Shown: one piece after another, positions 1-64,000 of the stretch
How positions within the stretch are numbered: position 1 is the first letter of the stretch
Layout: each line of letters begins with the position of its first letter
NCBI RefSeq assembly: GCF_024223415.1
Contig: NZ_CP100500.1
Length of the DNA: 64,000 bases
DNA from: Escherichia coli
GTDB taxonomy: Bacteria; Pseudomonadota; Gammaproteobacteria; Enterobacterales; Enterobacteriaceae
Direction: 5' to 3' (one strand)
The notes under the pieces: model-generated
Told to the model about the DNA's origin: nothing
The model's input: the letters and a program-made list of their open reading frames with translations, nothing else
The model's database searches: none
Made by a program: the position numbers and the translations under genes

Positions 1-1
1 T

Positions 2-1555
2 AAAGTGTTCCTTGAAAAATACACCACCGGGTATCCGCAGTTTGAAGAATATCTGACAGGTAAGAGCGATAATACTCCGAAGAGCGCGGCCTGGGCGGCG
101 GAAATTACTGGCGTACCGGAAGCGCAGATAGTCAAACTCGCTGAACTGATGGCGGCGAATCGCACAATGCTGATGGCAGGCTGGGGAATTCAGCGCCAGC
201 AATATGGTGAACAGAAACACTGGATGCTGGTGACGCTGGCGGCGATGTTAGGGCAGATTGGTACACCGGGCGGCGGTTTTGGTTTCTCTTATCATTACTC
301 CAACGGTGGCAACCCGACGCGTGTTGGCGGCGTGCTGCCGGAAATGTCTGCGGCGATTGCCGGACAGGCCAGCGAGGCCGCTGATGATGGCGGAATGACG
401 GCGATTCCTGTTGCCCGTATCGTCGATGCGCTGGAAAATCCTGGCGGCAAATATCAGCATAACGGTAAAGAACAAACGTATCCGAATATCAAAATGATCT
501 GGTGGGCGGGTGGTGGTAACTTTACCCATCACCAGGATACTAATCGTCTGATCAAAGCATGGCAGAAACCGGAGATGATCGTCGTTTCTGAATGCTACTG
601 GACTGCAGCTGCTAAACATGCAGATATCGTATTACCGATCACCACATCGTTTGAGCGCAATGACTTGACGATGACCGGTGATTACAGCAACCAGCATATT
701 GTGCCGATGAAGCAGGCTGTCGCTCCGCAATTTGAAGCGCGTAACGATTTTGACGTGTTTGCCGATCTTGCTGAATTACTGAAACCTGGCGGAAAAGAGA
801 TCTATACCGAAGGTAAAGATGAAATGGCGTGGCTGAAATTTTTCTATGATGCCGCTCAGAAAGGTGCCCGTGCGCAACGCGTCACTATGCCAATGTTTAA
901 TGCCTTCTGGCAGCAAAATAAACTGATCGAAATGCGCCGCAGCGAGAAGAACGAACAGTATGTTCGTTATGGTGATTTCCGCGCCGATCCGGTGAAAAAT
1001 GCGCTGGGTACGCCAAGCGGCAAAATTGAGATTTACTCCAAAACGCTGGAAAAATTTGGCTATAAGGATTGCCCGGCACACCCAACCTGGCTTGCGCCTG
1101 ATGAGTGGAAGGGTACCGCCGACGAGAAGCAGTTGCAGCTTCTGACCGCACATCCGGCACACCGTTTACACAGTCAGCTTAACTATGCGGAACTGCGTAA
1201 AAAATATGCGGTTGCCGATCGTGAACCAATCACTATTCACACCGAAGATGCTGCTCGCTTTGGTATTGCGAATGGTGATCTGGTGCGTGTCTGGAACAAA
1301 CGTGGTCAGATTCTGACAGGTGCGGTGGTGACTGACGGGATCAAAAAAGGCGTGGTATGCGTGCATGAAGGTGCATGGCCAGATCTGGAAAATGGCTTGT
1401 GTAAAAACGGCAGTGCGAACGTGTTAACCGCGGATATCCCCAGCTCGCAGCTGGCAAATGCCTGTGCCGGTAACTCTGCGCTGGTGTATATCGAAAAATA
1501 TACGGGTAACGCACCGAAGTTAACGGCGTTTGATCAGCCAGCTGTTCAGGCGTAA
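2..1555 (+). CDS. torZ: trimethylamine-N-oxide reductase TorZ/BisZ, C-terminal part (5' end outside window)
   Basis: ORF 5..1555 translation reads as the C-terminal region of a molybdopterin oxidoreductase; sits next to cmoB-cmoA as in E. coli. Confidence 0.85.
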
Positions 1556-1599
1556 GACGTGAATAGCGCCCGGAAACGGGCGCAGAGGTTATGCAAACG

Positions 1600-1710
1600 T
1601 AAAGCTGCCTGATGCGCTATGCTTATCAGGCCTACATAGTCCCTGCAATATATTGAATTAGCAAGGTTTTGTAGGCCGGATAAGGCGTTCACGCCGCATC
1701 CGGCAGTAAT
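1600..1710. repeat. REP-like palindromic units in the torZ-cmoB convergent intergenic region
   Basis: Imperfect inverted repeats gcctgatgcgctatgcttatcaggcctaca and gtaggccggataaggcgttcacgccgcatccggca, typical of enterobacterial REP elements; coordinates approximate. Confidence 0.5.
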
Positions 1711-1719
1711 ACCAGACCT

Positions 1720-3867
<2,148 letters not shown>

Positions 3868-3919
3868 ACAAACTCCCTTTAAAATGGCCGATGGCACCTG
3901 TCTATGATAGGTGGCAAAT

Positions 3920-4678
3920 TCAGAAAAGAGAAGATTGCTGTGGAATAGCCGGAACTGCTCCGATCTCTGGAAGCGTTTTACGTAAGTCTTCCCACAGGGT
4001 ATGTACCAGTTCCGGTGCCTGGGCAATGTCTGGCGTATGTAAAAAAAGATAAGGCGTAGTGGTCTGATGCCACTGCGCTAATTTCTGTAACCAGACCTGA
4101 AATAATTCCCGGTTTTGCGTCATATCATCACTACCGATAAAACGGATCAGCGGATTTGTCGCCGTCAGTACAGCATGTACCGGAACTTTAGGTTTTTTTC
4201 GTTGAGCGTCGCGAATAGCTTCACTGTGTGGACGTGCTGCATGAACCGGGCGGCTGTCTAAAATCACCCGATTAACGCCGCGCTGATGTAAACCGCGATT
4301 AAGCGTTTGTTCCTCTTCCCCTTTGGCGAAAAACTGTGGATGGCGGACTTCCACACCATAATTAAATTCGCCAGGGAGAGAATCGAGAAAATGCCAAAGC
4401 GCAGGCAGCTCCCGTGGGCCGAATGTGGCAGGCAGTTGCAGCCAGTATTGCCCAATGCGCGGAGCCAACGGTGACATGCGGGTCAAAAATTCAGTCACTA
4501 AATCATCGCAATGTCGTAATGCTGCCTGATGCGAAATGGTCGCCGGAAACTTAAAACAGAAGCGGAAGTCATCTGTGGTCTGTTCACGCCAGCGCAGGAC
4601 AACCTCGGGTTTCGGCAGGGCGTAAAGCGTGGTGTTGCCCTCCACGCAGTTAACATGACGGGTATTGAAGGCTAACAC
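3920..4678 (-). CDS. yecE: DUF72 protein YecE with 5' end replaced by prophage sequence
   Basis: Body of the protein reads as YecE; the first ~10 codons (MLAFNTRHVN) differ from my recollection of the K-12 N-terminus, and the ORF overlaps the 3' end of the integrase gene. Confidence 0.75.
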   Translation of the reverse strand: MLAFNTRHVNCVEGNTTLYALPKPEVVLRWREQTTDDFRFCFKFPATISHQAALRHCDDLVTEFLTRMSPLAPRIGQYWLQLPATFGPRELPALWHFLDSLPGEFNYGVEVRHPQFFAKGEEEQTLNRGLHQRGVNRVILDSRPVHAARPHSEAIRDAQRKKPKVPVHAVLTATNPLIRFIGSDDMTQNRELFQVWLQKLAQWHQTTTPYLFLHTPDIAQAPELVHTLWEDLRKTLPEIGAVPAIPQQSSLF

Positions 4679-4690
4679 ACTGATTTTAAT
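4640..4690. other. putative prophage attachment junction (attL) within 5' end of yecE
   Basis: Point where YecE-like sequence ends and the integrase C-terminus overlaps; exact core not determinable without the other junction. Confidence 0.4.
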
Positions 4691-5985
4691 AAGTTTCTTG
4701 TGTCACTTTGGTGACCATGGGACATCATTGGGACATAATCTGCCAGCTTCTGATTCAGCATTGCGATCTGTTCTGCATTACTGTCAGTCATCCATGCTCC
4801 GTATACATTGAACACCATCTGGGCACTTGCATGGCCCATCTGGCTGGCAATGAAGCTTGGGTTTGCTCCGGCAGATAATGACCAGCACGCATAAGTGTGT
4901 CGTGACTGGTATGCTTTCCGGTGCCTGATGCCCGCACGCTTAATGGCTGTTTCCCATGAGTCGCCAATAGAATCTACCTTGTAGATAAAACCGACCTGTT
5001 TGCTTTTTCTAACCACCTGGGGGTTAAATACGAAAGTACATTCATGGTTCACTGTACGTCCATATTCACGTAGTTGAACCTTGATGTGGTGCTGCTTACC
5101 CAGTCTTGTCATTTCAGCCTGATTTTTCAGGACACTGATAGCGGGCTGGATAAGATGCACAACCCTGTTTGTACTTGCTTCAGTTTTAGGTAGAGTGAAC
5201 TCACCGAGTTTCGTATAATTGCGCCTGATAGTAATTGTTCCTGCTTTCAGATCGATATCTTCCCAGGCCAGGGAGACCAGTTCACCATGACGCATTCCTG
5301 TGTACACAGCCAATGACCACAGGTTTTTCGTCTGCTGATGTCGGCAAGCATCTATCAGGCGAATAAATTCGTCACGAGTTAGCGGATCTGGCTCTGCCCT
5401 GGCTCTTTTAAGAGGCTTAATTCCCTGGAAGGGATTTGCTTCTAAGTAACCGTGATCTGCAGCAAACTGAAACATTCCAGCGATTGTCGTCATGTAATAA
5501 TTTACAGTAACGACGCTCCGTCCTTTTGCTGCTGCTTTGTTTTTCGTTGAATTCTGGTACCCGGTCAGCAAATCTTTCCTGATATACAGCAATTCCTCTT
5601 TAGTTACCGATGACACCAGTCTGCTGCCTCCAATTTTCGGAACCATCGTTCTTGCAACGGATTCATAGCGATTGAATGCATTTGCAGAGATCTCCATTCG
5701 TTTCAGATCCAGCCACTTTTCTTCAAGTTCCTTCACCGTAATTTCTTTTTTACTTACCCCAAAAGCCTGAAGGTTAGGGGAGTCAGGGAACTGTGCAGCA
5801 TAATCAAAGCTTCCTGTGCGGATGGCAAAACATACCGATGTCCGCAGTTCCCCGGCGATCTTCCTGTTCTTGGCAGTGTCAGGGACACCAAGATTTTCCC
5901 TGACACGTTTACCTTTAAAATTAAACCAGATGCGTAATGTGCCGCCGTGGTTTTCGACGCCTGTTGGATATTTGACTTTATCCAT
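4672..5985 (-). CDS. int: phage integrase (tyrosine recombinase)
   Basis: 437 aa; N-terminal arm-binding-like region and C-terminal catalytic domain with conserved R..H..R..Y context (RHTYACW). Confidence 0.9.
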   Translation of the reverse strand: MDKVKYPTGVENHGGTLRIWFNFKGKRVRENLGVPDTAKNRKIAGELRTSVCFAIRTGSFDYAAQFPDSPNLQAFGVSKKEITVKELEEKWLDLKRMEISANAFNRYESVARTMVPKIGGSRLVSSVTKEELLYIRKDLLTGYQNSTKNKAAAKGRSVVTVNYYMTTIAGMFQFAADHGYLEANPFQGIKPLKRARAEPDPLTRDEFIRLIDACRHQQTKNLWSLAVYTGMRHGELVSLAWEDIDLKAGTITIRRNYTKLGEFTLPKTEASTNRVVHLIQPAISVLKNQAEMTRLGKQHHIKVQLREYGRTVNHECTFVFNPQVVRKSKQVGFIYKVDSIGDSWETAIKRAGIRHRKAYQSRHTYACWSLSAGANPSFIASQMGHASAQMVFNVYGAWMTDSNAEQIAMLNQKLADYVPMMSHGHQSDTRNLLKSVC

Positions 5986-6040
5986 TGATACCTCCAGACG
6001 CCCAAGAGCGATACGAGCTTACATACTTCATGGCATTAAA

Positions 6041-6277
6041 TCACCCAGGTTGTTTGTTTTTCATTGAAGCGACCCAGGCATCTATTGCTTTTCTGTTATA
6101 CATACATTCACTGGAAGGCTTTGGATTACCGTCTGGTGATACGTGAATATACTCTCTTCCAACCATCCAGCATTCTTTCCGGGCCCGAAGAATTGTGCCT
6201 GGTTTGAGCCCGGTAATTGCGATTAGAACGCTTTCACAAACCCATTCATTGGGAGCCAGTTGAATCACATTGCCCAT
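6041..6277 (-). CDS. xis: putative excisionase
   Basis: 78 aa basic protein immediately upstream of int in the same orientation. Confidence 0.55.
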   Translation of the reverse strand: MGNVIQLAPNEWVCESVLIAITGLKPGTILRARKECWMVGREYIHVSPDGNPKPSSECMYNRKAIDAWVASMKNKQPG

Positions 6278-6435
6278 GCATTACCTCACACAACACTCAG
6301 CCCACGGCAGTGGCACCACACTTCAAACATTCGTTTCACAATTTCACGACAGTAGAAACCGTCAACATCTCGTGTCAGGTCATAGCGATTGCCGTAACGC
6401 TGGTGGACCCATTGTTCAAATGCTTTATTCATTCT

Positions 6436-6678
6436 TTACTTCCTTTTCATGGCCCGTAATTTTTTCAGATGAGTTTCCTGTTCTGTTTCTGCCAGAATTT
6501 GTCGGTATTCCTGATGATCGAGCCGTTCAAACGTTTCATTAAAATCGTTTATTTTTACCGACTGTGTTCGCCCATCCATTCTTCTGTACAACACGGTGTT
6601 ATTTATGCAGCGAATAATTTTTACCGGGTAACCGGCACTGTCGGTATACAGTTGTCCCTGATTAATCAAAGCGAACAT
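6436..6678 (-). CDS. hypothetical phage protein
   Basis: ORF 6436..6801, most likely starting at internal Met (MFALINQ...); no recognisable domain. Confidence 0.35.
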   Translation of the reverse strand: MFALINQGQLYTDSAGYPVKIIRCINNTVLYRRMDGRTQSVKINDFNETFERLDHQEYRQILAETEQETHLKKLRAMKRK

Positions 6679-6709
6679 TTTTTCTCCTGCTCTCTGAATA
6701 GTGAGAACT

Positions 6710-7075
6710 TCAGAGTCGTATGTTTGTAGCGGGTTCAATGCTGATGATTTCTGCTGAGATAAGCATCCCGGCCAGCCAGAGCTCTCCGGACAGGTTTTCA
6801 TCCTTGCATTCCAGTCCGCCGATATTAATGGTGGCTATGATATCGCGCTTATCCTCGACTTCTTCATAAGGCAGCGTTGCGTACAGGCTTTCAATAGCGC
6901 AACTGATAACATCCAGTCCGGTCAGATTGCCGCCGACAGTGACTTCGAATGTTTCGCGGTATTCCCATAGCCCGAAAGTTAATCGAACGGTTTGTTTTGC
7001 CATGCGCCCGCATGACGTCAGATTCGGGTCATAGTTCATTATTTGCGGTTGAGTATTCTGGGCGTTCATCTGCAT
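6710..7075 (-). CDS. hypothetical phage protein
   Basis: ORF 6710..7141, likely start at internal Met (MQMNAQ...); no recognisable domain. Confidence 0.35.
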   Translation of the reverse strand: MQMNAQNTQPQIMNYDPNLTSCGRMAKQTVRLTFGLWEYRETFEVTVGGNLTGLDVISCAIESLYATLPYEEVEDKRDIIATINIGGLECKDENLSGELWLAGMLISAEIISIEPATNIRL

Positions 7076-7109
7076 TTCCCTTAGCCCGGCGGCCTGCCGG
7101 GCGTATAAG

Positions 7110-7937
7110 TTATTTAACCTGGATAAATGGTGTATTAGCACCGCTGGTCATGTATTGCGGCAGTGTGCCGTTCCATTTATTGATGGCTTCCAGCTCCATA
7201 ACGCCGGGGTTCTGACGCAGAGCTTCACCGCGTAAACGAATAGCATCAGCTTCGGCCTGGGCTTTTGTGCGAATCGCATCAGCCTGTCCGGCAGCTTCTG
7301 CGCGCAACATATTGGCTTCCGCTTCGCGCTGTTTTACTTCCTGCTCGCGCTGCAGTGTTTTCTGGTTCGCCGTGACTTTGGCATTAATGCTGTCGATAAC
7401 TGTTGGCGGGTACTCCGGCTTACCCACATATGAGAGGCTCATTACCTGAATACCGATAGGTGTCATCTCTGCCTGAATGTCTTTAAGAGCTTCATCCAGC
7501 AGCTCAGACTTGCCGCCGTCGATAAATTTGTCAGTGGTCATTTTGCTGGCCAGTCGGTTGAGTGCGTCGGCGATCTTCTGGCGCAGGTCAGTGTCGGTAA
7601 TGTCATCCACGCCTTTGCGGTAGGTCTGAAACACCGTGGTAACTTTGGATGGATCAACTTTGTAGGCCACGCCAATGTGATAGCCGATGGTTGTACCGTC
7701 ACTCATCTGGAAACTGAACGGTTCATCGTAGGTCTTCATTTGTTTGAAGGTGGGGAAGATATAAACTTCAGTATTCCAGCCAGTCCAGTAGCGACCAACA
7801 CCGACCACCTCACCGACGCCTTTGTCGTCGCCCAGTTTATTTACCTTGATGCCAACATTACCTGGTTCAACGCGATCGCAACCGACAAGGCCAATAGTCG
7901 GCAGAACAATGGCTAAAGCAAAAATAATTTTTTTCAT
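7110..7937 (-). CDS. SPFH/band-7 (prohibitin/stomatin-like) domain lipoprotein
   Basis: 275 aa; signal peptide with lipobox (LVGC); central SPFH-like region followed by Ala/Glu/Gln-rich coiled coil. Confidence 0.65.
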   Translation of the reverse strand: MKKIIFALAIVLPTIGLVGCDRVEPGNVGIKVNKLGDDKGVGEVVGVGRYWTGWNTEVYIFPTFKQMKTYDEPFSFQMSDGTTIGYHIGVAYKVDPSKVTTVFQTYRKGVDDITDTDLRQKIADALNRLASKMTTDKFIDGGKSELLDEALKDIQAEMTPIGIQVMSLSYVGKPEYPPTVIDSINAKVTANQKTLQREQEVKQREAEANMLRAEAAGQADAIRTKAQAEADAIRLRGEALRQNPGVMELEAINKWNGTLPQYMTSGANTPFIQVK

Positions 7938-8122
7938 CTTTTATCCTTAGTGAAAGAAAGACCCTTGTAAATGGCATAAATGCAGGGCGGGGTCAGAAAC
8001 GCCAGTGCAAAGCCAGAAATAACTGCTATCGTATCCTTCATGGATATAAGGAACGGAACGAGTAATCCGTAAATGCATGCGATAATTGCCAGTAAAATTA
8101 CTATTGTGAAATACAGTCTCAT
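7934..8122 (-). CDS. small two-helix membrane protein
   Basis: 62 aa, two hydrophobic helices; stop/start overlap (ATGA) with the SPFH gene downstream. Confidence 0.45.
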   Translation of the reverse strand: MRLYFTIVILLAIIACIYGLLVPFLISMKDTIAVISGFALAFLTPPCIYAIYKGLSFTKDKR

Positions 8123-8145
8123 TGGTCTGTGGTATCCCGATATTT

Positions 8146-8253
8146 TTAACCGACTGACAGCGCAATAAAGAGAATAATGATTTCTGTTAGTGTCAGCACT
8201 GTGGCAAGGATTAAAATCAGTTTTACTCTGTTTAATTCACGGTTGCTTTTCAT
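8146..8253 (-). CDS. small hydrophobic membrane peptide (35 aa)
   Basis: Hand-translated minus-strand ORF MKSNRELNRVKLILILATVLTLTEIIILFIALSVG upstream of the 62 aa gene; below the ORF-track size cutoff. Confidence 0.3.
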   Translation of the reverse strand: MKSNRELNRVKLILILATVLTLTEIIILFIALSVG

Positions 8254-8298
8254 ATAAACGGTTAGTAAAAAACGGAAGAATTATTTTCTTCTTAATAT

Positions 8299-8880
8299 TT
8301 AATGTGTCACTGGCGCTTCTGGCATACCATGAGTATTCAGGTCGTGAATCATTTCATCCAGAAGGAGTTCAAGCCCTTCGCGCCCCATAGCAGAGAGAAT
8401 GAAACCATTATCAGGATCTGCGATGAGCATTTTTTGATAGAGAAACAGAACTCGCCCCATGCCTTCAGTTTCGCCATATTTTTCAATAAATCCCCATTCG
8501 ACATGGTTTTGCAGGGCAATGCGAAGTGGTCCTGGGTATATACTTATGCAACCATGTTTCCCCTTGTAAATAACTGCGCGATCTGTCGTCCCGTTATCGT
8601 TAGGGATATCAATAGTGCCGTTCTTGTCTTCCTCTTCACTGATAAACTTCATCACATACAGCCAGCGCCACTGAGCAACCTTCAGATCGACTGAAAATCT
8701 TCCCAGCAATCCGGCATCATCAGCTTCGGCAAGACATTGCATGATTCTTAAACCGTGCCAGTATGGATTATCGAATTCGCCATCATTAAGCCGCTGTACG
8801 GCCTGAATATAATCAATGGTTGTATTACCAATTTTTATGCCATGTGGCGTTACTTCTGGTCGGAACTCTGAATGATTCAT
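8299..8880 (-). CDS. hypothetical protein (193 aa from internal Met)
   Basis: ORF 8299..8937; likely start MNHSEFRPEV overlapping the stop of the upstream 67 aa gene (ATGA); no recognisable domain. Confidence 0.45.
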   Translation of the reverse strand: MNHSEFRPEVTPHGIKIGNTTIDYIQAVQRLNDGEFDNPYWHGLRIMQCLAEADDAGLLGRFSVDLKVAQWRWLYVMKFISEEEDKNGTIDIPNDNGTTDRAVIYKGKHGCISIYPGPLRIALQNHVEWGFIEKYGETEGMGRVLFLYQKMLIADPDNGFILSAMGREGLELLLDEMIHDLNTHGMPEAPVTH

Positions 8881-9080
8881 AATATTTGCTCCTTTGCTGG
8901 TGGAATAATCGTGTAGCCAGCTCTTTTTGCCATCCACAGAAATGTATCCATGCAGCCAACGAATTCATTATCCAGCAGATGTTTTGAGTAAATTACTTCA
9001 CCATTTTCAATGGTTAGCAACACTCTTACTTTTTTATGTGTTATGTTTTGTTGTTTTTCTTCCATTGACTTATCTCCCAT
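8877..9080 (-). CDS. hypothetical small protein (67 aa)
   Basis: Translationally coupled to the 193 aa gene. Confidence 0.4.
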   Translation of the reverse strand: MGDKSMEEKQQNITHKKVRVLLTIENGEVIYSKHLLDNEFVGCMDTFLWMAKRAGYTIIPPAKEQIL

Positions 9081-9261
9081 ATGCTTTGCGCAAATACAGG
9101 TTGGCTATATGAAGATAAGAATCTCCATGTTGTGCAATGAGGCAGGCAGTTTTATACGATGCCTTATGTTTCAGGAAAGTCATAACATAATCTCCTGCGA
9201 ATAAAGGTTGCAACAATCCCCGGCGATAAAACCGTAATAAACATTCAGGGAATATTTATTG

Positions 9262-9627
9262 TTATTGCGCTAATTCTTTTTCGGCAGCAGATTTTGCATA
9301 TTCACATGCAAAATTCAGAATTTCGCTGCCAAGTGTTTTTGTTTCGTGATTACTGGACATATGTAATACCTGTGTTGCATGCAATAAATGATAAACATTT
9401 ACCGCAAATGAGTCCGGCTCCAGACAAATGCCTTCATAATCATCTTGTTGTGAGGTTGTTTCTGTCATTGCTCCTGAAGTGCATGCGAGCCTGTTTTTGA
9501 CAATTCTCTTTCCTCTAATCACTATATCGGCAACATCTATTGCCTTTACAACCTCCGGGAGAAGTTCCGGGTTTGTATAATCAAAGTCATCAACATGGAG
9601 AACAGTTATGTTTTCGAACTTTTTCAT
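9262..9627 (-). CDS. hypothetical protein (121 aa)
   Basis: ORF downstream of the HTH gene in the same orientation; no recognisable domain. Confidence 0.4.
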   Translation of the reverse strand: MKKFENITVLHVDDFDYTNPELLPEVVKAIDVADIVIRGKRIVKNRLACTSGAMTETTSQQDDYEGICLEPDSFAVNVYHLLHATQVLHMSSNHETKTLGSEILNFACEYAKSAAEKELAQ

Positions 9628-9755
9628 GGCTTCCTCAGCTGACTTATATGTTCTGCTATATAGCGAGTCTCAGAAGTGTTTTCATATTGAGACTGTTTCC
9701 GCAATGATTGATAAAAATGTTCGCATGTACCTTGAGGGGCGAAGCGGCGATTATG

Positions 9756-10304
9756 TCACCATTGGTATTGGTTCTTCCGTAGAAGAGCTTCGCGAGATAA
9801 GGAGCAAACTTGTTGAGATGCGTCATGGTGTTGCTGCTCCTCACTTTTTGGTTGCTCCGGAGGAGTAACCTCGCCAGTTAACAGCCACATCGGATCGCAG
9901 CCAAGAATATTTGCCAGTGGGGTAAGCATACTGATAGTTGGTTCATACTCTCCGCTCTCCCACTGGATGATGATTTCTTCATCGAGATCGAGCAGCCTGG
10001 CGAGTTCGGCGGTTGTTAAGCCGCAGGCTTCGCGTTGGGTGCGAAGGTTAACCAGCCAGCTTTTAGGGAAGGATTGTTTTTGTTGTGCAGGAGAAGCCGT
10101 AGATAGAGCATATTCATGGATAAATTCCATTACCTCAATGCCCAGTTCCTTTGAGCGAGCACAATCCAGAAGATGGAATGTGCGTACAGCACTTAGCAAA
10201 TTTGCAATATTTAATGCAAAGGAATCAAGTTCTAAGCCTTCAAGCGTAACACAGCCGCAGTTGATAAAATTAGTTGTTTCTGGAGTTGCTTTTAGTGTCT
10301 TCAT
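9756..10304 (-). CDS. protein with C-terminal XRE-type helix-turn-helix domain
   Basis: 182 aa; residues ~90-145 (LTTAELARLLDLDEEIIIQWESGEYEPTISMLTPLANILGCDPMWLL) look like an HTH_XRE domain; N-terminal ~85 aa unassigned. Confidence 0.5.
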   Translation of the reverse strand: MKTLKATPETTNFINCGCVTLEGLELDSFALNIANLLSAVRTFHLLDCARSKELGIEVMEFIHEYALSTASPAQQKQSFPKSWLVNLRTQREACGLTTAELARLLDLDEEIIIQWESGEYEPTISMLTPLANILGCDPMWLLTGEVTPPEQPKSEEQQHHDASQQVCSLSREALLRKNQYQW

Positions 10305-10357
10305 ATACCCACCAACAATTTTAAATTGAATTTAATCAAGTTATAATTGATGGTGCG

Positions 10358-10386
10358 ATATTATGCTTTGAGAAATAGGCTGTCAA
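10358..10386 (-). promoter_or_regulatory. strong sigma70-like promoter reading leftward (pL-like)
   Basis: Minus-strand TTGACA, 17-bp spacer, TAATAT, ~50 bp upstream of the HTH gene start; coordinates approximate. Confidence 0.45.
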
Positions 10387-10411
10387 GAAAAAATTGATAC
10401 CGTGTGTTTTA

Positions 10412-10436
10412 GGCAGAAAAAAACGGGCAAAGCCCG
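10412..10436 (-). terminator. hairpin plus T-run downstream of cI
   Basis: Minus strand reads aacgggctttgcccgttttttt just after the cI stop; coordinates approximate. Confidence 0.5.
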
Positions 10437-10449
10437 TTAAAATCAAAGA

Positions 10450-11145
10450 CTAACCAAATCTGTTTATATTGAATGGTACTGATGAGATCACTTTAGACTG
10501 GATATAAAGCAGAGCTAACCCCTCTTTTTCGATGCTCCATGGTTGATAATTGGGGTTATCAGATAACACCATGATTTTGCTTCCAATTTTTTGAAGTCTT
10601 TTCACGTAGCATTCTCCATCAAAACAAAATGCATAAATGCCATCGCCATCAAAATAAGTTACTGTCTTATCAAGAAAAAGAAGGTCGCCAGGTGAGATTG
10701 TGGGAGCCATACTGTCTCCTCTGGCGTTACCTATTTCTATATTTTTGAATGCCCGATTTCCAACAAGGCGTCGGGCATATTCAGGATCAAGTTCTATTGA
10801 GCGCACTACATCTATCAAGTCACCACGGACATGAGTTCCATCACCGCAACTAAACTCAACATCAAGGACATTAAACACGACGCTATCTGTTCTTGTCTGG
10901 TGTTTCTCTTGCGAGGAAAAGGTTGGTGAGGAGTCTTCACCTAAGAACCAGGATTGTGGATAACCGCTAATCTCGGATAAATGCGCGAGCTTATCACTCC
11001 GTGGAAATGTTTTTCCTGTTGTCCAGTACTGCACTGATTGCGCACTCACACCTAACTTGCGGGCCAGTTGAGCCTGAGTCCATCCTTTTGCTTTCAGCAT
11101 CGCGGCTATTCGATTTTCCGTGTTTTTGACGTTCTTCATGACCAA
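10450..11145 (-). CDS. cI: CI-like repressor (HTH plus S24 LexA-type autopeptidase domain)
   Basis: 231 aa; N-terminal HTH (KGWTQAQLARKLGVSAQSVQYW), C-terminal S24 peptidase motifs (GDSMAPT...KRL); divergent from cro. Confidence 0.88.
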   Translation of the reverse strand: MVMKNVKNTENRIAAMLKAKGWTQAQLARKLGVSAQSVQYWTTGKTFPRSDKLAHLSEISGYPQSWFLGEDSSPTFSSQEKHQTRTDSVVFNVLDVEFSCGDGTHVRGDLIDVVRSIELDPEYARRLVGNRAFKNIEIGNARGDSMAPTISPGDLLFLDKTVTYFDGDGIYAFCFDGECYVKRLQKIGSKIMVLSDNPNYQPWSIEKEGLALLYIQSKVISSVPFNINRFG

Positions 11146-11272
11146 ATCCTGTGGGTTTCTTTACAAGGATAAATCTTTACTTGATTTTAGTGTATTCGAT
11201 CCTTTTGCAACTTGCATGTTAATTTAAACTTGATGTATTCTTGATTCATAAAGTTAATGTTGGTGCTTTGTT
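11146..11272. promoter_or_regulatory. immunity-region operator/promoter (OR, pRM/pR-like)
   Basis: Divergent cI-cro intergenic region with repeated acttgat-type half-site motifs; the same motif (aatcaagtt) recurs near the leftward promoter at ~10340. Confidence 0.55.
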
Positions 11273-11572
11273 ATGAAAGGAAATGATTACGATAAACTTC
11301 GTGCATTAATTGCGCAAAATGCCATAGCGCGAAATCTTGGTGTGACGCCGCAAGCGGTGAATCAGTGGTTTTCAAAAAACACAATTCCTGCTCGTTTCGT
11401 TTTACGCGTATGTGAAGTAGTTGCATGGAAGGTCACGCCACATGGCTTAAGGCCAGATCTTTATCCTCACCCTGAAGATGGAATTCCTGATTCGTTACGC
11501 AAAATTTCAAATCCAAGCTTAGCGCGCACGGAAGATGGGCAGAGTGATTCATCAGAAATGTCCACGCGATGA
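11273..11572 (+). CDS. cro: Cro-like HTH regulator
   Basis: 99 aa with HTH (IARNLGVTPQAVNQWF), first gene rightward of the operator region. Confidence 0.7.
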   Translation: MKGNDYDKLRALIAQNAIARNLGVTPQAVNQWFSKNTIPARFVLRVCEVVAWKVTPHGLRPDLYPHPEDGIPDSLRKISNPSLARTEDGQSDSSEMSTR

Positions 11573-11648
11573 ACGGTTACTGAACGAAAAAAGAAAAGCC
11601 GGGCCGCACTCCATCAGCCCGACTTATTCTGATTAGTAAGGGGATTTC

Positions 11649-12494
11649 ATGATGATCAATAAACAAAAATTAGTCAACCCTGAAAACCTGCCAGTTATTG
11701 CTGGTGTAGAAATTTCAACTGATATGGTTGGGCGCTTTAATCTGAATGCATTGCATCGAGCCAGCGGTCTTGGCCCCAATAAAGCTCCGACGCAGTGGTT
11801 GCGTACTCAGTCAGCTAAACAACTTATTGAAGAGCTGGAAAAAGAAACTATGCAGAATTGCATAGTTTCACTGGAAGGGCGGAATGGCGGTACTTTTGCG
11901 CACGAACTGCTTGCTGTTGAATATGCAGGATGGATTTCTCCTGCGTTCCGGTTGCAGGTGAACCAGACTTTTATTGACTATCGTACTGGCAAACTTACAG
12001 CGGGCAATAATCAGTTGCCCAATTTTGACGATCCGATCGCTGCTGCTGAAGCGTGGATTGAAGCCAAAAAATCCGAACGCCTTGCTCTCGGGTATGCAGA
12101 GCGTCAGGCTCGCTACATCAGCAAACTCGAAAGCCATCTCGCCGATGGCATCACTCCTGTGCAGTTCTGCAAACAGCTCAACGGTGTAAACACTCGTCAG
12201 ATTAATGCGTTCCTTGAAGAGCGTAACTGGCTGTATGACGACCGTCCGGAGGCTATGTATCCGCGCTGGCGTGTAAAAGCGTATGCACGTGACCAATACC
12301 TGACTGAGCGTTCTGGGCAGGTTGAGCAGGAAAACGGGGAAATGCGCGAGATTTTCAAACCACTCCTGAAGAAAAAAGGTGCCGCCTGGTTATATCGCCA
12401 TTATCTGAACGGCGAACTACCGATGAAGAAAACATGGGATGGGCTGTTTACCCATAACACTGAGCTCGCGAATCTTTTACAGGAGAGCAAATGA
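11649..12494 (+). CDS. KilA-N domain antirepressor-like protein
   Basis: 281 aa; N-terminal KilA-N-like and C-terminal antirepressor-like regions. Confidence 0.65.
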   Translation: MMINKQKLVNPENLPVIAGVEISTDMVGRFNLNALHRASGLGPNKAPTQWLRTQSAKQLIEELEKETMQNCIVSLEGRNGGTFAHELLAVEYAGWISPAFRLQVNQTFIDYRTGKLTAGNNQLPNFDDPIAAAEAWIEAKKSERLALGYAERQARYISKLESHLADGITPVQFCKQLNGVNTRQINAFLEERNWLYDDRPEAMYPRWRVKAYARDQYLTERSGQVEQENGEMREIFKPLLKKKGAAWLYRHYLNGELPMKKTWDGLFTHNTELANLLQESK

Positions 12495-12703
12495 TGCAAA
12501 CCAAGACATGTGTAACTGGTGATGTCGATCTGAAACCTTGCCCGTTCTGCGGAAATCCGGAAGTACAACTCATTGAGGTGAAATATTTTCTGGATGGCGA
12601 TGATGGTTATTACGTCGCATGTACTTGCTGTAACGCAAACCAGATTCCTGATTCGAAAGAACGTGCTGTTCATGACTGGAACCAGCGCGAAAACGCGGAT
12701 TGA
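12491..12703 (+). CDS. lar: Lar-family restriction alleviation protein
   Basis: 70 aa Cys-rich protein with CPFCG...C.CC motif. Confidence 0.7.
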   Translation: MMQTKTCVTGDVDLKPCPFCGNPEVQLIEVKYFLDGDDGYYVACTCCNANQIPDSKERAVHDWNQRENAD

Positions 12704-13380
12704 CGGCGAGTAGGTACAAAATGATCCGCAACCAACATATTGATTCTGCAATTTCGGGACGTTACACTGTTCCAGCACCTTATAAAGCGGGTGCCGGGAT
12801 TGGAACCCCGGAATTGCATACGGCGATATACGACGCGCCAGCGTCTTTTTTATCGTCCGCGCTCACGCACGCCAGAATTATGGTGGGCTGGGCAGGGGAG
12901 CCGAAAGGCTCGCCGGTTTCCGTATGCGCCGGTAGTTCCAACCCTGTCCAGTTCACCACCAGTGAGATTGGAACCTCCGGTGGTGGAAGTTATCCATTGC
13001 ATACGGAGGCTGCCATCATGGCTACAGTCCCAACTTCCCCATACCTGAAAATCGAAGTCGTCAACGGCAAGGCCGTTATTTTCTCCCTGCATGTTGCCTG
13101 CCATTTCAAGCGCATGCACCAGAACATCGTCGACAAAATCGAGTATCTGAACTGCTCGCGCGAATTTTTTACCCGCAATTTCATACCGGGTACTTATCAC
13201 ATCTATGGTGACTCCCTGCGTGGTTATTACATCACCCTTGATGGTCTGATGATGCTTCAGCTTGGGTTAAGTCTACGCACAATGCGGTACTACGAGAGCT
13301 GCATTGAAGCATTCCAGGAGGCAGGGAACAGCCTGAATCTTACCGCTTTCCGCCGTAATCAGTGGGAGGCGCGTCCATGA
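12700..13380 (+). CDS. hypothetical protein (start uncertain; possibly internal Met at ~13018)
   Basis: ORF 12700..13380; the first ~100 codons are low-complexity and may be non-coding. Confidence 0.35.
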   Translation: MTASRYKMIRNQHIDSAISGRYTVPAPYKAGAGIGTPELHTAIYDAPASFLSSALTHARIMVGWAGEPKGSPVSVCAGSSNPVQFTTSEIGTSGGGSYPLHTEAAIMATVPTSPYLKIEVVNGKAVIFSLHVACHFKRMHQNIVDKIEYLNCSREFFTRNFIPGTYHIYGDSLRGYYITLDGLMMLQLGLSLRTMRYYESCIEAFQEAGNSLNLTAFRRNQWEARP

Positions 13381-13571
13381 TTAGTTACGAAATTATTATT
13401 TCCACAACTGAATACAGAAACGATGTATCAGTTAGCACGGATGTATCTGTCTGGCACCGTCGCTATAAATCCAGAAAAACGGCAGAACTGAAAGCGGCAG
13501 AGATGTGTGAAACCATCTCAATGAAAGGTAGCCCGGTTAAATACGTAACTACGGCGGAGGTGCGTCCATGA
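13377..13571 (+). CDS. hypothetical small phage protein
   Basis: ORF 13362..13571, start taken at internal Met (MISYEII...) with ATGA overlap to upstream gene. Confidence 0.35.
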   Translation: MISYEIIISTTEYRNDVSVSTDVSVWHRRYKSRKTAELKAAEMCETISMKGSPVKYVTTAEVRP

Positions 13572-13792
13572 TCCGCCACATCGTTAATTTCCGGTATCAC
13601 CGATACAACCATTGCCCCCGTGTGGGGCAGTGGTTCACCACCAGCAACGGCCACGTTCTGCGGGTTTGCCTGGTCAATACAGAAAGCCAGAAGGTTGTCT
13701 GCCAGGTTCAGGGACGTACTCATACCCTGAGTTATCCACTGGCAGTGTTTCAGTCCGGAAAAATGTTTAAACGCCTGGGAGGTGCCGTGTGA
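13568..13792 (+). CDS. hypothetical small phage protein
   Basis: 74 aa, translationally coupled in the early-right operon. Confidence 0.4.
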   Translation: MIRHIVNFRYHRYNHCPRVGQWFTTSNGHVLRVCLVNTESQKVVCQVQGRTHTLSYPLAVFQSGKMFKRLGGAV

Positions 13793-14781
13793 GTCGTTAC
13801 GCACCTACACCGGAAGTTATGGCTATTGGTCAAATTAATATTTCCGGCAATGTCACCCCCGCGAACTGGTGGAAACATATTCGGCTACCCAGTGGTCGTC
13901 CGGATGCGACTGCTATCGCCTTGCTTTCAGAAATTGTTTACTGGTACCGCCCGACAGAACTCCGGGATGAGCATACCGGGGCTTTGCTGGGATATCGCAA
14001 GCGTTTTCAGGGTGACAAACTGCAAAGAAGCTATCAGGCGTTTGCTGAGCAATTTGGCTTCGGGAAAAGGGAAACCGCAGATGCGCTGAAGCGTCTTCGC
14101 GATGCAGGGTTTATTACTCTGGATTTACGCACCGTAGAAATGCTCGATGGTGTGAAATGCAGCAATATTTTGTTTGTCGGGATCAACCCACAGGCAGTTG
14201 CTGCCATTACCACACCTTCTTCTGTTTCGCCAGAAAGTAACAGCAATAACGCAATCAGCGACACAGCTATTACGTTAAAACGGAACACCCCCCAACGTCA
14301 TAACGGAACAGGGGATACGCCGAATGTTGATACAAATACAGAGATTACTACAGAGATTACAACGGAGACTAAAAACACTATTGGCGCATCCGCTGACGCG
14401 TCTGCACCAGCGCGTTCCGCCCGACAGGAATATTCACCGGAATTTGAACAGGTCTGGCAGGAATATCCCAAACGTGCTGGTGGCAATTCCAAGTCAGCAG
14501 CCTTCAAAGCCTGGAAAGCCCGTCTCAGGGAGGGAATAAAACCGGAGACCATGCTTGATGGTGTGAGACGTTATGCCGCCTGGGTACGTGCTACAGGAAA
14601 TACCGGCACACAGTTCGTGAAGCAGGCGTCGACGTTCTTTGGCCCCGATCGGCACTTTGACGAATCCTGGCAACAGCCAGCCGCTCCCGGAGGTGGGCGA
14701 CAGCGACAGGTCGATGTCCTGGCTGGCCTGGGAGCCATGTCTGACAAATTCGGTAAATCCAGTGACAAATTGACATTCTGA
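13789..14781 (+). CDS. replication initiation protein (replisome organizer, lambda O-like)
   Basis: 330 aa; N-terminal replisome-organizer-like region; internal TEITTEITTE encoded by direct nucleotide repeats (possible iterons). Confidence 0.7.
   Translation: MSRYAPTPEVMAIGQINISGNVTPANWWKHIRLPSGRPDATAIALLSEIVYWYRPTELRDEHTGALLGYRKRFQGDKLQRSYQAFAEQFGFGKRETADALKRLRDAGFITLDLRTVEMLDGVKCSNILFVGINPQAVAAITTPSSVSPESNSNNAISDTAITLKRNTPQRHNGTGDTPNVDTNTEITTEITTETKNTIGASADASAPARSARQEYSPEFEQVWQEYPKRAGGNSKSAAFKAWKARLREGIKPETMLDGVRRYAAWVRATGNTGTQFVKQASTFFGPDRHFDESWQQPAAPGGGRQRQVDVLAGLGAMSDKFGKSSDKLTF
14335..14380. repeat. iteron-like direct repeats inside the replication initiator gene (candidate ori)
   Basis: acagagattac repeated in tandem; lambdoid origins lie within the O gene; coordinates approximate. 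Confidence 0.35.
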
Positions 14782-14782
14782 G

Positions 14783-15670
14783 GTGACAGCGATGATGACA
14801 CTTAACCTGCGTGAACAACAAACAAGACTACAGGCGCGGATGGATGAGTTACGGGCAGAGATTGCATTTGCTCAGAATGGCGAAAAGCCATGGCCTTATC
14901 GATCCTGCTGGATGCGTGAAGGGCGCGGGTGTTGCGAAAAACATGGCGAATACCACACACATATTCTGGTGTGGAGCGATCGTAATGGCGAGGATAGAGA
15001 AAAAATTTCATGCTGCCCTGACTGCTTGATAGCTGAGGCCAACGATTTGACCATGGAGCTGTCGTCCCTCAAGGCGGAAGAACTGACTGATAACGCCGGA
15101 ATTGCTCTGCGTTTTCGGGACTGCGAGTTTGATAATTATCTGGAGGTTAATCCTGACGCAGCCAGAAATCTTGCGGCCTGTCGCCGCTATGCGGAGAACT
15201 GGCCAGATATGCTGGAGAACGGTACCAGTCTTGTTATGACCGGCAGTTGCGGTACCGGGAAAAATCATCTGGCGGTATCAATGGCAAAACACATCATCCG
15301 TAACTATCTGGCCAGTGTGGAGATCACCGACGTGATGCGCCTTACCCGTGCTGTGAAAAACTGCTGGCGGAATGACAGTGAAAAAACAGCGGATGACGTC
15401 ATTGAGCATTATGCGTCACTGGATTTGCTGATCATCGACGAAGTCGGCGTTCAGTTTGGCAGTGCGGCTAAAATGGCCATTTTGCAGGAAATTATCAATG
15501 CCCGGTATGAGGGTATTTTGCCAACTATCTTGATCAGCAACCTTTCACCGGAAGAATTGTGGGCGTTCATCAGTCCCCGGATTGCCGACAGGATCACCGA
15601 TGGCGGGCGCAACTGGTTGTCGTTTAACTGGCCCAGCTACCGTTCTCGTATCGGAGGTGTTGCCGCATGA
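14783..15670 (+). CDS. DnaC-like helicase loader (IstB-type AAA+ ATPase)
   Basis: 295 aa; Walker A GSCGTGKNHLA and Walker B LLIIDEVG. Confidence 0.85.
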   Translation: MTAMMTLNLREQQTRLQARMDELRAEIAFAQNGEKPWPYRSCWMREGRGCCEKHGEYHTHILVWSDRNGEDREKISCCPDCLIAEANDLTMELSSLKAEELTDNAGIALRFRDCEFDNYLEVNPDAARNLAACRRYAENWPDMLENGTSLVMTGSCGTGKNHLAVSMAKHIIRNYLASVEITDVMRLTRAVKNCWRNDSEKTADDVIEHYASLDLLIIDEVGVQFGSAAKMAILQEIINARYEGILPTILISNLSPEELWAFISPRIADRITDGGRNWLSFNWPSYRSRIGGVAA

Positions 15671-17067
15671 CCAGCCAGAACACCCCGGCATGGCGTAACG
15701 ATGACCTGGAAGGTGCGGTGATTGGCGCGTTTTTTCTGCGTGGGGCAGATCCGGAAGTGATGGATATTCTGGCCACGCTTCCGGCGGATGTATTTTTCGT
15801 GCGTCAGTACCGGGATATTTACGCGGGGATTTGCAGACAGGCCCGCGTATCCGGCGTCATTGACCCCGTGCTGCTGTGCAATGAGATGCCGGAACTTGCC
15901 CCGGTGATTACCGACACCGGGCGCAAAACCTGGGTGAAGTCTTCACTGGAACACTATGTTGCAGCGCTGCGGCGAAATGCCGTACTGCGCGATGCAGAAA
16001 AAACACTGACCGAAGCATTACAGAATTTACGGGATGCACATACCTGCGAAGCAGCCGAGGATGCCCTGAAGGATGCGCAGAACATGATGGCCTCACTGTC
16101 GACCGGAAAGGGCGTCATTCAGCCGGTTCACATTGATGATGTCCTTCCGGAAGTGGTGGGCCGTGTTGAATGCCGGAATCAGGGACTGGAGAAATCCAGA
16201 ACGCTGATGACCGGTATTGATGAACTGGACGCAAAAACAGGGGGTATGGAGCCAGGCGACCTGGTATTCATTGCGGCTCGTCCTTCGATGGGGAAAACCG
16301 AACTGGCGCTGGACATCATCGACAAGGTGACTGAGCAGGGGCATGGCGTGCTTCTGTTCACCATGGAGATGGCGAACATCCAGATTGGTGAACGTATGGT
16401 GTCTTCTGCCGGTGGAATGCCGGTATCCCGTCTTAAGTCTGCTGCCCGTTTTGAAGACGAAGACTGGGCACGTTTCTCACAGGGTGTGGGACGAATGACG
16501 GGGCGTAATATCTGGATGGTGGACCAGGCAAATCTGACCATTGATGAGATATGTGCAACCACGAGGTACCACCGGATGAAGCATCCGGAAACGGCGCTGG
16601 TGGTGGTTGATTACCTCGGTCTGATTAAAACCCGCAGCACGGGGCGTCACGACCTTGCTGTGGGGGAAATCTCAAAGGGACTTAAAAGTCTGGCAAAATC
16701 CGGCGGTTTCCCGCTGATTGCACTGAGTCAGCTCTCCCGTGGTGTGGAATCCAGACCCAATAAACGCCCCATGAACTCGGATCTGAAAAATTCCGGGGAA
16801 ATAGAGGCGGATGCCGACATCATTCTGATGCTTTACAGGGATGAGGTGTATAACCCGGATACACAGGCCAGAGGCATAGCAGAAATCAACATCACGAAAC
16901 AGCGTAATGGCACTCTCGGGACCATTTACCGGCGTTTTCATAACGGGCATTTTCTGCCTGTGGATCAGGAAAGCGCTCAGGTTCTTTCCACACCCATGAC
17001 GCCGGGCAATCCGCGCAGATACAGCAATAACCGCATGTCGGGCAGTAAAGCGGAGCGTTTATTTTGA
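15667..17067 (+). CDS. DnaB-family replicative DNA helicase
   Basis: 466 aa; RecA-like C-terminal domain with Walker A (ARPSMGKTE) and DnaB-like motifs. Confidence 0.88.
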   Translation: MTSQNTPAWRNDDLEGAVIGAFFLRGADPEVMDILATLPADVFFVRQYRDIYAGICRQARVSGVIDPVLLCNEMPELAPVITDTGRKTWVKSSLEHYVAALRRNAVLRDAEKTLTEALQNLRDAHTCEAAEDALKDAQNMMASLSTGKGVIQPVHIDDVLPEVVGRVECRNQGLEKSRTLMTGIDELDAKTGGMEPGDLVFIAARPSMGKTELALDIIDKVTEQGHGVLLFTMEMANIQIGERMVSSAGGMPVSRLKSAARFEDEDWARFSQGVGRMTGRNIWMVDQANLTIDEICATTRYHRMKHPETALVVVDYLGLIKTRSTGRHDLAVGEISKGLKSLAKSGGFPLIALSQLSRGVESRPNKRPMNSDLKNSGEIEADADIILMLYRDEVYNPDTQARGIAEINITKQRNGTLGTIYRRFHNGHFLPVDQESAQVLSTPMTPGNPRRYSNNRMSGSKAERLF

Positions 17068-17321
17068 ATAACAGAACAGCCACTGTTTCACCGGAACAAC
17101 TTCGTCGCCAGGCGCAGGAGATGCTTCGTTGTGCTGAACAGATGGAAAAAATGAGCGTGGCAAAGGATACGCTCCGCAAGCAGCTTACTCCGGCGCTTCG
17201 TGATCTGCTGCAGGCAAAACACCGCACACAAAAGGCGGTGGATGAGCTGGTGGATTGCGTGGCGGAACTGGAAGGCAAGGTAAGCCAGTTTGAAACTCTG
17301 GTGAAGGAGTTTACTGCGTGA
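17064..17321 (+). CDS. hypothetical protein (coiled-coil)
   Basis: 85 aa, coupled to the helicase gene. Confidence 0.4.
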   Translation: MNNRTATVSPEQLRRQAQEMLRCAEQMEKMSVAKDTLRKQLTPALRDLLQAKHRTQKAVDELVDCVAELEGKVSQFETLVKEFTA

Positions 17322-17366
17322 TGGCTGAATTTTTTCTCCTGTGTTCATGCAATATCGTTCGCTGAG

Positions 17367-18362
17367 GTGACCGTGAGAGCACTACTGACCCCTGAAATTG
17401 CCCCGCGTATGGGGATCGTATTGTTCAGGCCAGGTTCAGAGCTGATGCCCCTGTTTATGCAGGGGCGTGTCCTGCTGGAGCCTGAGCCGGAACGTTATTC
17501 ATCTTTCGCCAGTGGTGCCGTTCCGGCGGCATCACAACCGCTGGCGGATGATCCTGCCGTACGGGCCGTGTTCCGCAATGAGGCAGTAATCCGTCGTGCT
17601 GGTGGCGTGGAATGTCTTGAAAGCTGGTTACTTCGTGAAAAAGGCTGCCAGTGGCCTCATTCCGACTGGCACAGCGAGAACATGACCACAATGCGACACG
17701 CTCCGGGTGCAATCCGTCTGTGCTGGCACTGCGATAACCAGCTGTGCGATCAGTTCACGGAACGGCTGGAATCAATGGCAACGGATAACTGTGCTCGCTG
17801 GGTGTTGTCTGTCGTGCGTCGGGATCTCGGTTTTGATGATAGTCATGTTGTGACAATGCCGGAACTGTGCTGGTGGCTGGTTCGTAATGACCTGGCGGAT
17901 ACCTTACCGGAAAGTGCAGCCCGTAAGGCACTGAGATTACCGAATCCTGTTGTGCCGTCTGTCACCCGGGAGAGTGACCTTGTTCCTTCGGTTCCTGCCA
18001 CCAGCATTATCCAGGATAAAGCGAAAAAGGTGCTGGCGCTGAAAGTGGATCCGGAGTCGCCGGAGTCTTTTATGTTACGCCCAAAACGTCGCCGCTGGGT
18101 TAATGAAAAGTACACGCGCTGGGTTAAGACACAGCCGTGTGCATGTTGTGGAAAGCCTGCTGATGATCCCCACCACCTGATAGGTCACGGTCAGGGGGGA
18201 ATGGGTACAAAAGCGCATGACCTCTTTGTGTTGCCTTTGTGCAGAAAGCATCACGACGAGCTGCATGCGGATACCGTGGCATTTGAAGTGAAGTATGGCT
18301 CCCAGCTGGAGCTGATATTTCGTTTTATCGATCGTGCGCTGGCAACTGGTGTGCTGGCCTGA
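17367..18362 (+). CDS. DUF968-like protein with C-terminal HNH-type Cys/His motif
   Basis: 331 aa; C-terminus CACCGK...HHLIGHG...CRKHHDELH resembles an HNH nuclease finger. Confidence 0.55.
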
Positions 18363-18364
18363 TT

Positions 18365-18802
18365 TTGTGGAGAAAGTTGATGCGTGATATTCAAATGGTT
18401 CTTGAACGTTGGGGGGCATGGGTCGCAAATAATCATGAAGACGTGGAATGGTCAGGCATTGCCGCCGGATTTAAGGGGCTGATACCGTCAAAAGTAAAAT
18501 CGCGATCGCAGTGTTCCGATGATGACGCGATGATTATATGTGGTTGTATGGCTCGCCTGAAAAAGAACAACGCCGATATGCATGACATGCTGGTTGATTA
18601 CTACGTATATGGGATGACGTTCATGAAGTTAGCAATGAAACATGGATGTTCGGATACGCATATTGGAAAGCGTTTGCAAAAAGCTGAAGGAGTGGTTGAT
18701 GGTATGTTGATGATGCTAGATGTTCGCCTTGAGATGGATCGATATGTGAGCACAAATTATTCGATACGTCGTAAAACTGCGTCCTCCAGGGCAGGGATAT
18801 AA
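18365..18802 (+). CDS. late gene antiterminator Q
   Basis: 145 aa; resembles the Q family of E. coli cryptic prophages ([14 protein letters not shown]...). Confidence 0.75.
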
Positions 18803-18805
18803 GGC

Positions 18806-18838
18806 GTACAAAATAAAAAATGGGCGCAAAGCGCCCAA
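18806..18838. terminator. hairpin with flanking A/T runs
   Basis: gggcgcaaagcgccc stem; on the minus strand it is followed by a T-run, downstream of the porin pseudogene; coordinates approximate. Confidence 0.45.
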
Positions 18839-18980
18839 GTATAAAAACCAAAAAGGTTAATAAATAACAGAAAGTTCGTTGGAAAAGTTAAGTACTGTCC
18901 AACGTTTTGCAGTGGCATGAGGGCACCACTTTATATGCCAGAAAAGTTCTCACTCCCCCGGCATATTCTTACAGAATAAA

Positions 18981-20087
18981 TCAGAACTGATAAACCAGAC
19001 CAACAGCGACAATATCGTCGGTTGATACTCCTGTTCTTTCAGTGAATTTATTTTTATCGAGCATATTGATTTTGTAATCTATGTATGTAGACATATTTTT
19101 GTTGAAGTAATAAGAAGCCCCTACTTCAACGAATTTTTCAATATATCCGTCATCATGTTTTTTACTAATATCAGTACTGGATGAAAGGTTTTTTGCTTTA
19201 GAGTGGGTATAAGCAAGAGACGGGCGTAATCCAAAGTCGAACTGGTATTGTGCCACAACAGTGAAATCTTCGGTTTTATTCGCCACTCCTGAAATATTAT
19301 CACCATACGATATTGCACGGGTATTATTTGTTTCACCATAACTGGCAGCCAGGTACAGATTATTTGCGTCATATTTTACCCCGGTGGCCCACTGTTCAGC
19401 TTTTTTCCCTTTACCAAGCTCAGCCTTTTTCTGATTTTTAGTACGATCAGCAGCGCCGTATGCTGCGACAAAACCAAATCCTTCATATTCATAGCTGACA
19501 GAGCCACCTACACCCTCTCCGTTTGAAGTATCTGGTTTATCCTTGCGTTCATTTTTTCCCAGATACTGAATTGCAAAGCTAAGCCCATCGACCAGTCCAA
19601 AAAAGTCAGTGTTGCGGTATGTGGCAACACCGCCTACACGACCAACGAAGAAGTTATCCTTTTGCGCTGCGGTAGGTCCAAACTCCGGGAAGACGTCAGT
19701 GTAGCTTAATGCGTCGTACACCACGCCGTAGTTACGACCATAATCAAGAGAGCCAGCATCTGCAAGCTTCAGACCAGCGTATGCCAGGCGAGTCTTGTTT
19801 CCAGTTTGAGCTCCATCCCCTTCAGGGTTGTTCCCCTGGAAATTATATTCCCACTGACCAAAACCAGTAATATAATTATTTATTTGGGTTTCACCTCTGA
19901 ATCCAAGGCGTGCGTAAGTCTGATCTCCGTTTTGGTCCTTATCAGAAGAAAAATAATGTAAACCAACTGCTTTACCGTATAAATCCACTTTGTTTGCATC
20001 TTTATTGTATATTTATGCTGCATTTGAAGACGTTGCCAGAAATACTGATGCTGCTACAGCAGAAAGTGCCACTGTTAAATTTTTCAT
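18981..20087 (-). pseudogene. OmpC/OmpF/NmpC-family porin gene interrupted by an in-frame TAA at codon 25
   Basis: Hand translation from the ATG at ~20087 gives signal peptide MKNLTVALSAVAASVFLATSSNAA, then TAA (20013..20015) where porins have Glu of AEIYNKD, then [15 protein letters not shown]... continuing as ORF 18981..19988. Confidence 0.75.
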
Positions 20088-20685
20088 TTTTTATCCTCTG
20101 GTGGGAGTTAATTGGACGACAAAATGCTATCAGGATGAAAATTTAATTTCTGTGTATAATGTATACAAGGAAAATTAAGGAGTCCGATTCTTTATATGTG
20201 ATCACTATCACAAAATAAGAAGTCATGCAAACTAATAAATAGATGGCTATCTTTCACTCAGAAAATTAAGATCAATCTTTTTTATTAGAAGTGCTAAATA
20301 TATTTAATTATTTGGGTTTATGAGTTATTTATATAACCTTAATAAAGACATTACTTTTGAAGAAAAATACGTGCATAGAAGAATGCATAATCTTTAATTG
20401 TATCTTGCCAAACGTCGCAACAATCCAGAGATTGTCTGTGGGGTGAATCATGCAGCATGCAGGGTATGAACAAACACTTTACGATCGTAAAAGTATGCAT
20501 ATCATGGTAAGAGTGGTTCCTACGCCACACAACTTAAACCCGCAGCCAGGCGGTTTTTTACATCGAAAATCTGCACCGGACATTAAGCTCTTTGGCGGAC
20601 CAGATAAGAGGTGCGCTTAGTTGGGTTTGTCGGGCTTTCTCTGAGATTTGCGGTATTAATCCCGTAACGTTATTATGCTGCTCGA

Positions 20686-20761
20686 GGCCCTTTAGCTCAG
20701 TGGTGAGAGCGAGCGACTCATAATCGCAAGGGCGCTGGTTCAAATTCAGCAAGGGCCACCA
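20686..20761 (+). tRNA. tRNA with CAU anticodon (Met, or Ile2 if lysidine-modified)
   Basis: Hand-folded cloverleaf: acceptor GGCCCTT/AAGGGCC, D-arm TAGCTCAGTGGTGAGAGC, anticodon loop CTCATAA, T-loop TTCAAAT, 3' CCA; coordinates approximate. Confidence 0.75.
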
Positions 20762-20762
20762 A

Positions 20763-20839
20763 CCGCTACTAGCTCATCAGGAAAGAGCGTCAACCCTTTA
20801 AGTTGAGTGCGCTAGGTTCGATTCCCCGCTGGCGGTCCA
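20763..20839 (+). tRNA. tRNA-like sequence, degenerate (possible tRNA or tRNA pseudogene)
   Basis: D-arm (GCTC...GAGC) and T-loop (GGTTCGATTCC) are tRNA-like and 3' ends in CCA, but T-stem has mismatches and anticodon loop CCTTTAA lacks U33. Confidence 0.35.
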
Positions 20840-20841
20840 GC

Positions 20842-20914
20842 GCCGACTTACCTCAGTCGGCAGAACAGTTTAGTTGTAACCATCAGGCCACCACTTCAAT
20901 TCCGGTAGTCGGCA
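20842..20914 (+). tRNA. tRNA-like sequence, degenerate
   Basis: 7-bp acceptor pairing GCCGACT/AGTCGGC and TTCAATT T-loop, but weak D and anticodon stems; no encoded CCA. Confidence 0.3.
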
Positions 20915-21254
20915 CTAAATTTCCAGGCTCGTGCTCACGGCCTGCTTCATATCCGCGCCAGGTCCGTCGCGATTAAACCACAGGGCTTTTCAGGAGGGGC
21001 CACAGAGAGCGTCACACTGACCATTCCCTGTGGCTTGTGCTGAGATCCGGTCAGTGAAATTGTGCAAAGGGAATCTTCGGGAGCTTTGGGCAGAATGTCA
21101 GTTATTGATGTTGACATCCTCCACACCCTGAAGGTCGGGGTTTTACGGCGCACTGGATAAAATACCTGAACAAACAGCCTCTTCGTGCGGCTTTTTTATA
21201 ACGAGATTCTGACTTGCTGCCGTCCGTAATGTCGGATGGCGGAGGTGAGGGACT

Positions 21255-21527
21255 ATGAGAATGGACGAACGATACAGTAACGCTGCATACGGCAGCGCAG
21301 GACTTGTTGCGTTCTTTGCCAGCCTGTCACTGCAGGATTGGGGATTTATTATCGGCGTGGCGTTCAGTATCATTCTTGGCGTTCTTACTTATCGCCTTAA
21401 CAAACGGGAGCAGGAAAAACGAACCCGCATATTGCTCGAAATTCTGGAACGAACTAATGCCGGTAATGTTCCGGCTACGGCACATGCTGTGGCTGAGATT
21501 GCGAAAAAGGCACCAAAAGAAATATGA
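21255..21527 (+). CDS. class II holin (pinholin-like) with MRM dual-start motif
   Basis: 90 aa; two hydrophobic helices (LVAFFASLSL..., FIIGVAFSIILGVLTY), charged C-terminus; Met1-Arg-Met3 resembles holin/antiholin dual starts. Confidence 0.6.
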   Translation: MRMDERYSNAAYGSAGLVAFFASLSLQDWGFIIGVAFSIILGVLTYRLNKREQEKRTRILLEILERTNAGNVPATAHAVAEIAKKAPKEI

Positions 21528-21683
21528 CGAATATCCCGGGAGTGAGGGGATAATATACCTTTTAACAAAATCCGGGAACATGAAACGCCCGGAACGTTTC
21601 ATGAGGCATGCCCCGTGGGGAGCAGGGCATAACTGTGCGGAATAGCTTTCATTGTGATATCAATAATCACGGTATTCAAAATA

Positions 21684-22061
21684 TTACGGGCCTGTGGGAT
21701 CAGGTTGTTTTTTGTCTGATTCCAGAGGGAAGGGACGCTGTTTCGGTTCTCTGAACTTTAGTGATAATGAATTGAAAATCCTCATTTTTTGCTGCCATGC
21801 ATAATGTCTGTCCCATGAACAGGGGGGGCTCAATTCTTCATTCACCCATGCGTTAATATCTTGTTTCAGGTGTTGAAGCATACGGGGTGTTAATGCACTC
21901 ATAATAATATCCAGCGTTTTATGCGAGAGTTTACCGTAAGGGTCTGCAAGGATGCTGCTCGTTGCTTCGTTATTATCCACCATAAGTGGAAGTAGCGCTG
22001 ATTTAACTTTTTCTGTCATTAGTTGCAAAAATCTACTGCGCAAATTTTCTTTACTGTTCAT
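21684..22061 (-). CDS. hypothetical protein between holin and endolysin (opposite strand)
   Basis: 125 aa ORF, no recognisable domain. Confidence 0.4.
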   Translation of the reverse strand: MNSKENLRSRFLQLMTEKVKSALLPLMVDNNEATSSILADPYGKLSHKTLDIIMSALTPRMLQHLKQDINAWVNEELSPPCSWDRHYAWQQKMRIFNSLSLKFREPKQRPFPLESDKKQPDPTGP

Positions 22062-22184
22062 TTCTGAAGCCTCATCTGTTGTCGTTTGGTTTTCCTGAAC
22101 GGGTATGTTTATGAGACATGCTGGTACTGGATTATATACCTGATATATCCAGGGTTATAAACCTTTAGATCCTGATAAATATAC

Positions 22185-22718
22185 ATGAACGCAAAAATCA
22201 GATACGGCCTGTCGGCTGCCGTTCTGGCGCTGATTGGTGCTGGCGCATCTGCTCCTCAGATACTTGATCAGTTTCTGGACGAAAAAGAGGGTAACCACAC
22301 AACGGCATACCGCGATGGGTCCGGCATCTGGACCATCTGTCGGGGTGCCACGATGGTGGATGGAAAACCCGTTTTTCCCGGAATGAAGCTGTCGAAGGAA
22401 AAATGCGACCAGGTTAACGCTATTGAACGTGATAAGGCACTGGCATGGGTGGAGCGCAATATTAAAGTACCTCTGACCGAACCACAGAAAGCGGGTATTG
22501 CGTCATTCTGTCCCTATAACATTGGCCCCGGTAAGTGTTTCCCGTCGACGTTTTATAAGCGGCTTAATGCCGGTGATCGAAAAGGCGCCTGCGAGGCGAT
22601 TCGCTGGTGGATAAAGGATGGTGGGCGCGATTGCCGCATACGTTCAAATAACTGCTATGGACAGGTTATTCGTCGTGACCAGGAAAGCGCATTAGCCTGT
22701 TGGGGGATAGATCAGTGA
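22185..22718 (+). CDS. SAR endolysin (T4-lysozyme-like, GH24)
   Basis: 177 aa; N-terminal signal-anchor-release helix ([15 protein letters not shown]), catalytic E..D..T triad context ([20 protein letters not shown]). Confidence 0.85.
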
Positions 22719-23182
22719 GCAGAGTCGCCGCGATTATTTATGCTCTGGTTATCTGCATCATCGTCTGCCTGTCGTGGGCGGTCAATCATTACCGTGATAA
22801 CGCCATCGCCTACAAAGAACAGCGAGATAAAAAAGTCAGTGAGCTGAAGCAGGCGACCGCCACCATTACTGACATGCAGCAACGCCAGCGTGCTGCTGAT
22901 GTACTCGATGCTAAATACACGAAGGAGTTAGCTGATGCGAAAGCTAAAAATGATGCTCTTCGGCGCAAGCTTGATAATGGTGGCAGGGTGCTCGTCAAAG
23001 GAAAATGCCCTGTGCCATCCTCAGCCGAAACCTCCAGCGCCTCCGGCATGGGCAATGATGCCACCGTCGAACTCTCTCCAGTTGCTGGACGAAACGTTCT
23101 CGGTGTCCGGGACGGAATTATCCGCGACCAAACAGCACTGAGAACGCTTCAGGAATACATCAGGACGCAATGCCTTCGATGA
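22700..23182 (+). CDS. i-spanin Rz
   Basis: 160 aa; N-terminal TM helix, coiled-coil periplasmic domain, overlaps endolysin 3' end. Confidence 0.75.
22935..23141 (+). CDS. o-spanin Rz1 (lipoprotein embedded in Rz in another frame)
   Basis: 68 aa; lipobox LIMVAGCSS, Pro-rich mature part; fully embedded in Rz. Confidence 0.7.
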
Positions 23183-23400
23183 TAGCGATAATTTTACTCA
23201 TCATCCTTCACATCTGGCTCTGTAGACAGGGTGGTGATCACTTCTGGAGTGAATCCAGATTAAACATCTCATTGCTGATTCTTGATATTGAGCATCTGGC
23301 GCGCGGTAAGGGGCTGCGTTGAGATAAGAGCCAGTCATCACAAACACCAGGATTTAGCCTCGCATTCGCGGGGCTTTTTATTGCAACAAAGGTAAAGACG

Positions 23401-23688
23401 ATGGATGAAGAATATCGTAAAAACCTGCAACTGTGGTTTGGTCTTACGCATGCGTCGTTCTGCGTGATGCCGCGAGTATTCATGGAGGCTATGCCACCAG
23501 AATGGCAAGAGAAGATGGCTCAGTTGCTTTTTGAGTATAGCGACACAATCAAAACGGATGTCTGCGGAGTTCACAGCTGTTTTGTTACTGCCAAAGACGG
23601 CAACAACCGCTTTATGAGGATGCCAGAAGATATTCTGAACTATCGTCATCCCCGACGTGAATTCATCGAATCATTTCTGAAGAAGTAG
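23401..23688 (+). CDS. hypothetical protein
   Basis: 95 aa ORF downstream of lysis cassette. Confidence 0.4.
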   Translation: MDEEYRKNLQLWFGLTHASFCVMPRVFMEAMPPEWQEKMAQLLFEYSDTIKTDVCGVHSCFVTAKDGNNRFMRMPEDILNYRHPRREFIESFLKK

Positions 23689-24309
23689 CCATTACAAAGC
23701 CTATCTACGGGTGGGCTTGATAATGAAACCAGAATTTATTCTGGGAAACCAGTTACGGCAGTACAGCGAAACAACCCAAGCCAGTAAGTGGGGAAATAAC
23801 ACTGGCAGCCACTGAAAGATGAACCTCCTGCCTTATGGCAAAAAAGATTCTTTGTGGTGGCGGACTGATGGAAAGACATCGGTTATTGCAGAGACCATTC
23901 AATGAGTGGTCTCGACAATGGCTTATACCCTACACGGGATAACTTAACTGATATCCCTTTTAACGGATAAAGGTATTCAAGCCTGACATATCATGCGCTG
24001 TATCGTCGCCGTATTCCCGTATTAACAGAGACCGTAGCCCGACGGGGAACTCCTTCTGCGCGAGTGTGCGGGAATAATCAAAAACGATGCACACCGGGTT
24101 TTTACCGCGTTTATGGTTCGCGGGTTTGTCCCTCATGCTCGCCAGTCCGGTGCGATGGTGGAAGAAACCGGAAGCTGTATTACAGAAAGTGCTACTACTG
24201 TATCCTGATGCGATGTATGTAATGTGAGTCAGATAATGGCACAGGATGTGGTGATGTGGCAGTCTGGAACACAGGATATATTGTCAGAATAAGACCCGTA
24301 GGAATAAAA

Positions 24310-24636
24310 ATGAAAAGACGCCTTTCACTACTTTTTCTGTTATCTGCCCTGGCAGTGGGATGCTCGCAGCAAAAAGCTGATGAGCCCCGGCAATTAGTGA
24401 CGGTGTATCCACGATATCCGGAATATGCTGCAGCAAATTATATCAAGGGGCTGGTTGAGGTTAAGTTCGATATTGGTGCTGACGGGACTGTGACACGGAT
24501 CGTTTTTCTCCGCTCAGAGCCTCATAATTTGTTTCGTGATGAAGTGGTGAAGGCCATGGCGAAATGGAGATTTGAAAAGAATAGTCCCCGTCAGGGAGTG
24601 AAGAGACAATTTATCTTTACGCCATCACGTCCCTGA
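24310..24636 (+). CDS. TonB C-terminal-domain-like lipoprotein
   Basis: Internal Met of ORF 24256..24636 gives MKRRLSLLFLLSALAVGCSQQK (lipobox), followed by a TonB-C-like region (YPRYPEYAAANYIKGLVEVKFDIGADGTV). Confidence 0.55.
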   Translation: MKRRLSLLFLLSALAVGCSQQKADEPRQLVTVYPRYPEYAAANYIKGLVEVKFDIGADGTVTRIVFLRSEPHNLFRDEVVKAMAKWRFEKNSPRQGVKRQFIFTPSRP

Positions 24637-25000
24637 TGCTTCCAGGTAGAGAGGGGCTGGAAGCAGGAGAAAAATGAAAGAGCCAGCGGTTATATTTTTG
24701 TCATGGCTGACGAGAAATGATGGAAGAAGGCGTTGTATGCCACACAACGCCTCACTGTTCATTTCTTCTTTTTCTCTGGTGTAACCCGATGAATAAGAGT
24801 TGCACTGGTTTCCGATGAGATGGCGATATGCTCGGGCAAAGTATGCTGGCAGTTTTCCAACTGGTCAAAAATACCTGCTCTCGTCTGTTGCAATGCCTGC
24901 AGCATGCGGCGGCAATGCGCCTTTGCTTTTGCTAACCATCTTTCCTTACTCTATCAGTCGCTGCGTGAACTCATCATGGAATACCAGGTAAATGCGGATG

Positions 25001-25252
25001 TTATCGGTTTTGGCTACGCAGCATAGTACAAAACGGACAGGTGCATCCCGGAATGGGGGAGGCGTCACATGTCCCTGTGATGGTTGTTCCGGGTAATGCA
25101 CTGTGTGGGGCATAAAAATGTCCGATAATTTTACTTTCTACCGCAGTTAGTTGATTCGTTGGTCCTGGTAGCACATTGGGCGAGGGTTTAAATGCCAGGC
25201 AACTGAAGGATGATGTTGCAAGGGAGATAGCGAGAATATTTCTGATTTTCAT
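25001..25252 (-). CDS. small secreted Cys-rich protein (hypothetical)
   Basis: ORF 25001..25318; likely start at MKIRNILAISLATSSFSCLA (signal peptide); start uncertain. Confidence 0.3.
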   Translation of the reverse strand: MKIRNILAISLATSSFSCLAFKPSPNVLPGPTNQLTAVESKIIGHFYAPHSALPGTTITGTCDASPIPGCTCPFCTMLRSQNR

Positions 25253-25399
25253 TTGATGATGCCTCTGTGTGAAATGACGGTAAACGACGCACTTGTGCCG
25301 GCACATAATAGCAAGCATCAGAATAGATCAGATTCGATTCTTGCTGTAAGTGATAATTATTCTCGTTTTTTTCGGGTCCTTTCCGGCGATCCAACAGGT

Positions 25400-25560
25400 T
25401 ACGGGGCGTCGACCTCGCGCGTTTTCGCTATTTATGAAAATTTTCCGGGATCCATGTCCGGTTTCTCTGCAAGTTAACTATATGAAAAATATAAAAACAT
25501 GCTTTCTGCGAACCGGACATGTGCAAAAAATGTACAAACAAACCGGACATATGCGTGCGT
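25400..25560. other. cos site: lambda-like cosN (gggcgtcgacct) plus cosB-like R repeats
   Basis: 25401-25446 matches my recollection of lambda cos (GGGCGGCGACCTCGCGGGTTTTCGCTATTTATGAAAATTTTCCGG) with few mismatches; downstream aaccggacat repeated three times (one inverted). Confidence 0.7.
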
Positions 25561-25627
25561 TTGCATAAAGTTGCTCGCAAGATGCATGTTTAAAACGCAT
25601 GAGGGGAGATTTTTTGCGAGGTGAACA

Positions 25628-26137
25628 GTGGCTACGCAGACTGAAGTTGCCAGGCATTTGAGTCTGACCGATCGCCAGCTTCGCAGACTGCAGAAATTGC
25701 CGGGTGCCCCGATATCGAATAAGCGAGGGCAACTGGATCTGGATGCCTGGCGTGATTTTTACATATCGTATCTGAGAAGAAGTAAAAACGATGTGCCTGA
25801 TGGCGATAGCGAAGACGACTATGAGGAGAAATTGCTTATTGCCAGATGGGAACTGACAGCAGAACAGGCTGTTACACAGCAGTTAAAAAATGAGGTGTCA
25901 AAAGGAAAACTTATTGACACCGGATTCTGTATTTTTGCCCTCAGCAAGCTGGCAATGGCGTTATCCAGTACGCTTGATTCCATCCCTTTATCCATGCAAC
26001 GACAGTTTCCTGATTTAACACCGCGCCATCTTGACCATCTGAAAACCCTTATTGCGAAGGGGGCAAATCAGTGTGCGCGGGCAGGGGATAAATTACCGGA
26101 TTTACTCGATGAATATATCAGAGCAACAACTGAATAA
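25628..26137 (+). CDS. nu1: terminase small subunit (Nu1-like)
   Basis: 169 aa with N-terminal HTH, immediately upstream of and overlapping the large terminase gene, just downstream of cos. Confidence 0.7.
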   Translation: MATQTEVARHLSLTDRQLRRLQKLPGAPISNKRGQLDLDAWRDFYISYLRRSKNDVPDGDSEDDYEEKLLIARWELTAEQAVTQQLKNEVSKGKLIDTGFCIFALSKLAMALSSTLDSIPLSMQRQFPDLTPRHLDHLKTLIAKGANQCARAGDKLPDLLDEYIRATTE

Positions 26138-28037
26138 TATGATGAGTGCTGTCACAACAGCATTACAGCCCCTGATAAGGGCATTGCCGGTGACGGCAGT
26201 TGAATGGGCTGATCAAAATTATTATCTGCCTAAAGAATCTTCATATGGTGAGGGAGAATGGAAAACGCTGCCGTTCCAGATCGCCATCATGAACTGTATG
26301 GGCAACGATCTGATTCGCACTGTTAACCTGATTAAATCTGCCCGTGTTGGTTATACAAAGATGTTGCTGGGGGTGGTCGGGTATTTTATTGAGCATAAAT
26401 CCCGAAACAGTCTGCTTTTTCAGCCCACGGATTCTGCCGCTGAAGATTTTATGAAGTCTCACGTGGAGACGACGATTAGGGACGTGCCATGCCTGAAAGA
26501 CCTTTCCCCATGGCTGGGTCGTAAACATCGTGATAATACCCTCACGCTGAAACGCTTTTCATCGGGCGTCGGTTTCTGGTGCCTGGGCGGCGCTGCCGCC
26601 AAAAACTACCGTGAAAAATCCGTGGACGTGGTCTGCTATGACGAACTCTCATCGTTTGAACCTGATGTTGAAAAAGAGGGCTCGCCAACCCTGCTGGGGG
26701 ATAAGCGTATTGAGGGCTCTGTATGGCCAAAATCCATTCGCGGCTCGACGCCTAAAATCAAAGGCTCCTGCCAGATCGAAAAAGCCGCTAACGAGTCGGC
26801 ACATTTCATGCGTTTTTATGTGCCCTGTCCGCACTGTGGGGAGGAGCAGTATCTGAAATTTGGTGATGATGCCTCGGCTTTCGGTCTTAAGTGGGAGAAG
26901 AATAAGCCAGAAAGTGTTTTCTACCTTTGTGAGCATCATGGCTGTGTGATCCATCAGTCTGAGCTTGACCAGAGTAACGGGCGGTGGATCTGTGAAAACA
27001 CGGGGATGTGGACCCGTGACGGTCTGACGTTTTTCAGCGCCCGGGGTGATGAAATTCCGCCGCCGCGCTCCATCACTTTCCATATCTGGACGGCGTACAG
27101 TCCGTTCACCACCTGGGTACAGATAGTCTATGACTGGCTGGATGCACTGAAAGATCCCAACGGCCTGAAAACCTTTGTGAACACCACGCTGGGCGAGACC
27201 TGGGAAGAGGCCGTGGGCGAAAAACTCGATCACCAGGTACTGATGGATAAGGTTGTGCGTTACACGGCGGCGGTGCCTGCCCGGGTGGTTTATCTGACGG
27301 CGGGCATTGACTCGCAGCGAAACCGTTTTGAGATGTATGTCTGGGGATGGGCTCCGGGAGAGGAAGCCTTTCTGGTGGATAAAATCATCATTATGGGACG
27401 TCCCGATGAGGAAGAGACGCTGTTACGTGTGGATGCGGCGATCAACAAAAAATACTGCCATGCAGACGGAACCGAAATGACCATTTCCCGTGTCTGCTGG
27501 GACATCGGGGGGATCGATGGCGAAATCGTTTATCAGAGGTCAAAAAAACACGGTGTTTTCCGGGTGCTGCCGGTAAAAGGCGCATCTGTCTATGGCAAGC
27601 CGGTGATCACCATGCCAAAAACCCGCAATCAGCGGGGCGTGTATCTGTGTGAAGTGGGGACGGACACCGCAAAAGAAATTCTCTATGCCCGTATGAAAGC
27701 CGCTCCCACGCCTGCGGATGAATCCACGTCGTATGCCATCCGTTTTCCTGATGATCCGGAGATTTTTTCGCAGACAGAGGCGCAGCAACTGGTCGCGGAA
27801 GAGCTTGTGGAGAAGTGGGAAAAAGGAAAGATGCGTCTGCTGTGGGATAACAAAAAGCGGCGTAACGAAGCGCTGGACTGCCTGGTGTATGCCTACGCGG
27901 CATTACGTGTGTCCGTGCAACGCTGGCAGCTTGATCTGGCTGTACTGGCAAAATCCCGGGAAGAAGAGACGACCCGGCCAACCCTTAAAGAACTGGCAGC
28001 GAAGCTGTCCGGAGGAGTGAATGGTTACAGTCGCTGA
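26109..28037 (+). CDS. A: terminase large subunit (lambda gpA-like)
   Basis: Start at internal Met of ORF 26052..28037 (MNISEQQLNN...); matches my recollection of lambda gpA along its length (e.g. KRFSSGVGFWCLGG, FYVPCPHCGEEQYLKFGD). Confidence 0.93.
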   Translation: MNISEQQLNNMMSAVTTALQPLIRALPVTAVEWADQNYYLPKESSYGEGEWKTLPFQIAIMNCMGNDLIRTVNLIKSARVGYTKMLLGVVGYFIEHKSRNSLLFQPTDSAAEDFMKSHVETTIRDVPCLKDLSPWLGRKHRDNTLTLKRFSSGVGFWCLGGAAAKNYREKSVDVVCYDELSSFEPDVEKEGSPTLLGDKRIEGSVWPKSIRGSTPKIKGSCQIEKAANESAHFMRFYVPCPHCGEEQYLKFGDDASAFGLKWEKNKPESVFYLCEHHGCVIHQSELDQSNGRWICENTGMWTRDGLTFFSARGDEIPPPRSITFHIWTAYSPFTTWVQIVYDWLDALKDPNGLKTFVNTTLGETWEEAVGEKLDHQVLMDKVVRYTAAVPARVVYLTAGIDSQRNRFEMYVWGWAPGEEAFLVDKIIIMGRPDEEETLLRVDAAINKKYCHADGTEMTISRVCWDIGGIDGEIVYQRSKKHGVFRVLPVKGASVYGKPVITMPKTRNQRGVYLCEVGTDTAKEILYARMKAAPTPADESTSYAIRFPDDPEIFSQTEAQQLVAEELVEKWEKGKMRLLWDNKKRRNEALDCLVYAYAALRVSVQRWQLDLAVLAKSREEETTRPTLKELAAKLSGGVNGYSR

Positions 28038-28227
28038 ACTGCAGGCGCTGCGTCAGGCGCGCCTTGATTTATTAACCGGTAAACGGGTGGTGTCTGTCCA
28101 GAAAGATGGTCGCAGAATTGAATATACGGCGGCTTCTCTGGATGAGCTTAACCGGGCGATCAATGATGCGGAGTCGGTACTGGGGACAACCCGACGTCGC
28201 CGTCGTCCGCTGGGAGTGAGGTTATGA
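28021..28227 (+). CDS. W: head-tail joining protein gpW
   Basis: 68 aa, resembles lambda gpW (LTGKRVVSVQKDGRRIEYTAAS). Confidence 0.85.
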   Translation: MVTVAELQALRQARLDLLTGKRVVSVQKDGRRIEYTAASLDELNRAINDAESVLGTTRRRRRPLGVRL

Positions 28228-29816
28228 AAAGAACGCCTGTCCTGATTGATGTGAACGGCGTTCCGCTTCGTGAGAGTCTCAGCTACAACGGGGGCGGCGC
28301 AGGATTTGGCGGGCAAATGGCGGAGTGGTTGCCACCGGCGCAGAGTGTCGATGCGGCCCTGCTGCCCGCGTTGCGTCTGGGGAATGCCCGGGCAGATGAT
28401 CTGGTGCGCAATAACGGAATAGCGGCTAATGCGGTGGCCCTGCATAAGGATCACATAGTCGGGCATATGTTTCTGATCAGCTACCGTCCGAACTGGCGCT
28501 GGCTGGGGATGCGGGAGACCGCAGCAAAAAGCTTTGTCGATGAGGTGGAGGCGGCCTGGTCGGAATACGCCGAAGGGATGTCTGGCGAGATCGACGTGGA
28601 AGGAAAACGCACGTTCACGGAATTTATCCGGGAAGGCGTGGGCGTTCATGCGTTTAACGGCGAAATCTTTGTGCAGCCGGTCTGGGATGCGGAGACTACG
28701 CAGCTGTTTCGTACGCGTTTTAAAGCCGTGAGTCCGAAACGGGTGGACACGCCAGGATACGGTTTGGGGAACCGCTTTCTGCGGGCCGGGGTGGAGGTCG
28801 ATCGGCATGGACGGGCCGTTGCGTACCATATCTGTGAGGATGATTTTCCGCTCTCTGGTAGTGGACGATGGGAACGGATCCCGCGTGAACTTCCCACCGG
28901 GCGTCCGGCCATGCTGCATATTTTCGAGCCGGTTGAGGACGGGCAGACCCGTGGGGCTAATCAGTTTTACAGCGTCATGGAACGGCTGAAAATGCTCGAT
29001 TCCCTGCAGGCAACACAGCTTCAGTCAGCCATAGTGAAGGCGATGTATGCAGCGACGATTGAAAGTGAACTTGATACCGAAAAGGCCTTTGAATATATCG
29101 CCGGTGCGCCGGAGGGGCAGAAGGATAATCCGCTTATTAATATTCTGGAGAAGTTCTCCAGCTGGTATGACACGAATAACGTGACACTGGGCGGTGTCAA
29201 AATTCCGCACCTTTTCCCCGGTGATGATCTGAAACTACAGACTGCGCAGGATTCAGACAATGGATTTTCTGCGCTTGAACAGGCGCTGCTGCGGTATATC
29301 GCCGCCGGTCTTGGCGTTTCCTACGAACAGTTGTCCCGTGATTACTCGAAGGTCAGCTATTCAAGTGCCCGCGCCTCCGCCAATGAGTCGTGGCGCTATT
29401 TTATGGGGCGGCGAAAATTTATTGCGGCCCGGCTGGCCACGCAGATGTTTTCCTGCTGGCTGGAAGAGGCTCTTCTGCGGGGGATTATTCGTCCGCCACG
29501 GGCGCGTTTTGATTTTTATCAGGCGCGTTCATCCTGGTCACGGGCAGAGTGGATTGGAGCCGGAAGAATGGCCATTGACGGGCTCAAGGAGGTCCAGGAA
29601 TCGGTGATGCGCATTGAGGCCGGACTGAGCACGTATGAGAAAGAGCTGGCGCTGATGGGTGAGGATTATCAGGACATTTTCCGCCAGCAGGTCAGGGAAT
29701 CTGCAGAGCGGGAAAAAGCCGGACTCTCACGTCCGGTGTGGATAGCGCAGGCGTATCAGCAGCAGATAGCGGCGAGTCGCAGGCCGGAAGAGGAGACAAC
29801 ACCACGTGAGACGTAA
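28224..29816 (+). CDS. B: portal protein gpB
   Basis: 530 aa, lambda gpB-like, position after W. Confidence 0.9.
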   Translation: MKRTPVLIDVNGVPLRESLSYNGGGAGFGGQMAEWLPPAQSVDAALLPALRLGNARADDLVRNNGIAANAVALHKDHIVGHMFLISYRPNWRWLGMRETAAKSFVDEVEAAWSEYAEGMSGEIDVEGKRTFTEFIREGVGVHAFNGEIFVQPVWDAETTQLFRTRFKAVSPKRVDTPGYGLGNRFLRAGVEVDRHGRAVAYHICEDDFPLSGSGRWERIPRELPTGRPAMLHIFEPVEDGQTRGANQFYSVMERLKMLDSLQATQLQSAIVKAMYAATIESELDTEKAFEYIAGAPEGQKDNPLINILEKFSSWYDTNNVTLGGVKIPHLFPGDDLKLQTAQDSDNGFSALEQALLRYIAAGLGVSYEQLSRDYSKVSYSSARASANESWRYFMGRRKFIAARLATQMFSCWLEEALLRGIIRPPRARFDFYQARSSWSRAEWIGAGRMAIDGLKEVQESVMRIEAGLSTYEKELALMGEDYQDIFRQQVRESAEREKAGLSRPVWIAQAYQQQIAASRRPEEETTPRET

Positions 29817-31311
29817 TCTTTCACACATTATTGCCGCAGCATTCAATGAACCGCTGCTTCTGGAGCCCGCCTATGCGCGGGTTTTCTTTTGCGCGCTCGG
29901 GCGCGAGATGGGGGCAGCAAGTCTTTCGGTACCACAACAGCAGGTACAGCTTGATGCTCCCGGAATGCTGGCTGAAACGGACGAGTACATGGCCGGAGGT
30001 AAACGACCGGCCCGTGTTTACCGGGTGGTGAACGGTATTGCTGTACTGCCGGTGACCGGCATGCTGGTGCACCGGCTGGGTGGTATGCGGCCATTTTCCG
30101 GAATGACAGGCTATGACGGCATTGTCGCCTGTCTTCAGCAGGCAATGGCGGACACCGCTGTCCGGGGCGTACTGCTGGACATTGACAGTCCGGGCGGGCA
30201 GGTCGCAGGCGCGTTTGACTGCGCTGACATGATTTACCGCCTCCGTCAGCAGAAGCCGGTCTGGGCACTGTGCAATGACACGGCCTGTTCTGCAGCCATG
30301 CTGCTGGCGTCGGCCTGCTCCCGACGGCTGGTTACCCAGACATCCCGTATCGGCTCCATTGGCGTGATGATGAGCCATCTCAGCTATGCCGGTCATCTGG
30401 CGCAGGCCGGTGTGGATATCACGCTGATTTATGCCGGGGCGCACAAGGTGGATGGCAATCAGTTTGAAGCCTTACCGGAAGAGGTGCGTCAGGACATGCA
30501 GCAGCGCATTGATGCGGCACACCGGATGTTTGCCGAAAAAGTGGCGATGTATACCGGGCTGTCTGTGGATGTGGTCACGGGAACAGAGGCCGCCGTTTTT
30601 GAAGGTCAGTCCGGCATTGAGGCCGGGCTGGCGGATGAATTAGTCAATGCGTCGGATGCCATCAGTGTGATGACCACGGCGCTGTACACACATGATACAG
30701 GAGGCACTATGCCGCAATTAACTGCAACGGAAGCCGCCGCGCAGGAGAACCAGCGAGTGATGGGGATCCTGACGAGTAAGGAAGCGAAAGGACGTGAACA
30801 GCTTGCCACGATGCTGGCGGGACAACAGGGCATGAGCGTTGAACAGGCCCGGGAGATCCTGGCCGCGGCGGCACCACAGCAGCCGGTGGCATCCGCGCAG
30901 AGTGAAGCCGATCGCATTATGGCGTGTGAAGAGGCGAAAGGTCGTGAACAACTGGCGGCAACGCTGGCGGCGATGCCGGAGATGACGGTGGAAAAAGCCC
31001 GCCCGATCCTGGCAGCTTCACCGCAGGCGGATGCCGGACCATCACTCCGTGATCAGATCATGGCCCTGGATGAGGCAAAAGGGGCTGAGGCGCAGGCTGA
31101 ACAGCTGGCTGCCTGCCCGGGAATGACCGTGGAGAACGCCCGGGCTGTGCTGGCTGCGGGATCAGGTAAGGCAGAACCGGTCTCTGCATCCACAACCGCC
31201 ATGTTTGAACATTTCATGGCGAACCATTCACCGGCAGCGGTACAGGGTGGCGTGCCACAGACGTCAGCAGACGGTGATGCGGACGTGAAAATGCTCATGG
31301 CCATGCCATGA
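29806..31311 (+). CDS. C: head maturation protease/scaffold (gpC with in-frame Nu3-like region, S49 peptidase family)
   Basis: 501 aa; ClpP/S49-like N-terminal half, Ala-rich scaffold-like C-terminal half with three tandem ~30 aa repeats. Confidence 0.85.
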   Translation: MRRNLSHIIAAAFNEPLLLEPAYARVFFCALGREMGAASLSVPQQQVQLDAPGMLAETDEYMAGGKRPARVYRVVNGIAVLPVTGMLVHRLGGMRPFSGMTGYDGIVACLQQAMADTAVRGVLLDIDSPGGQVAGAFDCADMIYRLRQQKPVWALCNDTACSAAMLLASACSRRLVTQTSRIGSIGVMMSHLSYAGHLAQAGVDITLIYAGAHKVDGNQFEALPEEVRQDMQQRIDAAHRMFAEKVAMYTGLSVDVVTGTEAAVFEGQSGIEAGLADELVNASDAISVMTTALYTHDTGGTMPQLTATEAAAQENQRVMGILTSKEAKGREQLATMLAGQQGMSVEQAREILAAAAPQQPVASAQSEADRIMACEEAKGREQLAATLAAMPEMTVEKARPILAASPQADAGPSLRDQIMALDEAKGAEAQAEQLAACPGMTVENARAVLAAGSGKAEPVSASTTAMFEHFMANHSPAAVQGGVPQTSADGDADVKMLMAMP

Positions 31312-31347
31312 AGCCAGTGCTGACCATCAATAGGAGGTTTTTACAAT

Positions 31348-31695
31348 ATGGTAACGAAAACCATCACTGAACAGCGTGCGGAAGTACGTATTTTTGCCGG
31401 TAATGATCCGGCTCATACCGCCACAGGCAGCAGCGGGATTTCCTCGCCAACACCGGCACTGACGCCCCTGATGCTGGATGAAGCCACCGGGAAACTGGTG
31501 GTCTGGGACGGACAGAAAGCCGGTAGTGCGGTTGGCATACTGGTACTGCCGCTTGAAGGCACAGAGACGGTGCTGACGTATTACAAGTCGGGAACCTTTG
31601 CGACGGAGGCAATCCGCTGGCCTGACAGTGTGGATGAACACAAAAAGGCCAACGCCTTTGCCGGTAGTGCCCTGAGTCACGCGGCGCTGCCGTAA
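31348..31695 (+). CDS. D: head decoration protein gpD
   Basis: 115 aa, lambda gpD-like (DPAHTAT...TPLMLD...YKSGTF). Confidence 0.88.
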   Translation: MVTKTITEQRAEVRIFAGNDPAHTATGSSGISSPTPALTPLMLDEATGKLVVWDGQKAGSAVGILVLPLEGTETVLTYYKSGTFATEAIRWPDSVDEHKKANAFAGSALSHAALP

Positions 31696-31752
31696 CACGT
31701 TATCAGGCCACCGCGGTGGCCTGACTGATTTCTGAATGAAAGGAACTGATTT

Positions 31753-32780
31753 ATGGGATTGTTTACGACCCGCCAGTTACTCGGTTATACCGAACAAAAA
31801 GTGAAATTTCGTGCGCTGTTTCTGGAGCTGTTTTTCCGTCGTACGGTGAATTTCCATACCGAAGAGGTGATGCTGGACAAAATTACCGGAAAAACGCCGG
31901 TGGCGGCCTATGTCTCCCCGGTTGTTGAAGGAAAAGTGCTGCGTCATCGTGGTGGTGAAACCCGCGTGTTGCGTCCGGGCTACGTCAAGCCGAAACACGA
32001 ATTTAATTCCCGGCAGGCGGTTGAGCGCCTTCCTGGTGAAGATCCGGCTCAACTGAACGATCCGGCTTACCGCCGTCTGCGTATCATTACCGATAACCTC
32101 AAACAGGAAGAGCACGCGATTGTCCAGGTGGAAGAAATGCAGGCGGTAAATGCCGTGCTGTATGGCAAATACACCATGGAAGGAGACCAGTTCGAGAAAA
32201 TTGAGGTCGATTTTGGCAGGTCGACGAAGAATAACATTACGCAGGCCAGTGGTAAAAAATGGTCTGAGCACGATCGTGACACGTTCGATCCTGCGCATGA
32301 TATTGACCTCTACTGCGACCAGGCCAGCGGCCTTGTGAATATTGCCATTATGGACGGTACCGTCTGGCGTCTGCTGAATGGTTTTAAGCTGTTCCGCGAA
32401 AAACTGGATACCCGTCGCGGTTCAAATTCGCAACTCGAAACGGCAGTGAAAGACCTGGGGGCGGTGGTGTCTTTCAAAGGGTATTACGGTGATCTGGCCA
32501 TTGTGGTGGCGAAAACGTCTTATGTGGCAGAGGACGGTACCGAAAAACGTTATCTGCCAGACGGCACGCTGGTCCTGGGGAATACTGCTGCAGATGGGAT
32601 CCGTTGTTACGGTGCCATTCAGGATGCACAGGCGTTGTCTGAAGGAGTGGTGCCTCTTCCCGTTATCCGAAACACTGGCTGACGGTGGGGGATCCCGCCC
32701 GTGAATTTACCATGACGCAGTCCGCGCCGCTGATGGTGTTGCCGGACCCGGATGAGTTTGTGGTGGTACAGGTGAAATAA
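31753..32780 (+). pseudogene. E: major capsid protein gpE with a +1/-1 frame break near 32660
   Basis: ORF 31753..32682 is lambda gpE-like but ends ...EGVVPLPVIRNTG*; the expected C-terminus (RYPKHWLTGGDPAREFTMTQSAPLMVLPDPDEFVVVQVK*) continues in another frame to 32780; break lies in a C-run (cttcccgtt). Confidence 0.7.
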
Positions 32781-32831
32781 TCCGTGAGCGGGGGCGAAAT
32801 GCCCCCGTGTCTTTTTTCACAGGGGGCTGAT

Positions 32832-33194
32832 ATGGCAACGAAAGAGCAAAATCTGAAACGGCTTGATGAACTGGCCCTGATTCTGGGGCGTGAGCCGGAT
32901 ATATCCGGGAGTGCCGCAGAGATAGCGCAGCGGGTGGCGGAATGGGAAGAGGAAGCAGAGGACAAAAACCAGGAGAGTGATGAGAACGAAAGGCATTTGA
33001 TGACGTATAGCCACTCCACTGGCGGGGATGAAATGAGCACTGTTCGTGTACTCAAAACCCTGCATGTGGCGGGAAAACATCCGCATGATGACAGTGATAT
33101 GGAGATTGTTGTTACAGGTATGACTGTCAGAGTTGATCCAGTGAATGTTGCGGAACTTGTCCTGGAGGGGCTTGTTACAGATGAAAGTTATTAA
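32832..33194 (+). CDS. FI: DNA packaging protein FI-like
   Basis: Internal Met of ORF 32784..33194 (MATKEQNLKRL...), acidic protein in the FI position. Confidence 0.65.
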   Translation: MATKEQNLKRLDELALILGREPDISGSAAEIAQRVAEWEEEAEDKNQESDENERHLMTYSHSTGGDEMSTVRVLKTLHVAGKHPHDDSDMEIVVTGMTVRVDPVNVAELVLEGLVTDESY

Positions 33195-33543
33195 TATCAG
33201 GGATAACGGTTTTGATACAGCCATTGCCCGGGCTGATGAAACGATACGCGGGCATATGGGAACGTCAGCCACCATTACATCCGGTGAGCAGCCCGGCGCA
33301 GTAATACGTGGTGTTTTTGATGACCCTGAAAATATCAGCTATGCCGGACAGGGCGTGCGCGTTGAAGGCTCCAGCCCGTCCCTGTTTGTCCGGACTGATG
33401 ATGTGCGGCAACTGCGGCGTGGAGACACGCTGACCATCGGTGAGGAAAACTTCTGGATAGACCGGGTTTCGCCGGATGATGGCGGAAGCTGTCATCTCTG
33501 GCTTGGGCGGGGCGTACCGCCTGCCGTTAATCGTCGCCGCTGA
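33181..33543 (+). CDS. FII: head-tail connector FII
   Basis: Internal Met of ORF 33145..33543; strongly resembles lambda FII (AIARADETIRG...SGEQPGAVIRGVFDDPENISYAGQGVRVEG). Confidence 0.88.
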   Translation: MKVINIRDNGFDTAIARADETIRGHMGTSATITSGEQPGAVIRGVFDDPENISYAGQGVRVEGSSPSLFVRTDDVRQLRRGDTLTIGEENFWIDRVSPDDGGSCHLWLGRGVPPAVNRRR

Positions 33544-33554
33544 AAGGGGGATGT

Positions 33555-34130
33555 ATGGCCATACAGGGTCTTGAGCAGGCCGTTGAAAACCTCAGCCGTA
33601 TCAGCAGAACGGCGGTGCCTGGTGCCGCCGCAATGGCCATTAACCGCGTGGCCACAACGGCGATTAATCAGTCTTCGTCTCAGGTCGCCCGTGAAACCCG
33701 GGTGCCGAGAAAACTTGTTAAAGAGCGATCCAGACTGAAACGGGCTACGGTCAGAAATCCGAACGCAAAAATTATCGTTAACCGCGGCGATCTTCCTGTG
33801 ATTAAGCTGGGGATCAGGATGCTGGGACGTCGCCCGAACAGCATACTCAAAGCCGGTCAGCATCGTTATCAGCGGGCATTCATCCAGCGACTGAATAATG
33901 GGCGCTGGCATGTTATGCAACGTCTGCCAGAAGCCAGGTATGCGAAGGGCAATGACGATAAGGGAAGGAAAAAGCGTAATCGTCTTCCCATTCAGGTGGT
34001 GAAAATTCCGATGTCGGCCCCACTGAAACAGGCTTTTGATGAGAACGTTAACCGTATCCGACGCGAACGTCTGCCAAAAGAACTGAGCTATGCGCTGAAA
34101 CAACAACTGAGGATTGTGATAAAGCGATGA
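33555..34130 (+). CDS. Z: minor tail protein gpZ
   Basis: 191 aa lambda gpZ-like. Confidence 0.85.
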   Translation: MAIQGLEQAVENLSRISRTAVPGAAAMAINRVATTAINQSSSQVARETRVPRKLVKERSRLKRATVRNPNAKIIVNRGDLPVIKLGIRMLGRRPNSILKAGQHRYQRAFIQRLNNGRWHVMQRLPEARYAKGNDDKGRKKRNRLPIQVVKIPMSAPLKQAFDENVNRIRRERLPKELSYALKQQLRIVIKR

Positions 34131-34522
34131 AAAATACTGATATCCGTACAGCCGTACTGGATGCACTGGAGAAGCATGACACCGGGGCGACGTTTTTTGA
34201 TGGTCGCCCCGCTGTTTTTGATGAGGCGGATTTTCCGGCAGTTGCCGTTTATCTCACCGGCGCTGAATACACGGGCGAAGAGCTGGACAGCGATACCTGG
34301 CAGGCGGAGCTGCATATTGAAGTTTTCCTGCCTGCTCAGGTGCCGGATTCAGAGCTGGATTCGTGGATGGAGTCCCGGATTTATCCGGTGATGAGCGATA
34401 TCCCGGCACTGTCAGATTTGATCACCAGTATGGTGGCCAGTGGCTATGACTACCGGCGCGACGATGATGCGGGCCTGTGGAGTTCAGCCGATCTGACTTA
34501 TGTCATTACCTATGAAATGTGA
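34127..34522 (+). CDS. U: tail terminator gpU
   Basis: 131 aa lambda gpU-like. Confidence 0.85.
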
Positions 34523-34529
34523 GGACGAT

Positions 34530-35270
34530 ATGCCAACACCAAATCCTCTGGCACCGGTGAAAGGGGCCGGGACCACCCTGTGGGTTTATAAGGGGAACGG
34601 TGACCCTTATGCGAACCCGCTTTCAGACAATGACTGGTCGCGTCTGGCTAAAGTTAAAGACCTGACGCCCGGCGAACTGACCGCAGATTTCTATGACGAC
34701 AGCTATCTCGATGATGAAGATGCGGACTGGGCCGCGACCGGACAGGGGCAGAAATCCGCCGGAGATACCAGCTTCACGCTGGCGTGGATGCCCGGAGAGC
34801 AGGGGCAGCAGGCGCTGCTGGCGTGGTTTAATGAAGGTGATACCCGTGCCTATAAAATCCGCTTCCCGAACGGCACGGTCGATGTGTTCCGCGGCTGGGT
34901 CAGCAGCATCGGTAAGGCGGTGACAGCGAAGGAAGTGATCACCCGCACGGTGAAAGTCACCAACGTGGGACGTCCGTCGATGGCAGAAGATCGCAGCACG
35001 CTAACAGCGGCAACCGGCATGACCGTGACGCCTGCCAGCACCTCGGTGGTGAAAGGGCAGAGCACCACGCTGACCGTGGCATTCCAGCCGGAAGGCGCAA
35101 CCGACAAGAGCTTCCGTGCGGTGTCTGCGGATAAAACAAAAGCCACCGTGTCGGTCAGTGGTATGACCATCACCGTGAAGGGCGTTGCTGCAGGCAGGGT
35201 CAACATTCCGGTCGTATCCGGTAATGGTGAACTTGCTGCGGTTGCAGAAATCAACGTCACCGCCAGTTAA
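34530..35270 (+). CDS. V: major tail tube protein gpV with C-terminal Ig-like domain
   Basis: Internal Met of ORF 34500..35270 ([22 protein letters not shown]...), lambda gpV-like. Confidence 0.88.
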
Positions 35271-35285
35271 TCCGGAGAGTCAGCG

Positions 35286-35708
35286 ATGTTCCTGAAAAAC
35301 GAATCATTTGAACATAACGGCGTGACCGTCACGCTTTCTGAACTGTCAGCCCTGCAGCGTATTGAGCATCTTGCCTGGTTGAAAGAGCAGGAAAAAAAGG
35401 CTGAATCCAGTGGCAACCTGCAGGTGTCTGTAGAGGATCTTATCAGAGGCGGGGCGTTTCTGGTGGCGATGTCTCTGTGGCATAACCATCCGCAGAAGAC
35501 AAAGCTGCTGCCCATGAATGAAGCCATTACGCAGATTGAGCAGGAAGTGCTTACCACCTGGCCCACGGAGGCAATTGCTCAGGCTGAAAACGTGGTGTTA
35601 CGTCTGTCCGGAATGTCTGAGTTTGTTGTGAATAATGCCCCTGAACAGGCAGATGACGCCGGGCCTGCAGAGCCTGTTTCTGCGGGAAAGTGTTCGACGG
35701 TGAGCTGA
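35286..35708 (+). CDS. G: tail assembly chaperone gpG
   Basis: 140 aa lambda gpG-like, ends just after a GGGAAAG slippery heptamer. Confidence 0.85.
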   Translation: MFLKNESFEHNGVTVTLSELSALQRIEHLAWLKEQEKKAESSGNLQVSVEDLIRGGAFLVAMSLWHNHPQKTKLLPMNEAITQIEQEVLTTWPTEAIAQAENVVLRLSGMSEFVVNNAPEQADDAGPAEPVSAGKCSTVS

Positions 35709-36124
35709 GTTTTGCCCTGAAACTGGCGCGTGAGATGGGGCGACCCGACTGGCGCGCCATGCTTGCCGGGATGTCATCCACGGAGTATGCCGACTGGCAC
35801 CGCTTTTACAGTACCCATTATTTTCATGATGTTCTGCTGGATATGCACTTTTCCGGGCTGACGTACACCGTGCTCAGCCTGTTTTTCAGCGATCCGGATA
35901 TGCATCCGCTGGATTTCAGTCTGCTGAACCGGCGCGAGGCTGACGAAGAGCCTGAAGATGATGTGCTGATGCAGAAAGCGGCAGGGCTTGCCGGAGGCGT
36001 CCGCTTTGGCCCGGACGGGAATGAAGTTATCCCTGCATCCCCGGATGTGGCGGACATGACGGAGGATGACGTAATGCTGATGACAGTATCAGAAGGGATC
36101 GCAGGAGGAGTCCGGTATGGCTGA
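35690..36124 (+). CDS. T: gpT region, expressed as G-T fusion by programmed -1 frameshift
   Basis: ORF in the -1 frame relative to G, overlapping G's 3' end; slippery site gggaaag at ~35683-35689. Confidence 0.75.
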   Translation: MFDGELSFALKLAREMGRPDWRAMLAGMSSTEYADWHRFYSTHYFHDVLLDMHFSGLTYTVLSLFFSDPDMHPLDFSLLNRREADEEPEDDVLMQKAAGLAGGVRFGPDGNEVIPASPDVADMTEDDVMLMTVSEGIAGGVRYG

Positions 36125-38696
36125 ACCGGTAGGCGATCTGGTCGTTGATTTAAGTCTGGATGCGGCCAGGTTTGACGAGCAGATGGCCAGAGTCAGGCGT
36201 CATTTTTCCGGTACGGAAAGTGATGCGAAAAAAACAGCGGCAGTCGTTGAACAGTCAATGAACCGGCAGGCGCTGGCTGCACAGAAAGCGGGGATTTCCG
36301 TCGGACAGTATAAAGCCGCCATGCGTATGCTGCCTGCACAGTTCACCGACGTGGCCACACAGCTTGCAGGCGGGCAGAGTCCGTGGCTGATCCTGCTGCA
36401 ACAGGGTGGTCAGGTGAAGGACTCCTTCGGCGGGATGATCCCCATGTTCAGGGGGCTTGCCGGTGCGATCACCCTGCCGATGGTCGGGGCCACCTCGCTG
36501 GCGGTGGCGACCGGTGCGCTGGCGTATGCCTGGTATCAGGGCAACTCAACCCTGTCCGATTTCAACAAAACGCTGGTCCTTTCCGGCAATCAGGCGGGAC
36601 TGACGGCAGATCGTATGCTGGTCCTGTCCAGAGCCGGGCAGGCGGCAGGGCTGACGTTTAACCAGACCAGCGAGTCACTCAGCGCACTGGTTAAGGCGGG
36701 GGTAAGCGGTGAGGCTCAGATTGCGTCCATCAGCCAGAGTGTGGCGCGTTTCTCCTCTGCATCCGGCGTGGAGGTGGACAAGGTCGCTGAAGCCTTCGGG
36801 AAGCTGACCACAGACCCGACGTCGGGGCTGACGGCGATGGCGCGCCAGTTCCATAACGTGACGGCGGAGCAGATTGCGTATGTTGCTCAGTTGCAGCGTT
36901 CCGGCGATGAGGCAGGGGCATTGCAGGCGGCGAACGAGGCCGCAACGAAAGGGTTTGATGACCAGACCCGCCGCCTGAAAGAGAACATGGGCACGCTGGA
37001 GACCTGGGCAGACAGGACAGCGCGGGCATTCAAATCCATGTGGGATTCGGTGCTGGATATTGGTCTCCCGGACACTGCCCGGGAAATGCTGGAGAAAGCA
37101 GAAAAGGCTTTTGATGAGGCGGACAAAAAATGGCAGTGGTATCAGAGCCGGAGCCACCGGCGCGGTAAAACCTCAGCATTTCTTGCCAATCTCCGGGGAG
37201 CATGGGAGGACAGAGCGAATGCGCAACTTGGGCTTTCAGCCGCCACGTTGCAGGCCGATCTTGAAAAGGCCAGAGAGATGGCAGCAAAGGACTGGGCCGA
37301 CTCTGAGGCATCACGGCTGAAATATACCGAAGAGGCGCAGAAGGCTTACGAACGCCTGCAGACACCGCTGGAGAAATATACCGCCCGTCAGGAAGAACTG
37401 AACAAGGCACTGAAAGACGGAAAAATCCTGCAGGCAGATTACAACACGCTGATGGCGGCGGCGAAAAAGGATTATGAAGCGACGCTGAAAAAGCCGAAAC
37501 AGTCCGGCGTGAAGGTGTCTGCGGGCGATCGTCAGGAAGACAGTGCTCATGCCGCCCTGCTGACGCTTCAGGCAGAACTCCGGACGCTGGAGAAGCATGC
37601 CGGAGCAAATGAGAAAATCAGCCAGCAGCGCCGGGATTTGTGGAAGGCGGAGAGTCAGTTCGCGGTACTGGAGGAGGCGGCGCAACGTCGCCAGCTGTCT
37701 GCACAGGAGAAATCCCTGCTGGCGCATAAAGATGAGACGCTGGAGTACAAACGCCAGCTGGCTGCACTTGGCGACAAGGTTACGTATCAGGAGCGCCTGA
37801 ACGCGCTGGCGCAGCAGGCGGATAAATTCGCACAGCAGCAACGGGCAAAACGGGCCGCCATTGATGCGAAAAGCCGGGGGCTGACTGACCGGCAGACAGA
37901 ACGGGAAGCCACGGAACAGCGCCTGAAGGAACAGTATGGCGATAATCCGCTGGCGCTGAATAACGTCATGTCAGAGCAGAAAAAGACCTGGGCGGCTGAA
38001 GACCAGCTTCGCGGGAACTGGATGGCAGGCCTGAAGTCCGGCTGGAGTGAGTGGGAAGAGAGCGCCACGGACAGTATGTCGCAGGTAAAAAGTGCAGCCA
38101 CGCAGACCTTTGATGGAATTGCACAGAATATGGCGGCGATGCTGACCGGCAGTGAGCAGAACTGGCGCAGCTTCACCCGTTCCGTGCTGTCCATGATGAC
38201 AGAAATTCTGCTTAAGCAGGCAATGGTGGGGATTGTCGGGAGTATCGGCAGCGTCATTGGCGGTGCTGCCGGTGGTGGCGCATCAGTGTCAGGCGGTACA
38301 GCCATTCAGGCTGCTGCGGCAAAATTCCATTTTGCGACCGGGGGATTTACGGGAACCGGCGGCAAATATGAGCCAGCGGGGATTGTTCACCGTGGTGAAT
38401 TTGTCTTCACGAAGGAGGCAACCAGCCGGATTGGTGTCGGCAACCTGTACCGCCTGATGCGGGGCTATGCGGAAGGTGGTTATGTGGGCGGTGCCGGAAG
38501 TCCGGCGCAGATGCGGCGGGCTGAAGGCATTAATTTTAATCAGAACAATCACGTGGTGATTCAGAACGACGGTACGAATGGTCTGCCAGGTCCACAGATG
38601 ATGAAGGCAGTGTATGACATGGCCCGCAAGGGTGCCCGTGATGAAATTCAGGCACAGATGCGCGATGGTGGTCTGTTCTCCGGAGGTGGACGATGA
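36117..38696 (+). CDS. H: tail tape measure protein gpH
   Basis: 859 aa, Ala/Gln-rich helical protein in the H position. Confidence 0.9.
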   Translation: MAEPVGDLVVDLSLDAARFDEQMARVRRHFSGTESDAKKTAAVVEQSMNRQALAAQKAGISVGQYKAAMRMLPAQFTDVATQLAGGQSPWLILLQQGGQVKDSFGGMIPMFRGLAGAITLPMVGATSLAVATGALAYAWYQGNSTLSDFNKTLVLSGNQAGLTADRMLVLSRAGQAAGLTFNQTSESLSALVKAGVSGEAQIASISQSVARFSSASGVEVDKVAEAFGKLTTDPTSGLTAMARQFHNVTAEQIAYVAQLQRSGDEAGALQAANEAATKGFDDQTRRLKENMGTLETWADRTARAFKSMWDSVLDIGLPDTAREMLEKAEKAFDEADKKWQWYQSRSHRRGKTSAFLANLRGAWEDRANAQLGLSAATLQADLEKAREMAAKDWADSEASRLKYTEEAQKAYERLQTPLEKYTARQEELNKALKDGKILQADYNTLMAAAKKDYEATLKKPKQSGVKVSAGDRQEDSAHAALLTLQAELRTLEKHAGANEKISQQRRDLWKAESQFAVLEEAAQRRQLSAQEKSLLAHKDETLEYKRQLAALGDKVTYQERLNALAQQADKFAQQQRAKRAAIDAKSRGLTDRQTEREATEQRLKEQYGDNPLALNNVMSEQKKTWAAEDQLRGNWMAGLKSGWSEWEESATDSMSQVKSAATQTFDGIAQNMAAMLTGSEQNWRSFTRSVLSMMTEILLKQAMVGIVGSIGSVIGGAAGGGASVSGGTAIQAAAAKFHFATGGFTGTGGKYEPAGIVHRGEFVFTKEATSRIGVGNLYRLMRGYAEGGYVGGAGSPAQMRRAEGINFNQNNHVVIQNDGTNGLPGPQMMKAVYDMARKGARDEIQAQMRDGGLFSGGGR

Positions 38697-39022
38697 AAAC
38701 CTTCCGCTGGAAAGTGAAACCCGGTATGGATGTGGCTTCGGCCCCTTCCGTAAGAAAGGTGCGCTTTGGTGATGGCTATTCCCAGCGAGCGCCTGCCGGG
38801 CTGAACGCTGACCTGAAAACGTACAGCGTGACGCTTTCTGTTCCCCGTTGGGAGGCCACGGCGCTGGAGTCGTTTCTGGCTGAGCACGGGGGCTGGAAGG
38901 CCTTTCTGTGGACGCCGCCTTATGAGTGGCGGCAGATAAAGGTGACCTGCGCAAAATGGTCGTCGCGGGTCAGTATGCTGCGTGTTGAGTTCAGCGCAGA
39001 GTTTGAACAGGTGGTGAACTGA
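38693..39022 (+). CDS. M: minor tail protein gpM
   Basis: 109 aa lambda gpM-like. Confidence 0.85.
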   Translation: MKTFRWKVKPGMDVASAPSVRKVRFGDGYSQRAPAGLNADLKTYSVTLSVPRWEATALESFLAEHGGWKAFLWTPPYEWRQIKVTCAKWSSRVSMLRVEFSAEFEQVVN

Positions 39023-39720
39023 TGCAGGATATCCGGCAGGAAACACTGAATGAATGCACCCGTGCGGAGCAGTCGGCCAGCGTGGTGCTCTGGGAAATCG
39101 ATCTGACAGAGGTCGGTGGCGAACGTTATTTTTTCTGTAATGAGCAGAACGAAAAAGGTGAGCCGGTCACCTGGCAGGAGCGGCAGTATCAGCCGTATCC
39201 CATTCAGGGGAGTGGTTTTGAACTGAATGGCAAAGGCACCAGTACGCGCCCCACGCTGACGGTTTCTAACCTGTACGGTATGGTCACCGGTATGGTGGAA
39301 GATATGCAGAGTCTGGTCGGCGGAACGGTGGTCCGGCGTAAAGTTTATGCCCGTTTTCTGGATGCGGTGAACTTCGTCAACGGAAACAGTGACGCCGATC
39401 CGGAGCAGGAGGTTATCAGCCGCTGGCGCATCGAGCAGTGCAGTGATTTGACAGCGGTCAGCGCGACCTTTGTACTGGCCACGCCGACGGAAACGGACGG
39501 CGCTGTTTTTCCGGGACGTATCATGCTGGCCAACACCTGCACCTGGACCTATCGCGGCGATGAGTGCGGTTATAGCGGTCCGGCGGTCGCGGATGAATAT
39601 GATCAGTCGACGTCCGATATCACGAAGGATAAATGCAGCAAATGCCTGAGCGGCTGTAAGTTCCGCAATAACGTCGGCAACTTTGGCGGTTTTCTTTCCA
39701 TTAACAAACTTTCGCAGTAA
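39022..39720 (+). CDS. L: minor tail protein gpL
   Basis: 232 aa lambda gpL-like with C-terminal Cys cluster. Confidence 0.85.
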   Translation: MQDIRQETLNECTRAEQSASVVLWEIDLTEVGGERYFFCNEQNEKGEPVTWQERQYQPYPIQGSGFELNGKGTSTRPTLTVSNLYGMVTGMVEDMQSLVGGTVVRRKVYARFLDAVNFVNGNSDADPEQEVISRWRIEQCSDLTAVSATFVLATPTETDGAVFPGRIMLANTCTWTYRGDECGYSGPAVADEYDQSTSDITKDKCSKCLSGCKFRNNVGNFGGFLSINKLSQ

Positions 39721-39725
39721 ATCCC

Positions 39726-40469
39726 ATGACACAGACAGAATCAGCGATTCTGGCGCACGCCCGGCGATGTGCGCCAGCGGAGTCGTGCGGCTTCGTGGTA
39801 AGCACGCCGGAGGGGGAAAGATATTTTCCCTGCGTGAATATCTCCGGTGAGCCGGAGGCGTATTTCCGTATGTCGCCGGAGGACTGGCTGCAGGCAGAGA
39901 TGCAGGGTGAGATTGTGGCACTGGTCCACAGTCACCCCGGTGGTCTGCCCTGGCTGAGTGAGGCCGACCGGCGGCTGCAGGTGCAGAGTGATTTGCCGTG
40001 GTGGCTGGTCTGCCGGGGGGCGATTCACAAGTTCCGCTGTGTGCCGCATCTCACCGGGCGGTGCTTTGAGCACGGGGTGACGGACTGTTACACGCTGTTC
40101 CGGGATGCTTACCATCTGGCGGGAATTGAGATGCCGGATTTTCATCGCGGGGATGACTGGTGGCGTAACGGTCAGAATCTCTATCTTGACAATATGGAGG
40201 CGACTGGTTTTTACCGTGTCGCACTGACAGAGGCGCAGCCCGGCGACGTGCTGCTGTGCTGTTTTGGTTCATCGGTGCCGAATCATGCCGCCATTTACTG
40301 CGGCGACGGCGGGCTGCTGCACCATATTCCTGAACAACTGAGCAAACGAGAGAGGTATACCGACAAATGGCAGCGACGCACACACTCCCTCTGGCGTCAC
40401 CGGGCATGGCACGCATCTGCCTTTACGGGGATTTGCAACGATTTGGCCGCCGCATCGACCTTCGTGTGA
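39726..40469 (+). CDS. K: tail assembly protein gpK (JAB/MPN plus NlpC/P60 domains)
   Basis: 247 aa; HSHP motif (JAB) and Cys-His catalytic context of NlpC/P60. Confidence 0.85.
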   Translation: MTQTESAILAHARRCAPAESCGFVVSTPEGERYFPCVNISGEPEAYFRMSPEDWLQAEMQGEIVALVHSHPGGLPWLSEADRRLQVQSDLPWWLVCRGAIHKFRCVPHLTGRCFEHGVTDCYTLFRDAYHLAGIEMPDFHRGDDWWRNGQNLYLDNMEATGFYRVALTEAQPGDVLLCCFGSSVPNHAAIYCGDGGLLHHIPEQLSKRERYTDKWQRRTHSLWRHRAWHASAFTGICNDLAAASTFV

Positions 40470-41014
40470 AAACGGGAGCCGAAGCCATCCGGGCGCTGGC
40501 CACGCAGCTCCCTGCGTTTCGTCAGAAACTGAGCGACGGCTGGTATCAGGTGCGTATTGCCGGGCGTGATACAGGCGAAAACGAATTATCAGCCCGTCTT
40601 AATGAACCGCTGGCAAATGGTGCCGTGATCCACATCGTGCCGCGTCTGGCGGGAGCCAAACGTGGTGGTGTGTTTCAGGCAGTGCTGGGCGCGGCGCTGA
40701 TTGCGGTGGCATGGTGGAACCCTGCAGGCTGGCTGGGGGCTGCGGCTTTATCGGGCATGTATGCGGCAGGGGCCAGTATGGTGCTCGGTGGTGTGGCGCA
40801 GATGCTGGCACCGAAAGCCAGAATGCCCGGAGTATCAGCCACGGATAACGGCAAACAGAACACCTATTTCTCCTCACTGGAAAACATGGTTGCCCAGGGG
40901 AATGCTCTGCCCGTTCTGTACGGTGAAATGCGCGTGGGGTCACGGGTAATTTCGCAGGAGATCAGCACAGCGGATGAGGGGGATGGCGTCCGGGTTGTGG
41001 TGATTGGTCGCTGA
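40367..41014 (+). CDS. I: tail assembly protein gpI
   Basis: 215 aa lambda gpI-like (start may be the internal MARICLYG Met). Confidence 0.8.
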   Translation: MAATHTLPLASPGMARICLYGDLQRFGRRIDLRVKTGAEAIRALATQLPAFRQKLSDGWYQVRIAGRDTGENELSARLNEPLANGAVIHIVPRLAGAKRGGVFQAVLGAALIAVAWWNPAGWLGAAALSGMYAAGASMVLGGVAQMLAPKARMPGVSATDNGKQNTYFSSLENMVAQGNALPVLYGEMRVGSRVISQEISTADEGDGVRVVVIGR

Positions 41015-41074
41015 TGCAAAATGTTTTATGTGAAACCGCCTCCGGGCGGTTTTGTCGTTTATGGAGCGTGAGGA

Positions 41075-64000: not shown

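What the first reader, a model, noticed from the sequence alone, without database searches (positions are those of the whole stretch)
24310..24636. TonB-C-like lipoprotein moron between the lysis cassette and cos
A small lipoprotein with a TonB C-terminal-like domain sits in a late-region slot that otherwise carries no essential function. A phage-encoded TonB-domain protein could interfere with TonB-dependent receptors, giving superinfection exclusion against TonB-dependent phages or colicins, or altering iron uptake.
Basis: inference. Interest (0 to 1): 0.45.

Follow-up and report, generated by a model that had tools for sequence, protein, structure and literature searches.

The report
Prophage outer-membrane lipoprotein with TonB domain
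A small gene carried by about 30% of complete E. coli genomes, on lambda-like prophages, encodes a lipoprotein that is a tethered copy of the receptor-binding end of TonB, the protein that powers iron import; it most likely jams that machinery to keep out certain phages and toxins, but nobody has tested this.

Summary
Window 24310-24636 (+) encodes a 108-aa protein with a lipoprotein signal peptide (LAVG|C18, Ser at +2). Its TonB C-terminal domain matches Pfam at 3e-13, is 40% identical to E. coli TonB 151-230, and the AF2 model lies 0.8-0.9 Å from receptor-bound TonB.

It sits 768 nt upstream of a cosN-like site, inside a ~1.2-kb insertion absent from phage 2B8. A complete Rz/Rz1 spanin pair lies upstream, so the PHROG label "Rz-like spanin" is positional.

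The gene is not a TonB remnant: dN/dS is ~0.12 between two alleles. It occurs in 1615 of 5426 complete E. coli genomes and in phage 21, always in the lysis-to-terminase slot.

It belongs to a clade of ~110-aa TonB-domain lipoproteins on phages, a plasmid and Enterobacterales chromosomes. Nine of 12 non-E. coli lineages carry a Fur box at the promoter. This allele does not.

Function is untested; I found no study. My best guess (0.4) is an outer-membrane-tethered decoy that occupies TonB boxes and blunts TonB-dependent phages and colicins. My one docking test was uninformative.

The gene is already annotated; the architecture and family context are new. A covarying RNA-like block lies just upstream.

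The parts
24310..24636 (+). CDS of the 108-aa TonB_C lipoprotein (stop codon included)
   Evidence: dN/dS 0.11-0.13 between the two E. coli alleles
24310..24363 (+). Signal peptide with lipobox (aa 1-18, LAVG|C); Ser at +2 predicts outer-membrane sorting
   Evidence: Read from the sequence. Cys18 is invariant in clade alignment A2. The sorting prediction follows the established +2 rule.
24364..24390 (+). Short flexible tether (aa 19-27, SQQKADEPR)
   Evidence: Low pLDDT and no secondary structure in the AF2 model
24391..24618 (+). TonB C-terminal domain (aa 28-103): strand 28-30, helix 38-42, strands 47-55 and 61-70, helix 76-83, strand 94-103 (beta3 equivalent)
24300..24303 (+). Shine-Dalgarno AGGA, 6 nt before the ATG
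   Evidence: Read from the sequence
24282..24290 (+). TGTCAGAAT, an extended -10-like motif. The second E. coli allele has TGTTAGAAT at the same place. Distant relatives have TGnTAGTAT-type motifs there, followed immediately by a Fur box. Candidate own promoter (inferred).
   Evidence: missed by the consensus scan, which requires a -35
24182..25372 (+). ~1.2-kb insertion relative to phage 2B8 that carries the gene; shared at 96% with phage 21
23987..24197 (+). Conserved ~210-nt block with a covarying secondary structure, immediately upstream. It is present in many lambdoid phages with or without the TonB_C gene. The 46-aa ORF at 24087-24227 inside it is probably not coding, because variants carry frame-breaking indels.
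   Evidence: no Rfam match
23356..23375 (+). Intrinsic-terminator-like hairpin after the spanin genes. In a lysogen it would insulate the gene from upstream transcription; Q-modified polymerase should read through it (inferred).
22700..23182 (+). i-spanin Rz, with the embedded o-spanin Rz1 at 22935-23141. The spanin function is already covered.
25404..25415 (+). cosN-like site GGGCGTCGACCT, with lambda-like flanks

Best explanation
The gene encodes an outer-membrane lipoprotein whose only domain is a TonB C-terminal domain on a tether of about 9 residues.

Shown:
- the domain identity and the fold;
- the lipobox;
- purifying selection;
- a fixed position in the dispensable lysis-to-terminase slot of many unrelated late regions;
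- membership of a clade whose other members mostly carry Fur boxes.

[quoted passage not shown] It binds exposed TonB boxes by the same beta-strand addition that TonB uses. These could be the transporters' own TonB boxes or those of incoming colicins.

The protein has no transmembrane anchor to ExbB/ExbD and no proline-rich spacer, so it cannot deliver energy. It would therefore act as a competitive, non-productive occupant. The expected effect is reduced TonB-dependent entry of phages such as T1 and phi80, of colicins B, D, Ia and M, and of siderophore-microcins, at some cost to iron and B12 uptake.

Expression (inferred): the gene is transcribed with the late operon, since it is on the same strand with no terminator of its own. 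It probably also has a weak promoter of its own, the conserved extended -10. The ancestral iron (Fur) control has been lost in this allele.
For: Domain and fold:
- establish the TonB_C domain.
- The model lies 0.8-0.9 Å from TonB domains crystallised on BtuB and FhuA.
- The YP motif, F180, G186, F202, W213 and F230 equivalents and the beta3 edge strand are kept.

Not a TonB: scores are 46-67 bits against equivalog cutoffs of 265-448. The N-terminus is a lipoprotein signal peptide, not a membrane anchor.

Functional gene:
- dN/dS is about 0.12.
- 1611 of 1615 genomes carry copies covering at least 80% of the gene.

Constant slot despite mosaic flanks:
- lysozyme 33-98% identical, Rz 38-65% and Nu1 34-100% across 80 loci.
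- Relatives at 33-46% identity occupy the same slot in three other phage types.

Tie to iron and TonB physiology: a 7-1-7 Fur motif with 3 or fewer mismatches lies within 65 nt of the start codon in 9 of 12 non-E. coli lineages. The background is 9 of 157 upstream regions of other ORFs in the same loci.

Precedent:
- overexpressed periplasmic TonB inhibits TBDT iron import, and a TonB-box pentapeptide reduced TonB-mediated colicin killing and phi80 infection (PMC9841981).
Against: No experiment on this protein was found.

TonB residues implicated in receptor contact are replaced: R158 to T, Q160 to Y, R166 to Y. The assignment of those residues rests on my knowledge of the 2006 BtuB and FhuA complexes and of suppressor genetics.

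An AF2 single-chain fusion carried a wild-type BtuB TonB box and an L8P/V10P control. It docked neither peptide (pLDDT about 40). No positive control could be run, so this weighs little.

Inducing an inhibitor of iron uptake during iron starvation, as the Fur boxes of relatives imply, is paradoxical unless defence is the selected benefit.

This allele has no Fur box (best match 7 of 14 mismatches) and no consensus promoter. Expression in lysogens is therefore unproven.

PADLOC has no match.
Confidence: 0.4

Rival explanations
1. The protein is an auxiliary, positive factor of TonB-dependent uptake. For example, it could dock or concentrate TonB, or hold transporters ready at the outer membrane. 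It would be co-induced with iron-uptake genes, and phages would carry it to improve lysogen fitness in iron-poor niches.
For: Fur boxes overlap the promoters of most relatives. These include chromosomal copies in Raoultella, Enterobacter, Serratia grimesii and Erwinia at ordinary housekeeping loci. This pattern is typical of uptake genes rather than inhibitors. TonB C-terminal domains can dimerise (the 1u07 entry holds two chains).
Against: The protein cannot transduce energy because it has no link to ExbBD. I know of no precedent for an outer-membrane partner of this kind. Overexpressed periplasmic TonB domain inhibits rather than helps. The E. coli prophage alleles have lost or degraded the Fur box.
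Confidence: 0.2
2. The domain is used for a different ligand, such as peptidoglycan, another envelope protein or a host factor. The product would then be a lysogenic-conversion envelope protein in the manner of Bor or Lom (for example serum resistance or envelope stability), unrelated to TonB boxes.
For: In phage 21 it sits in the same slot as bor. TonB-type domains can bind non-TonB-box ligands, as in the FusB C-terminal domain with ferredoxin (9hi3). The receptor-contact residues of TonB are not conserved. The clade has its own invariant surface signature.
Against: The Fur association of relatives points to iron physiology. Sequence and fold are closest to enterobacterial TonB itself rather than to specialised paralogues.
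Confidence: 0.12
3. The protein is a lysis accessory or spanin-like protein, as its PHROG family label ('Rz-like spanin') says.
For: phrog_1267 matches at 2e-40 over the full length. The protein is a lipoprotein encoded downstream of the lysis genes and transcribed late.
Against: A complete Rz/Rz1 pair is present about 1.1 kb upstream. Relatives also follow complete spanin sets. The mature part is a globular 90-residue domain, not a short proline-rich peptide. Chromosomal and plasmid relatives have no lysis genes nearby. PHROG gives the same label to an 81-aa ORF that overlaps the non-coding block, so the label follows position.
Confidence: 0.04
4. The gene is an inert fragment of a captured tonB gene, as older annotations imply ('partial tonB-like membrane protein', 'TonB fragment').
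For: These annotations appear. Only the C-terminal domain is present.
Against: dN/dS is about 0.12 at saturating dS. The lipobox is acquired and invariant. Length is conserved across 33-96% identity. The protein is closer to a separate lipoprotein clade (E 1e-22 to 1e-17) than to TonB proper (E about 1e-10).
Confidence: 0.02

Closest known systems
E. coli TonB C-terminal domain (residues ~150-239; PDB 1u07, 1xx3, 2gsk, 2grx)
   Same: Same Pfam domain and same fold (rmsd 0.8-1.5 Å). Identity is 40%. The YP motif, the aromatic core and the beta3 edge strand are kept, and the domain carries a basic net charge.
   Different: There is no N-terminal membrane anchor and no proline-rich spacer, so there is no link to ExbB/ExbD. 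The N-terminus is a lipoprotein signal instead. R158, Q160 and R166 are replaced, and the chain ends 5 residues after beta3.
Periplasmic TonB fragments made artificially (Howard et al. 2001, J Bacteriol 183:5885)
   Same: A TonB receptor-binding domain uncoupled from the energy source, located in the periplasm. It is reported to inhibit TBDT iron import (as cited in PMC9841981). Functionally this is what the phage protein would be.
   Different: Those are laboratory constructs of TonB itself and are soluble. This is a natural, diverged, lipid-anchored protein. I could not read the original paper.
Phage T5 Llp and prophage Cor superinfection-exclusion lipoproteins
   Same: Small phage-encoded proteins that inactivate a TonB-dependent transporter (FhuA). 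[quoted passage not shown]
   Different: The fold is different. The preprint reports many BFVD hits for the Llp fold, whereas this model has none at E<=0.001. Llp and Cor are specific for FhuA and act allosterically. A TonB-domain decoy would act on the TonB box common to all such transporters.
Lambda Bor / plasmid Iss
   Same: A small outer-membrane lipoprotein encoded in the same Rz-to-cos slot. It is dispensable for phage growth and counts as a lysogenic-conversion gene. Phage 21 carries both.
   Different: The sequence is unrelated. bor is on the opposite strand with its own promoter. The Bor function (serum resistance) has experimental support.
Specialised TonB paralogues (FusB, HasB, TonB2)
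   Same: A TonB_C domain diverged for a particular partner.
   Different: These retain the membrane anchor and work with ExbBD-type motors. The lipoprotein clade does not.

Membership tests
TonB_C domain (Pfam PF03544 / TIGR01352) | Profile score above the family threshold | tested here: met
   PF03544 E=3.2e-13; TIGR01352 48.6 bits against a cutoff of 27.1
TonB_C domain (Pfam PF03544 / TIGR01352) | TonB C-terminal-domain fold with a C-terminal beta3 strand | tested here: met
   AF2 block-mean pLDDT 97-98 across residues 31-100; Foldseek top 11 hits (E<=7e-6) are TonB or FusB C-terminal domains; TM 0.91-0.93 to receptor-bound TonB
TonB_C domain (Pfam PF03544 / TIGR01352) | YP motif and conserved aromatic core | tested here: met
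   Y36-P37, F53, G59, F75, W86, F88 (Y in TonB) and F103 align to Y163-P164, F180, G186, F202, W213, Y215 and F230
TonB energy transducer (NCBIfam PRK10819 equivalogs) | Whole-protein score above the equivalog cutoff | tested here: not met
   46-67 bits against cutoffs of 265-448
TonB energy transducer (NCBIfam PRK10819 equivalogs) | N-terminal uncleaved membrane anchor that couples to ExbB/ExbD, and a proline-rich spacer | tested here: not met
   The N-terminus is an 18-residue lipoprotein signal. Only about 9 residues lie between Cys18 and the domain.
Bacterial lipoprotein (signal peptidase II substrate) | Basic n-region, hydrophobic core and a lipobox ending in Cys | tested here: met
   MKRR-LSLLFLLSA-LAVG-C18; the Cys is invariant in 11 clade members. 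Lipidation itself cannot be tested here.
Bacterial lipoprotein (signal peptidase II substrate) | Outer-membrane sorting (no Asp at +2) | tested here: met
   Ser19 at +2. Relatives have S, T or A. This is a rule-based prediction only.
o-spanin (PHROG 1267 label 'Rz-like spanin') | Gene embedded in, overlapping or directly following the i-spanin gene, as the only outer-membrane partner | tested here: not met
   Rz1 (phrog_3198) is embedded in Rz (phrog_13) at 22935-23141. The TonB_C gene starts 1128 nt after Rz ends.
o-spanin (PHROG 1267 label 'Rz-like spanin') | Short, proline-rich, largely unstructured mature peptide | tested here: not met
   The 90-residue mature protein folds into a confident globular domain
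Moron (extra gene unit in a phage genome) | Present as an insertion between sequences that are adjacent in related phages | tested here: met
   Window 24182-25372 is absent from phage 2B8, where the flanks are about 80 nt apart
Moron (extra gene unit in a phage genome) | Own promoter | tested here: inconclusive
   No consensus sigma-70 site. A conserved extended -10-like TGTCAGAAT lies at 24282-24290, homologous to Fur-box-overlapped promoters of relatives.
Moron (extra gene unit in a phage genome) | Own terminator | tested here: not met
   No terminator-like site on the + strand between 24636 and 25108
Fur regulon | Fur box at the promoter | tested here: not met
   This allele: best 7-1-7 match has 7 mismatches, and the best 19-mer match has 9. 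Met in 9 of 12 non-E. coli lineages with 0-3 mismatches.
Llp/Cor-type superinfection-exclusion lipoproteins | Llp-like fold | tested here: not met
   No BFVD hit at E<=0.001 for this model, although the Llp fold is reported to hit many BFVD proteins. This is an indirect test.
Known anti-phage defence proteins (PADLOC) | Match to a PADLOC model | tested here: not met
   0 families

The most novel reading that the evidence does not exclude
Small outer-membrane-tethered TonB domains form a widespread, previously unrecognised class of mobile 'TonB-box decoys'. They would be ancestrally switched on by iron starvation through Fur. They would give broad tolerance to everything that parasitises TonB-dependent transporters: T1/phi80-type phages, group B colicins and siderophore-microcins. 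Lambdoid phages would have fixed them in the lysis-to-terminase slot. On this reading about 30% of sequenced E. coli, including ST131, UTI89, APEC and STEC lineages, carry such a shield.
Probability: 0.3. Interest if true: 0.7.

Novelty: new variant of a known kind. Interest (0 to 1): 0.45.

Why it matters
If the decoy reading is right, one 108-residue prophage protein would modulate all TonB-dependent traffic at once. That would bear on several things:
- phage therapy and phage host-range prediction;
- colicin and microcin ecology in the gut;
- 'Trojan-horse' siderophore antibiotics such as cefiderocol-type conjugates, whose uptake depends on the same TonB-box interaction.

It would also be a natural version of an inhibitor strategy now pursued chemically, blocking the TonB/TonB-box contact (PMC9841981). 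The gene is present in about 30% of complete E. coli genomes, so a phenotype would be epidemiologically relevant.

If instead it aids iron uptake, it would be a new accessory component of a very well-studied system. Either way the experiment is cheap and the outcome is informative.

Tried and rejected
**Literature.** Ten full-text searches were run. They combined TonB with prophage, lipoprotein, superinfection exclusion, moron or phage 21, and also tried 'TonB family protein' and TonB_C with Fur. None found a study of this gene. The key precedent paper (PMC99666) is not held.

**Fur box in the window.** There is no match at 3 or fewer mismatches anywhere in the 64 kb. The best upstream match is poor.

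**Consensus promoter scan.** It found nothing on the + strand upstream of the gene.

**AF2 single-chain fusion.** The construct was BtuB L8P/V10P TonB box, linker, mature domain, linker, wild-type TonB box. The domain folded, but neither peptide docked (pLDDT 35-43).

**Spanin reading.** Rejected.

**AsxR/AgvB anti-sRNA identity for the upstream block.** Rejected. Those RNAs lie 3' of pR' and are in Rfam, and Rfam found nothing here.

**The 46-aa ORF at 24087-24227 as a co-transcribed partner protein.** Rejected, because its reading frame is broken by indels between variants.

**Genome-contig scan.** It returned only 7 loci because the peptide pattern was narrow. The taxonomic spread of the clade is therefore under-sampled.

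**BFVD fold search.** No significant viral structural relatives.

**PADLOC.** No hit.

Full report
**What is there.** Window 24310-24636 (+) is a 108-codon ORF preceded by AGGA. Its product starts MKRRLSLLFLLSALAVGC, a basic n-region, a hydrophobic core and a lipobox. Ser follows the Cys, which by the +2 rule predicts Lol-dependent sorting to the outer membrane.

Residues 28-103 are a TonB C-terminal domain:
- Pfam PF03544 at 3.2e-13.
- TIGR01352 at 48.6 bits against a cutoff of 27.1.
- phmmer against PDB sequences finds E. coli TonB C-terminal domains at about 2e-14.
- Identity to TonB 151-230 is 32 of 80 residues.
- An AlphaFold2 model built on 25 homologues has mean pLDDT 87, with block means of 97-98 across residues 31-100. 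Its secondary-structure order is that of TonB.
- Foldseek against the PDB returns TonB or FusB C-terminal domains as its 11 best hits. These include the domains crystallised on BtuB (2gsk_B, rmsd 0.9 Å) and FhuA (2grx_C, rmsd 0.8 Å).

**Where it is.** The window is an E. coli prophage integrated next to yfhL/shoB. The queried stretch is 100% identical to strain B771. It has a lambda-like late region:
- endolysin at 22185-22718;
- Rz at 22700-23182 with embedded Rz1 at 22935-23141 (phrog_13 and phrog_3198);
- the TonB_C gene;
- a cosN-like GGGCGTCGACCT at 25404 with lambda-like flanks;
- Nu1 and A terminase genes.

Compared with phage 2B8, window 24182-25372 is a ~1.2-kb insertion between a conserved upstream block and the cos-proximal sequence. 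Phage 21 shares the whole insertion at 96%.

**It is not a TonB, not a spanin, and not a dead fragment.**
- It misses the TonB equivalog cutoffs by a wide margin. It has neither a membrane anchor nor a proline-rich spacer.
- Its PHROG family (phrog_1267, 2e-40) is labelled 'Rz-like spanin'. However, a complete spanin pair is already present, and the mature protein is a globular domain.
- Relatives also follow complete spanin sets. PHROG gives the same label to an ORF that overlaps non-coding sequence nearby. The label therefore reflects position.
- Older annotations call it a partial TonB or a TonB fragment. Yet the two E. coli alleles (70% amino-acid identity) differ with dN/dS of about 0.12 at dS of about 1.5, and the lipobox Cys is invariant.

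**Distribution.**
- The gene is found in 1615 of 5426 complete E. coli genomes, with up to four copies. These include UTI89, ST131, APEC BEN2908 and O103/O145 STEC.
- It is also in phage 21, ev017, Perceval, several ECOR prophages and Stx1a phages.
- In 80 IMG/VR loci it always lies downstream of lysozyme and Rz and upstream of terminase, although those flanking genes are of several unrelated types.
- Relatives at 33-46% identity occupy the same slot in an HK97-type phage, in a Klebsiella prophage, and in a prophage with a glycoside-hydrolase-19 endolysin and GpA terminase.
- Others sit on a plasmid next to Qat defence genes.
- Still others are at ordinary chromosomal loci in Raoultella, Enterobacter, Serratia grimesii (next to dsbB-nhaB) and Erwinia.
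- All are lipoproteins of about 110-135 aa. In an exhaustive HMMER search they are much closer to the query (E 1e-22 to 1e-17) than TonB proper is (about 1e-10).

**A link to iron.** The relative in L003 has a perfect 7-1-7 Fur motif (TGATAATTATTATCA) 29 nt upstream of its start codon, immediately after an extended -10.
- Across 12 non-E. coli lineages, six have 0-1 mismatches and three have 2-3 mismatches, all within 65 nt of the start codon.
- The background is 9 of 157 upstream regions of other ORFs in the same loci with 3 or fewer mismatches.
- The family is therefore very probably Fur-controlled.
- The E. coli prophage alleles keep the extended -10-like motif (TGTCAGAAT at 24282-24290; TGTTAGAAT in the other allele) but not the Fur box. 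This allele's best match has 7 of 14 mismatches.

**How it most likely works.** The shown facts are an outer-membrane-type lipoprotein signal, a short tether, a TonB receptor-binding fold with an intact beta3 edge strand, and no coupling to the ExbBD motor.

Established knowledge supplies the rest. TonB engages transporters by pairing beta3 with their TonB box. Overexpressed periplasmic TonB inhibits TBDT iron import, and a TonB-box pentapeptide reduced TonB-mediated colicin killing and phi80 infection (as cited in PMC9841981). [quoted passage not shown]

The inference is a tethered, non-productive occupant of TonB boxes that blunts TonB-dependent phages, colicins and microcins. Ancestral iron-starvation control fits a defence that is switched on when the receptors are derepressed and when iron-regulated bacteriocins are deployed. 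It fits an uptake helper equally well, which is my main rival.

Weaknesses:
- R158, Q160 and R166 of TonB are not conserved.
- My fusion-docking test failed to dock a TonB box, and it had no positive control.
- Expression in lysogens is unproven. There is no consensus promoter, no terminator, and the gene lies in the sense orientation within the late operon.

**Novelty.** The gene's existence and its domain are already annotated. PGAP calls it 'TonB family protein', and the phage 21 record calls it 'TonB C-terminal domain protein'. New here:
- the lipoprotein-only architecture treated as a distinct clade;
- the fixed slot across deep divergence;
- purifying selection;
- the Fur association;
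- rejection of the spanin and fragment labels.

No functional study was found in the searchable library.

**Side observation.** Immediately upstream (23987-24197) lies a ~210-nt block that is more conserved between the two alleles than the gene itself.
- Frame-breaking indels rule out the 46-aa ORF drawn there.
- It occurs in 433 phage records, including 933W-type Stx phages, SPN3UB and partly lambda. It is present with or without the TonB_C gene and always lies just before terminase or cos.
- It has a consensus structure of 43 pairs. On 37 distinct sequences, 97.8% of cells are paired against 34-60% for slid controls.
- Eleven pairs show double changes against 1-7 in slid controls, and 0 of 500 shuffles reach the observed values. 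Many one-sided changes give G-U pairs that fit only the + strand.
- Rfam has no match.
- The alignment was fitted to the model, and most double changes come from a few divergent sequences. I call this a candidate only.

Noticed in passing
window 23987-24197 (+): A ~210-nt block just upstream of the gene with a covarying secondary structure. It has 43 pairs, 97.8% of cells paired against 34-60% for slid controls, and 11 pairs with double changes. It has no Rfam match. It is found in 433 phage records (933W-type, Stx1a, SPN3UB, 2B8, partly lambda), always shortly before terminase or cos. It is a candidate undescribed structured RNA of the lambdoid late transcript. The 46-aa ORF at 24087-24227 inside it is probably spurious.
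   Followed up: partly
L003 327-341; L102, L098/L099, L100, L101, L105, L110 (about 29-65 nt upstream of the start codons): Near-perfect Fur boxes (7-1-7 motif, 0-2 mismatches) overlap the promoters of distant relatives of the gene, both on phages and on chromosomes. They are absent from the window allele.
   Followed up: yes
L012 about 2955-2978 (second E. coli allele, Stx1a/O103 phages): A perfect 8-1-8 palindrome, AGAATAAG-A-CTTATTCT, overlaps the extended -10-like TGTTAGAAT in front of the 70%-identity allele. It could be an operator for an unknown regulator, a degenerate Fur site, or a 5'-UTR hairpin.
   Followed up: no
PHROG families phrog_1267 and phrog_6954; L096 1493-1738: PHROG labels the TonB_C lipoprotein family 'Rz-like spanin'. 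It gives the same label to an 81-aa ORF drawn over the RNA-like block. Both look like annotations inherited from position next to lysis genes, and they propagate into phage records (for example VT2phi_272).
   Followed up: yes
plasmid hits H145-H169: The 5' half of the upstream block (window about 23999-24093) is 86.5% identical to a sequence on more than 500 conjugative E. coli and Salmonella plasmids, many from poultry. I suspect this is the lambda-derived flank of the iss (bor-like) gene on ColV-type plasmids, but I did not check.
   Followed up: no
window 47876-49285 (+), 45042-46847 (+), 49346-49801 (+): Beyond the tail genes the prophage carries three notable ORFs. One is a 469-aa protein with a YadA-type trimeric autotransporter anchor (Eib-like?). 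One is a 601-aa collagen-repeat tail-fibre-like protein. One is a 151-aa ORF with weak sigma-70/ECF region-4 similarity.
   Followed up: partly
window about 4500-21000 (L002 1337-17569): The early region of this prophage is not lambda-like. It encodes a DNA polymerase, a DEAD-box helicase, DUF2800/DUF2815 proteins and a DUF5906 primase-like protein, joined to a lambda-type late region. It is integrated next to yfhL/shoB.
   Followed up: no
L107 4001-4390 and flanks: A 129-aa relative of the lipoprotein lies on a ParM/StbA-type plasmid, directly upstream of a KAP NTPase and QatB (Qat anti-phage system). This neighbourhood would suit a defence role.
   Followed up: no
window 24464-24437 (-): The best sigma-70-like site of the region (TTAACC, 16 nt, TATAAT with upstream TG; 10 of 12 matches) lies inside the TonB_C gene on the opposite strand. 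It could be chance or an antisense promoter.
   Followed up: no
window 23401-23688 (+): A 95-aa ORF matches only the C-terminal 40% of phrog_3527 (positions 139-230 of 233). It is probably a truncated remnant left by recombination in this variable slot.
   Followed up: no

What the first reader, a model, noticed from the sequence alone, without database searches (positions are those of the whole stretch)
25400..25560. Near-lambda cos site with one cosN substitution and three R-like repeats
The sequence around 25401-25446 is nearly identical to my recollection of lambda cos, with gggcgtcgacct in place of the 12-nt cohesive end gggcggcgacct, and aaccggacat-type repeats downstream in the cosB position before the small terminase gene. 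This gives a precise genome end for the phage if it is inducible.
Basis: partly seen in the sequence, partly recalled or inferred. Interest (0 to 1): 0.35.

Follow-up and report, generated by a model that had tools for sequence, protein, structure and literature searches.

The report
Lambda-type cos site, rare cosN allele
This is the DNA-packaging (cos) site of a lambda-like E. coli prophage, ordinary in kind, but with a rare one-base variant of the cohesive end and its own set of small-terminase binding boxes, which also occur as the unexplained second cos site of the satellite element EcCICFT073.

Summary
From cosQ (25374) through cosN (25404-25415) to bp 45 of the predicted left end, the window matches lambda at 72 of 78 positions without gaps. 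The 12-nt cohesive end is GGGCGTCGACCT, lambda with G6T. Three exact AACCGGACAT boxes lie at bp 51-60 (inverted), 108-117 and 138-147, ahead of a Nu1-family small terminase (25628-26137) and a gpA-type large terminase that is 66% identical to lambda gpA.

R3, the IHF-like I1 site and R2 sit where they do in lambda and phage 21, but the box sequence and the terminase DNA-binding domain differ. In ten related loci R3 and R2 stay 57 bp apart and change together. Their eighth base tracks terminase residue 20, so they are very probably its binding sites.

T6 is a rare natural allele: about 24 E. coli sites against about 1348 with G. It occurs on at least four cosB backgrounds, including a prophage with no annotated gene defect.

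This particular prophage is probably not inducible. Its major capsid gene has a 1-bp deletion, and its two host junctions (yecE, yciE-trp) lie 640 kb apart in K-12.

In passing: cos2 of the PICI EcCICFT073 carries this same cosB.

The parts
25374..25380 (+). cosQ (GGGTCCT), the packaging-termination signal, at bp -29 to -23 from the left end
   Evidence: Identical in sequence and spacing to lambda and phage 21. Conserved in related loci from five genera.
25404..25415 (+). cosN cohesive-end sequence GGGCGTCGACCT. The predicted nicks fall between 25403/25404 on the top strand and 25415/25416 on the bottom strand. The variant base T6 is at 25409.
   Evidence: 11/12 identical to lambda, with the flanking ACG and CGCG retained. 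The allele is rare: 24 places in 15 E. coli genomes against 1348 places in 1231 genomes for G.
25421..25453 (+). I2-equivalent AT-rich spacer between cosN and cosB (bp 18-50)
   Evidence: bp 18-45 are identical to lambda. The I2 extent is taken from PMC4856287.
25453..25463 (-). R3 box (CATGTCCGGTT on the + strand, the reverse complement of AACCGGACATG), bp 50-60
   Evidence: Perfect 11-nt inverted repeat with R2. Same position as R3 of lambda (50-65) and phage 21 (50-65). Co-varies with R2 in 10 loci.
25475..25487 (-). I1-like IHF site TAACTATATGAAA, bp 72-84
   Evidence: Two mismatches to WATCAANNNNTTR, the same count as lambda's own I1, and the same position (lambda 74-86, phage 21 72-86). 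Relatives have a perfect consensus, TAACCAATTGATT, at this place.
25511..25521 (+). R2 box AACCGGACATG, bp 108-118
   Evidence: The R3-to-R2 start-to-start distance is 57 bp in all 10 loci examined.
25541..25550 (+). R1 box AACCGGACAT, bp 138-147, in direct orientation to R2
   Evidence: Poorly conserved in relatives, as expected of an accessory site.
25628..26137 (+). Small terminase (TerS, 169 aa, GTG start)
   Evidence: Pfam Phage_Nu1 matches only residues 49-150. It is 32-34% identical to lambda Nu1 and phage 21 gp1, and identical to the PhiR12_1 Nu1. The N-terminus is predicted as a helix-turn-helix with a wing and resembles MerR-type domains and PDB entry 6hn7 (RppC-TerS complex), chain B, only weakly.
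26109..28037 (+). Large terminase (TerL, 642 aa)
   Evidence: Full-length GpA_ATPase and GpA_nuclease domains. 66% identical to lambda gpA over 639 aligned residues.
31753..32781 (+). Major capsid gene with a 1-bp deletion at about 32652, which truncates the product to 309 aa instead of 342
   Evidence: Translation and alignment against strain B771. It is the only uncompensated indel within a late gene across the 22-kb late region shared with B771.

Best explanation
This is the cos site of a lambda-type packaging module. By analogy with lambda and phage 21, the sequence of events would be as follows. [quoted passage not shown] An IHF-induced bend at I1 brings the two boxes together, and R1 acts as an accessory site. 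[quoted passage not shown] The cosB boxes and the terminase DNA-binding domain form a separate recognition class: the TerS N-terminus reads MATQxEVA and the box is AACCGGAnnT. The G6T change is a rare natural allele at the centre of cosN, outside the most conserved positions, and is probably tolerated. Shown here: the sequence anatomy, its conservation, the box-protein covariation and the allele distribution. Inferred: protein binding, IHF bending, the nick positions and tolerance of T6.
For: Similarity to lambda: 72/78 identity from cosQ to bp 45, and 43/45 over bp 1-45.

Geometry: in the window R3 is at bp 51-60, I1 at 72-84 and R2 at 108-117. In lambda the boxes located are R3 53-67, I1 74-86 and R2 109-124. 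In phage 21 the annotated sites are R3 50-65, I1 72-86 and R2 107-122.

Chance: 4 exact boxes against 0.19 expected, three of them clustered.

Genes: Nu1-family and gpA-family terminase genes follow directly.

Footprinting across E. coli, Klebsiella, Salmonella, Citrobacter and Enterobacter: R3 and R2 are always perfect inverted copies 57 bp apart while the spacers diverge. The box variants ..GGACAT..GGAAAT and ..GGAAGT change together in R3 and R2.

Protein-DNA covariation: TerS residue 20 is R with ..GGACAT and D or N with ..GGAAAT or ..GGAAGT. A prediction made for two further loci before their DNA was read was met.

Viability of the class: PhiR12 phages, whose records name E. coli K-12 MG1655 or E. 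coli C as host, carry the same TerS and cosB.

The T6 allele: it occurs on at least four cosB backgrounds. In B771 it sits in a prophage whose annotated genes carry no pseudogene or partial flag. Position 6 is A in a Salmonella relative. As another paper summarises Vahanian 2017, only the first four bases and the two bases flanking each nick are highly conserved (PMC9303873).
Against: No virion ends, binding data or cleavage assays exist for this class.

Feiss et al. state that the left half of cosN (bp 1-6) is under selection, and that G2C lowers yield about 10-fold (PMC4669245). A cost of T6 therefore cannot be excluded.

T6 makes up only about 1.5-2% of lambda-type sites. It was not found in the two sequence contexts searched against 50,697 phage records.

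The I1 site here has two mismatches to the IHF consensus.

R1 is direct to R2, whereas in lambda and phage 21 it is inverted.

The structural match of the TerS N-terminus to the TerS-containing entry 6hn7 is weak: Foldseek E = 2, rmsd 2.6 A over 58 columns. There is no sequence match to any PDB chain.
Confidence: 0.85

Rival explanations
1. The site is a decaying remnant. G6T would then be a disabling mutation in a dead prophage, and the predicted end would never be formed.
For: This copy has a frameshifted capsid gene and mismatched host junctions. T6 is rare. It was not found in the two sequence contexts searched in the phage collection. The left half of cosN is reported to be sensitive to mutation.
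Against: The identical 311-bp cos region occurs in three other complete genomes. In B771 it lies in a prophage whose annotated genes carry no pseudogene or partial flag. The late region here differs from B771 by only one frameshifting indel within a gene. T6 is found on four unrelated cosB backgrounds, which random decay would not produce.
Confidence: 0.1
2. The cos belongs to a satellite (PICI) that lies next to phage genes, not to the phage itself.
For: The same cosB occurs as cos2 of the PICI EcCICFT073. It also occurs in other loci with two cos sites.
Against: Here a single cos is followed at once by terS, terL, portal, protease, capsid and tail genes in lambda order. There is no rpp gene and no second inverted cos in the window.
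Confidence: 0.02
3. The AACCGGACAT boxes are not terminase sites. They could be operators for another regulator, or repeats without function.
For: No binding data exist. One further exact copy lies at 50679, outside cos.
Against: The boxes hold the positions and spacing of R3 and R2 in lambda and phage 21. They co-vary with each other and with a residue in the predicted recognition helix of the adjacent TerS. They travel with cosN even where no terS gene follows, as in PICI cos2.
Confidence: 0.05

Closest known systems
Bacteriophage lambda cos (cosQ-cosN-I2-cosB with R3, I1, R2, R1; Nu1 and gpA terminase)
   Same: cosQ sequence and spacing match. The 12-nt end matches at 11/12 and bp 18-45 are identical. 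R3, I1 and R2 sit at the same distances from the nick, R3 and R2 are inverted about 57-58 bp apart, the gene order is the same, and TerL is 66% identical.
   Different: The R-box sequence differs (AACCGGACAT against CGTTTCC-type). TerS is only about 33% identical, and its N-terminal DNA-binding part falls outside the Pfam Nu1 match. R1 is direct, not inverted, to R2. cosN has T at position 6. terS starts at bp 225 against 191 in lambda.
Phage 21 cos (M81255, annotated R4, I2, R3, I1, R2, R1, I0)
   Same: The geometry is the same (R3 50-65, I1 72-86, R2 107-122). The phage 21 box core CATGTCGG resembles the window's CATGTCCGG apart from one extra C. The upstream flank is 93% identical.
   Different: The TerS recognition helix differs (DPRTIERWQS against TDRQLRRLQK). 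The box is longer by one base, R1 has the opposite orientation, and phage 21's cosN is canonical.
Escherichia phages PhiR12_1 to PhiR12_5 (PV340549-PV340554)
   Same: TerS is identical. R3, I1, R2 and R1 have the same sequences and spacing. These are the only close matches to this TerS N-terminus among 50,697 phage records.
   Different: Their cosN is canonical (G6). The sequence between cosQ and cosN differs, and so does the stretch between R1 and terS.
cos2 of the phage-inducible chromosomal island EcCICFT073 (Fillol-Salom 2018 and 2019)
   Same: cosQ, cosN, I2, R3, I1, R2 and R1 align with the window over about 150 bp with only a few substitutions, and with the same spacing.
   Different: cosN is canonical (G6). 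No terminase gene follows. It lies convergent with cos1 across rppA. Its published role is unclear: it was not required for transfer by lambda or phi80.
Salmonella relative with the cohesive-end differences reported for Gifsy-1
   Same: The Salmonella homologue P0022 is 68% identical in TerS and has the same cosB layout. Its cohesive end, GGGCGGCAGCGT, differs from lambda at positions 8, 9 and 11, the positions reported for Gifsy-1.
   Different: Box variant AACCGGAAAT with TerS N20. I did not retrieve the Gifsy-1 sequence itself, so the identification with Gifsy-1 is an inference.

Membership tests
Lambda-like cos site (12-nt 5' cohesive ends related to lambda's; definition of Feiss et al., PMC4669245) | 12-bp cosN with significant identity to GGGCGGCGACCT and conserved CG dinucleotides flanking both nick positions | tested here: met
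   GGGCGTCGACCT, 11/12, flanked by ACG| and |CGCG.
Lambda-like cos site | Conserved 7-bp cosQ at a fixed distance upstream of cosN | tested here: met
   GGGTCCT at bp -29 to -23, the same as in lambda and phage 21.
Lambda-like cos site | Complex cosB: R3 and R2 in inverted orientation, an IHF site I1 between them, and R1 beyond | tested here: met
   R3 and R2 form a perfect 11-nt inverted repeat with starts 57 bp apart, and I1-like TAACTATATGAAA lies between them. The I1 match is weak here (2 mismatches) but perfect in relatives. The orientation of R1 differs from lambda.
Lambda-like cos site | Adjacent genes for a Nu1-family small terminase and a gpA-family large terminase | tested here: met
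   Pfam Phage_Nu1 at 1e-18. GpA_ATPase and GpA_nuclease match at full length. 66% identity to lambda gpA.
Lambda-like cos site | Virion DNA actually ends in complementary 12-nt 5' overhangs at this site | not testable with these tools
   This needs end sequencing of virion DNA after induction.
Lambda-like cos site | [quoted passage not shown] | tested here: inconclusive
   The predicted secondary structure fits: helix 4-10, helix 15-22, a loop or wing, then helix 38-54, with pLDDT about 80. Fold matches are weak: MerR-type domains, and PDB entry 6hn7 chain B at rmsd 2.6 A with E = 2. Covariation between box and residue 20 supports binding. There is no direct binding test.
Lambda packaging specificity (cosB-lambda with Nu1-lambda) | R boxes of the CGTTTCC type and the Nu1 recognition helix of lambda | tested here: not met
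   The boxes are AACCGGACAT. The helix is TDRQLRRLQK against SIRTIQNWQE in lambda.
Phage 21 packaging specificity | R boxes with a CATGTCGG core and the gp1 recognition helix of phage 21 | tested here: not met
   The core is CATGTCCGG, one base longer. The helix differs and TerS is 31-34% identical.
PICI cos of the Rpp type (cos1 of EcCICFT073) | A single R3-like site with no I1, R2 or R1, followed by an rpp gene about 100 bp from cosN | tested here: not met
   Three boxes plus I1 are present, followed by terS and terL. There is no rpp gene.

The most novel reading that the evidence does not exclude
The AACCGGAnnT boxes, together with the MATQxEVA-type small terminase, may define a further packaging-specificity class among lambda-like cos phages, one not yet characterised. 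Sub-specificities within it would be set by TerS residue 20 and box position 8. The so far unexplained second cos site (cos2) of PICIs such as EcCICFT073 would then be a copy of a phage cosB of this class; in other islands it copies the GGTTGTTGT / MAFLLNKSD class. On this reading an island carries two routes to packaging: cos1 for Rpp-mediated hijacking of lambda-, phage 21- and phi80-type terminases, and cos2 for direct, Rpp-independent packaging by helpers of the other terminase classes.
Probability: 0.45. Interest if true: 0.55.

Novelty: new member of a known kind. Interest (0 to 1): 0.25.

Why it matters
For this window it matters little. The finding places the phage genome end at 25403/25404 and identifies the packaging module. 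Three points have wider interest.

First, natural variation at cosN reaches position 6, at the boundary of the half that Feiss and colleagues describe as conserved.

Second, a common E. coli terminase/cosB class (about 14% of lambda-type cos sites in a capped IMG/VR sample) has a readable protein-DNA covariation that could be used to study packaging specificity.

Third, the same cosB is the second cos site of a well-studied PICI. That gives a testable answer to a question its discoverers left open: why some islands carry two cos sites.

Tried and rejected
- **att sites.** I searched for att direct repeats between the int-proximal junction (3300-4800) and the right end (44000-64000). Only chance 11-12-mers were found. 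This fits a hybrid prophage but does not locate its ends.
- **PDB by sequence.** A TerS search gave no meaningful hit.
- **PDB by fold.** A Foldseek search with the predicted model gave no match at E <= 0.001. Only weak MerR-type and 6hn7 resemblances appeared, so the fold claim is left inconclusive.
- **Papers not held.** Vahanian et al. 2017 on natural cosN variation and Higgins & Becker 1994 could not be read. Xu & Feiss 1991 is not listed with a PMC id. I therefore could not check whether a position-6 mutant has been measured.
- **Sequenced phages with T6.** Two searches of the phage collection found none. They cover only two flank contexts.
- **IHF scan.** A scan of the whole window at no more than 1 mismatch gave no excess over chance and no hit inside cosB. 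The I1 assignment rests on position and on the relatives.
- **Promoter and terminator scan around cos.** Nothing above chance.
- **Misplaced coordinates.** My first alignments of CFT073 cos2 and of L128 used wrong coordinates. cos2 was redone.

Full report
**What is there.** The stretch 25374-25627 lies between the lysis region of a lambdoid E. coli prophage and its terminase genes. It contains:
- cosQ GGGTCCT at 25374-25380;
- the 12-nt cohesive-end sequence GGGCGTCGACCT at 25404-25415;
- an AT-rich segment at 25421-25453;
- three exact copies of AACCGGACAT at 25454-25463 (minus strand), 25511-25520 and 25541-25550.

Exact copies of this 10-mer number 4 in the whole window against 0.19 expected, and no shuffle reached 4. 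The ORF that follows (25628-26137) matches Pfam Phage_Nu1. The next ORF (26109-28037) has complete GpA_ATPase and GpA_nuclease domains and is 66% identical to lambda gpA.

**Comparison with lambda and phage 21.** From cosQ to bp 45 of the predicted left end, the window matches lambda at 72 of 78 positions without gaps, and phage 21 at 71 of 78. Against NC_001416, bp 1-45 differ only at position 6 (G to T) and position 17 (G to C). After bp 45 similarity ends.

The layout of the diverged part is nevertheless the same:

| Site | Window (bp from left end) | Lambda | Phage 21 (annotated in M81255) |
|---|---|---|---|
| R3 | 51-60 | 53-67 | 50-65 |
| I1 | 72-84 | 74-86 | 72-86 |
| R2 | 108-117 | 109-124 | 107-122 |

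The lambda columns are the boxes located; the other positions come. R3 and R2 are inverted relative to each other, as in lambda, where an IHF bend at I1 is thought to let a TerS dimer dock on both (PMC4669245). Two details differ. R1 (bp 138-147) is direct to R2 instead of inverted. The I1-like site has two mismatches to the IHF consensus, the same count as lambda's own I1.

**The recognition class.** The small terminase is only 32-34% identical to lambda Nu1 and phage 21 gp1, and the Pfam match covers only residues 49-150. The N-terminal DNA-binding part is therefore different. Its predicted structure is helix, turn, helix, loop, then a long helix. It resembles MerR-type winged-helix domains, and chain B of PDB entry 6hn7 (the RppC-TerS complex), only weakly. 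No PDB chain matches by sequence.

Homologues with this N-terminus (MATQxEVA...) are common in E. coli, Klebsiella, Salmonella, Citrobacter and Enterobacter. I fetched the DNA upstream of seven such genes. With the window, PhiR12_1 and one PICI site, this makes ten loci. The results:
- In all ten, R3 and R2 are perfect inverted copies of each other with starts exactly 57 bp apart, while the spacers diverge.
- The boxes come in three versions, ..GGACAT, ..GGAAAT and ..GGAAGT, and R3 and R2 always change together.
- TerS residue 20, in the predicted recognition helix, is R with ..GGACAT and D or N with the other two.
- I predicted the box type of two further loci from their protein sequences before reading their DNA. 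Both predictions were met.
- Several relatives have a perfect IHF consensus at I1 (TAACCAATTGATT).

This is good indirect evidence that the boxes are the terminase's binding sites. No binding experiment exists.

Among 50,697 phage records, the only close matches to this TerS N-terminus are the five PhiR12 phages. They have the same cosB with a canonical cosN. The core of phage 21's R box, CATGTCGG, differs from the window's CATGTCCGG by one base.

**The G6T substitution.**
- *Frequency in viral contigs.* In a capped IMG/VR sample of lambda-type cosN sites, position 6 was G 129 times, T twice and A twice. A scan specific to T6 found 7 loci.
- *Frequency in E. coli.* In 5,426 complete genomes, a 45-mer that can only match if T6 is present hit 24 places in 15 genomes. 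The same 45-mer with G hit 1,348 places in 1,231 genomes.
- *Backgrounds.* T6 occurs on at least four different cosB backgrounds, including PICI cos sites. In strain B771 it lies in a prophage whose annotated genes carry no pseudogene or partial flag.
- *Related variation.* A Salmonella relative has A at position 6.
- *What the literature says.* Feiss et al. describe bp 7-12 as freely variable and the left half as conserved (PMC4669245). A later survey, as summarised by another paper, puts the strong conservation on the first four bases and the two bases flanking each nick (PMC9303873).

T6 is therefore a rare natural allele just outside the most conserved core, and is probably tolerated. It was not found in the two sequence contexts searched in the phage collection. 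I could not find any measurement of a position-6 mutant.

**Is this copy inducible?** Probably not.
- The major capsid gene has a 1-bp deletion at about 32652, which removes the last 40 or so residues. It is the only uncompensated indel within a late gene in the 22 kb shared with B771.
- The two ends of the prophage do not belong together. The integrase end abuts yecE-yecN-cmoA-cmoB-torZ, and the tail-fibre end abuts yciE-yciF-trpABCDE. In K-12 these neighbourhoods lie at 1.95 Mb and 1.31 Mb.
- In strain DG341-1 a prophage with a closely similar late region (97% identical) and the same right junction (99% identical) sits normally between ompW and yciE, with its own, different integrase.
- No att repeat was found.

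The simplest reading is a recombination between two lambdoid prophages, one at yecE and one at ompW-yciE. That would invert the chromosome segment between them. An assembly error cannot be excluded.

**Seen in passing.** The PICI EcCICFT073 has two convergent cos sites flanking the gene I take to be rppA. Its cos2 carries the window's cosB complete, with R3, I1, R2 and R1 at the same spacing. Its discoverers reported finding no phage cosB in the island and asked why some islands have two cos sites (PMC6092414 and PMC6739421). In IMG/VR loci with two cos sites, an Rpp-type site is paired with this class or with a GGTTGTTGT class. The GGTTGTTGT class elsewhere precedes a terminase that begins MAFLLNKSD. 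This suggests that cos2 is a phage-type site for direct packaging by helpers of those terminase classes.

**Verdict.** The observation and its interpretation hold. The site is an ordinary member of the lambda cos family. It has its own cosB and terminase recognition class and a rare cosN allele, and it sits in a prophage copy that is probably locked in and capsid-defective.

Noticed in passing
L130 (E. coli CFT073, NC_004431.1 1386883-1388983): cos2 on the minus strand, cosN at about 1417-1428 of the locus: cos2 of the PICI EcCICFT073 carries a complete copy of the window's cosB: R3 ATGTCCGGTT, an I1-like site, then R2 and R1 AACCGGACAT at the same spacing. No terminase gene follows. The published papers say no phage cosB was found in the island and ask why some PICIs have two cos sites. 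In IMG/VR loci with two cos sites, Rpp-type sites pair with this class or with a GGTTGTTGT class.
   Followed up: partly
window 31753-32781, deletion at about 32652: The major capsid gene has a 1-bp deletion relative to strain B771 (GTGGTGGCC becomes GTGGTGCC). The product is truncated to 309 aa instead of 342. This is either a real inactivating mutation or a sequencing error.
   Followed up: yes
window 1-5985 and 52020-63943: The prophage is flanked by torZ-cmoB-cmoA-yecN-yecE plus an integrase on the left and by yciE-yciF-trpABCDE on the right. In K-12 these lie about 640 kb apart on either side of the terminus region. In strain DG341-1 a prophage with a closely similar late region and the same right junction sits between ompW and yciE. 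This suggests an inversion by recombination between two prophages, or a misassembly.
   Followed up: partly
window 12775-12963 (+) and 51426-51614 (-): Two isrK plus C4-antisense RNA pairs (Rfam). The first lies just downstream of a KilA-N/ANT antirepressor-like gene in the early region. The second lies in inverted orientation beside an ORF6N/antirepressor-like remnant at the right end, close to a 44-nt repeat (50726 and 51468).
   Followed up: no
window 18981-19988 (-), 20686-20839 (+), 24256-24636 (+), 25001-25253 (-), 47876-49285 (+): Cargo genes are scattered through the prophage: a porin, tRNA-Met and tRNA-Lys upstream of the lysis genes, and a TonB_C-domain lipoprotein-like ORF. A small ORF with a signal-peptide-like start (MKIRNILAISLATSSFSCLA), with no family match, lies just upstream of cos. 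A YadA-anchor adhesin-like protein lies after the tail fibres.
   Followed up: no
E. coli RefSeq genomes and IMG/VR loci L010, L040, L125-L129: T6 sites cluster: the 15 genomes hold 24 T6 places, and 8 of the 15 have two or three. The PICI in L125 has T6 at both of its cos sites. T6 is usually linked to C at bp 17 (7 of 10 T6 sites, against 11 of 132 G6 sites). This suggests that a short cosN segment spreads between co-resident elements by recombination.
   Followed up: partly
proteins P0069 and P0073; loci L126 and L127: Small terminases with an unrelated N-terminus (MAFLLNKSD...) share the C-terminal two-thirds with the window's TerS. They sit behind a cosB with GGTTGTTGT boxes arranged R3(+), R2(-), R1(+). 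This looks like domain swapping between recognition classes.
   Followed up: partly
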